A stretch of DNA of 64,000 nucleotides, from contig OY970261.1 in assembly GCA_963715635.1 (NCBI GenBank), forward strand, positions 1,086,438 through 1,150,437, given 5' to 3'. The stretch comes from Candidatus Aminicenantes bacterium. GTDB taxonomy: Bacteria; Acidobacteriota; Aminicenantia; Aminicenantales; UBA4085. The position numbers and the translations under genes were made by a program. This document shows, in pieces, positions 1-64,000 of this stretch (position 1 is the stretch's first letter; each line of letters begins with the position of its first letter). Under the pieces are notes generated by a model. That model searched no databases and was not told where the DNA came from. It was given only the letters and a program-made list of their open reading frames with translations.

Positions 1-68
1 CTTTTTTTCTCGGAGGAGTCATCATGGACCCCTGACTTATATCAAAGAACTGTGGGGATGTCAAAAAT

Positions 69-138
69 CCGGGGTCAAACCTACTCATTACGCCCGCTCC
101 CCAAGAGAATTATGCGTAACGAGTAGGTTTGACCCCGG
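69..138. repeat. REP-like palindromic element, copy 1 (arms ccggggtcaaacctactcattacgc / gcgtaacgagtaggtttgaccccgg, ~20 nt loop)
   Basis: Near-perfect inverted repeat read directly from sequence. It starts 5 nt after the stop (143) of minus gene 143..793. The same arms recur at 2588..2654 and 27801..27866. On the transcribed minus strand the hairpin is followed by a U5 run (reverse complement of aaaaa at 63-67). Confidence 0.8.
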
Positions 139-142
139 TTTC

Positions 143-793
143 CTAGAGAAACATTTTCTTGAAGACGTTGACCAGTCCGAGGGCGTAATCCACTTGCGTC
201 AGCGGCGCCTTGCTTTTCTGGACGATCTTGGTGAAGCGGCCGTCTTTGTTGCTGTCCTTAGTGACGATGATGCAATCGGCGAAAGGAGCGACGGCATCGA
301 TCATCCGTTCATTGTCGCTTCCCGCGGGACCCCGGGTGGCCTCGCCGCCGACGTGCACGGCGATGATGAAAATCTTGTTCTTCTTGCAATAATCCACGAG
401 TTTTTTCAGCCGCGCTTCTTCCGCATCCACGGTCAATCCCGAGGCACCCATCCCTTTCAGGCTGGCACCGATGGCGAAGATGACCGTCTTGTAGGGACTT
501 CCCTTGGCGAACTTGGCCGTGTCTGTATTGATTTCCACATGGAATCCTTCGGCGGGTTGTTTGCCGGCCAGGCCCACGCCGGCCTGGAGCATTTCAACGG
601 TCGGGACGTTGCAGTAGTCATACTTGATGCCCGCTTCCTCCATGACAATATTGAGCGCATTGACATCATTGCTCTGCCCTGCGGACGTGGTCAGCACGGG
701 CAGTTGAGCTTTGGGCGGCGCCTGAGATGAGCCTGTTTGGCACAAGAAAGCAAACATACCAACCATCAAAAACACCATCGCTTTTGTTTTCAT
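143..793 (-). CDS. secreted hypothetical protein (216 aa) with N-terminal signal peptide; fold/family not recognised
   Basis: ORF 143..889 trimmed to ATG at 793, which is preceded by GGAGGAG (reverse complement of 798-805). The protein begins MKTKAMVFLMVGMFAFLCQTGSS, a signal peptide. No confident family assignment. Confidence 0.6.
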   Translation of the reverse strand: MKTKAMVFLMVGMFAFLCQTGSSQAPPKAQLPVLTTSAGQSNDVNALNIVMEEAGIKYDYCNVPTVEMLQAGVGLAGKQPAEGFHVEINTDTAKFAKGSPYKTVIFAIGASLKGMGASGLTVDAEEARLKKLVDYCKKNKIFIIAVHVGGEATRGPAGSDNERMIDAVAPFADCIIVTKDSNKDGRFTKIVQKSKAPLTQVDYALGLVNVFKKMFL

Positions 794-831
794 ATCTCTC
801 CTCCTCTTGGACGCAGGATTTTCTTGTCTTT

Positions 832-2562
832 TTATCTCTGGGGCTCCGGCTCCATCAGGACGTCGATCATCCGGACGGCCTTTTGCCATGTCTGAGAATA
901 GGGTTTGCCGCGTCCCCGGTTTCGTTTTTCGCTGTCATAAAAGCCGAAATGATTGTATTTTACGAGCAGTTTGTCTCCGAGCTCCCACCAAGCATTCACG
1001 ACTTTGTTGGCATTGTCCAGGCAGTACTTGGTCAGGAATTCGCGGGCCTTGACCGGGCTTTTGGCATAGAGGTCCTGGGCCTTTTTATCGATCTCGGCGG
1101 TCCTCTGGACGGCGCCGGCTTCGTGCTCGAGCTGTGCTTTTTTCACATCTTCGATGGCTTCGGCATAGACGACCTGAGTGTGGAAATCGACGTAATCGAA
1201 GGCCCAACGCGCCGAGCCGCGGTTGAACTCAAAGTGATCGCCGATGCCGAAGGATTTGGGAAGGTCGTTGATCCCGGCATAGAGCGGCACGTAGCAGGAA
1301 GTGTCCTGAGGGCCGAACGCCAGCCACTCGATTCCTCCAATCGGGTCGGGCAGCCACCCTCGGCACTGGACCAGACTGGTGTATTCGACGTTGGAAACCC
1401 CGATCAGCCGCGTATTCCGCCAGTAGTTGGGATTCTGGTACGGACCGCCGCGGATGCCCTTGACGGGGTCGAAGATCGTCCCGTAGCTCTTGTCACGGGT
1501 CATGTTCATGACGTCCTGGACGGAGATCTTATTGTCGGGCTTGACCGAGAACGGCAGGTCCATGTTCTGGATCTCGGGGCCGAGCTTCAGCGACGGGGCA
1601 ACGATGTTGAAGAACCGCCATATGCGTGACGCCCGACCCTGGCTGCTCATGGCGCTTCCCTCGTGTGGGGAGTAGGCCCGCTTGAAGCTAAAGGGCTTGC
1701 CGCTGGCCGGGTCGTAGAGCTTCTGCTCGACGGCGAAGGAAATGACGTTCGGCGAAGCCATGAAGAAATCTTTATTGTTGAGATCGATCTCGCCGATGCG
1801 CGATTCATTGGGACATACGCTCACGTTTTCATCGGGGATGCGCTGGGCGCACCAGACGGCGCCCGGCTTTCCGGTCTCCGGGGTCCACAGCGGGCCCGCG
1901 GGCATGATCTCGAAAACCCAGACTTCGCTAGGGTCGGAGACGGCCAGCATCTCGCCGCCGTCGTTGAACCCGTAGCCGAATTTCTCGGCGGCATCGCCCA
2001 TGACCTTGATCGCCTCGCGGGCGGTCTTCGACCGCTCCATAGCCAGGAGCGTCAGCATGGTGATGTCGAACTTCGCCGAGGGGGTGTTATTGTCGAGCTT
2101 GCGGACAGCGCCGATCGTCGATTCCGAGATCGCCATCTGATTTTCGTTCATATAACCGAACATGCCGCGATGGTAGGCGAAGGTGTGGGGGATTTCCGGG
2201 ATCTCGAGGCCCGCGAAGTCCTTTTTGTAAAGCTCCCACTTCAAGCCTTCTTTGGGCGGCCAAGTCTTGTACTGGTTGATGTGATAGATTTTTCGCGTGG
2301 AGCCGGGCTTGTGGTCCGCCGCGGGAATATGGCCCCACGTCCAGTCGCACGTCCCGCAGTCACAGGTATGGGTGGTCATGGTCGAGCCGTCCACGGACGC
2401 CCCTTTCGCGATCATGATGACTGTGCACGCGTCATGGCCAAGGTCCGCCATGAGGTCATCTTGGGCGGTGTTGGCCTTGCGGGGGCCGATGAATGCAAAA
2501 GCGCCAACGAGCAAAAGGGCTGTCAGCAGGCCGATCAAGGCCCATCGTTGTTTTAATAACAT
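832..2562 (-). CDS. peptidase C69 family dipeptidase (Ntn-hydrolase), secreted, 576 aa
   Basis: Signal peptide followed by DACTVIMIAKGASVDGSTM, the N-terminal Cys nucleophile block typical of C69 dipeptidases. ~60% identical paralog immediately downstream. Confidence 0.8.
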   Translation of the reverse strand: MLLKQRWALIGLLTALLLVGAFAFIGPRKANTAQDDLMADLGHDACTVIMIAKGASVDGSTMTTHTCDCGTCDWTWGHIPAADHKPGSTRKIYHINQYKTWPPKEGLKWELYKKDFAGLEIPEIPHTFAYHRGMFGYMNENQMAISESTIGAVRKLDNNTPSAKFDITMLTLLAMERSKTAREAIKVMGDAAEKFGYGFNDGGEMLAVSDPSEVWVFEIMPAGPLWTPETGKPGAVWCAQRIPDENVSVCPNESRIGEIDLNNKDFFMASPNVISFAVEQKLYDPASGKPFSFKRAYSPHEGSAMSSQGRASRIWRFFNIVAPSLKLGPEIQNMDLPFSVKPDNKISVQDVMNMTRDKSYGTIFDPVKGIRGGPYQNPNYWRNTRLIGVSNVEYTSLVQCRGWLPDPIGGIEWLAFGPQDTSCYVPLYAGINDLPKSFGIGDHFEFNRGSARWAFDYVDFHTQVVYAEAIEDVKKAQLEHEAGAVQRTAEIDKKAQDLYAKSPVKAREFLTKYCLDNANKVVNAWWELGDKLLVKYNHFGFYDSEKRNRGRGKPYSQTWQKAVRMIDVLMEPEPQR

Positions 2563-2587
2563 GTTGGTCCTCCAACCGTAGTATAAT

Positions 2588-2654
2588 CGGGGTCAAAGCT
2601 ACTCATTACGCACATTCCCCATCTGATTTATGCGTGATGAGAAGCTTTGACCCC
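2588..2654. repeat. REP-like palindromic element, copy 2 (arms ggggtcaaagctactcattacgca / tgcgtgatgagaagctttgacccc)
   Basis: Inverted repeat 23 nt before the stop codon of minus gene 2677..4401 on the plus coordinate (stop at 2677). Same family as 69..138. The stem carries compensatory change AACCT/AGGTT -> AAGCT/AGCTT. Confidence 0.8.
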
Positions 2655-2676
2655 ATTCTAGACCCCGTTCTAAACA

Positions 2677-4401
2677 TTATCGTCGTTCCTCGGTTTCTGT
2701 ATAAACGTCCATCATCCGCACGGCTTTTTGCCAGACCTGCGGCAATGCCTTGCTGCGGGCCCGGCTCCTTTTCTCGGGATCATAGAAACCGAAATGATTG
2801 TATTTGACGAGCAGCCTGTCGCCGAGATCCCACCAGGCCGCCACCACCTTGTTGGCGTTGTCCAGGCAATAATTTGTCAAAAATTCGACCGCCTTGGCCG
2901 GGCTTCTAGTATAAAGCTCCTGGGCCTTCTTATCAATTTCTGCAACTCGGGTCAACGCGCCGACTTCCCATTCCTGCTGGGCCTTTTTTATATCTTCGAT
3001 CGCTTCCGAATAGGCGACCTGGGCGTGATAATCCGTATAATCAAATGCCCAGCGGGCCGAGCCCCGGTTGAGCTCCCAGTGGTCGCCGATATTGAACGAT
3101 TTTGGCACGGCGGTGACGCCGGCATAGAACGGCATGTAGCACGATGTGTCCTGAGACCCCCAGGCGAGCCAGACGATCCCGCCGATGGGAGCGGGCAGCC
3201 AGTTCCGACATTGGGTAACCGTCGTGTATTCGGCTCCTCTTGTCCCGATTGTCCGCGTCCCTCCGTAATAGTTGGGGTTGGCATAAGGGCCTCCCCGGAT
3301 GCCCTTCACAGGGTCAAGCGACGTCCCCTGGCACTTGTCGCGCGTAAAAGTCATGACGTCCAGGGCCGAAATCTTTTTGTCCGGCTTCACGGAGAAGGGC
3401 AGGTCCATGTTGGGCGTTTCGGGCGGCAATTTTTGGGACGAGGCGACGAGGTCAAAAAAGCGCCAGAGCCGAGACCTCCCTCCGCTAGTGGCCGCGCTTC
3501 CCTGGGCAGGTGAATAGGCCCTTTTCCAGCTGAAGGGCTTGCCGCTGTTAGGGTCGTACAAACCGTTTTCCACAGCGCAGGAGAGGACGTTCGAGGATGC
3601 CATAAAGAGGTCGGGATTGTTGAGGTTGACTTCGCCGATGCGGGACTCGTTCGGGCAGACGCTGACCTGGTCATCGGGAATCCGGTGGGCGCACCAGACG
3701 GCGCCCGGCTTTCCGCTCTCCGGCGTCCACAGCGGGCCGACGGGTATGATCTCGAAATCCCAGACTTCTTTCGCGTCGGCCACGGCCAGCATCTCACCGC
3801 CGTCGACAAAACCGTATCCATATTTTTCGGCCAGGGAGCCCATAAGCTGAATGGCTTCTCGCGCCGTCTTCGACCTCTCCATGGCCAGGAGGGAGAGCAT
3901 GGTGATGTCCATTTTGGGGGCCGATGTCGAATTGCTGATCTTGCGCTGGTTCCCGATGGTCGATTCGCCCATAGCCAGCTGCTGGTCGTTCATATAGCCG
4001 AAGACGCCGTGGACATAGCCGTAAGTGTGGGCCGGTTGGGGAAGTTCCAGGCCCGAATAATCTTTTTTAATCATATCCCACTTCAGCCCTTCTTTGGGCG
4101 GCCATGTCCGCATCTGGGAAATGTGGTAGATCTTGCGCATTTCGCCCGGCTTATGATCGGCGGCGGGCACATGGCGCCAAGTCCAGTCGCAGATGCCGCA
4201 GTCCGCCGTGTGTGTGGCCATGACCGACCCATCGGTAGAGGCATCTTTCCCGACCATGATGACCGTGCAATTGTCGGAGGAAATGATGACGTTGAACGAC
4301 TCAGTGTCTTTGCTTTTTAAAAAAGAAAATGTCAGAAATGATCCAATGCTTAGGATGAACACGAATGCCAAGAGAATTATTAGTGTTTTCTTATTTGACA
4401 T
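2677..4401 (-). CDS. peptidase C69 family dipeptidase, paralog 2, secreted, 574 aa
   Basis: Signal peptide followed by DNCTVIMVGKDASTDGSVM. Colinear similarity to 832..2562 over full length. Confidence 0.8.
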   Translation of the reverse strand: MSNKKTLIILLAFVFILSIGSFLTFSFLKSKDTESFNVIISSDNCTVIMVGKDASTDGSVMATHTADCGICDWTWRHVPAADHKPGEMRKIYHISQMRTWPPKEGLKWDMIKKDYSGLELPQPAHTYGYVHGVFGYMNDQQLAMGESTIGNQRKISNSTSAPKMDITMLSLLAMERSKTAREAIQLMGSLAEKYGYGFVDGGEMLAVADAKEVWDFEIIPVGPLWTPESGKPGAVWCAHRIPDDQVSVCPNESRIGEVNLNNPDLFMASSNVLSCAVENGLYDPNSGKPFSWKRAYSPAQGSAATSGGRSRLWRFFDLVASSQKLPPETPNMDLPFSVKPDKKISALDVMTFTRDKCQGTSLDPVKGIRGGPYANPNYYGGTRTIGTRGAEYTTVTQCRNWLPAPIGGIVWLAWGSQDTSCYMPFYAGVTAVPKSFNIGDHWELNRGSARWAFDYTDYHAQVAYSEAIEDIKKAQQEWEVGALTRVAEIDKKAQELYTRSPAKAVEFLTNYCLDNANKVVAAWWDLGDRLLVKYNHFGFYDPEKRSRARSKALPQVWQKAVRMMDVYTETEERR

Positions 4402-4603
4402 ATCTAAACTCCATCATCTGGGGACGCATATAGGATTCACTAGATGTCCCTGATTTTTTCCTGCCCCCGCCGAGATTTTTTTCGAGGACAATACCTTGGG
4501 GCGGGTGGCATGGCATATTCCCCGCACGCCCGCTTTAAGGATTGCTCCTAATGAGTTCATCGCCAAAGGCTCCATGGAAAGGAGGCAGAGAGCGAAGCGA
4601 CCG

Positions 4604-4638
4604 TTGGAGGGAAACCCATGCCAAGGGTTTCCCTCCAA
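4604..4638 (-). terminator. perfect 14-bp stem hairpin (TTGGAGGGAAACCC-atgccaa-GGGTTTCCCTCCAA) 56 nt 3' of gene 4694..5857
   Basis: Read directly. No U-tract follows, so it may be a factor-dependent terminator or an RNA-stability hairpin. Confidence 0.4.
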
Positions 4639-4693
4639 GAGTGTCCGACAGGACCCGCCCCGCCGCCCGTCCGAGAATAAAATGCGCTATTTC

Positions 4694-5857
4694 TCACTCG
4701 TAATAAACGCTTTTCGGGTCGGCCTTCGCCGGGTCGTTGAAATAGTGCCCCACGCCATTCTGGACGAGGTCCGCATACCGAGGGATGCCCTGAAGCCGGA
4801 TGGGCTGGTCCGGGTTCTTCTTGGAATATTGACGCATGATTTCGAGAGCGACGGAGCAATGTTGGCCGACACGCTTCTCCATCGGCCAGCCCTTCTCGTC
4901 ATACGGGACGAACAATTTTTTCTTCTTGGATAGGCTCAGCAAAAATGGGTCCTTGCCGTCCAGAAGCAGTTTGACCGTTTTGGGTCCGGTCGGCTGGTCG
5001 AGGAAGGGGATGGGAGCTTCCATGAGGAAGGGCAGCGTGTCGGAAAAATCGCCGATCTCCCTGTGGGAAAGGCCATGGAATCCGGAGGGAGACGGCTCGA
5101 CATGGTTGTCGAAGCCTTCCATGGCTTTGACGGTCATCGCCGTCAAGGTGGCGATCTTCGCGGATTTGTCGGGCGCGACGATGCAGTTCGTAACGGGGAA
5201 CATGGTCTCCGCGCCATGCATGTCCATGGCGATGTTCATTTTGTCCTGCCTCATCATCTGCATGGCGGCGTAGGTCACGCGTTCCATGAGAGCGCCGTGG
5301 GGCCGCCCCGGCCACGTGCGGTTGGTGTTCCGGATATCGAGATAGGAGAGGAGCTGTCTGTCGGGATAATGGATGTAGACGTCCGGGTCGGGCCACTGGT
5401 CGAGCGGAGACGCGTCGCGATTGCCCATGCGGAACCGCACGCGGCCCCATTCGGTGGGGATATCGAAATACAGCGGATAGCCGTCGCCGGGCTTAGTGTT
5501 GCGGCTGGCGCTGTTGTTGAATTCCGGGATGATGTAGAGGGTCCCTTTTTCGACGACCGCGTTCTCGATCATGATGATGGTCGCCAGCAGTCCCGCCGGC
5601 TCGTTGGCATGGGTGTTGGCCATAATCAACACTTTCCCCCCTGGCTCTTTGCCTTCGAGGATGAAGACATCGGTGTCGGCCATCGTCCCTTTCAAGCTGG
5701 GCACGAATTCGCTCAGCTTGATGACTTTTGTCACGCCGGGCCCCGCGATGACAGGAATCTGAAAATGCCGATGTTTGTAGAGAGGAAGGCCTCCGAGAAT
5801 GCTCACAGCCAGAAGGATCAGGACCAGCGCCGATTTGATTCTCGATTCGCGGGACAT
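4694..5857 (-). CDS. succinylglutamate desuccinylase/aspartoacylase (AstE/AspA) family zinc deacylase, N-terminal membrane anchor/signal, 387 aa
   Basis: LIMANTHANEPAG matches the GGxHGNE zinc-binding block of the AstE/AspA (M14-like) family. Hydrophobic N-terminus. Confidence 0.7.
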   Translation of the reverse strand: MSRESRIKSALVLILLAVSILGGLPLYKHRHFQIPVIAGPGVTKVIKLSEFVPSLKGTMADTDVFILEGKEPGGKVLIMANTHANEPAGLLATIIMIENAVVEKGTLYIIPEFNNSASRNTKPGDGYPLYFDIPTEWGRVRFRMGNRDASPLDQWPDPDVYIHYPDRQLLSYLDIRNTNRTWPGRPHGALMERVTYAAMQMMRQDKMNIAMDMHGAETMFPVTNCIVAPDKSAKIATLTAMTVKAMEGFDNHVEPSPSGFHGLSHREIGDFSDTLPFLMEAPIPFLDQPTGPKTVKLLLDGKDPFLLSLSKKKKLFVPYDEKGWPMEKRVGQHCSVALEIMRQYSKKNPDQPIRLQGIPRYADLVQNGVGHYFNDPAKADPKSVYYE

Positions 5858-5869
5858 CTTTTTTCCTTT

Positions 5870-6025
5870 TTATTTGAAGCGCAGGATGCGGAGCAAGAGC
5901 GGCACCAGGACCAGCAGGTACAGGATCATATCGTTAACGTTCTTTTTTTCGTGGATAAAGTTCCAGATGAGCATCGCCGCGACATAGGCGCTGATGACAT
6001 AATAGAGGATCATGATCAGGGGCAT
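5870..6025 (-). CDS. small hydrophobic membrane peptide (51 aa, MPLIMILYYVISAYVAAMLIWNF...RILRFK), below the ORF-track cutoff
   Basis: ATG at 6025 is preceded by GAGGAG (reverse complement of 6031-6036) and 12 nt after the upstream permease stop. The peptide ends 13 nt before the deacylase start. Two hydrophobic segments. Confidence 0.45.
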   Translation of the reverse strand: MPLIMILYYVISAYVAAMLIWNFIHEKKNVNDMILYLLVLVPLLLRILRFK

Positions 6026-6037
6026 GGCATCTCTCCT

Positions 6038-7351
6038 CTACATGCTCCACCGGACCAAAAAGGCCAGCTTTGCGCTATAGACCACCATCAGGATACCCAC
6101 AGCCGTAATCACCAGCCAGGGAAGCCAGGTGGTCTTCAAGAATGACCAATACGAACCCTTATATTCAGAGACCATGACGCTCAGCCGTCCAATCAAGGCC
6201 GTCGGCGGCAGGCCGTCGCCCAGCGGCCAGAGCAGGCTCAGTCCGGCGATGGCGACCGTCGCATGCAGGCCGATCGAATCGAAAAACCAGATGAGGGGGA
6301 TGCCCAGGATGGCGGCGGCGCCGTACGTGAGGACGCCTTCGGAAAACGGGATGATCGCGGTGAGCAGGATATAAAGAAGGATGAGCGGCGTGCTGATGAC
6401 GGCAAAGGAGAGCAGGCCTCGGACTCCCGTCGCCGTCATGATCTGCTGGAGCATCCCGACGACGATCATCGTGGCCAGCAACGGCAGCAGCCTTTTCATG
6501 GTGTCCCGTGATAAGGTCAAGACTTTGATTTTCTTGGGGCTGACGAGAAGCGCCACAAGGGCCGAGATGACAAACTCCAGGGGCAGCCCGAAAATAGGCA
6601 GTGCAAACGGCCAGATCCTCGAGGCGACGATGAGCCCGAAAAAGACAAGAAATGGAAGCAAGACTCTCCACCAGGTCATGCCCTTGGGGGCTTCGGGCAT
6701 ATTCTGGAGCGCAGTCTGCGGGTCTGTGGCGCTTTCTTTTTTCCAGCCCAGGACGAACAAGGTGAATGTCCCGAGCAGCAACACGGGAATCCCCAGTGTG
6801 AACTCAAAGCCGACGTACGGAATGGCCGTCCCGGCGCAGAGGATCATCGCCCAGATGTTGACGGGCGGGGCCGCCGCGCTGAGCCCGGCCCAAATGAACA
6901 TCATGGCGGCGACTCTCCTTTGGGGAACGCCGAGAAATTTAAGGGCCATGGCCACTGGCGCGCCGACCACCAACAAGGAGACGCTGCCCGCCCCGGTCAG
7001 CGCCCCGGGGATGAGGACGATGATCATCAATATGAACAGGGCGATGAGGCGCTTGTTGTGAAAGAGCCGGATCGTGCCGCGGACCACGTAATTCACGCCG
7101 CCGGATTCGCTGATGATGGCCATGAAAATGGTCGCCGTGGAAAAGAGGAGCATGACATCCAGATAAGGGAAGCTGCCCTCGATGAGCTGACGGGGGAGGT
7201 CGGCGATGGGCGGCGTTTTGACGAAAGCCCCGGCGATGCCTCCGGCCAGAGCGGAGGCGAGAATGCTGAGCTCAACGGATAATTTCTTCCACTTCGCCAC
7301 CGCGTAGGCGGCGACCATGACCAGCAGGATGATCCCGACTTGAAAAGTCAT
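6038..7351 (-). CDS. 12-TM permease, DctM-like (TRAP large subunit / ion-transporter superfamily), 437 aa
   Basis: Highly hydrophobic 437-aa protein whose length and topology resemble DctM. No solute-binding protein gene is adjacent, so the family call is tentative. Confidence 0.5.
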   Translation of the reverse strand: MTFQVGIILLVMVAAYAVAKWKKLSVELSILASALAGGIAGAFVKTPPIADLPRQLIEGSFPYLDVMLLFSTATIFMAIISESGGVNYVVRGTIRLFHNKRLIALFILMIIVLIPGALTGAGSVSLLVVGAPVAMALKFLGVPQRRVAAMMFIWAGLSAAAPPVNIWAMILCAGTAIPYVGFEFTLGIPVLLLGTFTLFVLGWKKESATDPQTALQNMPEAPKGMTWWRVLLPFLVFFGLIVASRIWPFALPIFGLPLEFVISALVALLVSPKKIKVLTLSRDTMKRLLPLLATMIVVGMLQQIMTATGVRGLLSFAVISTPLILLYILLTAIIPFSEGVLTYGAAAILGIPLIWFFDSIGLHATVAIAGLSLLWPLGDGLPPTALIGRLSVMVSEYKGSYWSFLKTTWLPWLVITAVGILMVVYSAKLAFLVRWSM

Positions 7352-7468
7352 GCCTTCAGCCTAGCAGCCATTTTATATTTTGCTTTTCCCAATAGTCAAG
7401 CCCGAACCCGTTCCGCTTCTGATTTGACCCGTGTTCCTATTTTCATTATATTACTCCGCGCAACCGCC

Positions 7469-9265
7469 ATGCCGACCGTTCAAAAAAAAATCGCGGCGCC
7501 TGTCCTTGTCATCATTTCCGCAATCGGGCTGCTCTCGTTCGCGACGGCCTGCAAAAAGCGGCCGTCCCCTCAAGAAATTCTCGTGACCCTGATACAGGAG
7601 AACCTCCGCGGCCGGCTGGACAAAGCAGAAATCCCGCCGGAGGTTTGCGTCGGGGACGATCTCATCCAGGCCTCGACGCTCGTCGGGGAATTTTATCAGG
7701 GCCGTCAGTATCAGCCGGCCTGGAGCCGCCAAGGAAGCTTGCTTGCTCACGTCGAGTCGTTGCTTTTCGCTATCCGGGCGGCCGAACAGGAGGGCCTTTT
7801 TCCATGGGATTATCACCTCCAATCGATCGTGGCAAAGGCGAAAGAGTTCGTGCGCATTTCGGGCGGCGAGCCCCGGCAGTTGGCCTCCGTCCTGAGCGAC
7901 CTTGAGCTTCTCCTGACGGATGCGTTTTTAGTTTATGCGACCCACCTGGCGCAGGGAAAAGTCAATCGCGATACGTTCGAGGCGGAATGGGATGCGGAGT
8001 GCCGATCCATGGATGTGCTTGACCTTCTCCAAACATCGCTGGCTTCAGGCCGCGTTTGGGAGAATCTCCGGAACCTTCCCCCCCAGCATGCCTATTATGC
8101 CGACCTGAAAAAAGCACTCATTAGCTATCGAAAGCTGGCCTCGAAAAACGACTGGCCCCGGGTCCCGGGAGATCCTCCGCTTCAAAAGGGGGATAGGGGC
8201 AAGCGGGTTGAAGCTCTCAGGAGCAGATTGCTCAGAGAAGGCTTCGACGGCCGTCTTCAATCGAAGCCCAAAGACCTCTTTGACGAAAGCACGGAACAGG
8301 CCGTCTGCCGGTTCCAGGATAAGCACGGACTTCCGCAGACCGGGGTGGTCGATGAGCCCACGTTCAAAGCCCTGGCGGTTTCTGCGGCAGAGCGCATGCG
8401 TCAGATCGAGGTAAATCTGGAACGGTGGCGATGGCTTCCCCACGACCTCGGGCCCACCTATGCCGTTGTCGATGCGGCCAGCTTCGAAATGTTCGTGGTC
8501 GACCGCGGGCAGGAGGTCATGGCCATGAAGATCGTGGCGGGGATGATGGCCTGGCCCACGCCAGTTTTTAGCAGCCGGATGACGGATATCGTCATCAACC
8601 CTTACTGGTATGCCCCGAGCCAAGTCCTTCTCAAAGAGCTGATCAATTATATGAAGGCCGACCCGAATTACCTGACCAGCAACAAGATGAAGCTGCTGCA
8701 AGGCTGGGGGAAAGAGGAAGTCGAGGTGGATGTCAAAACGCTCGACCTGAACGAGGTCAACGCAAAGAATTTGGATTTTCACCTCCGGCAGGACCCCGGA
8801 CCGCTGAACGTGCTGGGCCGCATCAAATTTTCGATGCCCAACACGTATGATGTGTATCTTCACGACACGCCGTACCAATCGGATTTCGGCCAGTTCACCC
8901 GGACCTTCAGCCATGGCTGCATCCGAATCGCCAAGCCCGTGGATTTTGCTCTATTCCTTCTCCAGGACCCGGAGCGCTGGGACGAGGAAAAGATCGCCGC
9001 ATGTATCGGCCAGGAAGTGGAGCAGACCATCCCGGTGAAAAGGCGCCTCAATGTCCATGTCTTTTACGGCACGGCCTGGCCCCTGGAAGACGGCAGCGTC
9101 CAATTCCGGCAGGATATCTACGAGCAGGACAATCGGGTGGCCGAAGCATTGCACCAAAACCCGCTCAAGGCCCACAAGATCGCGGCCTCTTCTTTGAACG
9201 GCAAACAACCGGTAAAAAAAGAGGCGAGCTCTCAAAGCGATGAGAAAAAGCGCGATGATCGCTGA
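7469..9265 (+). CDS. L,D-transpeptidase, YcbB/LdtD-like (PG-binding domain + YkuD catalytic domain), 598 aa
   Basis: FSHGCIRIAKP catalytic Cys motif. Peptidoglycan-binding-domain-like stretch DESTEQAVCRFQDKHGLPQTGVVDEPTFKALA. Signal peptide after ATG 7469 (longer ORF starts 7340). Confidence 0.8.
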   Translation: MPTVQKKIAAPVLVIISAIGLLSFATACKKRPSPQEILVTLIQENLRGRLDKAEIPPEVCVGDDLIQASTLVGEFYQGRQYQPAWSRQGSLLAHVESLLFAIRAAEQEGLFPWDYHLQSIVAKAKEFVRISGGEPRQLASVLSDLELLLTDAFLVYATHLAQGKVNRDTFEAEWDAECRSMDVLDLLQTSLASGRVWENLRNLPPQHAYYADLKKALISYRKLASKNDWPRVPGDPPLQKGDRGKRVEALRSRLLREGFDGRLQSKPKDLFDESTEQAVCRFQDKHGLPQTGVVDEPTFKALAVSAAERMRQIEVNLERWRWLPHDLGPTYAVVDAASFEMFVVDRGQEVMAMKIVAGMMAWPTPVFSSRMTDIVINPYWYAPSQVLLKELINYMKADPNYLTSNKMKLLQGWGKEEVEVDVKTLDLNEVNAKNLDFHLRQDPGPLNVLGRIKFSMPNTYDVYLHDTPYQSDFGQFTRTFSHGCIRIAKPVDFALFLLQDPERWDEEKIAACIGQEVEQTIPVKRRLNVHVFYGTAWPLEDGSVQFRQDIYEQDNRVAEALHQNPLKAHKIAASSLNGKQPVKKEASSQSDEKKRDDR

Positions 9266-9299
9266 TGGCGCTCAAGATCAGGGCGGGCGGGTCTGATTA

Positions 9300-10055
9300 T
9301 CAAAAGAGCTCTTCAAAAGACATTTTTCTTTTCCGGAGTCCCGTCACGAGCCTTTCTTTTTGTTTTCGAAAAAAAGCGTCGGTCGAGGCTTCGGCCAACC
9401 CCAGCCGGGCATAGAAACCACGGATCATGTCCATATAATTCATCCGGTCGATCAGGACCTGATCGACTTTTCCTTCGAGCTCCGCGACAAGCCGTTCCGG
9501 ATCCCCGGGGAGGAGAGGACCGATAAACGCATGCGTTTTGATTCCGGCCTGATGGAGTTTTTCCAGAGCTTTAATCCGCTCTTTGACCGATGAGGCATGG
9601 GGCTCGAACAGCCGAGCGATTTCTTCGTTCTCGGTAGCGATCGTGAAGGTGAATTCGATTTCTTGAAACTGCAGGAACACATCCAAATCGCGGAGCGCTA
9701 AAACCGATTTTGATTGGATATGGACGGGAAACTGGGCGGCCGCCAGCTCGATCAGGCACTGCCGGGTCAGCTTGTATTTCGCTTCCAGGGGCTGATAAGG
9801 ATCGCAGACCGATGACACCCAGACCACGCCCCGCTTGGCCCGCATCAGCTGCTTTTTCAAAACTTGCGGCGCGTTGACTTTGACATCCACGAATTCGCCC
9901 CAGGGCTCGCTATGGCCGGAATAGCGCGGGATGAACAGCCGGGCGTAGCAGTATCGACAGCCGACCTGACAGCCCGTGTAAGGATTCACGCAGTAATCGA
10001 AGATCTTGGACTTGTTGAGGATGCTTTTGGCCTGGACTTGGGCGACTTTCAGCAC
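9300..10055 (-). CDS. radical SAM protein, SplB-like (COG1533 DNA-repair-photolyase family), 251 aa
   Basis: NPYTGCQVGCRYCYAR = CxxxCxYCY radical-SAM cluster motif of the SplB-like family. Confidence 0.7.
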   Translation of the reverse strand: MLKVAQVQAKSILNKSKIFDYCVNPYTGCQVGCRYCYARLFIPRYSGHSEPWGEFVDVKVNAPQVLKKQLMRAKRGVVWVSSVCDPYQPLEAKYKLTRQCLIELAAAQFPVHIQSKSVLALRDLDVFLQFQEIEFTFTIATENEEIARLFEPHASSVKERIKALEKLHQAGIKTHAFIGPLLPGDPERLVAELEGKVDQVLIDRMNYMDMIRGFYARLGLAEASTDAFFRKQKERLVTGLRKRKMSFEELF

Positions 10056-10153
10056 GATCGGTTTTTCCTCTGGCTATTGATAGCATAGCTAAAGTGTTTT
10101 TTCCAGACGTTGTATCGGGGCTTGCCGAGAACCCGGCGCCGGCGGGCTTCTAA

Positions 10154-10179
10154 CTGGAGAATCGTCTCCGATTCTCCAG
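10154..10179 (-). terminator. hairpin CTGGAGAATCG-tctc-CGATTCTCCAG 3' of the ECF sigma operon
   Basis: Perfect 11-bp inverted repeat, 22 nt after the stop of ORF 10201..10539 (stop at 10201, minus strand). Confidence 0.4.
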
Positions 10180-10200
10180 GTGACTGGCGTGTGATATGAC

Positions 10201-10539
10201 TTATTTCTTAGGAGGCGCCGCCATCCTCTCCTCGATCTTCTTCTGCAACGCCTGTCGTTGACCAAACGTATCCAGATAGATCTGCAGGTCGATGATTTCC
10301 TGGGCGAGGGCAGTGGCGACCAAATTTATCCTCATCGGTCCCCGCAAATCCAGGAAATTATCCTTGGCCACCCGGTCTCGCGTAAATTCCCATAGCACCT
10401 GATCGATGACCGGCGAGAGAATTCCCCCCCGGTCGGGCGTGGCGACAAGCTTGGTCACGGCCAGCATCATATTGTAGCGCCGGAAGAAGACGGCATTGAT
10501 TTTCCCGGCCTCCCGAGCTTTATTAGCAGCGACCATCAT
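10201..10539 (-). CDS. hypothetical protein (112 aa), last gene of ECF sigma operon
   Basis: ORF with ATGATG start overlapping the previous ORF by 17 nt. No recognisable family. Could be the continuation of a frameshifted single gene with 10523..10786. Confidence 0.4.
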   Translation of the reverse strand: MMVAANKAREAGKINAVFFRRYNMMLAVTKLVATPDRGGILSPVIDQVLWEFTRDRVAKDNFLDLRGPMRINLVATALAQEIIDLQIYLDTFGQRQALQKKIEERMAAPPKK

Positions 10540-10786
10540 TTCTTGGAGGCGCGTTTCGATGACGTTCCAACGTCCCTCGCTGAGCCATGTCGCGGAGGCT
10601 ATCGAGGAAGAGGTCCAGAAGGGCCGTTCCGTCCGCGGGCGAGATCTGCAACGAATCCTTTACTTGTACAACCGCCGTTTCAGAGGACGCGTTCAGCGCT
10701 TGCGCATCCCGGTCGGGCCTCGCCGTTTCCTGGGCGGCCCATCCGCTCATGGCCGACAATAGGATCGCTCCGACGATCAATAATTT
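10523..10786 (-). CDS. small secreted protein (88 aa, signal peptide MTRKLLIVGAILLSAMSGWAAQE)
   Basis: ATG 10786 preceded by GGAGG (reverse complement of 10792-10796), 11 nt after the anti-sigma stop. Cleavable signal peptide. Confidence 0.55.
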   Translation of the reverse strand, partial: KLLIVGAILLSAMSGWAAQETARPDRDAQALNASSETAVVQVKDSLQISPADGTALLDLFLDSLRDMAQRGTLERHRNAPPRNDGRC

Positions 10787-10796
10787 TCTGGTCATG

Positions 10797-11369
10797 TTAA
10801 ACCTCCTTGAATTTATCTTTGAATAATGAGAACGCACGCTCGATTGTTTTATCGCCAAACAGTATTTTCATTTTTTGTTCGAGGCTGTAGCGGGGCTCGA
10901 GTTTGCCCGCAGGGGAGACCACTGTCTCTCCCCCGGTCGTCGCACCGCGGGTCGCGAAGGTGAGGGCCCTGGACATGATGGCGGCAGCCGGAGAAAGACT
11001 TTCATTTTCCGCGGTCTCCCTTTGATAGGAAAGAGGCAATTTCTGGAAACCGGGCAGGTCGTTGAGCGCCGCGTCGATTATTCCCAGCCCCGTTCGCGAA
11101 AACTGCGGCTTGGCTCGGGTGAACCACAGGACCGCTGATATGATCATAATCGCGCCGACGGAAAATCCGAGAACCGGAATCCATGCCCGTCTGACCAGGC
11201 CGGGCGGGATCTTCGTCCCCTCCGGCCGGACCCGGCCGATAACCTGTAGGCGCGCTTCGAAATTCCCGGCGCGGAAATGGCGGAGTCCGTTTTCGGTTTC
11301 ACGTTGAATGATTTGCCGGACCTCTTCAGGCAGGTCATGGAGGTGCTTCCCTGTATCCTTTTCACTCAT
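10797..11369 (-). CDS. anti-sigma factor, single-pass membrane protein (190 aa)
   Basis: Start overlaps the ECF sigma stop by 8 nt. Cytoplasmic N-domain, then one TM helix (VLGFSVGAIMIISAVLWF), then a periplasmic C-domain. Confidence 0.65.
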   Translation of the reverse strand: MSEKDTGKHLHDLPEEVRQIIQRETENGLRHFRAGNFEARLQVIGRVRPEGTKIPPGLVRRAWIPVLGFSVGAIMIISAVLWFTRAKPQFSRTGLGIIDAALNDLPGFQKLPLSYQRETAENESLSPAAAIMSRALTFATRGATTGGETVVSPAGKLEPRYSLEQKMKILFGDKTIERAFSLFKDKFKEV

Positions 11370-11880
11370 GGCATTCCTCCTTCATAGCGGCCGTAATCGC
11401 CCCTCGGGCCCGGGTGAGCCGCGACATCACGGTGCCCGGCGGGATCTTTAAGACACGGCCCAAATCTTCGTAGGAGAGGCCGCCGTATTCACGGAGGACG
11501 AATACCTCTCGCTGTTTTTTGGGCAGGCTTCGAACCGCGTCCTTGAGCCGACAAAGACTTGCATTCGCTTCGGAAACCATCTCTGGAGTGCGGGGATCGG
11601 CGGCGGTGTCGGGAACGACATCTGCGAGGTCGATCGGACTCCGCCGCATCCGCCGGAGGTGATCGAGGCAGGTCGTCCGGGCGATCCGCAGCAGCCATAT
11701 CCGTAGGCTGCCAGGCTGGCGGAGATCGCCGGCTCGGGCAAACGCTTTGAGGAAGGCATCCTGGCAAAGGTCTTCGGCATCGGCGACGTTCCTAGAAAAA
11801 CCCAGGCAGACCCGGAAGACATCCTCCCGGAAACTTATGAGTTCGCGGAAACGCCCATCGTCCGATGCGGTCATATCCAT
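11362..11880 (-). CDS. ECF (sigma-70 family, group IV) RNA polymerase sigma factor, 172 aa
   Basis: Region 2 (EDLCQDAFLKAF...WLLRIARTTCLDHLR) and region 4 (EVFVLREYGGLSYEDLGRVLKIPPGTVMSRLTRAR) are readable. Confidence 0.85.
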   Translation of the reverse strand: MDMTASDDGRFRELISFREDVFRVCLGFSRNVADAEDLCQDAFLKAFARAGDLRQPGSLRIWLLRIARTTCLDHLRRMRRSPIDLADVVPDTAADPRTPEMVSEANASLCRLKDAVRSLPKKQREVFVLREYGGLSYEDLGRVLKIPPGTVMSRLTRARGAITAAMKEECHE

Positions 11881-12022
11881 GGCTCCGTCATGTCATACAG
11901 AAGACGTTCTCGAGGCAAGAATATTCCATTTCTTGCCCGGGCACAACAATAAAAGCCTTGATTTTCGGCCTCGACAACGGTCAAAATGGAGATGATTATT
12001 ATTCCTGTTTGAGCATAGCAGC

Positions 12023-13342
12023 TTGGCCCGAAAACAAGAGACCGGCTCCATCCCGCAGGGGGACAAGAAAATCATCCGCGGCTGGGTGATGTATGACTGG
12101 GCCAATTCCGTCTATCAACTGACCATCGCCTCGACTATTTTTCCAATTTACTACAACCAGGTGACACGATCGGGGAGCAATTTTACGGTGGATTTCTTCG
12201 GCCTTCCGATCATCAACACCGTGCTCTATTCCTGGGCGATCGCCGCGGCCTATCTCGTCGTAGCGCTCTTTTCCCCGCTGTTTTCCTCGATCGCCGATTA
12301 CACGGGGCGGCGTAAAGCCTTCATGAAGATGTTCACGTGGATTGGCGCTCTCTCCTGCGGCGCCCTGTTCTTTTTTGACAAGAATACGATCGAACTCGGA
12401 ATCGTCGCTTTTTGGCTGGGGACAGTCGGCTACGGCGGGAGCATCGTCTTTTACAATTCTTTTCTTCCCGTCATCGCCAAGCCCGAGGACCAGGACCGGG
12501 TGAGCGCCCGCGGCTATTCCATGGGCTACTTGGGCAGCGTCATCCTTCTGGTCATGAACCTCATCGTCGTCCTGAAGCCGGACTGGTTCGGCATCAGCGA
12601 CAAGCTCCTGCCGGCCAAGCTGTCCTTTTTGTCCGTCTTCCTGTGGTGGATCGGCTTCTCTCAGATCACCTTCCGCCGCTTGCCGAAATACACGTTCGGC
12701 CACCGGGCCAAAGGCAAGAGCGCTCTTTTCGGCGGATACAAAGAGCTCCGGCTCGTTATCCGGCAAATCAGGAAGCTGCCCCGTTTGAAACTTTTCTTAT
12801 TCGGGTTTTTCTTTATCATGATGGGGCTGCTGACGGTCATGTTCATGGCCGCTACCTACGGTGAAAAGCAGCTCCGGCTGAGTGAGGGGATCCTAATTTC
12901 CACCATTCTGGTCATTCAGATCATCGGCATGCTGGGGGCCTGGCTTTTCGCCAGGATTTCCGGACGACTGGGCAATATCCGAGCCTTTATCCTCACAGTC
13001 ATCATTTGGGTTCTGGTCTGCATCGGGGCCTATTATATCCGCGATGCCGCAGGATTTATCGCGGTCGCGGCCTGCGTCGGGCTGGTCATGGGAGGCTCCC
13101 AATCGCTGGCCCGTTCCACCTATTCCAAGATGCTTCCGGAAACGGAAGACCACACGTCCTTTTTTAGCTTTTATGACGTCGTGGAAAAGCTGGCCACGGT
13201 TGGCGGCACGTTCAGTTTCGGGATCATCGAGGCGCTGACGGGGAGCATGAGGAATTCCGTCCTGGCCATCGCGGCGTTTTTTGCTGTCGGGCTGGTGTTC
13301 ATGCTTTTTCTTTTGAGACGGCGCGACGTCCCCACGATCTAG
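12023..13342 (+). CDS. MFS transporter, UMF1/Atg22-like family, 439 aa
   Basis: GWVMYDWANSVYQLT N-terminal motif typical of Atg22-like MFS. 12 predicted TM segments. Confidence 0.75.
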   Translation: MARKQETGSIPQGDKKIIRGWVMYDWANSVYQLTIASTIFPIYYNQVTRSGSNFTVDFFGLPIINTVLYSWAIAAAYLVVALFSPLFSSIADYTGRRKAFMKMFTWIGALSCGALFFFDKNTIELGIVAFWLGTVGYGGSIVFYNSFLPVIAKPEDQDRVSARGYSMGYLGSVILLVMNLIVVLKPDWFGISDKLLPAKLSFLSVFLWWIGFSQITFRRLPKYTFGHRAKGKSALFGGYKELRLVIRQIRKLPRLKLFLFGFFFIMMGLLTVMFMAATYGEKQLRLSEGILISTILVIQIIGMLGAWLFARISGRLGNIRAFILTVIIWVLVCIGAYYIRDAAGFIAVAACVGLVMGGSQSLARSTYSKMLPETEDHTSFFSFYDVVEKLATVGGTFSFGIIEALTGSMRNSVLAIAAFFAVGLVFMLFLLRRRDVPTI

Positions 13343-13416
13343 CCGTAGGCCGCTTGATTTGACAATCGCTTTTTCCGGTGATACAAGCGATAGAAATGAA
13401 TCCTCAAGGAGGTCTT

Positions 13417-15582
13417 ATGCATAAACTTCGCCAACCATTTCTTTGTCGGTATCACCGCGCCCTCTTTGTCGTCCTCATCGCATCCCTCGTCGTTTTTTGG
13501 CAGATCGGCTGCCAGCCGGCGCAGAAGGCCGAGCCGGGTCCGAAACCTCCGGTCGCCGAAAAGATAAAAAAAGAGCTGACCATCCACGGCCAGACCCGCA
13601 TCGATGACTACTTCTGGTTGAGGGCGCGGGAGAACCCAAAAGTTCTGGATTATTTGAAAGCGGAAAACGAATATGAAAAGGCCGTGATGAAACACACGGA
13701 GTCGCTCCAGGATGTTCTTTATAAAGAGATCATCGGACGGATCAAGCAAACCGACTTGTCGGTTCCCTATAAGGACAACGGCTATTTCTATTACACGCGC
13801 TATGAAGAGGGGAAAGATTATCCTCTCTACTGCCGGAAAAAGGTGGCACTCGAGGCGGCGGAAGAGGTCATGCTGAACGGCCCGCTGATGGCCGAAGGCC
13901 ATGGCTTTTTTGCCATCGGAGGCTGGTCGGTCAGCCCGGATAACAAGCTTATCGCTTACGGCGTCGATACGGTCAGCCGTAGAAAATATACCCTTCACTT
14001 CAAGAACCTCGTCACTGAGCAGGTCCTGCCGGATGAGATCGCCACGACCAGCGGCTCGGCCGCTTGGGCCGGCGACAACAAAACGATATTTTATACGGTC
14101 AAAGACGACACGACGCTACGCCCGTTCAAGGTCATGAAGCATGTCCTTGGTGCCCCTGTTTCCACGGACGCCGAAATCTATGTGGAGAAGGATGAAACCT
14201 ACGAGATCGAGGTTTACGAATCCAAGTCCAAAAAATATTTGATCATCGGCTCCGGTAGCACCTTATCCGACGAATGCTGGTTTCTCGATGCGAACAACGC
14301 TAACGGCAAATTCAAGGTCATCCAGCCCCGGCAAAAAGACCTGAAGTACAGCGTCGAACATTTCAAGGATAAGTTTTTCATTCTGACTAACGATCAGGCT
14401 AAAAATTTTCGGCTGATGGCGACGCCGGTCACAAAGACAACCAAAGACAATTGGACCGAGGTCATTCCCCATCGAGCGGATGTTTTCCTCGAAGATTTCG
14501 CCATCTTCAATAATTTTTTGGTCCTGCATGAGCGGAAAATGGGCCTGCCCCAACTTCGGATCATAGCCTGGGCCGACAAATCCGAGCATTATCTGGATTT
14601 TGGAGAAGCGACTTACACGGCCGGCCTGGCCATGAATCCTGAATTCGACACGGACGTCGTGCGATACAGCTATGAATCTCTGACCACTCCCAATTCGATA
14701 TTTGATTACAACATGAAAACGAAACAAAAGACGCTCCTCAAACAGGAAGAAGTGCTGGGTGGCTTCGACGCCAAGAACTATCATGCAGAGAGGCTCTATG
14801 CCACGGCCAAGGACGGCGTCCAGGTTCCGCTTTCGCTTGTCTACCGGGTCGGATTCGAGAAGAACGGCCAAGGTCCCTGCCTGCTCGACGGCTACGGGTC
14901 TTACGGAGCGAGCTCCGACCCAGACTTCAGATCGGCCCGGTTGAGCCTTCTCGACCGCGGTTTTGTCTATGCCATCGCCCATATCCGGGGCGGCCAGGAG
15001 ATGGGCCGGAGCTGGTATGAAGACGGCAAGCTGCTCAAGAAGAAAAACACGTTCACAGATTTCATCGCTTGCGCCGAGTATCTCGTCGCCCAAAAATTCA
15101 CGCGTCCCGAAAAACTTTTCGCCATGGGCGGCAGCGCCGGCGGTCTGCTGATGGGCGCCGTGGTCAACATGCGGCCGGATCTTTTCAAAGGTGTGATTGC
15201 CAGAGTTCCTTGGGTGGATGTCGTGACCACCATGCTCGACAGTTCCGTTCCCCTGACCACTAGCGAATACGATGAATGGGGGAATCCCAACACTAAAGAA
15301 TATTATGATTATATGCTGTCCTATTCGCCCTACGACAACGTCGAGCGGAAAGATTATCCGGCGATGCTGGTGACGACGGGATTGCATGATTCCCAGGTCC
15401 AATACTGGGAGCCCGCCAAGTGGGTGGCCAAGCTGCGGGCGATGAAGACGGACAAGAATATCCTTCTACTCGTCACCAACATGGAGGCCGGGCACGGCGG
15501 GGCGTCGGGCCGGTTCCGGAGATTGAGAGAAACGGCGCTCCAATACGCTTTCATGCTCGACTTGGCGGGAATAACGAAATAA
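13417..15582 (+). CDS. ptrB: oligopeptidase B (protease II), S9A prolyl-oligopeptidase family, lipoprotein-like signal, 721 aa
   Basis: GGSAGGLLMGAVVN catalytic-Ser block and full-length S9A architecture. ATG 13417 preceded by AAGGAGG. Confidence 0.8.
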   Translation: MHKLRQPFLCRYHRALFVVLIASLVVFWQIGCQPAQKAEPGPKPPVAEKIKKELTIHGQTRIDDYFWLRARENPKVLDYLKAENEYEKAVMKHTESLQDVLYKEIIGRIKQTDLSVPYKDNGYFYYTRYEEGKDYPLYCRKKVALEAAEEVMLNGPLMAEGHGFFAIGGWSVSPDNKLIAYGVDTVSRRKYTLHFKNLVTEQVLPDEIATTSGSAAWAGDNKTIFYTVKDDTTLRPFKVMKHVLGAPVSTDAEIYVEKDETYEIEVYESKSKKYLIIGSGSTLSDECWFLDANNANGKFKVIQPRQKDLKYSVEHFKDKFFILTNDQAKNFRLMATPVTKTTKDNWTEVIPHRADVFLEDFAIFNNFLVLHERKMGLPQLRIIAWADKSEHYLDFGEATYTAGLAMNPEFDTDVVRYSYESLTTPNSIFDYNMKTKQKTLLKQEEVLGGFDAKNYHAERLYATAKDGVQVPLSLVYRVGFEKNGQGPCLLDGYGSYGASSDPDFRSARLSLLDRGFVYAIAHIRGGQEMGRSWYEDGKLLKKKNTFTDFIACAEYLVAQKFTRPEKLFAMGGSAGGLLMGAVVNMRPDLFKGVIARVPWVDVVTTMLDSSVPLTTSEYDEWGNPNTKEYYDYMLSYSPYDNVERKDYPAMLVTTGLHDSQVQYWEPAKWVAKLRAMKTDKNILLLVTNMEAGHGGASGRFRRLRETALQYAFMLDLAGITK

Positions 15583-15595
15583 GAGAAATATCAGA

Positions 15596-15625
15596 GATGG
15601 CTATCGCTCCCCATCCGGATTTTTT
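15596..15625 (+). terminator. intrinsic terminator-like hairpin (GATGG...CCATC) + T6
   Basis: Stem-loop followed by ttttt(t) 14 nt after the ptrB stop. Confidence 0.4.
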
Positions 15626-15681
15626 ACGATTGGATTCGCTTCGATAAAAGGATTCATCGGATAATGCTCAAAGGAGGACGC

Positions 15682-17082
15682 ATGAATTTAAAATTTTCAA
15701 TTTTGTCAATCGCGGCAACGGCACTAGTTGTATTTGTTTTTTCTTTCCTTCCCGTTTTTGCCCAGGCCGCGGTTCCCCAGGAAACGGTGGCGCAGAAAGA
15801 GGCGCGGATGAAATGGTGGACCGAAGCGCGATTCGGCATGTTCATCCATTGGGGCCTTTACGCCCAGGCCGCGCGGCATGAATGGGTGAAAAATTACGAG
15901 CATATCAAAGACGAGGATTATCAGAAATATTTCGAAGTCTTCAACCCGGACCTCTATGACCCCGGGGCATGGGCGCGTGCAGCCAAGAACGCCGGAATGA
16001 AATATTTTGTCATCACGACCAAGCACCACGAAGGATTCTGTCTCTGGGACTCGAAATACACGGATTACAAGGCGACCAAGACTCCCTACGGCAAAGACCT
16101 GATCAAGCCGCTCGTCAAAGCTATGCGCGACGAGGGGCTGCGGGTCGGCTTTTATTATTCGCTCCTGGACTGGCATCATCCCGAATACACGGTCGATCGC
16201 TATCACCCGATGTTCAATAATCTGGAGTTCCGAGAGAAGGCCAAAAACCGCGATATGAAAAAGTATGTGGAATATCTGCACAACCAGGTGCGTGAGATCT
16301 TGACCGAATTCGGCCAGGTGGACTGCCTGTTCCTGGACTATTCCTTCCCCGGGAAAGATGGAAAGGGAAGGGACGACTGGCAATCCGAGAAGCTCCTGAA
16401 GATGATCCGGGAGCTCCAGCCGAACATCATCATCAATGACCGCTTGGATTTGCTCGATGTGCAAGGCGGCTGGGATTTCCGGACGCCCGAGCAGTTCATG
16501 CCGCGTGAATGGGTCAAGATGAACGGTCTGAGAGTGCCCTGGGAGACCTGCCAAACCTTCTCCGGCTCATGGGGGTATTATCGGGATGAAGCGACCTGGA
16601 AAAGCGTCCGCCAGCTTGTGGTCATGCTGATCGAAACGGTAAGCAAGGGCGGCAACCTGCTGTTGAACGTCGGGCCGACGGCCCGCGGCACGTTCGACTT
16701 TCGGGCGCTGGATCGGCTCAGCGGTATCGGCGAATGGACGAGGCTCAATGGCCGCTCGATCTACGGCTGCACGGAAGCGCCGGAAGGTTTCAGGACGCCG
16801 GCCAACTGCCTCCTGACTTACAATCCTCAGACGAAGCGGATGTATGTCCATGTCCTCGAATGGCCGATGGGAGCACTTTATCTGGATGGATTTGCCGGCA
16901 AGGTCAAGTACGCCCAACTTCTCAATGATGCTTCTGAAATCCGTTTTTCCGAGGTCAGCAAGACCGAAGTTGGATTTATGCCGGGGGACAGGAAAGAAGC
17001 TCCCAGCCAGTCCATCCTTCTCAGGATCCCGGTCCAGCCGCCTCCGGTCACCGTCCCCGTCATTGAACTGTTCCTTAAATAA
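15682..17082 (+). CDS. alpha-L-fucosidase, GH29, secreted, 466 aa
   Basis: KWWTEARFGMFIHWGLYA and HHEGFCLWDS blocks characteristic of GH29. AAAGGAGG RBS before ATG 15682. Confidence 0.85.
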   Translation: MNLKFSILSIAATALVVFVFSFLPVFAQAAVPQETVAQKEARMKWWTEARFGMFIHWGLYAQAARHEWVKNYEHIKDEDYQKYFEVFNPDLYDPGAWARAAKNAGMKYFVITTKHHEGFCLWDSKYTDYKATKTPYGKDLIKPLVKAMRDEGLRVGFYYSLLDWHHPEYTVDRYHPMFNNLEFREKAKNRDMKKYVEYLHNQVREILTEFGQVDCLFLDYSFPGKDGKGRDDWQSEKLLKMIRELQPNIIINDRLDLLDVQGGWDFRTPEQFMPREWVKMNGLRVPWETCQTFSGSWGYYRDEATWKSVRQLVVMLIETVSKGGNLLLNVGPTARGTFDFRALDRLSGIGEWTRLNGRSIYGCTEAPEGFRTPANCLLTYNPQTKRMYVHVLEWPMGALYLDGFAGKVKYAQLLNDASEIRFSEVSKTEVGFMPGDRKEAPSQSILLRIPVQPPPVTVPVIELFLK

Positions 17083-17120
17083 AAAAATTCTCGTCCATTT
17101 CATGCGGGTAAAGATCTTCT

Positions 17121-17174
17121 GGGAAACGACCGGAAACAGCCTCGCTTCGGCTATCTCCGGGTCGTTTCCCTTTT
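17121..17174 (+). terminator. intrinsic terminator: GGGAAACGACCGG...CCGGGTCGTTTCCC + TTTT
   Basis: 13-bp stem (one bulge) with a nested loop hairpin, followed by a T-run. 39 nt 3' of the GH29 stop. Confidence 0.55.
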
Positions 17175-17223
17175 CAATTCACACGAAATGGAAGAGAACC
17201 AATAAAAGGAAAAGGAGGCGCGC

Positions 17224-20067
17224 ATGAGATTTTTTAAGAAAAACAGTCTGATGTTATTCTGCGTTGCGCTCATTTTTTTGGAGAGCAGCGAATTGCCGGC
17301 CGCCCAATCGGCTTCGGTGAAGCCTGTCGCGTTCGATTTAAAAGCAGGTCAGAATACGCAGCAATTTTTGCTGTTCAATGAACTCGTCCAGTGCACGATC
17401 TCTATTGAATCCAGCCGGCTCATTTCCGATGAGGTCAAAGCTCTTCCGCAATGGCTGTCTGCGTTCAACCCGTCCTCTGAGCTTACCGTTCAAACCGATG
17501 CCGATTTCTTGCTGGATGTGATGTGGACCGGCTGGACGGCGCCCGGCAAAGTGGACAATGCCGATAATCCCGCCGAACTGACTAAGCAGAATTTTCTGCT
17601 GACCGAGCATAAAATCCGCGAGCTGCAGGGTGGGGGCAAAGAGCTCGACCTTTTTTTCAGGGGCGTCCGCCGCATGCCGCTGGAGGTTTGTCTGACCTAC
17701 CGGCTCGAGCCGGATGCGTTTTTTGTTAAAAGAAAATTGGCCGTGCGGGCGGCCGCGCCTTCTCAAGCCGCCGCCTCTCGTCCAAGTGCCCGCGCCTCTC
17801 ACTTTCTTCGCTGGACCTGGCCGCGGCATGGGGTCATCCCAGGAAAGATCGATATCGTCAAGGCTGGCGGGTTCGGCCAGCCCTTCGCCTTTCAGACCGG
17901 CCCGGGCGGCTCATTTTTCGGCCTCGAGTATACGACATCAAATAATACCCTGCGCGCCCTGGACAATGGGAAAAGCGAGCTGGCCTGCGGGCAAGAGATC
18001 GGCCAGCTCATCGGCGATTCCTGGATTGAGAGCGAATGGGTCGTCGAAGCCCTTGCGCCCGAACCCTTTGTCAAAAAATGGTTCTGGAAATATGTGGACC
18101 GCATCCGTGTCGCCCCGCTCAAACCCTATATCCTTTACAACAGTTGGTACGACCTGAGGGCGCCGGAGTATGTGAAAAATCCGGAACGGAGCCTGACCGA
18201 AAAAAACCTCTTGACGACGATCGAATTTTTCCGGACACGGATGTTCGAAAAGCGAGGCTTGAGGCTGGATGCGTTTGTTTTGGATGACGGCTGGGACGTG
18301 TACCGGAGCGACTGGGTGTTGAATAAAGACCAGTTTCCTCGCGGTCTGACCCCTCTCGCCGAGGCGCTGAAGCCGATGGGGACGAGACTCGGCATCTGGT
18401 TCGGGCCGATCGGCGGGTACTCCAACCGGAACCTCCGCCTTGAATACATGAAATCACACGGCTATGAAGTCGTTGGCGATCAACTGTGCCTAGCCGGCAC
18501 AAACTATAAGGCGCTGCTCAAAAAGCGGACGACGGATTTTGTTCGCAACGACGGTGTCGGCTATTACAAGTGGGACGGCATTCAATTCTCGTGCAGCGAG
18601 CCCAACCACGGCCATCCCCAGGACATCTATTCGCGCCGCGCGGTGATGGAATCCTTGATCGAACTGGCCCGGGCCGTTCACGCGGAAAACAAGGATGCTT
18701 TTCTAAACGTCACCTCCGGCACCTGGCTCAGCCCCTGGTGGGTGAAATATGCCAATACCATCTGGATGCAGGGGTCGGACTACGGCTACGCGGATGTCCC
18801 TTCGATCAGCCTTAGGGACGGCGCGATTACCTACCGGGATTCTGTGCTTTATGACGGCCTGATCCACCAGGACTCCTGGTTCCCAATCGCCAACCTGATG
18901 ACTCACGGCCTGATCAAGGGGCACCTCCAAATGCTGGGCGGGAAGGAAGAAACCCTGGACAAATTCACGACTGAGGTGCTGCTCTATTTCGCCCGCGGCA
19001 TCGAGATGTGGGAGCTCTACCTCTCGCCGGACGTGCTGACGGAGGCTGAGTGGGATGCCCTGGCCCAAGGGATCCGCTGGGCCAAGGACCGCTTCGACAT
19101 CTTGAAATGGACTGACATGGTCGGCGGAGACCCGGATAAATTCGAGCCGTACGGCTTTGTCCATTTCGCCGGGACAAAGGGAATTCTGGCTGTTCGGAAT
19201 CCCGGAATGGAACCCAATTCCCTTTCCATCAGATTGGGCGTTTCTTATGGCCTGGCGGGTGATGCGAAAAACTTGGTCCTGGAGCGTGTTTATCCGAATC
19301 GATGGATATCTCCGCTGCTCTACCAGGCAGAGTCAAATGTTGAGCTTTCGCTCGAGGGCTATGAAACGGCCATCTATGAGGTCTATCCCTTGGAGGAGGC
19401 CAAAGAGCCCCTTGTCGCCGGGACGATTTTTGATGCGGCTATGAGTGGAAAAGACCGCTATAGGATTCAATGTTTCGATGCCGGCCAAGGAAGCAAGCTG
19501 TTCAACCCGCAGCTTGTCCGCTCCTTAAGATTCAGGGGAGCTCGGGTCGATCCTGAGCAATTCAAATTGGCCCAGCGGCCTATACTGAAGGCGGTCGCCG
19601 GGACGTCCTTTCAAGGGCAGGCCGGCCAGGGCCGGTATGTTGTTGGGGTGAAATTTATTCTTCAGTCGCCCGCCAAAGAGGGAGCCCTTGCTTTTTTGCT
19701 GCAGCAGTCCGGCGAGCCAACGCCCAACCGGAGGGACCCGGATGTCACGATTTTGTTCGACGGAAAAAAGGCCGAGGTCAAGACCGAAAATCAAAAGGGG
19801 AGCTGGAGTTGGTTCAAGATTAAGGTAAAGCCGGGGGCGCATTCGGCCCGGCTCGAGATCTCTCTTTCAAAGGATATGCAGGATTTTATGGGGAAGACAT
19901 CGGCTTGGCTGGTCGCGCAAGAAAAGCCGCAACCCGAAGAAATCCAGCTAGATTTAAGAAACGAGATCACTTTGTCGCGGGCGATGCCGCCGCTGCCGTT
20001 TCCCGTCGGAGTGATTGTCAAAAATTATAAGATCGGGGAGACGGCCATAGAAATCAATCGGCAATAA
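17224..20067 (+). CDS. large secreted glycoside hydrolase, GH-D clan (GH27/GH36-like alpha-galactosidase) catalytic core with extra N- and C-terminal domains, 947 aa
   Basis: FVLDDGWD motif (DDGW is typical of GH27/GH36 TIM barrels). Signal peptide. AAGGAGG RBS. Confidence 0.5.
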   Translation: MRFFKKNSLMLFCVALIFLESSELPAAQSASVKPVAFDLKAGQNTQQFLLFNELVQCTISIESSRLISDEVKALPQWLSAFNPSSELTVQTDADFLLDVMWTGWTAPGKVDNADNPAELTKQNFLLTEHKIRELQGGGKELDLFFRGVRRMPLEVCLTYRLEPDAFFVKRKLAVRAAAPSQAAASRPSARASHFLRWTWPRHGVIPGKIDIVKAGGFGQPFAFQTGPGGSFFGLEYTTSNNTLRALDNGKSELACGQEIGQLIGDSWIESEWVVEALAPEPFVKKWFWKYVDRIRVAPLKPYILYNSWYDLRAPEYVKNPERSLTEKNLLTTIEFFRTRMFEKRGLRLDAFVLDDGWDVYRSDWVLNKDQFPRGLTPLAEALKPMGTRLGIWFGPIGGYSNRNLRLEYMKSHGYEVVGDQLCLAGTNYKALLKKRTTDFVRNDGVGYYKWDGIQFSCSEPNHGHPQDIYSRRAVMESLIELARAVHAENKDAFLNVTSGTWLSPWWVKYANTIWMQGSDYGYADVPSISLRDGAITYRDSVLYDGLIHQDSWFPIANLMTHGLIKGHLQMLGGKEETLDKFTTEVLLYFARGIEMWELYLSPDVLTEAEWDALAQGIRWAKDRFDILKWTDMVGGDPDKFEPYGFVHFAGTKGILAVRNPGMEPNSLSIRLGVSYGLAGDAKNLVLERVYPNRWISPLLYQAESNVELSLEGYETAIYEVYPLEEAKEPLVAGTIFDAAMSGKDRYRIQCFDAGQGSKLFNPQLVRSLRFRGARVDPEQFKLAQRPILKAVAGTSFQGQAGQGRYVVGVKFILQSPAKEGALAFLLQQSGEPTPNRRDPDVTILFDGKKAEVKTENQKGSWSWFKIKVKPGAHSARLEISLSKDMQDFMGKTSAWLVAQEKPQPEEIQLDLRNEITLSRAMPPLPFPVGVIVKNYKIGETAIEINRQ

Positions 20068-20072
20068 ACATC

Positions 20073-20114
20073 GGGGACACGTACCGAATTCCAGAGAATT
20101 CGGAATATGTCCCC
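20073..20114. terminator. bidirectional terminator hairpin between convergent genes (GGGGACA..CCGAATTC-cagag-GAATTCGG..TGTCCCC)
   Basis: Only 54 nt separate the stops at 20067 (+) and 20122 (-). Hairpin followed by TTTT on the plus strand and U-rich on the minus strand. Confidence 0.55.
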
Positions 20115-20121
20115 ATTTTCT

Positions 20122-21606
20122 TTACAGTTCTTTGACGTAGATGTTTCGGAAATATGGCGGAGAGATGCTGTCGTGGTTCTGGAGCCCGATGTAGCCCTCG
20201 AGGGCATAATCCTTGACCTTTCCGCCCGGCTTGGCATCCCAATCGAGGATCAATTTCCCGTTCAATTCGACCTTGAGGTGTTGGCCTTTGAACTCAATCT
20301 TGAAATGGTTCCATTCGCCGGTCGGCAGGGAGGCAGTCATCGTCGGCGCTTCGACATCATAGGCCGCCCCGGTCACATGGATTCCCTCGCCCGCGTCATA
20401 GATCTGGATCTCGAAGGAATGATAGATGTAGTCGTCGCTGGTCGGGACTTCGGGAACCCGGATAAAGATCCCCGAGTTCGTCTCCTCCGTCGAGCACTTG
20501 AAGTCGCACTCGAGAATGAAATCTTTATACTTCTTGCCGTACCAGAGCAGGCCCATGCCGCCCTGGCCTTTGAGCACGCCCGCCTTCGGATCGACCTCGA
20601 AGTAGCCCGGGCCGTAATGGTTCCAGCCGTGTTTTTCGTAGCGGCCGCCGGCCTTTCGAAAAATCTGCTCGTAGCCTTCGTAATAGGTGATGCTCTTGAC
20701 ATAGTCGATGCTTTTTTTAATGGCGGGGCTGGGGTTGGCGGCCTCTTTCTCGGCCTCGTATTCCATCGTCAGATATCCGTCATAGTCCTGCAGGGTCAGC
20801 TCGGCCAGGATGTCGTGCATGTTCGCTTTGCCGCTGCCCCAGGGGACGTCATCGGTAGCCGGCGGCGGGCCGTAGCCAGTGCGATCTTTCAGGTGGGTAT
20901 CGATGATCCGGCCTTCGAGGAGTCTCAACGCTTCGAGCGGGTTGTTCATGCCCCGCATCCAGTGCCCGGTGTCGGCGCATGAGCCGATGCACTCATCACG
21001 GCCCTTGACGTGGTCGTACACGGTCTCGGGCTTGGCATATTTGTTGGGCTCAGGATGGTTATGGATGGCGATCTGAATATTATATTCCTTGACCATCTTC
21101 TCAAGGAGCGTGAAGTCGTCGTCCGCGGGCTCGGTCACGATCGTCCGGAAGCCCATCTTTCGCGCGAAACTAAAGACTTTTCGCATGCTCTCCTCGGTTG
21201 TGCCGATGTCGCAGACGCCGTAGGCTACGATAGAAACGCCTGCTTCCTTGAGCTTGGCTTTGATTTTAGCTAGCTGCTCGTCCGTCAGGTTGTCGTCAAA
21301 CTTGACGTTCGGGAATTCCGCTCCCAGGGCCTGCCCCGGATACGCCTGGGCATATTCCACGCCGAGCTCTTTGAGTTTTGCCAGCGTCTCCAAGAAACTG
21401 AATCTCCGGTAGGACCAGCACTGCACGGCGATGGGAAATTTCTTGATCCGGACATCCTTATAATTTGTGCTCTCGACTTGTTTTTGGATCTCGGGCGAAA
21501 AATGGCGGATCTGCGGCGCCGCCGCCTGCTGGCCAGGCGCTATTTGAATTGCAAGAAATATTAGAAAAGGAACGGCCACAAATAGAATTAAAGATTTCCC
21601 TCTCAT
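20122..21606 (-). CDS. secreted fusion protein: sugar-phosphate isomerase/epimerase (xylose-isomerase-like TIM barrel) + C-terminal DUF1080 (3-keto-disaccharide-hydrolase fold), 494 aa
   Basis: N-terminal signal peptide. TIM-barrel blocks (IVAYGVCDIG, IAIHNHPE, DTGHWMRG). C-terminal GIFIRVPE...FEIQIYD...GYIGLQNHDS...FRNIYVKEL is classic DUF1080. Confidence 0.75.
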   Translation of the reverse strand: MRGKSLILFVAVPFLIFLAIQIAPGQQAAAPQIRHFSPEIQKQVESTNYKDVRIKKFPIAVQCWSYRRFSFLETLAKLKELGVEYAQAYPGQALGAEFPNVKFDDNLTDEQLAKIKAKLKEAGVSIVAYGVCDIGTTEESMRKVFSFARKMGFRTIVTEPADDDFTLLEKMVKEYNIQIAIHNHPEPNKYAKPETVYDHVKGRDECIGSCADTGHWMRGMNNPLEALRLLEGRIIDTHLKDRTGYGPPPATDDVPWGSGKANMHDILAELTLQDYDGYLTMEYEAEKEAANPSPAIKKSIDYVKSITYYEGYEQIFRKAGGRYEKHGWNHYGPGYFEVDPKAGVLKGQGGMGLLWYGKKYKDFILECDFKCSTEETNSGIFIRVPEVPTSDDYIYHSFEIQIYDAGEGIHVTGAAYDVEAPTMTASLPTGEWNHFKIEFKGQHLKVELNGKLILDWDAKPGGKVKDYALEGYIGLQNHDSISPPYFRNIYVKEL

Positions 21607-21818
21607 CGAATCCTCCTCTCATCACGCTAAATAGTCGTCATTGAAAGCAACGATGCAGAGTGGGTGGCGCCGATCGGGGTGCCCCACGCCCGGAACGAAA
21701 ATATTTGCAGATAAGGTCCGATTTTTGAGATCCACGCCCATAGTCCCAAATATTTTCGTGAGGAGGTGGGGCTGGTCGGCGACAGGACCCACCCTGCATA
21801 TTGCTATCACCGACAACC

Positions 21819-23069
21819 TTATTTCCCCTTTGGGTTCCACGTCCCTTTGGCCACGGCCGGCACGAACATGTCGAGACCCGGCGGTGGGAAGGGGATGGTG
21901 GTTTCCTTTTCCGCGCTCATGTAGGCCGTCATTAACAGCTCGGTGACATTGACGCCGTCGCTGAAATTCTCTTCCGGCCGCTTGCCCGCCAGGAACGACT
22001 GGACCATGTGGCGGTTTTCGGCGATGTAGCCGTACTCGGTCTCTTCGTTGGCCACCACCGGCATGAGCCCGATCTCGGCATTCTGTTTTTCGACCAGGTC
22101 TTCGCCCTCCTTGCCTATGACGTTTCGGCTGAAGAAGACTTTGAGCCCGGAATCCAGCGTGTTGATCTGCAACGAGTATTCCGGCCCCAGCAACTCCATG
22201 GTCAGCCGCAGGCCGGCTCCGATATAGCACCAGGACGTCGTCGTTTCGACGATGACCTTTTTTCCCTTTTTATCTTTATACTCCACGAGAGACCGGGCAA
22301 AATCCTCAGCCGGCCTCTTGAGATAGTCTGTCTTGCCGCCGCTGTTCTTAGCCAGGATCGCCGCATAGTGCGGCTCCTGCCATTTCAGGCAATTCATGTA
22401 GGCCGTGACGCTGACGGGCTTAAGGACATTGCGCGGCGCGCCGGGCGGCGTCAGCATGAACCGGGCCTCTTCGACCGAGTGGCACATCATATCGTTGAGC
22501 ACGCCGCCGCCCTGGAGCGTGCCCTCCCAGAACCAGGGCATGTGAGGCCCGCTGTGTTCCTCGGCGGCCCGGGCGAGATAGGGGGGACCGGATATGGCGG
22601 CGCCGCGTGCCCAGACGATTTCTTTTCCCCTGACGACGGCGGGCGCAAAGACCTGGTTTTCCAGGTAGCCGTCGAGGAGCTTGGCCTTCCTGGCCAGCTC
22701 GAGCATGCGCCGCGCTTCCTTGACATTTCGTCCCAGCGGTTTTTCGCAGGTGACGCCGACGAGCTCGCCCTTGCCCTTAAGGACCGCCTGGGCGATTTCC
22801 TCCATGACCTCGACGCGGGTGTAGTTGGGCGCACCGATCCAGAGCGCGTCAATGGCCGGGTCGGCGATCATATCCGTTATCGACTTATAGGGCTTTGCTT
22901 TGCCGACCTTGAGTTTCCGCGCCAGGGCGACGGCTTCACCCGCGCGTTTTTCGTCCGGGTCGAAAATGCCCAGGATGTCCGCGTCCCGGATGCCCACCCA
23001 GGATCGGATGTGAAAGCGAGCGATGAAACCGCCTCCGATAATCCCAATGCCTAAATATTTCTTTTTCAT
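21819..23069 (-). CDS. Gfo/Idh/MocA family NAD(P)-dependent oxidoreductase (candidate glycoside 3-dehydrogenase), 416 aa
   Basis: GIGIIGGGFIARFH Rossmann motif and EKP motif (VTCEKPLGRN). Real start MKKKYLG at 23069; the 687-aa ORF in the track is a spurious 5' extension. Confidence 0.8.
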   Translation of the reverse strand: MKKKYLGIGIIGGGFIARFHIRSWVGIRDADILGIFDPDEKRAGEAVALARKLKVGKAKPYKSITDMIADPAIDALWIGAPNYTRVEVMEEIAQAVLKGKGELVGVTCEKPLGRNVKEARRMLELARKAKLLDGYLENQVFAPAVVRGKEIVWARGAAISGPPYLARAAEEHSGPHMPWFWEGTLQGGGVLNDMMCHSVEEARFMLTPPGAPRNVLKPVSVTAYMNCLKWQEPHYAAILAKNSGGKTDYLKRPAEDFARSLVEYKDKKGKKVIVETTTSWCYIGAGLRLTMELLGPEYSLQINTLDSGLKVFFSRNVIGKEGEDLVEKQNAEIGLMPVVANEETEYGYIAENRHMVQSFLAGKRPEENFSDGVNVTELLMTAYMSAEKETTIPFPPPGLDMFVPAVAKGTWNPKGK

Positions 23070-23089
23070 AGTTAACCCCTTTTTTGTTA

Positions 23090-24310
23090 TTAAGCCTGCG
23101 CCGGCGTTTCGGCCGGGCCTTTCTTTTCCTTGAACAGCGCCACGAAGGCGACGGCACAGACAAGCGTCAGGACCGTCGGCACCCAGAAGACATTTCTCCA
23201 GTTCGTCACCTTTTCGACAGTGAAAAGACCCTGGATCCATCCCGAAAAATTGCTCCCGATGAAACTGCCGAGTCCCAGGATGATGACGGCAATCAAGCTT
23301 TGGGCCGAGGCGCGGATGTCCTTGGGCGCGATCATATCCACGTAGATATAGGCGGCCGTGAAGAAGAACACGTAGCAGAAGCCGTGGAGAGACAGCGAAG
23401 CGACGACCAGCCAGGCGGGCGTCCCGATGACGAAGATGATATAGCGGAGCGGCCAGGCCAGGACGCCAAGAACCATCGTTTTTTTGATGCCGTATTTGGG
23501 GAGGAAGTAGGGGAGGAGAAGGGCCATGACGAAGATTTCGGCAACCTGGGCGATGGTCATGACGCCTGAAAGCCAGGATTCGGTCACGCCGACTTTGGGC
23601 GAAGTGAGGAAAGGCGCCGTCAGGACATAATAGAATTGAAGCTCCGTGGCGACAATAAAAGCGATGATGGTGAAGACCAGGAAGTTCTTGTCCTTGAGCA
23701 TCTTGATGGCCTCCAGGAAAGCCCAGGGTTTGGCGCCTTCTTTTTTCGGCGGCGTATGCGGAAGCCCAAAGGCCAGGAACCCCATGATGACTGAGAAAAT
23801 GCCGGCCAGAAACAGCGTGTCTCCGTTGACGGCAATGGCCGAGACCGATTTGGCGGCCAGGCGCCATCCCACGAGCCCCCAACCCGCCGCAATCCAGCCG
23901 ATCGTTCCCCAGACCCGGATCTTGCCGAAATCCTTTTCCGAGTTTTGAAGATTAATGAAAGCGATGGAGTTCGTCAGGGCCAGCGTCGGCGCATAGATGA
24001 GGCAGTAAATGAACATCACCCAAATAATGGCCGAGTAGGATGCGACGGCCGAGCCCAGAACCAACAGGATGCCGCCGGCGATCTGCATGAAGGCGATCAC
24101 TTTTTGGGTGGGGAAGTAACGGTCGGCCAGCTGGCCGCCGATAAAAGGCGCGATGATCGTGGCGATCGGCAGCAAGCTGTAGATGAAACCGGCCTGGGGG
24201 CCGCTGAACCCCAGCGTATTGATCAAATAGGCCGAGAGCACCGGGAACCAGGAGCCCCAGATCGCGTACTCCAAGAACATCATGATGCCAAGGCGGAATT
24301 TTGCGTTCAT
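23090..24310 (-). CDS. MFS transporter, nucleoside:H+ symporter (NupG/XapB-like) family, 406 aa
   Basis: MNAKFRLGIMMFLEYAIWGSWFPVLSAYL resembles the NupG N-terminus. ATG 24310 preceded by GGAGG. 20 nt downstream of it sits the Gfo gene start. Confidence 0.65.
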   Translation of the reverse strand: MNAKFRLGIMMFLEYAIWGSWFPVLSAYLINTLGFSGPQAGFIYSLLPIATIIAPFIGGQLADRYFPTQKVIAFMQIAGGILLVLGSAVASYSAIIWVMFIYCLIYAPTLALTNSIAFINLQNSEKDFGKIRVWGTIGWIAAGWGLVGWRLAAKSVSAIAVNGDTLFLAGIFSVIMGFLAFGLPHTPPKKEGAKPWAFLEAIKMLKDKNFLVFTIIAFIVATELQFYYVLTAPFLTSPKVGVTESWLSGVMTIAQVAEIFVMALLLPYFLPKYGIKKTMVLGVLAWPLRYIIFVIGTPAWLVVASLSLHGFCYVFFFTAAYIYVDMIAPKDIRASAQSLIAVIILGLGSFIGSNFSGWIQGLFTVEKVTNWRNVFWVPTVLTLVCAVAFVALFKEKKGPAETPAQA

Positions 24311-24528
24311 ACCCTCCTTCCTTTTCATGAAGAATTCATTGGGGATGATAGGGCGAAGCCAAAAATATATAAATTTCGACGCTTTGTCAAATGGGCTCGG
24401 GGCAAGCGCTTCATTAAAGGAGAAGGGGGTCCTGTCGCCGACCAGCCCCATCATCCTCGCTGAAAAATTTGGGTATATATCCAGGACTGCTGAATTGACA
24501 GAATGTATCCCAAATTTTCGTCAGCTGC

Positions 24529-24569
24529 GGTGGCTGGGGCGCCCGGTCGGCGCCACCCCACTTTTTTTT
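24529..24569 (+). terminator. plus-strand intrinsic-terminator-like GC hairpin (GGTGGC..GGCGCC..GGCGCC..ACC) followed by T8, inside a divergent intergenic region
   Basis: Read directly: GC-rich self-complementary segment 24529-24559, then tttttttt at 24562-24569. No plus-strand gene ends upstream (the upstream gene is on the minus strand). Confidence 0.45.
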
Positions 24570-24683
24570 AATCGCGCATTGCCCCTCGCCCGACAAAAAA
24601 AAGAAAAAATGAATATTACACGCTCTAGTTTGACTTCGGATGGGAAAAATATTATGGTAGAGTCACGGCAGGCAATCACGGCT

Positions 24684-27600
24684 ATGAAATGCCCTCAGTG
24701 CCAGTTTGAAAACCCCGGAGACACCCGTTTCTGCGGCAGCTGCGGGGCACCCCTTCGTCCTTCCCAGGAGAGCGTCTCGGCCCGCACAGAAACCATGCAA
24801 ACTCCAAGAAAAGAACTCGCGTCGGGCAGCCTGTTTGCTGGCCGCTACCAGGTCATTGAAGAGCTGGGAAAAGGCGGCATGGGCAAAGTCTACAAAGTAT
24901 TGGACAAAGATCTGGATGTGAAAGTCGCCCTCAAACTCCTGAAGCCCGAGATCGCCTCCGATGAAGAGACGATTGCCCGCTTCCGGAACGAGCTCAAAGT
25001 CGCCCGCACCGTCACCCACAAAAATGTCTGCCGGATGTACGATTTCGGGAGGGCCGAGGGCACGTACTTTATCACGATGGAGTATGTCCCCGGCGAGGAC
25101 CTCAAGAGCACGATAACTAGAGTCGGGCAGTTGAGTGTAGGGAAGACGATCGCCGTTATCAAGCAGGTCTGTGAGGGATTGGCCGAAGCCCACCGGCTGG
25201 GTGTTGTCCATCGGGACCTCAAGCCCCAGAACATCATGCTCGATCGAGAGGGAAACGCCCACATCATGGACTTCGGGATCGCCCGGACCTTTCGGACGAA
25301 AGGCCTCACGGGCGGCAACGTGATGATCGGCACGCCCGAATACATGTCCCCGGAACAGGTCGAAGGGAAGGACATCGACACGCGCTCGGATATCTATTCT
25401 CTCGGCATCATTCTTTTCGAAATGCTGACAGGAAGAATTCCTTTTGAGGGTGAATCTGTTTTAAGCGTTGCCCTCAAACAGGAAACCCAGCCGCCCCCTG
25501 ATCCGAGAGCAATTAACAGCCAGATTCCGGAAGACTTCAGCCGCCTGATTCTCAAGTGCCTGGAAAAAGAAAGAGCCAAGAGATTCCAGAGTGCTGAAGA
25601 AGTATTGGCTGAGCTGGCCAAGATTGAAAAAGGCGTCCCCACGACAGAGCGGGTGATTCCCCGACCCACGCGCCTCGCCTCGAGGGAAATCACGGTCAAA
25701 TTTACCCTGAAAAAGCTATTTGTTCCCGCCCTCATTGTCATAGCGGTTGTTGCGGCAGGGCTGTTCGCCCTCTTCTTGATCCCCAAAAAAGAGCCGGCTA
25801 GACATTCCATTGCCGTCATCAGCTTTAAAAATCAAACGGGCGACAAGGCCTTCGACTATCTCCAGGAAGCCATTCCCAACCTTCTGATCACGAGCCTCGA
25901 GCAGTCCAAATATCTGCGGGTGACGACATGGGAAAGGATGAAGGACATCCTCAGGCAGTTGGGCAAAGACGCCGGAGGCCTTATCGATGAGGATCTTGGG
26001 TTCGAGCTCTGCCGAAAGGAGGGCATCGAGGCGATCGTTATCGGAAGCTTCGTCAAGGCCGGAGAGATGTTCGCCACGGACACCAAAGTCCTGGAAGTGG
26101 AGACGAAAAAGCTCGTCAGAAGCGCCGGCGCCAGGGGCGAAGGCGTCGGAAGCATTCTTAAAAGCCAGATCGACGATCTGAGCCGAAATATCTCGCGGGG
26201 CATCGGATTATCGGAGCGCAAGATTGCCGCGGCAGCCCCGGCCAGGATCATCGATCTCACCACCAATTCGATGGAAGCCTATAACTATTTTTTGAGGGGC
26301 CGGGACGATTATGAAAAGTTTTTTTATCTTGACGCCCAAAAATTTTTGAAGAAGGCCGTCGAGCTTGACCCGACCTTTGCCGTGGCTTGCCTCTACCTGG
26401 CCAGGGCCAGCGCAAATTTGGTTGATTTCAAGGCCCGGGATGAAGCTCACGAGATCGCCAAAAAATATTCTCAGAAAGCCACTGAGAAAGAGAGGCTTTA
26501 CATCGAGGCCTCTTACGCCAACATTATTGAAAGGAACCCGGAGAAGAGATTCCGCATCCTCTCCGAATTGGTCAAAAAATTTCCTGAAGAAAAATATGCC
26601 CATTCCGAGCTGGGTGACTATTATGAAGACCAGGGGCAATATCGGGAAGCCATCGAAGAGCTCGACAGAGCTATTGCGCTTGACCCGAATTTCGGCTTTG
26701 CCATCAATCAAGCCGCCTATGACTATGCGCGGACGGGCAATATTGAAAAGGCCGTCGAATACTTCGAGCGTTATGCGTCCGTCAATCCTGGACTCCCCAA
26801 TCCCATAGACTCCATTGCCGAGTTGAACCTGCGCATAGGAAAACTTGATGAGGCCATCGCGAAATACAAGGAAGCCTTGGCCATTAAGCCCGATTTTTAT
26901 CGCTCTTGCGAGGGGCTCGCTTATATTTTTGCCCTGAAGGAAGATTACGCGGAGACGATGAGCTGGGTTGAGCAATTTGTCGAGGGGGCGCCGACTCCAT
27001 CGGCGAAATGGGAAGGAATTTGGCTGAAAGCTTACTTTGACTATTTCCTCGGCCGTTGGGATCGATCTCTGGCAGAATACCTTGCCTTGAAAAAGCAGGC
27101 TGAAAAGGCGGAATTTTCGTATGGGGTCGCAACGATAGACTGGATCACAGGATATATTTATTCGGATCTCGGGCAATTCGACCTAGCCCGAAGATCCTTC
27201 AAAGGATGGATCGATTATAATTTCAAGCAGAATCCGTCCACCAGGACTTCTGATGCGGCGCGAGACGGTTTCCAGTGCGCATGGGTAGACCTTAGACAAG
27301 GGCGAATAGAGGCCGCGAAAGCTAAGCTTAAGGAAATTGAATCCCTCCTGCCTGCAGTGGATTCAGCCAATAAAAAGGATATGACATTTCTTTATGAGCT
27401 ACTCGGTACGGAGGTTTGGCTGGCGGAGGGTTCCATCGATAAAGCCATCGCCCTTGCCGAAAAAATCGTTCCTTTGGACCCGCCGCTGATGCAAACGGCA
27501 AGCCTGGCCTTCACCAACCAGCCCTTCCTCAAAGACGTTTTGGCGCGTGCTTACTGGAAAAAAGGCGAGTTGGACAAAGCCATCTCGGAATACAAACGGC

Positions 27601-27797
27601 TAATGACCATTGATCCTAAAAACCAGCTCCGTTTCCTCATCCATCCGCTGTATCATTACAGGCTGGGCCGGATCTATGAAGAAAAAGGCGAGAAGGCCCA
27701 AGCCCGGGAGCAGTATCAAAAATTCCTTGAGCTTTGGAAAGACACCGACCCCGGCCATCCCGAGATCGCGGACGCAAAGAAGCGCCTGGCGGGATAA
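24684..27797 (+). CDS. Ser/Thr protein kinase (Hanks-type) with N-terminal zinc-ribbon, one TM helix and C-terminal TPR-repeat sensor domain, ~1038 aa
   Basis: CPQCQFENPGDTRFCGSCG zinc ribbon, GKGGMGKVYK glycine loop, HRDLKPQNIML catalytic loop, DFGIAR, TM (LFVPALIVIAVVAAGLFALFLI), then TPR-like repeats. Start ambiguous (24609/24654/24684) because the frame is open back to 24282. Confidence 0.8.
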   Translation: MKCPQCQFENPGDTRFCGSCGAPLRPSQESVSARTETMQTPRKELASGSLFAGRYQVIEELGKGGMGKVYKVLDKDLDVKVALKLLKPEIASDEETIARFRNELKVARTVTHKNVCRMYDFGRAEGTYFITMEYVPGEDLKSTITRVGQLSVGKTIAVIKQVCEGLAEAHRLGVVHRDLKPQNIMLDREGNAHIMDFGIARTFRTKGLTGGNVMIGTPEYMSPEQVEGKDIDTRSDIYSLGIILFEMLTGRIPFEGESVLSVALKQETQPPPDPRAINSQIPEDFSRLILKCLEKERAKRFQSAEEVLAELAKIEKGVPTTERVIPRPTRLASREITVKFTLKKLFVPALIVIAVVAAGLFALFLIPKKEPARHSIAVISFKNQTGDKAFDYLQEAIPNLLITSLEQSKYLRVTTWERMKDILRQLGKDAGGLIDEDLGFELCRKEGIEAIVIGSFVKAGEMFATDTKVLEVETKKLVRSAGARGEGVGSILKSQIDDLSRNISRGIGLSERKIAAAAPARIIDLTTNSMEAYNYFLRGRDDYEKFFYLDAQKFLKKAVELDPTFAVACLYLARASANLVDFKARDEAHEIAKKYSQKATEKERLYIEASYANIIERNPEKRFRILSELVKKFPEEKYAHSELGDYYEDQGQYREAIEELDRAIALDPNFGFAINQAAYDYARTGNIEKAVEYFERYASVNPGLPNPIDSIAELNLRIGKLDEAIAKYKEALAIKPDFYRSCEGLAYIFALKEDYAETMSWVEQFVEGAPTPSAKWEGIWLKAYFDYFLGRWDRSLAEYLALKKQAEKAEFSYGVATIDWITGYIYSDLGQFDLARRSFKGWIDYNFKQNPSTRTSDAARDGFQCAWVDLRQGRIEAAKAKLKEIESLLPAVDSANKKDMTFLYELLGTEVWLAEGSIDKAIALAEKIVPLDPPLMQTASLAFTNQPFLKDVLARAYWKKGELDKAISEYKRLMTIDPKNQLRFLIHPLYHYRLGRIYEEKGEKAQAREQYQKFLELWKDTDPGHPEIADAKKRLAG

Positions 27798-27800
27798 AAT

Positions 27801-27866
27801 CGGGGTCAAACCTACTCATTACGCACAATTGGCCAGGGGAATATGCGTAACGAGTAGGTTTGACCC
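27801..27866. repeat. REP-like palindromic element, copy 3 (opposite orientation to copies 1 and 2)
   Basis: Begins 4 nt after the kinase stop (27795-27797). Arms identical to copy 1. The loop ACAATTGGCCAGGGGAATAT gives the same GGGGA(A/G) loop motif on the mRNA strand as copies 1 and 2. Confidence 0.8.
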
Positions 27867-27934
27867 CACTAATCTCGCCAAAGGTCAGCGGTTATGGTAT
27901 TTTAAAGAGCGATTATTCGCCGCGAGGATATCCC

Positions 27935-29797
27935 ATGCATATTAAGAACAGTCTGAACGTAAAATCGGCCGTCGGCTATTTTTTACTCAGCGTTTTTGTG
28001 TTCTTTATCCTCTCGATTGCCGCGGACGGGGCGGAAACAAAAAATTTTTATTATCCCGAAGTCCGAATCGAGGTCCAGATTGCCGCGGATGGAACATTCA
28101 CCGTCGATGAATACCGGACTTATGAATTCCAGGGCCGCTTTTCCTGGGCGACGCTCTGGATCGCGCAACGCGTCGAGCGGCAGGGCTACGCCTATGATAT
28201 TTCCATAGAAGATTTTTCTGTCACCGACGAACACAACTTGCCGCTCCGGATAGAGCAAAGCATAAAACGCGAACGCTTCGAAGCCAAGTGGTATTATTCG
28301 GCCCGCAACGAGCGCCGCACCTTCCACATCCATTATCGGGTCCGCGGCGGGATCATCAGCTATCCGGAAGTCTCCGAGCTTTACTGGCAGGTGATCGGAG
28401 AAGGGTGGGACAAGCCTACTCATAACGCGGTGATCACCGTCCGCCTTCCAGGATCCGTGGCGAATAAGAGCGATATTCTTGTCTACGGACATGGGCCTCT
28501 TTCGGGCTATGCAGAGATCGTGGATAGCCAGACAGCCCGTTTTTCGGCCACTTATATCCGGTCCGGCCAATTCCTGGAAATCCGAATGGTTTGGCCGGCC
28601 GAGCTCGTTACCGGCGTCCCCTCGAATCGCCACACAGTGGACTCGATCCGCCGCGAAGAAGCGCAGTTCGTCCAGGATACGATCGCCAAGGCCAAGCGCG
28701 ACCAGGAACGAGAAGCGCGCAACGCGAAGAACCTGCAGCGCGGGTTCTATGCCTGGCTGGCCTTGTTCATCCTGGTGCCTCTCATCTGGCTGCTCTTTTA
28801 TTTGCATTTCTGGAAAAAGGTCGGCAAGGATTATCGTTTTATTGATATTCCTTCCTATGCCCATGAGCCGGCCTCCAAGCTCCAGCCGGCCCTTGTCGAA
28901 GTTCTTTTAAAAGAAGGGGCGGGGATCACGCCGAAGTCGTTCACGGCCACGATTTTCGATTTGGCCAGGCGCGGCTATATCGAGATCGAAGACCGGCTTG
29001 TGGAAAAGCGGGGCCTCTTCGGGAGCAAAGACGACTACGAAACGACGCTGACTTTGCGCAAAGAATTTCAGAGCGAAACGACCCTGCTCGGCTACGAGCG
29101 GGATCTTTTGGAATGGCTGTTCAGTAAGCCGTCCGACGATGCGCCGCAGGCCGGCGCGCGGCAGACGCTCGACAATATCAAAAAATACCTCAAACGCAAT
29201 CCCCAGACGTTTCAAAAATGGTATCTGGAATGGGCCAAGGACATCAAACTCGAGGGGAAAAAGCTCAATTTCATCGAGCCGGCGAGCTTGCGCATGCGCA
29301 ATATCTTTCTCGTTGTCACTTGGCCTCTGGCCGTTTTAACCCTCAATCCCGCCCTGGTCGCTCTCGCGATTCTCCTCATTCCGTTCATGAAGCGGCGGGC
29401 TCAACATTGGGCGCACGAGAATGAGCAATGGAAAGCCCTGCGGCGGTTCCTGGACGACTTCTCTGATTTTAAAGAACTCCCGCCCGAAGCGTATAAATTG
29501 TGGGAGCGATATTTGGTCTTTGGGATTATTTTTGGAAACGCCAAAAAAATCATCAAGACGCTTCCCTTGATTCTCAAGGACGAGCGGGCGGCGGCCCCGG
29601 TCTGGTACTCAGGCTACATCCAATCAAGCTTTATCAGCTCGGGAAGGCTCACCAGCATGATCAGCAGCATCGACCACATCTCGAGCTCCATCCAGCAGGC
29701 CAGCACTTCGGCGGCCCATTATTCCTCCGGCGGCGGAGGAGGATTCAGCGGAGGAGGCGGCGGGGGAGGCGGGGGCGGCGGCGGAAGCGCCGGCTAA
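27935..29797 (+). CDS. DUF2207 family membrane protein with C-terminal Gly-rich tail, 620 aa
   Basis: Signal/TM N-terminus, large extracytoplasmic domain, central TM helices (FYAWLALFILVPLIWLLFYL; VTWPLAVLTLNPALVALAILLIPF) and terminal SSGGGGGFSGGGGGGGGGGGGSAG, which is typical of DUF2207. Confidence 0.7.
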   Translation: MHIKNSLNVKSAVGYFLLSVFVFFILSIAADGAETKNFYYPEVRIEVQIAADGTFTVDEYRTYEFQGRFSWATLWIAQRVERQGYAYDISIEDFSVTDEHNLPLRIEQSIKRERFEAKWYYSARNERRTFHIHYRVRGGIISYPEVSELYWQVIGEGWDKPTHNAVITVRLPGSVANKSDILVYGHGPLSGYAEIVDSQTARFSATYIRSGQFLEIRMVWPAELVTGVPSNRHTVDSIRREEAQFVQDTIAKAKRDQEREARNAKNLQRGFYAWLALFILVPLIWLLFYLHFWKKVGKDYRFIDIPSYAHEPASKLQPALVEVLLKEGAGITPKSFTATIFDLARRGYIEIEDRLVEKRGLFGSKDDYETTLTLRKEFQSETTLLGYERDLLEWLFSKPSDDAPQAGARQTLDNIKKYLKRNPQTFQKWYLEWAKDIKLEGKKLNFIEPASLRMRNIFLVVTWPLAVLTLNPALVALAILLIPFMKRRAQHWAHENEQWKALRRFLDDFSDFKELPPEAYKLWERYLVFGIIFGNAKKIIKTLPLILKDERAAAPVWYSGYIQSSFISSGRLTSMISSIDHISSSIQQASTSAAHYSSGGGGGFSGGGGGGGGGGGGSAG

Positions 29798-29832
29798 GAA
29801 GTATCCTGGGAGAAACAATCAAGATTCTTTTC

Positions 29833-29861
29833 TTGACACAAGCGGACCGCCCCTCTATGGT
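29833..29861 (+). promoter_or_regulatory. sigma-70-like promoter TTGACA-N17-TATGGT, followed by ~145-nt structured leader before the PEBP gene
   Basis: Read directly. The downstream leader contains the hairpin ACCCTTTA...TAAAGGGT. Confidence 0.4.
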
Positions 29862-30006
29862 AATGAAAAGGAGATCAAAATCGAGGGCCTGTTCCTCCCT
29901 TAGCGAATGAGGAGCAAAGAGAGAACAAAAGAAGAATTTAATTTAGCAATATTCAACCCTTTAGCGACTCGACCGATGAGAAGGTTAAAGGGTCGGAGAA
30001 TTAGCC

Positions 30007-30465
30007 ATGGAGATTAAGATTACGAGCGCGGCTTTTCGGGAAGGGGAGATGATTCCCCGGCAATATGCGTGCGACGGGCCGGACGTATCGCCGCCGCTAG
30101 CTTGGAGTTCGATTCCCGCGGCGGCCAAAAGCTTAGCCCTGATTTGCAATGACCCAGACGCGCCGCGGGGGACGTGGGTCCACTGGGTGATCTACGACAT
30201 TCCGTCCCATGTCGCACAGCTGGCCGAGTCGATTCCGCCTCAACGTGAACTCCAGGACGGAACCAGGCAGGGCCGGAATGACTTCGGTAAGATCGGATAC
30301 GGAGGGCCTTGCCCGCCCGGTGGTACGCACAGGTATTTCTTCAAAATCTATGCGTTGGACCAAATGCTCGGTTTGGATTCCGGGGCGACAAAAGCTCAAC
30401 TGCTCAAAGCTATGGAAGGCCGTATCTTGGCCCAAGGGCAGCTCATGGGGAAATACAGGCGCTAA
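30007..30465 (+). CDS. YbhB/YbcL family Raf-kinase-inhibitor-like (PEBP) protein, 152 aa
   Basis: GGPCPPGGTHRYFFKIYALD is the PEBP signature. Confidence 0.85.
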   Translation: MEIKITSAAFREGEMIPRQYACDGPDVSPPLAWSSIPAAAKSLALICNDPDAPRGTWVHWVIYDIPSHVAQLAESIPPQRELQDGTRQGRNDFGKIGYGGPCPPGGTHRYFFKIYALDQMLGLDSGATKAQLLKAMEGRILAQGQLMGKYRR

Positions 30466-30535
30466 GGCTAGTCCTGCACCTAAACCGATCACCCTTCCAT
30501 TACGTATGTATTATAAAGTTAATAAGGAGAACGCG

Positions 30536-30802
30536 ATGAAAGAAGAAAAAAAGACGGGAAAGACAAGAACCGAAGAATTCAAGGTCAGTGGAGGTGAGAT
30601 CCTCAACAAGTTTAAGGAGCTGATCCACGAAGGAAATATCCGCCGCATTATCCTCAAGGACGAGGATGGGAAAACATTCCTGGAGATTCCACTCACGGTC
30701 GGTATCATCGGGGCTGCCTTGGCTCCGGTGCTGGCAGCGATCGGCGCCATCGCCGCGCTCGTTTCCAAATTGACGATCGTCGTCGAAAAAGTCGATAACT
30801 GA
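30536..30802 (+). CDS. DUF4342 domain protein, 88 aa
   Basis: AAGGAGA RBS. EEFKVSGGEILNKFKELIHEGNIRRIILKDEDGKTFLEIPLTVGIIGAALAPVLAAIGAIAAL matches the DUF4342 pattern. The track ORF 30209..30802 is a spurious extension. Confidence 0.7.
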   Translation: MKEEKKTGKTRTEEFKVSGGEILNKFKELIHEGNIRRIILKDEDGKTFLEIPLTVGIIGAALAPVLAAIGAIAALVSKLTIVVEKVDN

Positions 30803-30851
30803 TTCAGGCTTGAAATCAGGCTGAGCTTCCCAGCAAGGTCAAGCCTTCCAT

Positions 30852-32114
30852 TTGACAAAAAAAACTCCCAACAAACAGGGATCTTGGCTGTCGAAGATCA
30901 TCCTGGGCTTTATCGTCGCGGCTACGGGCGTCGGCGCGGGCGACCTGATAACAGCCAGCCTGGCGGGGTCGAATATCGGCGTCGTTTTAGTCTGGACCGC
31001 CCTGGGGGGCGCTTTCATCAAGTTCGTTCTTGCCGAGGGCATCGCGCGCTGGCAAATGGCTACCGGGACGACGGTCCTTGAAGGATGGGTGGAGCGGCTG
31101 GGGCGCGGAGTTCAATGGGTATTCATTTTTTATTTTATTCTGTGGTCTTACTGTGTCGGCGGCGCCCTGATCAACGCCTGCGGCGTGGCCGGCGTCGGCC
31201 TGTTTCCTATCGGTGATCCGCAGACATCGAAAATTTTCTGGGGCATCCTCCATTCGCTCATCGGCCTGGTCTTGGTCTGGTTTGGGGGTTTCAGGATCTT
31301 CCAGTATGCCATGTCGCTGCTGACGGCGATCATGTTCGTCACCGTTCTTTTGACCGTATTTTTGATCTCGCCGGATTGGGCGGCCATTGGCAGGACGCTC
31401 ATTCGTCCGGCCCTGCCTGCGGGTGGGACGGCCTGGCTGCTGGGAGTACTGGGCGGGATCGGCGGAACCGTGACGCTCCTTTCCTATAGTTACTGGGTCC
31501 GCGAAAAGAAAAGGATCGGCAGGCAGGGCGTCAAGGATTGCCGGCTTGACCTCGGCCTCGGCTACGCATTGACCGCCTTTTTTGGCGCTTCCATGGTCAT
31601 TATCGGATCCAGGGTAACGATCGAAGGGCAGGGTGCGACCGTGGCTCTTGTTCTGGCCGACCAACTCGCCCGCGTCCTGGGACCGGCAGGAAAATGGATT
31701 TTTCTTTGGGGATTTTGGGGTGCGGTGTTCTCCAGTCTTCTTGGAGTCTGGCAGGGCGTCCCCTACATATTCGCCGATTTTCTTTACCTGCGGCGGGGTA
31801 TGATCCTTGACAAGACCCCGGAAAACAACATCACGACAACAATAGAATACCGAGGCTACCTGCTGGCCTTGACGTTCGTGCCCATCCATCTTCTCTGGTT
31901 CAAAGTGCAGCAAGTCCAGCTTGTCTATTCCGTGATGGGCGCGCTGTTCATGCCCCTGCTGGCGCTGACCTTGCTTCTCCTGAACACCAGGACGGCCTGG
32001 GTTGGCAAAGAATTCAAGAACAGCTGGGTGACGAACGTCCTCCTCGTTCTGACTCTTGCCTTTTTCACCTATATCGGCATCCAGGAGATCATGGGCACCT
32101 TCACCGGCCCCTAG
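30852..32114 (+). CDS. NRAMP-like divalent metal cation transporter (distant), 420 aa; apparent TTG start
   Basis: About 11 TM segments. N-terminal GVGAGDLITASLAGSNIGVVLVWTALGGAFIKFVLAEGIARW resembles the Nramp TM1-2 region. The first in-frame codon at 30852 is TTG; no ATG lies upstream of the conserved TM1. Confidence 0.5.
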   Translation: MTKKTPNKQGSWLSKIILGFIVAATGVGAGDLITASLAGSNIGVVLVWTALGGAFIKFVLAEGIARWQMATGTTVLEGWVERLGRGVQWVFIFYFILWSYCVGGALINACGVAGVGLFPIGDPQTSKIFWGILHSLIGLVLVWFGGFRIFQYAMSLLTAIMFVTVLLTVFLISPDWAAIGRTLIRPALPAGGTAWLLGVLGGIGGTVTLLSYSYWVREKKRIGRQGVKDCRLDLGLGYALTAFFGASMVIIGSRVTIEGQGATVALVLADQLARVLGPAGKWIFLWGFWGAVFSSLLGVWQGVPYIFADFLYLRRGMILDKTPENNITTTIEYRGYLLALTFVPIHLLWFKVQQVQLVYSVMGALFMPLLALTLLLLNTRTAWVGKEFKNSWVTNVLLVLTLAFFTYIGIQEIMGTFTGP

Positions 32115-32160
32115 ACAGATCTCTTTGCCTGTGCTATAAATTTCTGATTCCAGAGACGAT

Positions 32161-33276
32161 ATGGCCAATCCATCTGTCAACGCAAGAGCCCTCTTGAGCG
32201 CTTCCTTAAAAACAAGCGCCGGGACTATCGCTCCGGTTTCAACGGCTGCCAGGCAGGCTTTCCGACAGGACTTTGCCCGCCTCCTCGACCTCGTTCAAAA
32301 AAGGTTTGTCGTTGATACCCGATACGGCCGCGACGAGGTTCTGGCCGGCCGGCTGGAATTTCTCAAGGATATGCACAAATACCTGGGCGAAATGTTCGGC
32401 GCTGTCTATGAATTCGGCCTTTATGAAAATCTGGTGGATGAATTTTCCTGGTTTGTCTCGGCGGCGTCTTCGCGGGGATTGAAGAAAGACTATTTTGAAA
32501 AAATGCTGGATGCCTGGCAATCCGCCCTTCACGGGATTCTCGAACCTGTCAAGGTCCGTGAGCTTGCCGCGCTACCGCAGTTTTTGTCCCGGAATCTGGA
32601 CGCTTTTCTTCGAATGCCCCAGCCTTCGGACCAGCTTGAGGCCGGTGCCAAAAGGCATCTCGCCCGGCTGCTCCTTGAGAAAAACAGGCGCGAGGCGGCC
32701 GAGGAGGTCCTTTCCCTGGCCAAGGAATATGCTTCTCCCGAGAGCCTGTTCCAGACTATTTTGGCGCCCGTTTTGCATCACATCGGCCGGCTCTGGCAAT
32801 TGAATCAAGTGAGCGTGGCCGATGAACATGCCGCTTTTGAAATCTGCCGCTACATCATTTTCCGCTTTTGCGACAGCCTCCCCAGGGAGTCGAAGAAATC
32901 CACCAGGGCCTTTGTCGGCTGCGTCACAGGGGAGGAGCACGCGCTGGCCGCGGAAATGACGGCCGAGGTCCTCGGCCTGAGAGGCTGGGCCGTATTTTTC
33001 TCCGGCCGGAGCGCGCCTCTGGACGAGATTCTGCGGTCCGCCCGCGAGTTCCGGCCGGATGTCATTTTTCTTTCCGTGAGTTTATTGTCCAATCTGCCGT
33101 CTGCAAGAGACCTGCTCCTGGCGCTCAAGAGCGCCGTCCCCGGCAGCCGGATCGTCCTGGGCGGCTCGGCGGCCCTGGCTGCCAAACAGGTTATGGAAAG
33201 ATATGCGGACGCGGTGGCCGAAAGTATTCAGGCCGGATACCGAAAGGCCTGGGACATGTTGAGGAATCATGCGTAG
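32161..33276 (+). CDS. cobalamin (B12)-binding domain protein: N-terminal unknown domain + B12-binding-2 helical bundle + B12-binding Rossmann domain, no DNA-binding domain, 371 aa
   Basis: IGRLWQLNQVSVADEHAAFEI (W..E..H, B12-binding-2 like). TGEEHALAAEMT (DxHxxG-like), FLSVSLLSN (SxL), VLGGSA (GG). Confidence 0.6.
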   Translation: MANPSVNARALLSASLKTSAGTIAPVSTAARQAFRQDFARLLDLVQKRFVVDTRYGRDEVLAGRLEFLKDMHKYLGEMFGAVYEFGLYENLVDEFSWFVSAASSRGLKKDYFEKMLDAWQSALHGILEPVKVRELAALPQFLSRNLDAFLRMPQPSDQLEAGAKRHLARLLLEKNRREAAEEVLSLAKEYASPESLFQTILAPVLHHIGRLWQLNQVSVADEHAAFEICRYIIFRFCDSLPRESKKSTRAFVGCVTGEEHALAAEMTAEVLGLRGWAVFFSGRSAPLDEILRSAREFRPDVIFLSVSLLSNLPSARDLLLALKSAVPGSRIVLGGSAALAAKQVMERYADAVAESIQAGYRKAWDMLRNHA

Positions 33277-34390
33277 AAAGACGGCCTGGAAAATGCTCCT
33301 TCATGACCGGTTGACAAGCGCCGGCTCGATTCTCGGCGTCATTGCTATCGTCTTTCTCGTCGGCCAGCAATATTCTGTCCTCTTTGGACTGTTTGGGTTT
33401 ATGTCGGCGTTGGTCGACCACAGCGGCGCCGATATTTGGATCTGCAGCAAGAACACGGACAACATCAACGCTTCTGGCACTTTGCCCATCCGATACATCG
33501 ATCGGATCGCCGGACTTCCCGAAGTGGAATGGGTGGAACCCATTATTTCGAGCGGAGGTGCGATCAAGCTCAAGAATGGCAAGACCCAGCCCGTCCAGGT
33601 CGTCGGTGTGCCGCGGCCCACTCTGACCGGAGGGCCCTGGCGTTTCGCCAAAGGCTCGATCGAGGTGCTGCTCGATTATGAAGGGGTAACCCTTGATAAA
33701 CTCGACCTTTCGACACTCGGCAATCCCGGGCTCGGGGATATCATCGAGGTGAGCGACCGACGAGTCCGGCTGGCCGGCATTACCCAAAACGTCCGCGGCT
33801 TCCAGGGGACGCTGATTTTCACTAACCTGCGGAAGGCCCGGGAGATCACCAAGCTGCCGCCCGATAGGACAAGCTACATTCTCATCAAGGCCAAAGAGGG
33901 ACAAAGTGTCGCCGGGCTCGTCCGTGAGCTGAAACAGCTTCTGCCGAAGGCGGAAGCGATTCCCCGCGCCGAGCTGGCCCGAAATACGCGGATTTATTAC
34001 GTCGTCAATACGGGCATCGGCAGCAGTATCGGATTTTCGGTCCTCGTCGGAGCCCTGGTCGGGATCGTAATCATCACTCTGACCATGTACACTGCGGTGC
34101 TCAACCGGCAGAAGGATTTTGCCGTGCTGCGCGCCATCGGCGGCCGGCGCAGGGACATCCTGGTCATCGTCTTCTATCAAACCCTGTTCATCGCCCTGGC
34201 CGGGGTGTTCCTTGGTTTCCTGCTCCTGGCCTCTTTTCTTTCCGGTGTCCGTGAAACGAACCTGCCGACTGGCATCCTGGTCTGGGTTCCCCCCGTTCAC
34301 GCCTTTTTGACGCTGGGGTTTAGTTTCCTGGGTGCCATCTTTGCAATGCGCCGGGCGGTGAAAATCGACCCGGCATCAGTGTTCAGATAA
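33269..34390 (+). CDS. ABC transporter permease, FtsX/MacB-like (4 TM with large periplasmic loop), 373 aa
   Basis: Overlaps the B12 gene stop by 8 nt. Topology is one N-terminal TM, a periplasmic domain of about 230 aa, then three C-terminal TM helices. Confidence 0.75.
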   Translation: MRRKTAWKMLLHDRLTSAGSILGVIAIVFLVGQQYSVLFGLFGFMSALVDHSGADIWICSKNTDNINASGTLPIRYIDRIAGLPEVEWVEPIISSGGAIKLKNGKTQPVQVVGVPRPTLTGGPWRFAKGSIEVLLDYEGVTLDKLDLSTLGNPGLGDIIEVSDRRVRLAGITQNVRGFQGTLIFTNLRKAREITKLPPDRTSYILIKAKEGQSVAGLVRELKQLLPKAEAIPRAELARNTRIYYVVNTGIGSSIGFSVLVGALVGIVIITLTMYTAVLNRQKDFAVLRAIGGRRRDILVIVFYQTLFIALAGVFLGFLLLASFLSGVRETNLPTGILVWVPPVHAFLTLGFSFLGAIFAMRRAVKIDPASVFR

Positions 34391-34395
34391 GAAAC

Positions 34396-35121
34396 ATGTC
34401 CACACCCGTCGTCCAGCTCGAAGAAATCGCCCGTGATTTTTATGACGGGAAGCAGCTCCGCCGCGTCCTTCAGCCCATCACCCTGGGCCTCTTCGCGCGG
34501 GAGTTCGCCGTCATCGCCGGGCCTTCGGGAAGCGGCAAAACGACCCTGCTGACGATCATCGGCCTGATCCTGAAACCGTCTTCGGGAAGAATTTTTATCG
34601 GCGATAAGGATGTCAGCCGCGAACCGGAAAATGTGCAGGCGACATTGCGCATGAAAAAATTCGGATTCGTCTTCCAGCAGGCCGACCTCATCCCCGGCCT
34701 GAACGTGCTGGAAAACATTTTGATCGCGGCGGCCGTCCAGGGCCAGCGAATCCCGTCGGCCGTCAAGAAACGGGCCAAGGATATCCTCCATCAATTCGGT
34801 CTCGAGACCTATGCCGAGGCCAAGCCCCAGCAGCTGTCCATGGGCCAGAAGCAGCGGGTGGCCATGGCCAGGGCGCTGGTCAACGACCCCCTGCTCTTGC
34901 TGTGCGATGAGCCGACCTCGGCCCTCGATGTGGAAAGCAGCAATATCGTCCTCGACAGCTTGAAAAAATTGTCCGCGGATGAACGCCGGGGCGTCGTCAT
35001 GGTCACGCATGATCCGCGCGTGTTTCCCTATGCCGACCGGCTCATCAAGCTGGAAAACGGCTCCATCATCTATGATTCCCGCCGGGATAAAGGAAGGGGG
35101 AGTGATGAAACGATTTCTTAA
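34396..35121 (+). CDS. ABC transporter ATP-binding protein (MacB/LolD-like), 241 aa
   Basis: Walker A GPSGSGKTT, signature LSMGQKQRVAMARAL, Walker B LLLCDEPTSALD. Confidence 0.9.
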   Translation: MSTPVVQLEEIARDFYDGKQLRRVLQPITLGLFAREFAVIAGPSGSGKTTLLTIIGLILKPSSGRIFIGDKDVSREPENVQATLRMKKFGFVFQQADLIPGLNVLENILIAAAVQGQRIPSAVKKRAKDILHQFGLETYAEAKPQQLSMGQKQRVAMARALVNDPLLLLCDEPTSALDVESSNIVLDSLKKLSADERRGVVMVTHDPRVFPYADRLIKLENGSIIYDSRRDKGRGSDETIS

Positions 35122-35977
35122 GTGGGCGCTCTTTTTGATGATCATCGCGGCGGGCGGATGGTATATCTATACCTCCCTGGCCAAGTCCGCCAAGCCGCCG
35201 ACCGCGGCGGCGCCGCCGGCGCTGCCCAAGGTTCCGCAAAGGGTTTACGGGATCGTCGAGCCGGCCGGCCGCGAGGTCTATGTGACATCGTCCGTATCCC
35301 GCCCCATCCGGGGGATCTATGTCAAGGAAGGCGACAGGTTGAAGAAAGGACAGCTGGTCCTGTCCCTGGAGAATGACCTGGAGCTGGCCCAACTCGAAGC
35401 GGCCTTGGCCAAGGTGGACCTGCGCCGCAAAGAGTATGAGAACAGCCAGTATGACCTTCAGAAAAAGAAGCAGCTGTTTGAAAATGAATCGGCGACCGAA
35501 TATGACTTCAACCAGCTCCGGCTGAAGGTCGAGCTAAATCTCTTGAACTTCGAGGCCGTCCGCAAAGACGTGGACCTGATCAAGGCCCAGCTCGCCCAGT
35601 TGGAGCTGAGGTCTCCTATCGATGGAAAAGTTTATAAAATGGATGCCCGGCTGGGGGAGACCCTGACGCCCGGCGCGGCGCCCAAGATCGTCCTGGGCTC
35701 GCCCAACCTTTGGGTCCGGCTCTATGTCGAGTCCTTCTGGATGGACCGCTTCCAGCTCGGCGGCCTATGCCAGGTCTATGACTCCGAGACCAATGAATTC
35801 CTCGGCACAGGAACGGTCATCAGCAAATCGCCGACTCTATCCACGCGCACGTTCCGGACAGAGGATGTCGGAGAGAGGTTCGATGCAGAGTTTGAGCAAA
35901 TCGTGTTGACGCTCGACTCGAAAAAAGAAAATATCCCACTCGGATTGAATGTCGTCGCATCGCTGGAGAAAAAATAA
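35105..35977 (+). CDS. HlyD-family periplasmic adaptor (membrane fusion protein), 290 aa
   Basis: ATG 35105 overlaps the ATPase stop. N-terminal TM, coiled-coil segment, beta-barrel/lipoyl-like C-terminus. Confidence 0.7.
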   Translation: MKRFLKWALFLMIIAAGGWYIYTSLAKSAKPPTAAAPPALPKVPQRVYGIVEPAGREVYVTSSVSRPIRGIYVKEGDRLKKGQLVLSLENDLELAQLEAALAKVDLRRKEYENSQYDLQKKKQLFENESATEYDFNQLRLKVELNLLNFEAVRKDVDLIKAQLAQLELRSPIDGKVYKMDARLGETLTPGAAPKIVLGSPNLWVRLYVESFWMDRFQLGGLCQVYDSETNEFLGTGTVISKSPTLSTRTFRTEDVGERFDAEFEQIVLTLDSKKENIPLGLNVVASLEKK

Positions 35978-36054
35978 TATAAATAGGGGGGCCATCGTCC
36001 TTCAAAAGATGCCCCCCATTTGACGGACCTTATGGGTTGAGGGAGGAGGGAAAC

Positions 36055-38100
36055 ATGTCTAAAGAGGCTACGAAAAAAATTTTGATCAGGCCTATCATTT
36101 TTTGCTTTGTGGCATGCTTTGTCTTTTCCGGGATATCCCCGGTCGCTCAAAAGAATGACAAGCGGCTCGAGACCGAAACGTATTTCGATATGGAATCCAT
36201 CGGGAGCCCGCAGATTTCGCCCGACGGCAAAAGCATCATTTTCACAAGGGGCTGGGTCGATAAGGTCAACGACCAAGCGCGGAGCAACTTATGGATCGTT
36301 GATATCGAGGGAAAAAGAGTTCGGGAGGTGACACGCGGCAAATGGCGCGATACATCTCCGGTCTGGTCGCCCGACGGAAAAAAGATCGCTTTTCTTTCGG
36401 AACGGGATGATACGACCCAAATCCATGTCATGTGGTTGGACACGGGCGAGGTGGCCCAGCTCACGCACCTGGAACGGGCTCCGAGCAATCTTGTCTGGTC
36501 GCCCGACGGGAAAAAGCTTGCCTTCACGACTTTTCTGCCTGACGACAAGCCGATCCTGAACGTCAAGCTCCCCAAGCGGCCTGAAGGCGCTAAGTGGGCG
36601 GCGCCGGCGGTGCTCGTGGACCGCTTGGCCTGGCGCGCCGACGGAAGAGGCTGGCTTCCCAAAGGCTATACGCATATTTTCATGATTGATGCCGAACTGG
36701 GAGGCACACCTCGTCAGGTCACCTCCGGCGATTTTTCGCATAACGACCCTCAATGGTCGGCCGACGGAAAAACAATCTATCTTAGCGCCATCCGGAAGCC
36801 GGATGCCGAATACGAGTTCGGCGATTCCGAGATCTATGCCGCCGACCTCAAAACACTGGAGATTAAAGCCCTGACCGACCGCAAAGGCCCGGATGGCAGT
36901 CCGCGCCTCTCGCCGGACGGAAAGTGGATCGCCTATACGGGCTATGACGAAAAGAAATATACCAGCCATCTTTCGAGCCTTTATCTCATGGATTCAAGCG
37001 GCGGGTCCAAGCGCCTGCTGGCGGGGAACCTGCCCAGCTCGCCGTCCAACGCCGTCTGGGCCGCCGACAATTCCGGCGTATATTACCAGATGGAGGAGCG
37101 CGGCGAGGCCAATATCTATTTTGTTCCTCTGAACGGCGCGATCAGGAAAGTCACTAAAGGCGCCCATGTTCTGTCGGGCGTTTCGGTGGCCAAGAACGGC
37201 CAAGCCGCGGCGACCGTGACAACGCCGTCTCGGCCGGGCTATCTCGTCACATTTCCGCTGCTGAAACCCGAGATCCTCAAAGAGCTCGTCGACGTCAATG
37301 CCGATGTGCTGGCCGATATCAAGCTCGGCGAGGTCGATGAATTGCAGTTCAAGTCCCCGGACGGCCTTGACCTGCAGGGCTGGTTGATCAAGCCGGCGGA
37401 ATTCGATCCAGCCAAGAAATATCCGATGCTGCTCTACATTCACGGCGGCCCCTGGTCGATGTATTCCGTGGCCTTCAACTGGGATTGGCAGAACTTTGCC
37501 GCGAACGGCTATGCCGTATTGTTCATGAACCCGCGCGGGAGCACGGGCTACGGCCAGAATTTTGTGAACGGCATTCAATATTCGTATCCCGGCAAAGACT
37601 ATGAGGACCTGATGGCCGGGGTCGATGCAGCCCTGGCCAAGGGCTTCATCGACAAGGACAATTTATTCGTCTGCGGGGGCAGCGGCGGCGGCGTGCTGAC
37701 GGCCTGGATTGTCGGCCATACCAATCGCTTCCGGGCCGCCGTCTCCATGCGGCCGGTGATCAACTGGCATTCGTTCGTCGGCATCACGGATGGCCCGAGC
37801 TGGTACAGGCAGTTTAAGAAATACCCGTGGGAAGACCCGCTGGAATATGCCGTGCGCTCGCCGCTCAATTATGTGGCCAATGTCACGACGCCCACCATGG
37901 TCATGACGGGCGAAGCGGATCTCCGCACCCCCATCAGCCAGAGCGAGGAGTTCTATCGCGCCCTGAAGATGCTCAAGAAAGACACTCTGCTGGTCCGGAT
38001 GCCCGAGGAATTTCACGGCTGGAGGCGGCCCTCGCACCGGCTTCTCCAGCAGGCCTACCTGATGGCCTGGTTCGAGAAGTACAGAGTGAAGAAGCAGTGA
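36055..38100 (+). CDS. S9 family serine peptidase (acylaminoacyl-peptidase/dipeptidyl-peptidase type) with N-terminal TolB-like beta-propeller, secreted, 681 aa
   Basis: Repeated WSPDGKKIAF propeller blades. CGGSGGGVLTA catalytic GxSxG. GGAGG RBS before ATG 36055. Confidence 0.8.
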   Translation: MSKEATKKILIRPIIFCFVACFVFSGISPVAQKNDKRLETETYFDMESIGSPQISPDGKSIIFTRGWVDKVNDQARSNLWIVDIEGKRVREVTRGKWRDTSPVWSPDGKKIAFLSERDDTTQIHVMWLDTGEVAQLTHLERAPSNLVWSPDGKKLAFTTFLPDDKPILNVKLPKRPEGAKWAAPAVLVDRLAWRADGRGWLPKGYTHIFMIDAELGGTPRQVTSGDFSHNDPQWSADGKTIYLSAIRKPDAEYEFGDSEIYAADLKTLEIKALTDRKGPDGSPRLSPDGKWIAYTGYDEKKYTSHLSSLYLMDSSGGSKRLLAGNLPSSPSNAVWAADNSGVYYQMEERGEANIYFVPLNGAIRKVTKGAHVLSGVSVAKNGQAAATVTTPSRPGYLVTFPLLKPEILKELVDVNADVLADIKLGEVDELQFKSPDGLDLQGWLIKPAEFDPAKKYPMLLYIHGGPWSMYSVAFNWDWQNFAANGYAVLFMNPRGSTGYGQNFVNGIQYSYPGKDYEDLMAGVDAALAKGFIDKDNLFVCGGSGGGVLTAWIVGHTNRFRAAVSMRPVINWHSFVGITDGPSWYRQFKKYPWEDPLEYAVRSPLNYVANVTTPTMVMTGEADLRTPISQSEEFYRALKMLKKDTLLVRMPEEFHGWRRPSHRLLQQAYLMAWFEKYRVKKQ

Positions 38101-38161
38101 GCGGCGCGGGGCAGCATCCGTACGACCCGTGTCGGGTATAATTTTGTTAAGGGGTGATACG

Positions 38162-40009
38162 ATGTCTACAAAGGGCTTGTCAAAGGGTCGAAGATGTGTT
38201 CTTTTATTAGTTTTGATGATCGTGGTTGGAGCGAATTCGACGTATCCTGAGCGGACGGAAAAGCCGGTGCTTCACGGCAAGCACTGGATCGCCATCACCG
38301 GCAAGCCGATCGCGGCCACGGCCGGAGCCATGATGTTCATAAAAGGCGGGAATGCCGTCGATGCCGCCTGCGCCATGCTCGGGGCCGTTTGTACGATGTG
38401 GGACGTGTTGAGTTGGGGAGGAGAAACCCAGGCGCTCATTTATAACCCGCAAACCAAAAAAGTGATTGCCATCAACGGCTTGGGCGTTGCCCCGACCGGG
38501 GCCACTCCGGAATTTTACAGATCCAAAGGTTATAAATATCCGCCGGCGACCGGCCCGTTGGCTGCCGTCACTCCTGGAACTCCCGGCGGCCTGATCACGA
38601 TGCTCGCTGAATATGGCACCTTCAGCCTGAAAGACGTGCTTGCTCCAGCCATCCAGATGGCAGAGGGCTATCCGATGGAGAAAGACACGGTCGATAGGAT
38701 CGAAAAAGATATGGAAAAAATCAAGCAGTGGCCCTATTCCAAGAAGATCATGCTTCCGCATCTTGGGGAGAGCCACGAAGCTCCTTATCCGGGCGAGGTC
38801 TTCCGTCAGCCCGACCTTTTGGACACGCTGAAAAAAATCGTCACCGCCGAGCAGGAAGCACTGGCCAAAGGAAAGAGCCGGAAGGATGCGCTCTATGCCG
38901 CTTACGACCGGTTTTACAAGGGCGACATAGCCCGGGAGTTCGTCCGCGGCTCGCACGAACAGGGCGGACTCATAACGATGGAAGATCTGGCCAAGTGGAA
39001 GGTCTATATCGAAGAACCAGTGATGAGCACGTATAAAGGGATCGATGTCTACAAGCTGAATTCCTGGGTGCAGGGGCCGGTGATGCTCCAGGCGTTGAAC
39101 ATGCTGGAAAACTTGGACTTGAAAGCAATGGGCTTTAACAGCGCCAAATACATCCATGCCCTCTATCAGGTTATGAATCTGGCGTTTGCCGATCGGGATT
39201 TTTATTATGGCGATCCCTATTTCCCGCCCGAGGAGCCCATGAAGGGACTTCTTTCCAAAGAATATGCGAGAGACCGCCTGAATCTCCTCCATTGGGAACG
39301 CAATGAGCCTTCGGTCAAGCCCGGCGATCCCTATTCTTATGAAGGGAAAAAGAACCCGTTTCTGAAATATCTGGTGACGTGGCCGCCCTCAGAAAAGGAT
39401 ACGGCCGCTAAAGAGGAATCATTCTGGGGGGGAACGACCTCCATCCAATCCGCTGATGAAAAAGGCTGGGTCGTTTCGGTCACGCCGAGCGGCGGCTGGG
39501 TCCCGGCCGTGATCGCCGGCCGGACGGGAATCGGCATGAGCCAGCGCGCCCAGAGCTTTGTCCTCGACCCGGCAGAAAATCCGTTTAACGTCATCGCTGC
39601 CGGCAAACGGCCAAGAGCCACGCTGTCGCCCGGCCTAGCCCTCAAAGACGGGAAGCCCTATCTTTCGTTTGCCGTCCAGGGAGGCGATACCCAGGACCAG
39701 AATCTCCTCCAGTTCTTCCTGGATGTGGTGGAGTGGGGGATGAACGTCCAGGAGGCATGCGAAGCGCCGAACATCACGAGCTATCAGATGCGCAATTCTT
39801 TTGAGGACCACAAGCCCATCCCCGGCAAGCTCGAGATCAATGAAAAAGTCCCGGCCGAAGTCAGAGAAAAGCTCAAAGCCATGGGATATGTACTAGACGT
39901 CAAAAAATATACTTCCGGCCCGATCAATGCCATCTTCTTCGATTGGAAACATGGGACCTTATGGGGCGGCTCGAGCAATTACGGCGACGACTATGGAATC
40001 TCTTGGTGA
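38162..40009 (+). CDS. gamma-glutamyltransferase (GGT) family Ntn-hydrolase, secreted, 615 aa
   Basis: GGTTSIQSADEKGWVVSVTPSGG block containing the Thr nucleophile; overall length is typical of GGT. Confidence 0.75.
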   Translation: MSTKGLSKGRRCVLLLVLMIVVGANSTYPERTEKPVLHGKHWIAITGKPIAATAGAMMFIKGGNAVDAACAMLGAVCTMWDVLSWGGETQALIYNPQTKKVIAINGLGVAPTGATPEFYRSKGYKYPPATGPLAAVTPGTPGGLITMLAEYGTFSLKDVLAPAIQMAEGYPMEKDTVDRIEKDMEKIKQWPYSKKIMLPHLGESHEAPYPGEVFRQPDLLDTLKKIVTAEQEALAKGKSRKDALYAAYDRFYKGDIAREFVRGSHEQGGLITMEDLAKWKVYIEEPVMSTYKGIDVYKLNSWVQGPVMLQALNMLENLDLKAMGFNSAKYIHALYQVMNLAFADRDFYYGDPYFPPEEPMKGLLSKEYARDRLNLLHWERNEPSVKPGDPYSYEGKKNPFLKYLVTWPPSEKDTAAKEESFWGGTTSIQSADEKGWVVSVTPSGGWVPAVIAGRTGIGMSQRAQSFVLDPAENPFNVIAAGKRPRATLSPGLALKDGKPYLSFAVQGGDTQDQNLLQFFLDVVEWGMNVQEACEAPNITSYQMRNSFEDHKPIPGKLEINEKVPAEVREKLKAMGYVLDVKKYTSGPINAIFFDWKHGTLWGGSSNYGDDYGISW

Positions 40010-40054
40010 TTCTCCGACCCTCCGAGAGTTGTATAATAGGAGTGGGTGAGGAAA

Positions 40055-41089
40055 ATGAACGAAGACGACAAACATCCTTTGGACTGGCTGAGTGGAGAGG
40101 CGGCGGCCGAACCTTCGCGCCCTTGTGAAGTCGATCAGGCGGCCGTTTCTTCCGTGGACCTCTTGGACGCGTATTCCAAGGCCGTCATCGCCGTCGTCGA
40201 GGCCGTCGGTCCAGCGGTCGTCAGCATATCCGTCGGCCAGGAGACGTCGCGGTCGGAGTTCGAGCCGATGGGCGCGGGCTCGGGATTTGCCATCACGCCG
40301 GACGGGTACCTGCTGACCAACAGCCACGTCGTCGCCGATGCCAAAAAGATCGAGACAACCTTCATGGACGGCAGGCGCCTCGAGGCAACGCTCGTCGGGC
40401 TGGACGCGTTGACCGACCTGGCCGTGATCCGCGTGAACGCTTCAGCGCTTCCCTATGCAGAGTTGGGCGAGTCTTCCGGCCTGAGGGTCGGGCAGCTGGT
40501 GATTGCCATGGGAAACCCGCTGGGCTTTCAGTCAACAGTTTCAACCGGAGTCATCAGCGCGCTCGGTCGAACACTCCGCAGCCAAATGGGACGGCTCATC
40601 GAAAATATTATCCAGCATACGGCGCCCTTGAACCCGGGGAATTCGGGCGGTCCGCTTCTTGATGCCAAAGGCAGGGTTGTGGGCATCAACACGGCCATCA
40701 TCGCCATGGCCCAGGGGATCGGCTTTTCCATTCCCTCCAACACGGCCAAATGGGTGGTTTCGCAGCTCCTAACCCAGGGCAAGGTCCGGAGAAGCCACCT
40801 GGGGCTCGTGGGATACTCTAGGCAGCTCGACCGCCGCATCGTCCGTTTTCACAAGCTCAACAAAAACGCCGCTGTCGAGATCGTCGGCATCGAGCCGAGC
40901 GGGCCGGCCAAGAATTCCGGCCTGAGAACCGGGGACCTGGTTGTCGCGATCAATCAAAACGAGGTGACGAGCGTGGACGACATGTTCCGCATCCTGGCCG
41001 AATGGCCGGTCGGGCAGCCTCTCATCCTGACGGCTATCCGGGGCAAAGAGCGGATCGAGATGAGCGTTGCGCCCATCGAAGCCACATAA
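40055..41089 (+). CDS. trypsin-like serine protease, HtrA/DegP family with C-terminal PDZ domain, 344 aa
   Basis: TNSHVV (His), GNSGGPLLDAKGRVVGINTAI (Ser). PDZ-like C-terminus (GIEPSGPAKNSGLRTGDLVVAINQNEV). Confidence 0.85.
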   Translation: MNEDDKHPLDWLSGEAAAEPSRPCEVDQAAVSSVDLLDAYSKAVIAVVEAVGPAVVSISVGQETSRSEFEPMGAGSGFAITPDGYLLTNSHVVADAKKIETTFMDGRRLEATLVGLDALTDLAVIRVNASALPYAELGESSGLRVGQLVIAMGNPLGFQSTVSTGVISALGRTLRSQMGRLIENIIQHTAPLNPGNSGGPLLDAKGRVVGINTAIIAMAQGIGFSIPSNTAKWVVSQLLTQGKVRRSHLGLVGYSRQLDRRIVRFHKLNKNAAVEIVGIEPSGPAKNSGLRTGDLVVAINQNEVTSVDDMFRILAEWPVGQPLILTAIRGKERIEMSVAPIEAT

Positions 41090-41099
41090 GCTAAAATAA

Positions 41100-43742
41100 A
41101 TGATAAAAAAAATCGTCTATTCCTTTTTGATCGCGGCGTTTCTCGTCGCCGGCGGCAGCCGATGCGCCAGACGATCGAGCTCTATGCCTGCCTATAAAAA
41201 CCCCGATCTTCCGCTGGAAAAAAGGCTGAATGACCTCGTTTCGCGAATGACGCTTGAAGAAAAAGTCTCCCAGATGATGAACGATGCGACCGCTGTCGAA
41301 CGGCTCGACATTCCTAGATATGACTGGTGGAATGAAGCCCTCCACGGTGTGGCCCGGGCGGGCCTGGCCACTGTCTTTCCCCAGGCCATCGGCCTGGCCG
41401 CAACCTGGGATACCGGTCTCATGCACCGGGTGGCTCAAGTGATTTCTGACGAGGGACGGGCCAAGCACCATGAGTTTGTCCGGCGCGGCCTGCGCGGGAT
41501 CTACCAAGGTCTGACGTTCTGGTCGCCAAACATCAACCTATTCCGAGATCCCCGTTGGGGCCGGGGGATGGAAACATATGGCGAGGATCCCTATCTGACG
41601 GGCCGGATGGGAGTCGCCTTTATCCGGGGCCTGCAGGGCGACGACCCAAAATACATTAAGGTCGTAGCCACGCCCAAGCACTATGTCGTCCACAGCGGGC
41701 CCGAACCGGACCGCCATTCGTTCGATGCCGTCGTTGATGAGCGGGACTTTCGCGAATCCTACCTGCCGCATTTCGAGGCCTGCATTGTGGAGGCCAAGGC
41801 CTTTTCCGTGATGTGCGCTTACAACCGGTACCTGGGCGAAGCGTGCTGCGGGAGCTCGAGGCTTCTGACCTCGATCCTGAGGAAGGAATGGGGTTTCGGC
41901 GGATATGTTGTTTCCGACTGCGGAGCCATCGGCGATATCTCGGCCGGCCACAAAATCGTCGGGACCTCCGCCGAAGCGGCGGCCCTGGCCGTCAAGTCCG
42001 GGTGCGACCTCAGCTGCGGCCATGAGTATAAGAGTCTGTTGGAGGCCGTCAAGAAGGGCCTGATCACGGAGAAAGAGATCGACGTTTCCGTCAAGAGGCT
42101 TTTCCGGGCGAGGTTCATCCTGGGCATGTTCGACCCTCCGCAGATCGTGCCCTATGCCAACATTCCCTATTCGGTGGTCGATAGCCAGCCGCACAAAAAC
42201 CTGGCGCTCGAGGCCGCCCAGGAGTCGATCGTTCTTTTGAAAAATGAGAAGAATACGCTGCCCTTGCCCAAGACATTGAAAACAATCGCGGTCATCGGGC
42301 CGAATGCGTCCGACGTAGAAGTGCTGCTCGGCAACTATAACGGAACGCCGTCTCATCCTATCACGCCTTTGCAGGGCATCCTCGACAAAGTCGCTCCCGC
42401 GACAAACGTCCTTTATGCATTGGGCTGCGAATGGGCGGCGAATATGCCGGTCCTCGAAGTCGTCCCTGATTCCGCCTTCGTCACGTCCACGGCCGGCCGG
42501 AAGATGAACGGCCTGAAGGGCGAATATTTCAACAACCGCGATTTGCAGGGAGAGCCGGTGTTCATGCGTATCGATAAAAATATCGATTTCAACTGGTGGG
42601 ACGGAGCGCCGGACCCAAATTTTGACCCGGACAATTTCAGCGTGCGCTGGACAGGCGAGATCGTCCCGCCGGTGTCGGGGACCTACGCGCTCGGCGCCGA
42701 AGGGTTCAACGGGTTCCGGCTTTTTCTGGGCGATGAACTCGTCGTCCAGTTCAACGGAACGCATCACCCGAGAAAGACCTATAAGCCGGTTCCTCTCGTC
42801 AGCGGCAAGAGCTATAAAATCAAGCTCGAGTTCTTCGAGCGGGCCGGCGACGCCCATATCAAGCTTTTATGGAGGCGGCCCGGCCTCGAGGCGAAGAAGG
42901 AGGCCTTGGAGAAGGCCGGGCAGGCTGACGCCGTGGTCCTAGTCATGGGCCTCTCCCCGCGGCTTGAGGGGGAGGAAATGGATGTGCCGGTAGAGGGCTT
43001 TTCCGGCGGCGACCGTTTGACACTGGACCTGCCGGCCGTCCAGGAGGACTTGATTAAATCAGTCGCGGCGCTCGGCAAGCCGGTCGTCCTGGTCCTTCTG
43101 AATGGAAGCGCGGTGGCGGTCAACTGGGCCGCCGAGCATATCCCGGCTATCATCGAGGCATGGTATCCCGGCCAGGCGGCGGGCCAAGCCCTTGCCGACG
43201 TTTTGTTCGGCGACTATAATCCCGGCGGACGGCTGCCCGTCACGTTTTACAGGTCTGTCGCCGATTTGCCGCCGTTTAAAGATTATCAAATGAAGGGGCA
43301 CACCTACCGTTATTTTGAAGGCGAGCCTCTGTACCCGTTTGGCTTTGGCCTGAGCTATACGAAATTTGAGTATTCGAATCTCATGCTCCCCAAAATCATG
43401 GCCCGGAATGAGGAGATCACGGTTGCGGTGGATGTCCAAAATGCGGGCGCCAGGGCCGGGGAGGAAGTCGTCCAGCTTTACCTGACGGACGTGGAAGCTT
43501 CTGTCCCTGTCCCTCTCCGGTCTTTGCAAGGGTTCGAGAGGGTTTCCTTGAACCCGGGAGAAAAGAAGACCGTTCGATTTACCTTGAAGCCAGATCAATT
43601 TTCCTTGATCGATAAGGATTTCAAGAGGACCATCGAGCCCGGCGCTTTTGAGGTGGCCGTGGGCGGAATGCAGCCCGGATTCAAGGGGAAGGCCGCCGAA
43701 TGTGCCTCCCAAGTGCTCACCGCCAGACTGGACATAAAATAA
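41100..43742 (+). CDS. GH3 beta-glucosidase/beta-xylosidase with inserted PA14 domain and C-terminal Fn3-like domain, secreted, 880 aa
   Basis: KHYVVHSGPE and GFGGYVVSDCGAIGDI GH3 blocks. GLKGEYFNNRDLQGEPVF...NFDPDNFSVRWTGEI is a PA14 signature. Confidence 0.85.
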   Translation: MIKKIVYSFLIAAFLVAGGSRCARRSSSMPAYKNPDLPLEKRLNDLVSRMTLEEKVSQMMNDATAVERLDIPRYDWWNEALHGVARAGLATVFPQAIGLAATWDTGLMHRVAQVISDEGRAKHHEFVRRGLRGIYQGLTFWSPNINLFRDPRWGRGMETYGEDPYLTGRMGVAFIRGLQGDDPKYIKVVATPKHYVVHSGPEPDRHSFDAVVDERDFRESYLPHFEACIVEAKAFSVMCAYNRYLGEACCGSSRLLTSILRKEWGFGGYVVSDCGAIGDISAGHKIVGTSAEAAALAVKSGCDLSCGHEYKSLLEAVKKGLITEKEIDVSVKRLFRARFILGMFDPPQIVPYANIPYSVVDSQPHKNLALEAAQESIVLLKNEKNTLPLPKTLKTIAVIGPNASDVEVLLGNYNGTPSHPITPLQGILDKVAPATNVLYALGCEWAANMPVLEVVPDSAFVTSTAGRKMNGLKGEYFNNRDLQGEPVFMRIDKNIDFNWWDGAPDPNFDPDNFSVRWTGEIVPPVSGTYALGAEGFNGFRLFLGDELVVQFNGTHHPRKTYKPVPLVSGKSYKIKLEFFERAGDAHIKLLWRRPGLEAKKEALEKAGQADAVVLVMGLSPRLEGEEMDVPVEGFSGGDRLTLDLPAVQEDLIKSVAALGKPVVLVLLNGSAVAVNWAAEHIPAIIEAWYPGQAAGQALADVLFGDYNPGGRLPVTFYRSVADLPPFKDYQMKGHTYRYFEGEPLYPFGFGLSYTKFEYSNLMLPKIMARNEEITVAVDVQNAGARAGEEVVQLYLTDVEASVPVPLRSLQGFERVSLNPGEKKTVRFTLKPDQFSLIDKDFKRTIEPGAFEVAVGGMQPGFKGKAAECASQVLTARLDIK

Positions 43743-43990
43743 GGGCATGTTCCGAATTCTGAGGGATTCGGCATGTACCCATATATTTCTGCCAAGGAAT
43801 AGCTCGTTTTGACTGTCTAATCTATGGATGAGGTTTAGCGAAATATGACCGGAATGGCTGTCAATTGTCACAAACGGAGGACAGTTGCGAGATTGCCGCG
43901 GATAAGTATAAGGGGAGAAAATTTGGCACGCTTCTTGTATAATAGGGGAGCAGGATGGCTATGACGTCATTGCCACGCTCCCGGTTAAAA

Positions 43991-44019
43991 TTGACAAATT
44001 CTATAGGAATATGTATATT
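43991..44019 (+). promoter_or_regulatory. sigma-70-like promoter TTGACA-N17-TATATT upstream of 44071 gene
   Basis: Read directly in the 330-bp AT-richer intergenic region. An extended-10-like TGTATAAT element is also present near 43936. Confidence 0.45.
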
Positions 44020-44070
44020 TAAGCCAACGGAGAGCGATTTGAAAGGAACACCTAGGAAAGGAGGCCTACC

Positions 44071-47000
44071 ATGATTTCTGGGCTAATGACAAAACGCGTT
44101 CAAAAAACTGTTTTTCTGGCCGCGGCTCTTTGTTTGGGCTTAGTTCTGTCCAGCCCGCCCGTTTTCGGACAGTACTTCGGCCGGAACAAAGTCCAGTATG
44201 AGAAATTTGATTATAAGGTCATGAAGACCGAGCATTTTGATATGTATTTTTATCCTGAGGAAGAGCAGGCCGTCCGGTCCGCCGCTCTGATGGCCGAGCG
44301 CTGGTACAAGCGATACGCCAAGCTCTTCAATTATGAGCTGCGCGGGCGGCAGGCCTTGGTCATGTACGCCAGCCACCCCCAATTTGAGCAGACGACCGTG
44401 CTGTCCGACATCATCGGCGAAGGCACCGGCGGTGTCACGGAATCCATCAAGCGCCGTATCATCCTTCCCTTCGGCGGTTCCCTCCAAGAAACAGACCACG
44501 TCATCGGTCACGAGCTCGTCCATGCCTTCCAGTATGACATGGCTTCCGGGCCGACTCCGCAGTACTCCGGCCAGGCCGCCGGAGGGCTGGAACGGGCGCC
44601 CCTGTGGGTCATCGAGGGAATGGCGGAATATCTTTCGATCGGCCCCGTCGACCCGAACACCGCGATGTGGATGCGCGACGTGATCAAGCAAAAGAAAATC
44701 CCCACGATCAAAGACCTGCGAAATCCACGTTACTTTCCCTATCGCTATGGCCAGGCAGTCTGGGCCTATATTGGCGGCCGCTGGGGCGACCTTGTCGTGG
44801 CCAAGTTGATGAAGGACATCTGCCGCGGCGCCGATTATGAAAAAGCCCTGGAACACGCGCTTGGAGAGAACCTGAAAAAGTTGGGCGAGGACTGGCAGGC
44901 CTCGATGAAAAAGGACTATACACCCGTCCAGCAGGGGACGCAGTCCCCGACGGCCACGGGGCGGCTGCTGGTCCAGGGGTCCGAAGAGGACCGGTATAAT
45001 GTCGCTCCCGTGCTCAGCCCGGACGGCAAGAAATTTGTCTATATCTCTTCCAGAGACCTCTTTTCTCTGGAGATGTTCATGGGCGATGCGAAAACCGGAA
45101 AAACGACCAAGCGGCTCACCAGGACCTCGGTGGACCCCCATTTCCAGAGCATTCAGTTCATCAACTCCGCCGGGTCCTGGGACTTGGAGGGCAATCGGTT
45201 TGCCTTCGGGGCGGTGAGCGCCGGCAAGCCGGTGCTGGCTTTTCTCGACGTCGAAGGCCAAAAAATCGCCGATGAGATCCAGTTCCCGGAGCTCGGGGAG
45301 ATCCTCAACCCGACCTGGTCTCCGGACGGCAAAGAGGTCGCTTTCTCGGCCCTGGCCGGCGGCTATACCGATATTTACATCTACGACCTGGAAACCAAGA
45401 AATTGAAGAACATGACAAATGACCCCTACGGGGACATCCATCCCGTTTGGTCGCCGGATGGCCGCTCGATCGCCTTCGTCACGGAACGGTTCACGACACA
45501 GCTTTCGGTGCTGAACATGGGGAATTTTCGTCTGGCCTTGTTGGACCCTGAAACAGGAGAAATCAAGGAGCTCAAGGCATTCGATGACGCCAAGAATATC
45601 AACCCTCAGTGGTCGTCGGATTCGAGGTCGCTCTACTTTGTTTCCGACCACAAGGGCATTTCCAACGTGTATAGGCTCGAGATCGCGTCCGGGGCATTGA
45701 GCGAACTCTCAAACCTCTACACCGGCGTCAGCGGGATCACCACTCTCAGCCCCGCCCTGTCCATCGCCGCAAAATCCAACGATCTCCTGTACAGCGTCTA
45801 TGAAAACGGGAATTTCAGCATTTTTACCATCGAACCGCATGACTTGTTGGCGGGCAAGGCCGTGGAATCCCGGGCGGACCAGGCATATTCTCCGGCCGTG
45901 CTGCCTCCCAAGGAACGCTCGGGATCGGAAATTCTCGGGCTGCTCAAGAATCCCTGGTTCGGGCTTCCAGCGGACGCTTCGAAGTTTGCCGTCAGTCCCT
46001 ATAAGCCTAAATTGTCCTTGGATTACGTGGCCCCGCCGCAGGTGGGTGTCGGCGTCGACCGTTTCGGCACTTATGGTGGAGGCGGCCTTTCTCTGTTCTG
46101 GAGCGATATGCTGGGGTATCACAACCTGGGCACGATGGTCCAGGTCAGCAGCCGAATTGACGAATCCGCTGCCATTGTCCAATACTTCAACTCCAGGAAC
46201 CGCCTGAACTGGGGCGTGGCGGCTTATCGCATCCCTTATATTTACGGAGGCTATGGGATTTATGCGGATAATGTCTTCGGTGAGCCGGCGTACAGCGAAG
46301 TCGAGGACCTTTATGAACAAATCTATTATCAGCTCGGCGGCTTTGCTTCGTATCCGTTCAGCCAAATGCAGCGGTTTGAGCTATCGGCGGGCCTCAATTA
46401 CATCGATTTTAGACACGTTCAATATATCACCTCCTACTCGGCCATCGACGGTACGCAGCTTTTATATGAAAAGCATGTTATCGACGATATGCCGCCCGGC
46501 CTGACTATGGCCTATGCTGGCGCCGCTCTTGTCTATGATAGCGCGTTCTTCGGCGCGACGGCCCCCATCCTGGGTCAGAGCTACAGGCTTGAAGTGGCCC
46601 CTACGATCGGGTCCTTAAATTTCTATACATTATTAGGGGATTATCGCCGGTATTTTATGCCTATCAAGCCGTTTACTCTGGCCTTCCGGGTCATGACATA
46701 TGGGCGCTACGGAAAAGGCAGCGATGACTCGCGGCTGTACCCCATGTTTCTGGGCTATGAAGATTTGGTGCGGGGGTATAATTACGGAGATTTTACCGCG
46801 GAGGAAGTCGATCCTCAGACCGGATCGTTCAATTTCAACAGGCTGTGGGGAAGCCGGATGATCGTCGCCAATGCGGAGCTGCGTTTTCCTTTGTTTGGCG
46901 CCTTTGGGATCGGCAAAGGTTTCTACGGTATTTTCCCGATCGATTTTGTTGCCTTTTATGATGCCGGCGTGACCTGGGATTCCTCCACGAGTCCGGGTTT

Positions 47001-47196
47001 GGCATTGCACCCGTTTTCAAATAGTCTCCCGGGGTCCCCTAAGTCCGGAGTGCAGTACCCCGTCTCTAGCGCGGGTTTAGGCGTGAGAGTCAACCTCCTG
47101 GGGTATCTTGTTCTGGGCGTTAATTATGTCTGGCCGTTCGACCGGCCCGCCCGAAAGACGGGATACTGGGAATTCAGCTTCTATCCGGGATTTTAG
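44071..47196 (+). CDS. large outer-membrane protein: N-terminal gluzincin metalloprotease domain (HExxH...E) + TolB-like beta-propeller + C-terminal beta-barrel ending in an OMP beta-signal, 1041 aa
   Basis: Signal peptide. DHVIGHELVHAFQYD (HExxH) plus VIEGMAEYLS (third-ligand Glu). Propeller blades (LSPDGKKFVYIS, WSPDGKEVAFS, WSPDGRSIAFV, WSSDSRSLYFV). About 450 aa of alternating amphipathic strands ending YWEFSFYPGF with a terminal Phe. Confidence 0.65.
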   Translation: MISGLMTKRVQKTVFLAAALCLGLVLSSPPVFGQYFGRNKVQYEKFDYKVMKTEHFDMYFYPEEEQAVRSAALMAERWYKRYAKLFNYELRGRQALVMYASHPQFEQTTVLSDIIGEGTGGVTESIKRRIILPFGGSLQETDHVIGHELVHAFQYDMASGPTPQYSGQAAGGLERAPLWVIEGMAEYLSIGPVDPNTAMWMRDVIKQKKIPTIKDLRNPRYFPYRYGQAVWAYIGGRWGDLVVAKLMKDICRGADYEKALEHALGENLKKLGEDWQASMKKDYTPVQQGTQSPTATGRLLVQGSEEDRYNVAPVLSPDGKKFVYISSRDLFSLEMFMGDAKTGKTTKRLTRTSVDPHFQSIQFINSAGSWDLEGNRFAFGAVSAGKPVLAFLDVEGQKIADEIQFPELGEILNPTWSPDGKEVAFSALAGGYTDIYIYDLETKKLKNMTNDPYGDIHPVWSPDGRSIAFVTERFTTQLSVLNMGNFRLALLDPETGEIKELKAFDDAKNINPQWSSDSRSLYFVSDHKGISNVYRLEIASGALSELSNLYTGVSGITTLSPALSIAAKSNDLLYSVYENGNFSIFTIEPHDLLAGKAVESRADQAYSPAVLPPKERSGSEILGLLKNPWFGLPADASKFAVSPYKPKLSLDYVAPPQVGVGVDRFGTYGGGGLSLFWSDMLGYHNLGTMVQVSSRIDESAAIVQYFNSRNRLNWGVAAYRIPYIYGGYGIYADNVFGEPAYSEVEDLYEQIYYQLGGFASYPFSQMQRFELSAGLNYIDFRHVQYITSYSAIDGTQLLYEKHVIDDMPPGLTMAYAGAALVYDSAFFGATAPILGQSYRLEVAPTIGSLNFYTLLGDYRRYFMPIKPFTLAFRVMTYGRYGKGSDDSRLYPMFLGYEDLVRGYNYGDFTAEEVDPQTGSFNFNRLWGSRMIVANAELRFPLFGAFGIGKGFYGIFPIDFVAFYDAGVTWDSSTSPGLALHPFSNSLPGSPKSGVQYPVSSAGLGVRVNLLGYLVLGVNYVWPFDRPARKTGYWEFSFYPGF

Positions 47197-47363
47197 GAAA
47201 AGACGCGGGTCCCCCCTCCGCTACGGGGGCTTGAGGACGGCCTAAGCGCCGCCCATACATTGTCAATTTATTTATTGCGTTTGTAGTAGTACTTTTCTGG
47301 CAATAACAATTCCCCTATTGATATATCCCCGTTTTCTGTATAAATTGGAGAAACGAGGTCGCT

Positions 47364-48506
47364 GTGAAAAGACGGGAATTTTTGCTCGGCTTGGGGGCGG
47401 GCGCGCTCGCAGCGAAAGGGTTCGATTTATTCGGCAGGGACGCACTGCCTTTTCAAGACGCGCCCAAACAAAGAATCAAGAATTGGGCATGGACGCATCC
47501 CGACCCGAAAATTACCGCCGAGGATTGGAAGCGAAAGTTCGGCCTGGCTGCGGCCGCGGGAATCCAGGCCATCCATCTGCTGAGCTATTCGGGGGCCAAG
47601 GCCTTTTACCCAAGCTCTCATGCCCTCCATGAGACAGACGAACTGGCCACGATCCTGCCCGTCGCCAAGCAGGCTGGCCTTGAGGTCCATGCCTGGATCT
47701 GCGCGCTCGTCTGCAATGCCGAGTCTGTCCAAAAAGACCATCCGGACTGGTTTGTCATCAGCCGCAACGGTGAATCGACGCTGGTCAAGCAGCCGTATAT
47801 TCCTTCCTACAAATGGCTTTGTCCTTCGCGGCCCGAAGTTTATGAATACCTGGAAAAGTTCGTGAAGGAGCTGGCGGATTATGAAGGAATCAAGGGCATT
47901 CATCTGGATTATATCCGCTATCCCGATGTCATCCTGCCGGAAGCCCTTCAGCCCAAGTACAATCTCGTCCAGGACAGAGAATATCCCGAGTTTGATTTCT
48001 GTTATTGTCCGGTCTGCCGAAAATATTTTGAGCGGCGGGAAGGCATCGATCCGCTGAAGATCCAGGACCCATCCGCCCATCAAGCCTGGAAAAATTATCG
48101 GTATCAGACGATCACCAGCCTCGTGGACAAGCTGGCCGATGTTGTCCACGAGAAGGGAAAGGCGATTTCCGCGGCGGTTTTTGCCACTCCGGAGCTCTCC
48201 CGCCTATATGTCCGCCAGGACTGGCCGAAGTGGAAGCTCGATACGGTCCATCCGATGATCTATCATTATTATTACGCCAAGGGTCTGGATTGGCTGGAGC
48301 CGGCTACGCGGGAAGGCGTCGCCGAGCTTCCTGCGAGCCGGCCTCTCTATAGCGGTCTTTTTATCTCCCAGATCAAACCCTCGGAGCTCTCTCGAGCCGT
48401 TGAGGGGGCCTTCAAGGGAGGGGCGCGAGGAATCACCCTGTTTGCCATGGGCTCGATGACGGATGAGCATTGGAAGGCCCTTGGCGAAGCTTTAAAGGGG
48501 AGATAA
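47364..48506 (+). CDS. Tat-exported glycoside-hydrolase-like family 10 (GHL10/DUF4015) TIM-barrel protein, 380 aa; GTG start
   Basis: Twin-arginine signal KRREFLLGLGAGALAA. TIM-barrel GH-like blocks. Candidate promoter TTGATA-N15-TATAAA upstream. Confidence 0.65.
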   Translation: MKRREFLLGLGAGALAAKGFDLFGRDALPFQDAPKQRIKNWAWTHPDPKITAEDWKRKFGLAAAAGIQAIHLLSYSGAKAFYPSSHALHETDELATILPVAKQAGLEVHAWICALVCNAESVQKDHPDWFVISRNGESTLVKQPYIPSYKWLCPSRPEVYEYLEKFVKELADYEGIKGIHLDYIRYPDVILPEALQPKYNLVQDREYPEFDFCYCPVCRKYFERREGIDPLKIQDPSAHQAWKNYRYQTITSLVDKLADVVHEKGKAISAAVFATPELSRLYVRQDWPKWKLDTVHPMIYHYYYAKGLDWLEPATREGVAELPASRPLYSGLFISQIKPSELSRAVEGAFKGGARGITLFAMGSMTDEHWKALGEALKGR

Positions 48507-48616
48507 AGAAGAAATAGACTTTAAAAAGAATGATAAAAGATTTCATAATAAAATCATTCATTCCCCCAACCCCCCGAGGGATTTGAGGGAGAAGAGAAAA
48601 AGATCGGAGGATCGAA

Positions 48617-49726
48617 ATGTCCGTTCGTCATCTTGTCTATTTTTTAATTTTCTGCCTGATCGTGTCCATGGGATTTTCGGACGGGACCAAGGTCCCCGAG
48701 CCGAAGATCTCCTTTGATCCGGAAAGATACATCTGTTACAGGGCCGCCGGGCCGGTCCACATCGACGGCAATCTTGATGAAGACGTCTGGTCCAAGATTC
48801 CCTGGTCGGACAACTTCGTGGATATTGAGGGTTCGCTTTGTCCCAAGCCAAGATACCGGACGATAGTCAAGATGCTGTGGGACTCTGAATATTTTTATAT
48901 CGGGGCCTATCTCGAGGAGCCCGACGTTTGGGGCACGCTGACCAAGCGCGATTCGATCATCTTCCAGGACAACGATTTTGAGGTCTTTATCGACCCCGAC
49001 GGCGATACCCACAATTATTACGAGCTCGAGATGAACGCCTTGAACACGGTCTGGGATCTTTTCCTGGTCAAACCCTACCGCGACGGCGGGCCCGCTATCC
49101 ACGCCTGGGATATTCTTGGGTTGAAAACGGCAGTCAAGGTCAACGGGACGGTCAACAATCCGGGCGATAAAGACAAAGGATGGTTCGTCGAGATCGCCAT
49201 GCCTTGGGAGATCCTCAAAGAAGCCGCCGCGGCCAAGTCATTGCCCAAGCCGGGAGACCAATGGCGGGTTAATTTTTCCCGGGTGGAGTACCGCATGAAC
49301 GTCGAGAACGGGCTTTACGTCAAAGTTAAAGACCCGGCGACGGGAAAACCCTTCGCCGAAGACAACTGGGTCTGGTCGCCCATGGGTTTGATCAACATCC
49401 ATTATCCAGAGATGTGGGGTTATATCCAGTTCTCCGGGAAGACCGCCGGCCGAGGAAAAGATTCGTTCCAGGACAGGCCTGAAGAAGAAGCCAAATGGGC
49501 CTTGCGGAGAATTTACTACAAGGAGTGGGCGGTCAAGGCCGAAAAAGGAAATTTTTCCCCAGACCTGGGAGCTCTCGGGCTCAAAGAAAAAGATCTTAAA
49601 GTCGATGATTTTGTCTTCCCTCCCGTCATCCAGACCACGACAAGCCTGTTCGAGGCTATTTACCGCGGCAAGTCTGGCGAGGTCTGGCACATCAGCCAGG
49701 ACGGGAAAGTGTGGAAGGACAAATAA
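48617..49726 (+). CDS. carbohydrate-binding family 9 (CBM9)-like domain protein, N-terminal anchor/signal, 369 aa
   Basis: GGAGG RBS. HIDGNLDEDVWSKIPWSDNF...FEVFIDPDGDTHNYYELEMNALNTVWD is CBM9/DOMON-like. Confidence 0.6.
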   Translation: MSVRHLVYFLIFCLIVSMGFSDGTKVPEPKISFDPERYICYRAAGPVHIDGNLDEDVWSKIPWSDNFVDIEGSLCPKPRYRTIVKMLWDSEYFYIGAYLEEPDVWGTLTKRDSIIFQDNDFEVFIDPDGDTHNYYELEMNALNTVWDLFLVKPYRDGGPAIHAWDILGLKTAVKVNGTVNNPGDKDKGWFVEIAMPWEILKEAAAAKSLPKPGDQWRVNFSRVEYRMNVENGLYVKVKDPATGKPFAEDNWVWSPMGLINIHYPEMWGYIQFSGKTAGRGKDSFQDRPEEEAKWALRRIYYKEWAVKAEKGNFSPDLGALGLKEKDLKVDDFVFPPVIQTTTSLFEAIYRGKSGEVWHISQDGKVWKDK

Positions 49727-49842
49727 TCGATTATAGAGAGGATGAAAAAAAGACGTAATCCTCCCAGTTCGAAAGCATAGCCATGCTCAGGAACAAGAGT
49801 GAACCCTGCTTAAAAAACGCACGCAAATAGGATGGCGTAAAT

Positions 49843-51060
49843 ATGGAAAGAAAAGCTAATATCAAAAAAAAGAAATCGAAAAGCCCTCCGTCACTTGCCG
49901 GCGCGGGTTCACGTTTCACCGAGCTCAAGCGGGTGAAAGAGGCGCTCCGTGAATCTGAGGAGAAATTGCCCAAGCTGGTTGAGGCGGTGCCCGTAGGCAT
50001 AGGGATATTAGACCTGAAGGGGAATGTCTATTCTATAAACCGGACAGTGGAGGAGATGACAGGCTATTCGCAAGAGGAATTCAAAACAATCAATGTTGGG
50101 GAAACTTACGCGGATGCCAACGATCGCAGGGAGATGCTCAAAATCCTGGATGAAACAGGTAAACTCCGGGATTACACAGTCAGGATGAAGCGAAAAGACG
50201 GGACGGCTTATTATGCTCTCCTCAACATAGACCAGATAGAATTGGGCGGACAGCGAGTCTTACTTATGGCCCAGCAGGACATCACCGCCCTCAAAAAGGC
50301 TGAGGAAGAGATCGTGAGATTAAATAAGGACCTTGAGAGCCGGGTCGTTCAACTTTCCGCCTTGAACACGGACCTGGAACGTTCCAACAGAGATCTTGAA
50401 CAGTTCGCTTATGTCGCCTCTCATGACCTTCAGGAGCCGCTGAGAATGATCTCCAGCTTCACCCAGCTCTTGGAGCAGCGCTATAAAGGAAAACTCGACA
50501 AGAGTGCCGATGAATTTACCAAGTTTGTCGTGGATGGCGCCAACCGCATGCAGCGCATGATCAATGACCTTTTATCCTACTCCCGCATTTCCAGCCGCGG
50601 CAAGCCCTTCGAGCCTGTCAGCAGCGAAGAGATCCTGGCCCAGGTTCAGGTCAACCTTCTTCTTTTAATCGAAGAGAACCATGCTCTTCTGACCCATGAA
50701 TCCTTGCCTGAGATTACTGCCGATGCTTCCCAGATGCTCCTTCTGTTCCAGAACTTGATCGGAAATGCAATAAAATTCAAGGGAAAGGAGCCGCCCCGGG
50801 TCCATGTCTTCTCTGAGTCAAGGGAGGAAGAATGGATGTTTGGAGTCCGGGATAACGGCATAGGCATAGCCAAAGAATATTTCGACCGAATTTTCGTCAT
50901 CTTCCAGCGCCTGTACAGCAGAGAAGAGTATTCGGGAACGGGCATCGGGCTGGCCATCTGCAAGAAGATTGTGGAAAGGCATGGCGGGCGGATCTGGGTG
51001 GAATCAGAGCTCGGCAAAGGTTCCACTTTCTTTTTCACAATACCAAAAAGGAGGGAATGA
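49843..51060 (+). CDS. PAS-domain sensor histidine kinase (Cph1-type HisKA), 405 aa
   Basis: PAS ([18 protein letters not shown]), H-box [14 protein letters not shown], HATPase [32 protein letters not shown]. Confidence 0.9.
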
Positions 51061-51518
51061 TTATGGTTTCCGAAATCGCGGTCCATCCCATCGAAATCTT
51101 ATTGGTTGAGGACAATCCGGGGGATGCCCGGCTGGCCTTGGAAGTTTTCCAGGACGCCAAAGTCCGCAACACTCTGCACCGGGTGGATAACGGCCAGGAG
51201 GCGATGGATTTTCTGCGGAAAGAGGGTAAGCATGCTCAAATGGCGCGGCCCGACCTCATCCTGCTGGACCTCAACCTTCCCGGAAAAGACGGCCGGGAGG
51301 TTCTGGCAGAGATCAAAGAAGACCCCGACCTGAAGCGAATCCCAGTGGTTATCTTGACAGTTTCTAAGGATGAGGAAGACGTCCTGAAGACGTACAACCT
51401 CCATGCGAACTGTTTTATCACAAAGCCCATTGACTTGAATCAATTCATCAAGGTCGTGAAATCCATCGAGGACTTCTGGCTGACTGTGGTCAAGCTGCCG
51501 CCGGACGGGAGCAAGTGA
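51057..51518 (+). CDS. single-domain response regulator (Rcp1/CheY-like receiver), 153 aa
   Basis: [13 protein letters not shown], phospho-acceptor Asp in [13 protein letters not shown], conserved Lys in ITKP. Overlaps the HK stop by 4 nt. Confidence 0.9.
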
Positions 51519-51947
51519 AAATAACGAGGAAAAATATTCTTTTCATCCTCTAATCCCATTTAAAATAAATAACTTGTAAGAAAGTTTACAAATCAAGACG
51601 TCTTTGATTAAGCCCACATCCCCCCGATAGGTGATAAAACCCGAATAAAAATCATCTTAAACTTCATTCAAAAAGGGGATTGTTAAGCCGAAGGATTCCC
51701 CCGACAATTTTAGCATGCCGAGCAGAAATCGCGATGGTCTATCTCAGATAAGCCTGACGGGCACGGAGAGCATTACGTCATAATCCTGGGGCCGTGAGAG
51801 GGAGAAAACAGCAACTCACCAACCTTGCCGGAGACAGAGAAATTAAGATGAAGACATCCGCCAACACGATGAGACAAATTCAGATTCGGACGGCGATGGA
51901 AATCTTAACGGGCTGGCCAAGATGAAACTCCCGACAAAAGATAAAAC

Positions 51948-54900
51948 ATGACCGACAAAAAGATCAAGGTGCTGATGATCGAGGATAGCCCCGGGGATAT
52001 CCGCCTCATTCGCGAAATGTTTAAGGAAGTGGGCATCAGCCTGTTTGAGCTTGAAACTGCCTCCTGCCTCAAGGAGGGGTTGGAGAAAATCAAAGAGACC
52101 TTGTATGACGTCATCCTCTTGGATCTCGGGCTGCCCGACAGCCGGGGACTTGAGACGTTCATCAAGGTCAATGTTCAGAAACAAGAGGTTCCGATTATCG
52201 TGCTGACAGGTCTCGCCGATGAAACGCTTGCTCTCGATGCCATAAAAAGAGGGGCACAGGATTATCTTGTCAAAGAGCAACTCAACACCGGCCGGCTGGC
52301 GACGTCGATCAGCTATGCCATTGAACGCAAAAAAACAGAACGCCGGCTTATCAAGTCTGAGCAATGGTTTCGAATGCTGATCGAAACCTCTCCAGAAGTG
52401 GTCACCGCAATGGATTTGGAGGGCAGGATTACATACGTTTCCCCCCGAGCTCTCGAGCTCCACGGTTTTAAGAGTCCCGAAGAGCTCATCGGGAAAAACA
52501 TTCTTGAGCTCCTTTCTCCGGAAGATCACGAACGGGCGAAGAAAAATCTTCAGATAACCTTGAAAGACGGTATTTTAAAAAATGAACAATATGCCCTGGT
52601 CAAGAAAGACGGAACCCGATTTGTCGGCGAACTCAGTTCCGCCCTGGTTTGTGATATCGGGGGAGAACTGAAAGGCTTTGTCGCCATTACAAGAGATATT
52701 ACCGAGCGCAGGCTGGCGGAGGAGGCCCTAAAAAAGCGGAATGCCCAGCTTGAGCTGATTTATCATATTCAAAGCGAAATTCCGGCGAATACCGATATTG
52801 AAACGGTGCTCGTCCGGGCGGCCGAAAGCATCGGCAAATCCTTCGGATATTACAAGATTTCCGTGAACCTTTATCATCCGGAGACGGAAGAAATCGAATA
52901 TCTGACCGGCTGGAACAAATCGGGCCTTCTTATCCCCAGGGGCCATAGACAAAAACTTGGGCAGGGGCTTATCGGCAAGGCGGGTCTCTTGAAACAGACG
53001 ATTATCGCTAATGATGTTTCCAAAGAGCTGGACTATATCCCCTATCACCTTACGGAGACAAAAGCGGAGTTGATCATTCCTCTAGTTGTCCAGGATCAGC
53101 TCATTGGGGTTCTCGACCTCCAATCGACTCAGATCAACGCCTTCTCTGAAGACGATGTCTCCGTCCTGCAGGCCATCGCCAGCTATATTGCCCACATTAT
53201 CGATAAGAAGCGGGAGGGAGACGCGCTGAGGGAAAGTGAGCAGAAATTCAAGAATCTTGCCGAACAGGCGCCTAACATGATTTTTATCAACGAGAAGGGC
53301 AGAGTCGTTTTTGCCAACAAGAAGTGCGAAGAGATTATGGGATATCAAAGAGAGGAGATTTACTCGCCTGATTTCGATTTTCTCGTTTTGATTGCGCCGG
53401 AAGATAAAGCCAAGATAAAGGCAAATTTCGCCAAACATTTGCGAGGAGAAGAGAATCCTCCATTGGAATACGCCATTCTCACCAAAGAGGGAAAAAGAAT
53501 CGACGCCATACTTGCCACAACACTTATCGACTATGGGGGAGGGAAAGCCATCCTCGGCACAATCACAGACATCACCGAGCGGAAGTGCGCCGAAAAGGCC
53601 CTGCAGGAGTCGGAAGAAAAATACCGCAATCTCTTTGAGGAAGCGCGGGATGCTATCGCCGTGGCGTCTGCTGAGACGGGCATAATAATCGACTGCAATC
53701 GGGCGGCCACTCTGCTTTGGGGCCGAGAGAAATCGGAACTTGTGGGCCAGCACCAGCGCATACTCCACCCCTCGGAGGAAATAAAAGGCGGAATCTCCCG
53801 GACCTTCCAACAACATCTCGGGGAAAAAGAAGGGCAGGTGCTCGAAGCGCAGATTGTGACCAAGAACGGGGAAATTAGAGGCGTGGAAATCATGGCCAGT
53901 GTCTTTGAGCTAGGCGGCCGGCGACTCATTCAGGGTATATTCCACAACGTCACAGAACGGAGGCGGGCGGAGGAAGAGCTCAAAAAGTCGGAAGAGCGGT
54001 TCAGACTTGTGTTCGAATCTGCTCCCGACGCCTACTATTTGAACGACCTGAAAGGCCATTTTATTGACGGCAATAAGGCCGCGGAGAAACTGACGGGCTA
54101 TAAGAGGGAGGAGCTCGTCGGAATGAGCTTCTTGAAGCTGAACCTGCTTTCTGCGGAGTTTATTCCGAAAGCCGCTTATCTTTTAGTCAAAAACCTAAGA
54201 GGCAAGCCGACCGGGCCCGATGAATTTATTTTGAAAAGAAAAGACGGCAGCAAGGTCGCGGTTGAAATCAGCACCCACCCCGTAAAGGTCGGGGGAAAAG
54301 CGGTCGTTTTGGGAATCGCCAGAGACATCACGGAGCGAAAGAAGGCGGAGCAGGCCCTGAAAGAAAACGAGGAAAAATATCGAACCTTAACCGAAAATGT
54401 CAACATCGGAGTTTACAGAAACACGGTGGGACCCAAAGGCAGGTTCATCGAGGCGAATTCCGCCGAGGTTAAGATGTTTGGTTATAAGAAAAAAAAGGAA
54501 TTCCTGGCTTTGAATGTTTCTGATTTATACGAAAACGAAGCGGACAGAGAAAAATTTAGCGAAAAAATAGTCAGACAGGGATTTGTCAGGAATGAGGAAA
54601 CACACCTCAAGAAAAAGGACGGGAGTTCGATCATTTGTTCGGTATCGGCGGTCGCCGTCAAGGATGGGCAAGGAAACGTCCAATATTTCGACGGAACCAT
54701 TGAAGACATCACCGAGCGCAAGCGGGCGGAGGAGGCGTTGCACGAGAGCGAAGAGAAATATCGGACTCTGGTGGAAAACGCCGCGGAAGCCATCCTCATC
54801 GCCCAAGACGGCATGCTGAAGTTCGTCAATCGTATGGCGAGTGAGATAACCGGTTATTCGGAGCAAGAACTGCGTTCCTCGCCTTTTCTCGAGTTCATTC

Positions 54901-56600
54901 ATTCGGATGACCGGCAGATGGTGGGCGAGCGTTATTTGAGACGCCTCAATGGCGATGTGTCTCTGCCCAGATATGCGTTCAGGTTGGTTAACAAAGACGG
55001 GAGTATCAAGTGGGTGGAGATCGATGCGGTCTTGGTTACTTGGGAAGACAAACCCGCGACATTGAATTTTCTCAGTGACATCACCGAGCGAAAGCGAGTG
55101 GAGGAAGAGCTGAGCAAGCACCGGGAGCACCTCGAGGAGCTTGTCCAGGAACGGACCAAAGAGCTCGAAGAGGCGAAGCAGGACGCCGATGCGGCCAATC
55201 GGGCCAAGAGCGTCTTTCTGGCTAATATGTCGCATGAGATTCGGACGCCGATGAACGCTATCCTTGGATTTTCCCAGTTGATGCGGCAAGATGATACGCT
55301 GAATCCCCGGCAACGGAAGCATCTAGACACCATCAACCGGAGCGGTGAGCACTTGATGGCGCTCATTAACGATGTTCTGGAAATGTCGAAAATAGAAGCC
55401 GGCCGGACGACTCTCAACTCCACGACATTCGACCTCCGGGCGCTGCTCGAGGATCTGGAGATGATGTTTCGCGTACGCACGGACGCGAAAAAGCTGAATT
55501 TTGCCGTGGAGGGCCTGGGTCACATACCTGATTATGTCGTGGGGGATCAAGGCAAACTCCTCCAGGTCTTCATCAACCTGCTCGGGAACGCCGTAAAGTT
55601 CACCGAGAAGGGCGGCATCCTTCTGAGGGTGCGTGTGAATCAGGAGAGCTCGAATAGACTTCGTTTGCAGGCGGAAGTGGAAGACACGGGACCGGGCATT
55701 CCGGAAACGGAACTGAATAACCTGTTTAAACCTTTCCAGCAAACGCAGAATAGCCGCCGGGCCGGATCGGGCACGGGTTTGGGCCTGGCGATCAGCAAGG
55801 CATTTGTCCGCCTGATGGGAGGGGACATCACGGTCGGCAGCAAGGACGGGACCGGATGCTTAATCAAGTTCGATGTTCAGCTGGGAGAGAGCGAGGCTGG
55901 CTCAGACAAGAAAAAGCCGGAATCGGCTCGGGTGAGAGGCCTCCGGCCGGGACAGCCGACGTATCGAATCCTGATTGCCGATGACGAGGACACGAACCTG
56001 ATGCTCATTTCCCAGATGCTCGGCAATATCGGATTCGAAACGAGACAGGCGACTAACGGCGAAGAAGCTGTCGAGACATTCAAGGCATGGCAGCCGCACC
56101 TGATTTTCATGGACATGCGCATGCCCGTGATGGACGGCTACGAAGCCATCCGTCGCATCAGGGCCGGCGCCGGCGGCCGGGACGTCAAGATCGTGATTGT
56201 ATCGGCCAGCGCGTTTGAGCAGAACCGCCAGGAAGCCCTCCGGGCCGGCGCCGACGATTTTATGGCCAAGCCTTTTCGGGAAGCGGTGCTTTTCGAGATG
56301 ATCGGAAAGTTCCTGGGGGTTGAGTACGTTTTTTCCGATGAGGCTGGGCCCGCAAAACTCCTGCCCGGCGCCGCGGTGATGAGCGCGATGACGGCAGAAA
56401 TTTTGTCGGTTCTGCCGGAGGAGTCCGTCAATAAGATGCGGGACGCCGTCATCAACGCGGACTTTGACCTGATGATGGAGTTGGTCGGCGGCGTCGAGGA
56501 CCACAACATCCTTGTCGCCCAGGAACTGCGAAGCCTTATCGAACGTTTTGAATACACGGAATTCCTTGAGCTTTTACGGACAGGAAGAAACGCCCGATGA
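51948..56600 (+). CDS. multi-sensor hybrid histidine kinase: N-terminal REC, about 6 PAS domains, GAF domain, HisKA, HATPase, C-terminal REC (1550 aa)
   Basis: REC (ILLDLGLPD). Repeated (E/K)SE(E/Q)K(Y/F)R PAS starts. GAF (GLIGKAGLLKQTII...VLDLQS). H-box MSHEIRTPMNAILGF. G2 box GTGLGLAISKAF. C-terminal REC (IFMDMRMPVMDG). Confidence 0.9.
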   Translation: MTDKKIKVLMIEDSPGDIRLIREMFKEVGISLFELETASCLKEGLEKIKETLYDVILLDLGLPDSRGLETFIKVNVQKQEVPIIVLTGLADETLALDAIKRGAQDYLVKEQLNTGRLATSISYAIERKKTERRLIKSEQWFRMLIETSPEVVTAMDLEGRITYVSPRALELHGFKSPEELIGKNILELLSPEDHERAKKNLQITLKDGILKNEQYALVKKDGTRFVGELSSALVCDIGGELKGFVAITRDITERRLAEEALKKRNAQLELIYHIQSEIPANTDIETVLVRAAESIGKSFGYYKISVNLYHPETEEIEYLTGWNKSGLLIPRGHRQKLGQGLIGKAGLLKQTIIANDVSKELDYIPYHLTETKAELIIPLVVQDQLIGVLDLQSTQINAFSEDDVSVLQAIASYIAHIIDKKREGDALRESEQKFKNLAEQAPNMIFINEKGRVVFANKKCEEIMGYQREEIYSPDFDFLVLIAPEDKAKIKANFAKHLRGEENPPLEYAILTKEGKRIDAILATTLIDYGGGKAILGTITDITERKCAEKALQESEEKYRNLFEEARDAIAVASAETGIIIDCNRAATLLWGREKSELVGQHQRILHPSEEIKGGISRTFQQHLGEKEGQVLEAQIVTKNGEIRGVEIMASVFELGGRRLIQGIFHNVTERRRAEEELKKSEERFRLVFESAPDAYYLNDLKGHFIDGNKAAEKLTGYKREELVGMSFLKLNLLSAEFIPKAAYLLVKNLRGKPTGPDEFILKRKDGSKVAVEISTHPVKVGGKAVVLGIARDITERKKAEQALKENEEKYRTLTENVNIGVYRNTVGPKGRFIEANSAEVKMFGYKKKKEFLALNVSDLYENEADREKFSEKIVRQGFVRNEETHLKKKDGSSIICSVSAVAVKDGQGNVQYFDGTIEDITERKRAEEALHESEEKYRTLVENAAEAILIAQDGMLKFVNRMASEITGYSEQELRSSPFLEFIHSDDRQMVGERYLRRLNGDVSLPRYAFRLVNKDGSIKWVEIDAVLVTWEDKPATLNFLSDITERKRVEEELSKHREHLEELVQERTKELEEAKQDADAANRAKSVFLANMSHEIRTPMNAILGFSQLMRQDDTLNPRQRKHLDTINRSGEHLMALINDVLEMSKIEAGRTTLNSTTFDLRALLEDLEMMFRVRTDAKKLNFAVEGLGHIPDYVVGDQGKLLQVFINLLGNAVKFTEKGGILLRVRVNQESSNRLRLQAEVEDTGPGIPETELNNLFKPFQQTQNSRRAGSGTGLGLAISKAFVRLMGGDITVGSKDGTGCLIKFDVQLGESEAGSDKKKPESARVRGLRPGQPTYRILIADDEDTNLMLISQMLGNIGFETRQATNGEEAVETFKAWQPHLIFMDMRMPVMDGYEAIRRIRAGAGGRDVKIVIVSASAFEQNRQEALRAGADDFMAKPFREAVLFEMIGKFLGVEYVFSDEAGPAKLLPGAAVMSAMTAEILSVLPEESVNKMRDAVINADFDLMMELVGGVEDHNILVAQELRSLIERFEYTEFLELLRTGRNAR

Positions 56601-57694
56601 AATCATCGATCGCTCATCCACCTGAGCCGAATGTCCTTATCGTGGATGATACCCCGGCCAACCTCCAGCTGTTGGCGAATATGCTCAAGGACCGAGGATA
56701 TAAAACCAGGCCGGTTCCCAGCGGGATGCTGGCCCTTCAAGCCGCCCGGAGCGACCCGCCGGACCTGATCCTGCTCGACATCAACATGCCGGGGATGAAC
56801 GGCTACGAAGTCTGTGAGCGCCTGAAAGTAGACGAACAGCTGAAGGAAATCCCGGTCATCTTCATCAGCGCTCTTAACGAACTCCTGGATAAAGTCAGGG
56901 CGTTCTCCGTCGGCGGAGTTGACTACATCTCCAAGCCCTTTCAGATTGATGAAGTCCAGGCTCGAGTGGAAACGCACCTGAAGCTCCGAAGCCTTCAAAA
57001 AGAGCTCGAGATGCACAATCGTGAATTGGAGAAGCTTGTTCAAGCCCAGGTGAAGCGAATTTCAGACACGCAGATGGCCATGATATTCGCCCTGGCCAAG
57101 TTGGCAGAATCTCGCGATGATGATACCGGTATGCATCTGGAACGGGTCCAAGTTTTTTGCAAGCAGTTGGCCGCCAGACTGAAACAGCGCTCCCGCTGGG
57201 GCGGACAGATCGATGAGGTTTTTGTCGAGAACATTTATCATGCGAGTCCTCTGCACGACATCGGCAAAGTCGCCATTCCTGATCATATTCTCCTGAAACC
57301 TGGGAAGCTGACGCCAGAAGAATTTGAGGTTATGAAGACCCACGCCCGGCTCGGGGCTGATACTCTGGAGTCCGTCCGGCAAAAATACCCGGGAAATGCA
57401 CTGCTCGACATGGGGATCACCATCGCCGGGTTCCATCATGAGAAGTGGGACGGTAGCGGCTATCCCCAGGGTTTAGCGGGCGAAACCATCCCGCTTTCCG
57501 CGCGCATCATGGCGGTGGCGGACGTCTATGAAACCTTGAGGGCGAAGCGCTGTTATAAACCCGCCTTTTCTCATGAAAAAAGCACGGAGATCGTTCTTGC
57601 CGCGAGCGGGACGCACTTCGACCCGGAGATCGTCAAGGCCTTTGCTGAACTCAAAGATGAGTTCAGAAAAATACGGGAAGGGATGAAAGAATAA
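56597..57694 (+). CDS. response regulator with HD-GYP phosphodiesterase output domain (c-di-GMP hydrolysis family), 365 aa
   Basis: REC (LILLDINMPGMNG). HD (LHDIGKVAIPD). GYP (HHEKWDGSGYPQGL). Start overlaps the hybrid-HK stop by 4 nt. Confidence 0.9.
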   Translation: MKSSIAHPPEPNVLIVDDTPANLQLLANMLKDRGYKTRPVPSGMLALQAARSDPPDLILLDINMPGMNGYEVCERLKVDEQLKEIPVIFISALNELLDKVRAFSVGGVDYISKPFQIDEVQARVETHLKLRSLQKELEMHNRELEKLVQAQVKRISDTQMAMIFALAKLAESRDDDTGMHLERVQVFCKQLAARLKQRSRWGGQIDEVFVENIYHASPLHDIGKVAIPDHILLKPGKLTPEEFEVMKTHARLGADTLESVRQKYPGNALLDMGITIAGFHHEKWDGSGYPQGLAGETIPLSARIMAVADVYETLRAKRCYKPAFSHEKSTEIVLAASGTHFDPEIVKAFAELKDEFRKIREGMKE

Positions 57695-57900
57695 AGCCCT
57701 TTGTCATCTCACCCTCCGAGAGGGCATCGTCTTTCCCCAAAAATTTGTAGCGCTTCGCAATCGATTCCCCTGCCTGCGCGACACAGCCTTGTCCGGCCTA
57801 GAGGGTTTTGCAAAGAACACCAAAATGTGTTAATAGTGTTTGGAGATTTCAGCTTGCATATGAGAAACTCCTCCATTTATCCAAGCCAGGGGAGGCACCG

Positions 57901-59107
57901 ATGAAATCGTCGCAAAAAATTGCCGTCAGTCTTTTCGCGATCCTCTTTGTCAGTCTTAGCTGCGGACGCAAGACGCTGCCTCGATCGGGCGCCGAGGATG
58001 TCGGCATGTCGCAGGAGCGCCTTAACCAGGCCTCGGTCATCATCAAAGAGGCCATCGCCCGCAAGGATTTTCCCGGCGCGGTTCTCCTCGTGTCCCGTAA
58101 AGGCCAAGTTGTCCTGCGCGAAGCCTATGGCGAGAGCCAATGGGTTCCACAGCACAAGCCGATGACCGCGGATATGATTTTCGACATGGCTTCGCTCACC
58201 AAGCCCATCGCCACGGCCACGTCGATCATGATCCTGGCCGAACAGGGAAAGCTGAGCATTTATGAGAAAGTCAAGGACTATGTCCCGGAGTTTCTGCCCT
58301 ATGTCGATGACAAGGGCAAGCCCGGAGAGGATGCCCGCCTCTGGCATCTCCTCACGCATACTTCGGGGCTGCCGTCGTATACCCCAGCAGCCGAGGTCGA
58401 AAAGAAATTTGGGAGTCCCTGCCCAGTCGATACCCTGGTCATCCACATCGGTCAGCTCAAGAAAGAAACGCCGCCGGGAGAGAAATTTACTTACAGCTGC
58501 CTTGGCTATATCACTCTGGCCTACATTGTCAAAAAAGTCTCGGGGAAGACCATCGCGGAATTCGCCGAAGAAAATATCTTTAGGCCTCTCAAAATGCGGC
58601 ATACCTTCTACAATCCGGCGCCGAGGTACCTCAACCTCTGCGTCCCTACCCAAGTCTTTGACGGCAACCCGCTGGTCGGGGTTGTCCATGACCCCCTGGC
58701 CAGGCTGCAGGGCGGGATTTCGGGGAACGCCGGGCTTTTCTCCACGGCCGATGACTTGGCCATTTTTGCCCAAATGCTCTTGAACAAAGGCGAATTCGGC
58801 GGCGCGCGGATCCTCAGCCCCCTGACCGTGGAGCGAATGACTTCGGTCTATCCTAAAGCTACATTTGCCGGCCGCGGGCTAGGCTGGGACCTCGAGCTCG
58901 GCGTATGCCAGCTCGGCCGGAGATATATTCGGCCCGCGCTCCTACGGACATACGGGCTACACCGGGACGTCGATCTGGATCGACCCTGAAACGGAGACGG
59001 TCCTGGTCTTCCTCACCAACAGGGTCCATCCCGATGACAAGGGGGAAATCGTCATCAAACGCTGCCGGGTGGCCAATGTTGTCGCCGGGGCCATCATTGA
59101 AAAATAA
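57901..59107 (+). pseudogene. S12 beta-lactamase-family serine hydrolase with an apparent -1/+2 frameshift near 58895-58922 (or a sequencing error)
   Basis: SxxK (MASLTKP) in frame 1 up to GLGWDLELG. The canonical C-terminal blocks DIFGPRSYGHTGYTGTSIWIDPETETVLVFLTNRVHPDD...IIEK are readable only in frame 2 (58883..59107, stop TAA 59105-59107). The frame-1 ORF instead ends in unrelated sequence at 58989. Confidence 0.6.
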
Positions 59108-59119
59108 AGGGAGCCCGCC

Positions 59120-61150
59120 ATGAAATATTTTTTACTCGTCCTCGCCTGCGCCGTTTGTTTGTTTGCCGTCCGCTTTTCCGGAACATCCGGCGAAAAAGGA
59201 CCGAGAACAGAAGCGTTCGTGGTGAAGGTTCCTCCCTCGGCCGGCCAGAACCGCCATTACATCTCCAACCGGGAGCCGCTTGTCCCCAGCCCGCTGATCA
59301 AGCTCCCCATCGGAGCGATCGAGCCCAAAGGCTGGCTGCTCAGCCAGCTCCAGCTGATGCGAAATGGATTCACCGGCCGGTTGAAAGAGCTTAGCAAATT
59401 TTTGAGCTCGGGCAGCGGCTGGCAGACGTTGAAGGACAAAGGCTGGGAGGAAATGCCCTACTGGCTGAAGGGGTTTGGCGACCTCGGCTATCTCCTTAAA
59501 GATCCCGCGCTCATCGACGAGGCCAGGCGATGGCTGGACGAGGCGCTGAACAGCCAGCAGCCGGATGGATATTTCGGCCCGGCCGACAATAAGAAAAACC
59601 TCGACCTCTGGCCCAACATGCTCATGCTGTTTTGCCTGCAGAGCTTTTATGAAGCGACCGGAGACAAGCGTGTCCTCCCGTTTATGACGAAATATTTTCG
59701 CTATGAGCTCAACCTGCCCGCGGACGAGCTTCTCCCAGGAAGCTGGCAGAAGCTGCGCGGGGGCGATAATCTCGAGAGTGTCTATTGGCTATACAATCGG
59801 ACCGGTGAGAAATTCCTGCTCGACCTGGGCCGTCGCCTGTTCGAGCGGACCTCGGACTGGACGTCCCCCATCCTCACATCCGAAAGGGATAAAAAGCTCG
59901 AGGCCAGCTCGTTCTACCATGGCGTTAATATCACCATGGGTTTCCGCGAGCCCGGCGTCTATTACCAGCAGTCGAAAGACAAAAAATACCTGGAGGCCGT
60001 TGAGCGGAATTACCGCCAGATCATGGACGATTACGGCCAGCAGCCCGGCGGGATGTTCGGCGCCGACGAGAACATCAGGCCGAGTCACAGCGATCCTCGG
60101 CAGGGCGCAGAGACATGCTCGATGGTCGAGTTCATGTATTCGAATGAGTCTCTTTTGAAAATCACGGGCGACACGCGGTATGCCGAGCGGTGCGAAGAGA
60201 TCGCTTTTAACTCCCTCCCGGCTGCTCTGACCCCCAACCTTCGCGGACTTCATTACCTGACAGCCCCCAACCTGATTTCCTGTGACAGCTCTGGCGATCA
60301 TGATTTCCAAAACAACGGCACGCTCGTCTCTTACGATCCCTGGAGCTACCGCTGCTGCCAGCACAATTTCGCCTTCGGCTGGCCATATTTCGCCGAGCAT
60401 CTTTGGCTGGCCACCGAGGACAATGGGATCGCCGCCGTCCTCTATGCGCCTTCGCAGGTCACCTCCAAAGTGGCGGGCGGAACCGAAGTCCGGATCGTGG
60501 AGGATACCCGGTATCCTTTTGGAGATTGGATCGACCTGACCATCTCGACAAACACACCGGTCGAATTTCCGCTTTATTTGCGGATTCCCGAATGGTGCCC
60601 AAACGCAAAAATTGTCTTGAACGGTGAAGATCTGAAAGTCCAGGCCCAGCCTTCGGCTTATGTTGCCCTACGGCGCAAGTGGTCCAATGGAGATAAGATC
60701 CGGGTGGAGCTTCCTCAGAAAATTGAAGTGAAGACGTGGAAAAAGCTGGGGAACGCCGTTTCCGTCCGGAGAGGCCCGCTCTGGTATTCGCTGATGATCG
60801 GAGAAAAGTGGAACCGCTACGGGGGCACGGACGAATGGCCGGCCTACGAAATTCTGCCGACGACGCCATGGAATTACGGGCTGGCCTTAAATCCCGCGGA
60901 TCCCGCGGCATCCATCACACTTGTCAATCAAAAACCGCCGGCTGACCAGCCTTTTAGGCCGGAAGTGGCGCCCATCGTCCTCAAGGCTGAAGCCAGACGC
61001 ATACCGCAGTGGAAGGAAGAGAAACGCATGGTCGGGAAACTGCCGGTCAGCCCTGTCCAGACAAGCAGTCTCTTGGAAGACATCACCCTGATCCCGATGG
61101 GATGTGCCAGGCTGCGCATCTCTTCCTTCCCGGCGGTTTCGGGCAAATAA
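59120..61150 (+). CDS. GH127-like (DUF1680, beta-L-arabinofuranosidase family) (alpha/alpha)6-barrel glycoside hydrolase, secreted, 676 aa
   Basis: Signal peptide. PDGYFGP, ETCSMVEFMYS and YRCCQHNFAFGWP (Cys cluster) resemble the HypBA1-type GH127 blocks (DGYL, ETCAS, CACC). Confidence 0.5.
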   Translation: MKYFLLVLACAVCLFAVRFSGTSGEKGPRTEAFVVKVPPSAGQNRHYISNREPLVPSPLIKLPIGAIEPKGWLLSQLQLMRNGFTGRLKELSKFLSSGSGWQTLKDKGWEEMPYWLKGFGDLGYLLKDPALIDEARRWLDEALNSQQPDGYFGPADNKKNLDLWPNMLMLFCLQSFYEATGDKRVLPFMTKYFRYELNLPADELLPGSWQKLRGGDNLESVYWLYNRTGEKFLLDLGRRLFERTSDWTSPILTSERDKKLEASSFYHGVNITMGFREPGVYYQQSKDKKYLEAVERNYRQIMDDYGQQPGGMFGADENIRPSHSDPRQGAETCSMVEFMYSNESLLKITGDTRYAERCEEIAFNSLPAALTPNLRGLHYLTAPNLISCDSSGDHDFQNNGTLVSYDPWSYRCCQHNFAFGWPYFAEHLWLATEDNGIAAVLYAPSQVTSKVAGGTEVRIVEDTRYPFGDWIDLTISTNTPVEFPLYLRIPEWCPNAKIVLNGEDLKVQAQPSAYVALRRKWSNGDKIRVELPQKIEVKTWKKLGNAVSVRRGPLWYSLMIGEKWNRYGGTDEWPAYEILPTTPWNYGLALNPADPAASITLVNQKPPADQPFRPEVAPIVLKAEARRIPQWKEEKRMVGKLPVSPVQTSSLLEDITLIPMGCARLRISSFPAVSGK

Positions 61151-61252
61151 AGGATAGCGCAAACGATTGAGCAAGAAATTGCCCAATTCCCCGTTTTATA
61201 AAGAGGAAAGGGGAGATAACAAGCTTTTGAATTCGTCAAGGGAGGCGCAAAC

Positions 61253-63745
61253 ATGGGAAGAATTCGAACAGCCTTCTTAATCGGGCTTTTTGTTTTATGC
61301 TTAGCAGCGGCCAATTTTGGCCAGGAAAAAGACCCGCGTGATTTTACGGCCCATCTCGTCGGCCACGCCCATATCGATCTAAGCTGGCTCTGGCGATGGG
61401 AAGAGACCGTCCATGACGTCGCCTTCCAGACATTCAAAGGGACCCTGGCCCAAATGGACAAGATGCCCGGACTGACATTTGCCCAGAGCCAGGCCGCCAT
61501 TTATGAGGCCATCGAAAAAAACTACCCCGATTTATTCAAGGCTATTCAAGCCAAAGTCAAGGCAGGCACTTGGCTTCCGGTCGGAGGGATGTGGGTCGAG
61601 CCGGATTTGAACATGCCCGACGGCGAATCGCTGGCCAGGCAGCTTCTTTACGGAAAGAGATATTTTCTGGATAAGTTTGGCGTGGACGTCAAGGTCGGCT
61701 GGAACCCGGATTCCTTCGGCCACAACTGGCAGTTGCCGCAGATCATGGCCAAGGCCGGCCTCAAATATTACATCTTCGAGCGCTGCGCCCCGGACAAGAC
61801 GCTGCTTTTCCAGTGGCAGGGCATGGATGGGTCGAAAATTCTGGCCTATGTTCCTCCGGGCTGGTATCTGGTCGGGCTCAAGAATGGGACAAAAGACGTG
61901 ATTTTTGACGCAGCCAAGAACTCATCGCTCATGGATTACATGCTTCTCTACGGCGAGGGCGACCATGGCGGCGGGCCCCGGGACTCCGACCTTGAGGCCA
62001 TCAAAAAGTTTAAAAAAGACAAGGGTCAGCCTCGGACAAAATTCGTTGCGCCCGAGGATTATTTCAAGCTGCTCGAGAGTCAAAAATTGGAAATTCCGGT
62101 TTTTAACAATGAGTTGAATTTCACCTTCCCGGCCTGCTATACAACCCAGGCCCAAACGAAGAAGAATAACCGTAAATCGGAATCCCTCTTGCTGTCCGCG
62201 GAGAAATTTTCTGCCCTGGCTGTGGCCAGCGGCTACAGGGATTATTACCCGGAGAGGGACCTGGATGAGGCCTGGAAAATTGTGCTCAGGAATCAATTCC
62301 ATGATATCCTGGACGGGTCGAGCATCGGGCCTGTCTACGATGAGGTGAATGGATTTTATCAGGCGGTTTTTGACAGAGGACGGCGGGCTCTCAACTTTTC
62401 TCTGGAGTCAATCTCCAACAGCATCGATACTAGGGGAGAGGGCTTGCCGCTGGTTGTTTATAATCCATTGTTTTGGGAGCGGACAGAGCCCGTCGTCTCC
62501 GAATTTTATCTATTGAAAAAATTCGGCGGCTTCAAGGTCCTGGATGCGCAGGGCGCGGCCGTCCCGTTTCAGGTTATCACCAAGGAAGACAAAGAATCGC
62601 AGAATCTTTATAGAATCGTGTTTATTGCCGAAAACATTCCCTCGTTTGGGTATAAGCTCTACCGGATCGCGGGCATGGATAAAGCTCCGGAATTCAAGTC
62701 GAATTTGGGCGCGGACGTCAACTCGCTCGAGAATGAATACTTCAAGGTCCGCCTGAACCCGGCCACGGGCTGGCTGGAAAGCATTTTTGACAAGGCTAAC
62801 AACCGGGAGATTCTTGGGGGACAGGGCAATGTCCTGCAGGCGATCGTGGATGAACCTGAGAATATGTCCGCCTGGGAGCTTGGACTCAAAGATCAGTCCT
62901 GGAATATCGGCCAAGAAGGCGCAACGGTGGAGGTCGTCGAAGCGGGGCCGGTGCGCGCTGTCGTTCGCGTCAAAAGTCTATTTCGGAATTCTATGTTCGG
63001 CCAGGACATCATCCTCTACAATAGGATCCCGCGCATCGATTTCCGACTGAGTCTGAACTGGCAGGAGAGAAACCTGATGATCAAAGCGGCCTTCCCGCTC
63101 AATGTTAAAAATGGGAAGGCGGATTTTGAGATCCCCTTCGGCGCTGTTTCCAGGCCTGCCGATGGCCGCGAAGTGCCGGCCCTTCGCTGGGTTGACCTGA
63201 GCGATGAATCCGGCGGCTATGGGGTCAGCCTGCTCAACGATTGCAAATACGGGTTTGATGTGAAGAACAACACGATCAGGCTTTCGGTTATCCACGGCGC
63301 CACAAATCCAGATCCGGAAGCCGACCGGGGGCACCATGAACTCCTCTATTCTCTCTATCCTCATCGCGGCACGTGGAAAGACGCCCTGACCGTCCGGCGC
63401 GGCTATGAATTCAACACCCCGCTTATGCCGAGGGTGGCCATGGCCCACCCGGGGCCGCTTCCGGCAAGCCAGACGTTTGTCAGCGTCGGTCCCGACAATA
63501 TCATCCTTACCTCGCTCAAGAAAGAAATGGGCTATTATTATCGCGGCCTGATTCTGCGCTTGTACGAAGCGTTCGGGAAAAAGACGGAAGCAAAGATCGA
63601 GTTGCCTTGGCCCGTAGATGCCTGGGTGACGGACCTGATCGAACGGCCGGGCAAAAAAATCGAGGCCACAGAAAAGACCGTTGCGCTTTCCTTCGAACCC
63701 TATGAGATCAAGACGATCAGGATCGTCAGAAAGCCGGGTCCATGA
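61253..63745 (+). CDS. alpha-mannosidase, GH38, secreted, 830 aa
   Basis: HLVGHAHIDLSWLWRWEET is the N-terminal GH38 metal-binding block. GGAGG RBS. Size and domain order are typical. Confidence 0.85.
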   Translation: MGRIRTAFLIGLFVLCLAAANFGQEKDPRDFTAHLVGHAHIDLSWLWRWEETVHDVAFQTFKGTLAQMDKMPGLTFAQSQAAIYEAIEKNYPDLFKAIQAKVKAGTWLPVGGMWVEPDLNMPDGESLARQLLYGKRYFLDKFGVDVKVGWNPDSFGHNWQLPQIMAKAGLKYYIFERCAPDKTLLFQWQGMDGSKILAYVPPGWYLVGLKNGTKDVIFDAAKNSSLMDYMLLYGEGDHGGGPRDSDLEAIKKFKKDKGQPRTKFVAPEDYFKLLESQKLEIPVFNNELNFTFPACYTTQAQTKKNNRKSESLLLSAEKFSALAVASGYRDYYPERDLDEAWKIVLRNQFHDILDGSSIGPVYDEVNGFYQAVFDRGRRALNFSLESISNSIDTRGEGLPLVVYNPLFWERTEPVVSEFYLLKKFGGFKVLDAQGAAVPFQVITKEDKESQNLYRIVFIAENIPSFGYKLYRIAGMDKAPEFKSNLGADVNSLENEYFKVRLNPATGWLESIFDKANNREILGGQGNVLQAIVDEPENMSAWELGLKDQSWNIGQEGATVEVVEAGPVRAVVRVKSLFRNSMFGQDIILYNRIPRIDFRLSLNWQERNLMIKAAFPLNVKNGKADFEIPFGAVSRPADGREVPALRWVDLSDESGGYGVSLLNDCKYGFDVKNNTIRLSVIHGATNPDPEADRGHHELLYSLYPHRGTWKDALTVRRGYEFNTPLMPRVAMAHPGPLPASQTFVSVGPDNIILTSLKKEMGYYYRGLILRLYEAFGKKTEAKIELPWPVDAWVTDLIERPGKKIEATEKTVALSFEPYEIKTIRIVRKPGP

Positions 63746-63851
63746 TTCCATGGACAAGACGAGACGCCTAAACCGATAGATAAAAGGCTTGAAAGATTCT
63801 GAAATTTCATCATAATAGGGTACTCATTATTTTCCTTTTCTGGAGGTTTTC

Positions 63852-64000
63852 ATGCATAAAAAAGTCCTAAGCTTATTTTGTCTTTTGGCCTTGGTTTTCG
63901 GCCTGGCCGCCTTGGCACTCGCCCAGGAGCAGGCAGCTGAAACCAAGAGTGAAGTTCCCGAGCTGACGGCCTTCCATGAAATCATCTATCCCATCTGGCA
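63852..64000 (+). CDS. secreted protein, 5' partial (runs off window end)
   Basis: ATG 63852 then MHKKVLSLFCLLALVFGLAALALAQEQ signal peptide. Truncated by the window boundary. Confidence 0.5.
   Translation, partial: MHKKVLSLFCLLALVFGLAALALAQEQAAETKSEVPELTAFHEIIYPIW

Follow-up and report, generated by a model that had tools for sequence, protein, structure and literature searches.

Results

We analyzed a 64-kb stretch of DNA, referred to here in its entirety as the window. One gene on its forward strand encodes an Omp85-superfamily protein of the WD40-like subfamily. The features of the gene are as follows.

43991..44019, + strand: sigma-70-like promoter motif TTGACA-N17-TATATT, 52 nt 5' of the start codon (motif match)
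44054..44063, + strand: Shine-Dalgarno-like GGAAAGGAGG, 7 to 16 nt 5' of the ATG at 44071 (read from the sequence)
44071..47196, + strand: whole ORF, 1041 aa plus stop codon
44071..44169, + strand: signal peptide, Sec-type, residues 1 to 33 (hydropathy maximum; homologue comparison)
44170..44214, + strand: mature N-terminal peptide QYFGRNKVQYEKFDY, residues 34 to 48 (conservation)
44215..44958, + strand: gluzincin metallopeptidase domain, residues 49 to 296
44965..45828, + strand: six-bladed TolB/PD40-type beta-propeller, residues 299 to 586
45829..46014, + strand: linker, residues 587 to 648 (secondary structure, conservation, Pfam scan)
46015..47193, + strand: 16-stranded Omp85 barrel of the BamA/TamA type, residues 649 to 1041

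The ORF starts with an ATG and is preceded by a 328-bp spacer (43743..44070), which has a GC content of 44.8% compared with 55.6% for the ORF. The promoter that the sequence-only reading placed in this AT-richer spacer is present as a candidate site. With 11 of 12 positions matched, TTGACA-17-TATATT is the best promoter-like site of the region, which has seven such sites, compared with 2.7 ± 1.7 in shuffled sequences. A search of the spacer for RNA elements gave no Rfam family at E ≤ 1.

The N terminus has the features expected of a Sec-type signal peptide, as had been proposed. The n-region contains the basic residues K8, R9, and K12, and the hydrophobic core spans about residues 14 to 28; the 19-residue hydrophobic maximum of the N terminus begins at residue 14. 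Cleavage is predicted between VFG and Q34, and close homologues have PAxA-QYFG in the corresponding region. We considered Cys21 as a lipoprotein site and rejected it. The lipobox consensus excludes Leu at position -1, so the A-A-L-C context of Cys21 is not a lipobox. The peptide that follows the predicted cleavage site, residues 34 to 48, shows the highest conservation anywhere in the protein (mean top-residue frequency, 0.74), and F36 and G37 are invariant among 61 homologues. The AF2 model of the full-length protein has a pLDDT of 79.3 and a pTM of 0.70; residues 27 to 41 are modelled with low confidence (pLDDT < 50). Profile matches, this model, and sequence motifs bear out the claim that one protein joins a gluzincin, a TolB-like propeller, and an Omp85-type barrel.

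The gluzincin domain shows the hallmark of its class, the zinc metallopeptidases of clan MA(E): an HExxH helix and, on the helix after it, a Glu. HELVH (aa 147 to 151), the only HExxH in the whole protein, lies on the helix of residues 138 to 159. Downstream is EGMAEY (aa 182 to 187), in which E182, part of WVIEGMAEY, lies on the helix of residues 178 to 190 in the AF2 secondary structure. E182 is the predicted third zinc ligand by alignment. In the model, the domain has a thermolysin-like fold, with an N-terminal mixed sheet that includes an edge strand and then a helical C-terminal subdomain. The M9 collagenases and M30 are the closest folds. A profile alignment to a solved M9 collagenase pairs HExxH, EG.AEY, and YRxG. 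In the alignment to a solved M1 aminopeptidase A, HELVH is aligned and NEGFA pairs with the EG.AE segment. The zincin site of the sequence-only reading therefore aligns with both M9 and M1 enzymes.

The site is also conserved. H147, E148, E182, and E186 are invariant among the 61 homologues (30 to 61% identity), and H151 is at least 90% conserved. Y224, within an FPYRYG motif, is invariant, and the edge-strand motif TGGVTE (aa 119 to 124) is nearly so. Of 249 full-length relatives, 242 keep the strict pattern HExxH...EGxxE. Among the seven that deviate, most differ in gene start or have conservative substitutions (EGLAQ, EGLAD); in P0271 the second His is substituted, giving HEVAN. The sequence thus indicates a peptidase site that is intact and strongly conserved family-wide, and the HExxH did not turn out to be variable. 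The GxMEN exopeptidase motif of M1 enzymes is sited upstream of HExxH. In our protein G121-V-T-E124-S is conserved 23 to 26 residues before HExxH, and the profile alignment to 4kx7 stops short of there. The peptidase domain has only about 250 residues, so the N- and C-terminal flanking domains of M1 enzymes are absent.

The earlier claim of four or more TolB/WD40-like blades also held, and the propeller has six. Four blades carry an SPDG-type motif (residues 316, 417, 461, and 515), and PD40 (PF07676) matches four stretches in the Pfam scan. TolB is the top match of the propeller both by sequence and by fold. Elsewhere in the window, the sole match to the protein is to the PD40 repeats of an S9 peptidase (36037..38100). 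The linker that follows has the lowest conservation (0.34) and is made up of short strands and a pair of short helices. The sequence-only reading had raised the matter of POTRA-like repeats between the propeller and the barrel. The Pfam scan found no POTRA family there at E ≤ 1, and the modelled secondary structure of residues 587 to 648 has no beta-alpha-alpha-beta-beta unit.

The C-terminal region is a barrel rather than a soluble domain, and it ends in the beta-signal FSFYPGF, with the terminal Phe that had been noted. The Omp85 signatures have been defined as (V/I)RG(Y/F) at the tip of extracellular loop 6 and (F/G)xDxG on strand 13 (PMC7644211), and both are present. VRGY (aa 900 to 903) is in the 48-residue loop 6 (aa 881 to 928), between strands 11 and 12. 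FxDxG (aa 962 to 966; F962-Y-D964-A-G966) is on strand 13 (aa 957 to 969). Among the 61 homologues G902, F962, and D964 are invariant, and R901 and G966 are at least 90% conserved. The loop-6 motif is kept in 229 of 249 relatives and the strand-13 motif in 233. Longer relatives with split matches were considered as carriers of other C-terminal domains; this was rejected, as Omp85 barrels are still present in them. The protein matches BamA and zincin profiles and has no Pfam Omp85 match, and for Peptidase_MA_2 it is under the Pfam cut-off (26.6 versus 32.4 bits). Membership in both families rests on structure, motifs, and homologues. Mean conservation is 0.55 for the zincin active site and 0.48 for the barrel. 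Both the zincin site and the N-terminal peptide are thus conserved above the barrel, suggesting that the protein is first of all an enzyme.

The gene is an ordinary member of the known WD40-like Omp85 subfamily and no new kind of system. We assign membership by the predicted architecture, which is identical: the same three parts without POTRA. The subfamily was defined by Heinz and Lithgow in 2014 (Front Microbiol 5:370; PMC4104836), with H1XQ58 and D0MEQ5 among the examples. Its domain profiles are PF01103 plus PF07676 repeats, and Table S3 of that paper gives BamA/TamA, TolB, and M1/M9 peptidase fold matches for members; the main text treats the propeller alone, so that the peptidase match is given solely in that table (PMC4104836). 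Absence of POTRA is the rule in the WD40-like, Metallo, and noNterm Omp85 subfamilies. The architecture had been called unusual, but it is not, because it was catalogued in 2014 and is now known from thousands of proteins in many phyla. At E ≤ 1e-30 we found 2068 clusters (50% identity). Relatives occur in Aminicenantes, other Acidobacteriota, Gemmatimonadota, Ignavibacteria, Bacteroidota/Rhodothermales, Zixibacteria, and KSB1; the closest are from Aminicenantes MAGs, and members are 30 to 60% identical across phyla. A search of the literature for characterized members found just the 2014 survey and papers citing it, and Hanson et al. described the subfamily as uncharacterized in 2024 (PMC11116518).

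The gene is a stand-alone unit without a dedicated partner gene. Clustering of the ORFs from 80 loci revealed no conserved partner, whether a TpsA-like cargo, BAM lipoproteins, or a TolB partner. No neighbor family occurs in more than 11 of the 80 loci, and the largest cluster, sigma-54 response regulators (11 loci), varies in position. The upstream same-strand genes form a peptide-catabolic run (S9 peptidase, gamma-glutamyltranspeptidase, and HtrA-like protease) that is not conserved in 80 other loci. In several Gemmatimonadota loci (5 to 6 of 80), the gene adjoins an SLT lytic transglycosylase or MlaD-family gene. There is no paralogue of the barrel or the zincin elsewhere in the 64-kb window, and two family ORFs occur together in just 3 of 73 loci.

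Discussion

Judging from its sequence, the protein most likely functions as an active zinc endopeptidase that is anchored in the outer membrane and faces the periplasm. We favor the reading that this WD40-like Omp85 protein has a periplasmic M9/M30/M1-like gluzincin-propeller module, and that it probably cuts unfolded polypeptides along the inner surface of the outer membrane. By analogy, it possibly has a role in envelope-protein quality control.

We suggest that Sec would export the protein, with cleavage before Gln34. The C-terminal beta-signal would be recognized, and the 16-stranded barrel would be inserted into the outer membrane. There, the VRGY-FxDxG pair, seen in the fold and the motifs, would lock loop 6 in the barrel lumen. 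In this subfamily a roughly 550-residue enzyme module, comprising the gluzincin and the six-bladed TolB-like propeller, takes the place of the periplasmic POTRA domains of BamA. This N-terminal module would stay periplasmic, tethered to strand 1 by the roughly 60-residue linker; we infer this from Omp85 topology and the PlpD precedent. Surface anchoring, as the sequence-only reading had it, is on the same grounds less likely than a periplasmic location (PMC11116518). Alignment and fold suggest that zinc would be held by H147, H151, and E182, with E148 as the general base, and that Y224 and the edge strand (aa 119 to 124) would grip an extended substrate chain. The propeller, beside the active site, may be a substrate-binding or access-limiting platform.

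In a further reading, the protein would be a single-polypeptide quality-control machine of the outer membrane. Nascent or stalled substrates, either beta-barrel proteins or lipoproteins, would be caught at the seam between strands 1 and 16, kept in place by the propeller, and cleaved by the M9-like zincin. The near-invariant N-terminal peptide QYFGxN (aa 34 to 39) might be a regulatory plug or a partner-binding strand, like the N terminus of TolB. We consider this reading unlikely. If true, it would make the protein a covalent counterpart of the BAM-BepA complex and, within Omp85, the first member with demonstrated protease activity.

A different scenario is that the barrel exports its own peptidase-propeller module, type V-like, to the surface or medium, where the module would break down environmental proteins to feed a peptide-fermenting bacterium. 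By fold, the peptidase domain is best matched by secreted proteases, namely M9 collagenase and those of the M30 family, and such relatives serve in nutrition or virulence. These relatives and the peptide-catabolic upstream genes are as compatible with extracellular feeding as with quality control. Heinz and Lithgow also considered that enzyme-bearing Omp85 proteins might act in export (PMC4104836). We nevertheless doubt it. The N termini of Omp85 barrels are periplasmic, and the protein has intact, conserved lid-lock motifs, which hold loop 6 in the lumen. In PlpD, the supposed export precedent, the enzyme domain remains periplasmic, and it has been argued that moving a folded domain through the barrel would be energetically unfavorable (PMC11116518); the module here has about 550 residues, with a compact helical domain and a closed propeller. 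The peptide-catabolism neighborhood is absent as a conserved feature from the other loci. Identity across phyla and the scarcity of paralogues, in the window and among the 73 loci, look more like housekeeping than nutrient acquisition. A secretion module, which the sequence-only reading had also suggested, is without support, as no partner gene adjoins the gene conservedly.

Heinz and Lithgow likened the subfamily to a BamA-BamB fusion (PMC4104836). Accordingly, the barrel could be a BamA/TamA-like outer membrane protein insertase with the propeller as a built-in BamB-like scaffold, and the peptidase an accessory that trims or clears substrates. This seems improbable to us: the protein lacks a POTRA domain, its propeller is six-bladed and TolB-like whereas BamB is eight-bladed (PMC11358297), and the zincin active site (0.55) and N-terminal peptide (0.74) are conserved above the barrel (0.48). 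PlpD, moreover, is an Omp85 barrel that serves mainly as a scaffold (PMC11116518). The likeness of the propeller to TolB, together with the SLT or MlaD-family neighbors in Gemmatimonadota, could point instead to a Tol-Pal-type tether or remodelling factor. Its propeller would bind a Pal/OmpA-like lipoprotein or peptidoglycan, and its zincin would cut cell-wall-linked peptides or lipoprotein tethers. We regard this as very unlikely, since that synteny is lineage-specific, the N-terminal domain of TolB is missing, and the M9/M30/M1-like fold belongs to peptidases that act on polypeptides and not to the known peptidoglycan peptidase families.

The Omp85 superfamily is central to the building of the outer membrane, and to our knowledge every well-studied member inserts or translocates proteins. 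PlpD recently widened the Omp85 scaffold to the carrying of a periplasmic enzyme. The WD40-like subfamily is large and conserved across many phyla, and the present analysis makes it testable: the family has an intact conserved peptidase site in a fold nearest the M9/M30 endopeptidases, a six-bladed propeller, both lid-lock motifs in the barrel, and no operon partner.

Compared with the WD40-like subfamily of 2014, the protein shows no difference in kind. Both have an Omp85 barrel, TolB-matched PD40 repeats, an M1/M9-matched N-terminal domain, and no POTRA, and the phyletic spread likewise takes in relatives from Rhodothermales and Bacteroidota. Aminicenantes, the lineage of our protein, was not found among the members named in that paper (PMC4104836). 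BamA, TamA, and Sam50 have POTRA domains, whereas our protein has an enzyme module in their place. PlpD shares the plan of an Omp85 barrel with an N-terminal hydrolase domain. That domain was shown to be periplasmic in 2024, and folded N-domains were argued to be unable to pass the barrel (PMC11116518). PlpD is the best precedent for a periplasmic enzyme with the barrel as scaffold. However, PlpD is a patatin-type lipase with one POTRA that forms dimers (PMC11116518), whereas our protein is a zinc peptidase with a propeller and no POTRA.

The M9 collagenases (7wss, ColG/ColT), the M30 protease lugdulysin, and M1 aminopeptidases are 12 to 17% identical to the protein in sequence. Unlike in these peptidases, an inserted loop brings its HExxH-to-Glu spacing to 30 residues. 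The activator and recruitment domains of collagenase are missing, as are the N- and C-terminal domains of M1 enzymes. Relative to TolB, the match is to the C-terminal propeller, and it is far below the equivalog cut-off (TIGR02800, 112 versus 343 bits, with the propeller part alone matched). The N-terminal alpha/beta domain of TolB binds TolA; our protein lacks this domain and, unlike TolB, has its propeller fused into a membrane protein.

With BepA the likeness is a functional analogy only, that of a periplasmic zinc peptidase at an Omp85 barrel. BepA, a zinc protease of the periplasm, docks on BAM, engages stalled barrel proteins through its edge strand, and degrades stalled LptD (PMC8423444 and others). 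It belongs to the M48 family, has a TPR domain, and is a separate soluble protein, whereas our protein is M9/M30/M1-like, has a propeller, and is fused to its barrel. We suggest that it may be comparable to a BepA-type zinc protease permanently joined to an Omp85 barrel.

Domain architecture and subfamily

The gene lies in the window as follows.
44071..47196, +, ORF of 1041 codons

Profile searches matched the protein to four PD40 repeats (9.5e-24), the TolB propeller model (2.7e-32), the BamA barrel model (1.7e-7, residues 742-976) and the flagellinolysin HExxH model (5.9e-7); a Peptidase_MA_2 match fell below threshold. With the fold matches, these bear out the anatomy proposed in the sequence-only reading, a zincin joined to a TolB-like propeller and an outer-membrane barrel. 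Sequences of solved structures matched solely through the propellers of TolB and S9 peptidases. The C-terminal region is an Omp85 barrel, with both superfamily signatures, (V/I)RG(Y/F) and (F/G)xDxG, that form the 'lid lock' (PMC7644211). V900-R-G-Y903 lies in the 48-residue loop 6 (881-928), and F962-x-D964-x-G966 lies in strand 13 (957-969). We also checked for POTRA-like repeats, and the profile scan and predicted structure contained no POTRA domain in the 1041-aa protein.

The same reading called the architecture unusual, but it was catalogued in 2014 and is widespread. Heinz and Lithgow split the Omp85/TpsB superfamily into ten subfamilies, among them a 'WD40-like' subfamily with PF01103 and PF07676 repeats and without POTRA (PMC4104836). 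In their Table S3, the barrels best match BamA 4k3b or TamA 4c00, the propellers best match TolB 2w8b or 2ivz, and members also match 'aminopeptidase' (1z5h, 4kxd, 4fgm, 4ar1) (PMC4104836). Later papers describe 'divergent WD40 and peptidase domains' (PMC11358297) in a subfamily that has 'not been well characterized' (PMC11116518). Therefore, the architecture was already known. We are highly confident of the family membership and architecture, and regard the gene as one more representative of an Omp85 subfamily that is widespread and already catalogued but uncharacterised.

Conservation and spread

Among clusters at 90% identity there were >7995 matches at E<=1e-10, the top 120 all full-length. 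Representatives at 50% identity gave 2068 matches at E<=1e-30, and the top 150 were mostly full-length, with identity as low as 32%. In a species-level scan (one genome per species), at least 384 genomes encoded relatives; the best 80 of these came from Aminicenantes, other Acidobacteriota, Gemmatimonadota, Ignavibacteria, Bacteroidota/Rhodothermales/Balneolaceae, Zixibacteria, KSB1 and Longimicrobiales. The closest relatives among the matches listed are Aminicenantes MAG proteins, which carry generic annotation only ('BamA/TamA family', 'TolB family', 'PD40 domain-containing').

Across 61 full-length sequences (30-61% identity), H147, E148, E182, G183, E186, G902, F962 and D964 are invariant, and H151, R901 and G966 are conserved at >=90%. 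A wider census agreed with the zincin site that had been proposed: HExxH...EGxxE is kept in 242 of 249 relatives. Most of the exceptions have a differing gene start or a conservative replacement (EGLAQ, EGLAD), and one has HEVAN. The xRG[YFW] motif is kept in 229/249, [FYW]xDxG in 233/249, and an aromatic C-terminal residue in 243/249. The sequence-only reading had named two findings that would count against it, a soluble C-terminal region and an unconserved HExxH, and on both the results favoured it.

One 1284-aa relative (P0176) has a Peptidase_M50 (site-2 protease) region preceding the zincin-propeller-Omp85 arrangement, which could be a gene-call fusion of neighbouring genes or a genuine fusion. 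Three 'uncultured Eubacteriales bacterium' MAGs (loci L004, L007 and L035) have copies at 53-54% identity. Because an Omp85 barrel sits here in a nominally monoderm bin, this suggests that the label or the binning is wrong.

Peptidase domain

Structural matches of the zincin domain, with scores
Grimontia M9 collagenase 7wss, 17.7
M30 lugdulysin, 16.2
ERAP1, 15.0
ColT, 14.5
Other M1 enzymes, including tricorn-interacting factor F3, 13-14
M61, 11.8
Thermolysin, 9.2

The domain profile aligned weakly but in register with M9 collagenase (E 0.02), pairing HExxH, 'w.sEGvAEYvs' with 'lvEGmAEYls', and 'YRwG' with 'YRyG'. Against aminopeptidase A (E 0.86), HELVH and 'lwlNEGFA' were matched. From these alignments, E182 is the predicted third zinc ligand and E148 the predicted general base, and Y224 may act in the transition state. 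At the edge of the sheet, a short strand consists of the near-invariant TGGVTE (119-124); we take this to be the position of GxMEN in M1 enzymes and of the double-Gly edge strand in M9 enzymes. Since the M9 and M30 matches are closer, and a homologue (P0252) has a Peptidase_M9 match, we lean toward an endopeptidase over an exopeptidase.

Probable signal peptide and N-terminal peptide

The N terminus has basic residues and then the protein's strongest hydrophobic segment, from residue 14, and close homologues have PAxA|QYFG at the matching position. Therefore, the protein is probably exported, and signal peptidase I likely cuts before Q34.
44170..44214, +, first 15 mature residues (34-48), QYFGRNKVQYEKFDY

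Residues 34-48 are the best-conserved stretch of the protein, with a mean top-residue frequency of 0.74; the zincin reaches 0.55 and the barrel 0.48. Homologues at 30-61% identity all share F36 and G37. Despite this, AF2 pLDDT is <50 across residues 27-41. A peptide so conserved yet apparently flexible hints at a function in docking or as a plug. Its conserved +1 Gln is also reminiscent of the 'Q-rule' in Bacteroidetes, which concerns pyroglutamate formation (PMC5837995).

Gene context

The 328-bp upstream spacer has a GC content of 44.8%, versus 55.6% in the ORF, and had no Rfam family match. The promoter-like motif noticed earlier in this AT-richer spacer was recovered as the region's top match (11/12 positions), and a ribosome-binding motif, GGAAAGGAGG, precedes the ORF.
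43991..44019, promoter-like TTGACA-17-TATATT

The 167-bp 3' spacer (47197..47363) opens with an inverted repeat rich in G+C (CCCCC..GGGGG) that lacks a T-run, and contains a second promoter-like site, TTGATA-17-TAAATT (47318..47346), 5' of the GHL10 gene.

The gene is flanked by a GH3 beta-glucosidase gene on one side and GHL10/CBM9 genes on the other. Three peptide-degrading genes lie upstream on the same strand (36037..41089), and signalling genes lie downstream (49843..56600, +).
36037..38100, +, S9 prolyl-oligopeptidase-family enzyme with its own PD40 propeller
38129..40009, +, gamma-glutamyltranspeptidase
40046..41089, +, HtrA-like Trypsin_2+PDZ protease
41100..43742, GH3+PA14 beta-glucosidase, next after the HtrA-like protease
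49843..51060, +, PAS histidine kinase
51057..51518, +, receiver-only response regulator
51948..56600, +, 1550-aa hybrid kinase with multiple PAS, GAF, HisKA/HATPase and two receiver domains

Across 80 homologue loci, this neighbourhood of peptide-degrading, GH3 and GHL10/CBM9 genes is not conserved; the commonest neighbour family, sigma-54 regulators, reaches only 11/80 and varies in position. The gene is a stand-alone unit, with no partner gene conserved across these loci. In Gemmatimonadota, an MlaD-family gene (six loci) and an SLT lytic transglycosylase gene with TPR repeats (five loci) lie near the homologue, mostly immediately downstream on the opposite strand (for example, L041 9133..10089 (-) and L062 3769..6204 (-)). 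These are envelope maintenance genes, and their synteny is lineage-specific.

Location and possible role

The peptidase-propeller module is probably periplasmic. A feeding protease displayed at the surface would be unlikely. PlpD was the main precedent, its patatin domain previously held to be the secreted passenger of an Omp85 barrel, but Hanson et al. 2024 found that the domain remains periplasmic (PMC11116518), so that precedent is gone. Heinz and Lithgow compared the WD40-like family to a BamA-BamB fusion (PMC4104836); an insertase with a BamB-like propeller seems to us as doubtful as surface feeding. A Tol-Pal-like envelope factor is more improbable still.

In our view the protein is probably an active zinc peptidase anchored beneath the outer membrane, with the Omp85 barrel as its tether; the propeller would be a platform for substrate. 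Speculatively, its likely substrates would be unfolded polypeptides at the periplasmic face, and a role in quality control, which we propose only tentatively, would parallel that of BepA at BAM.
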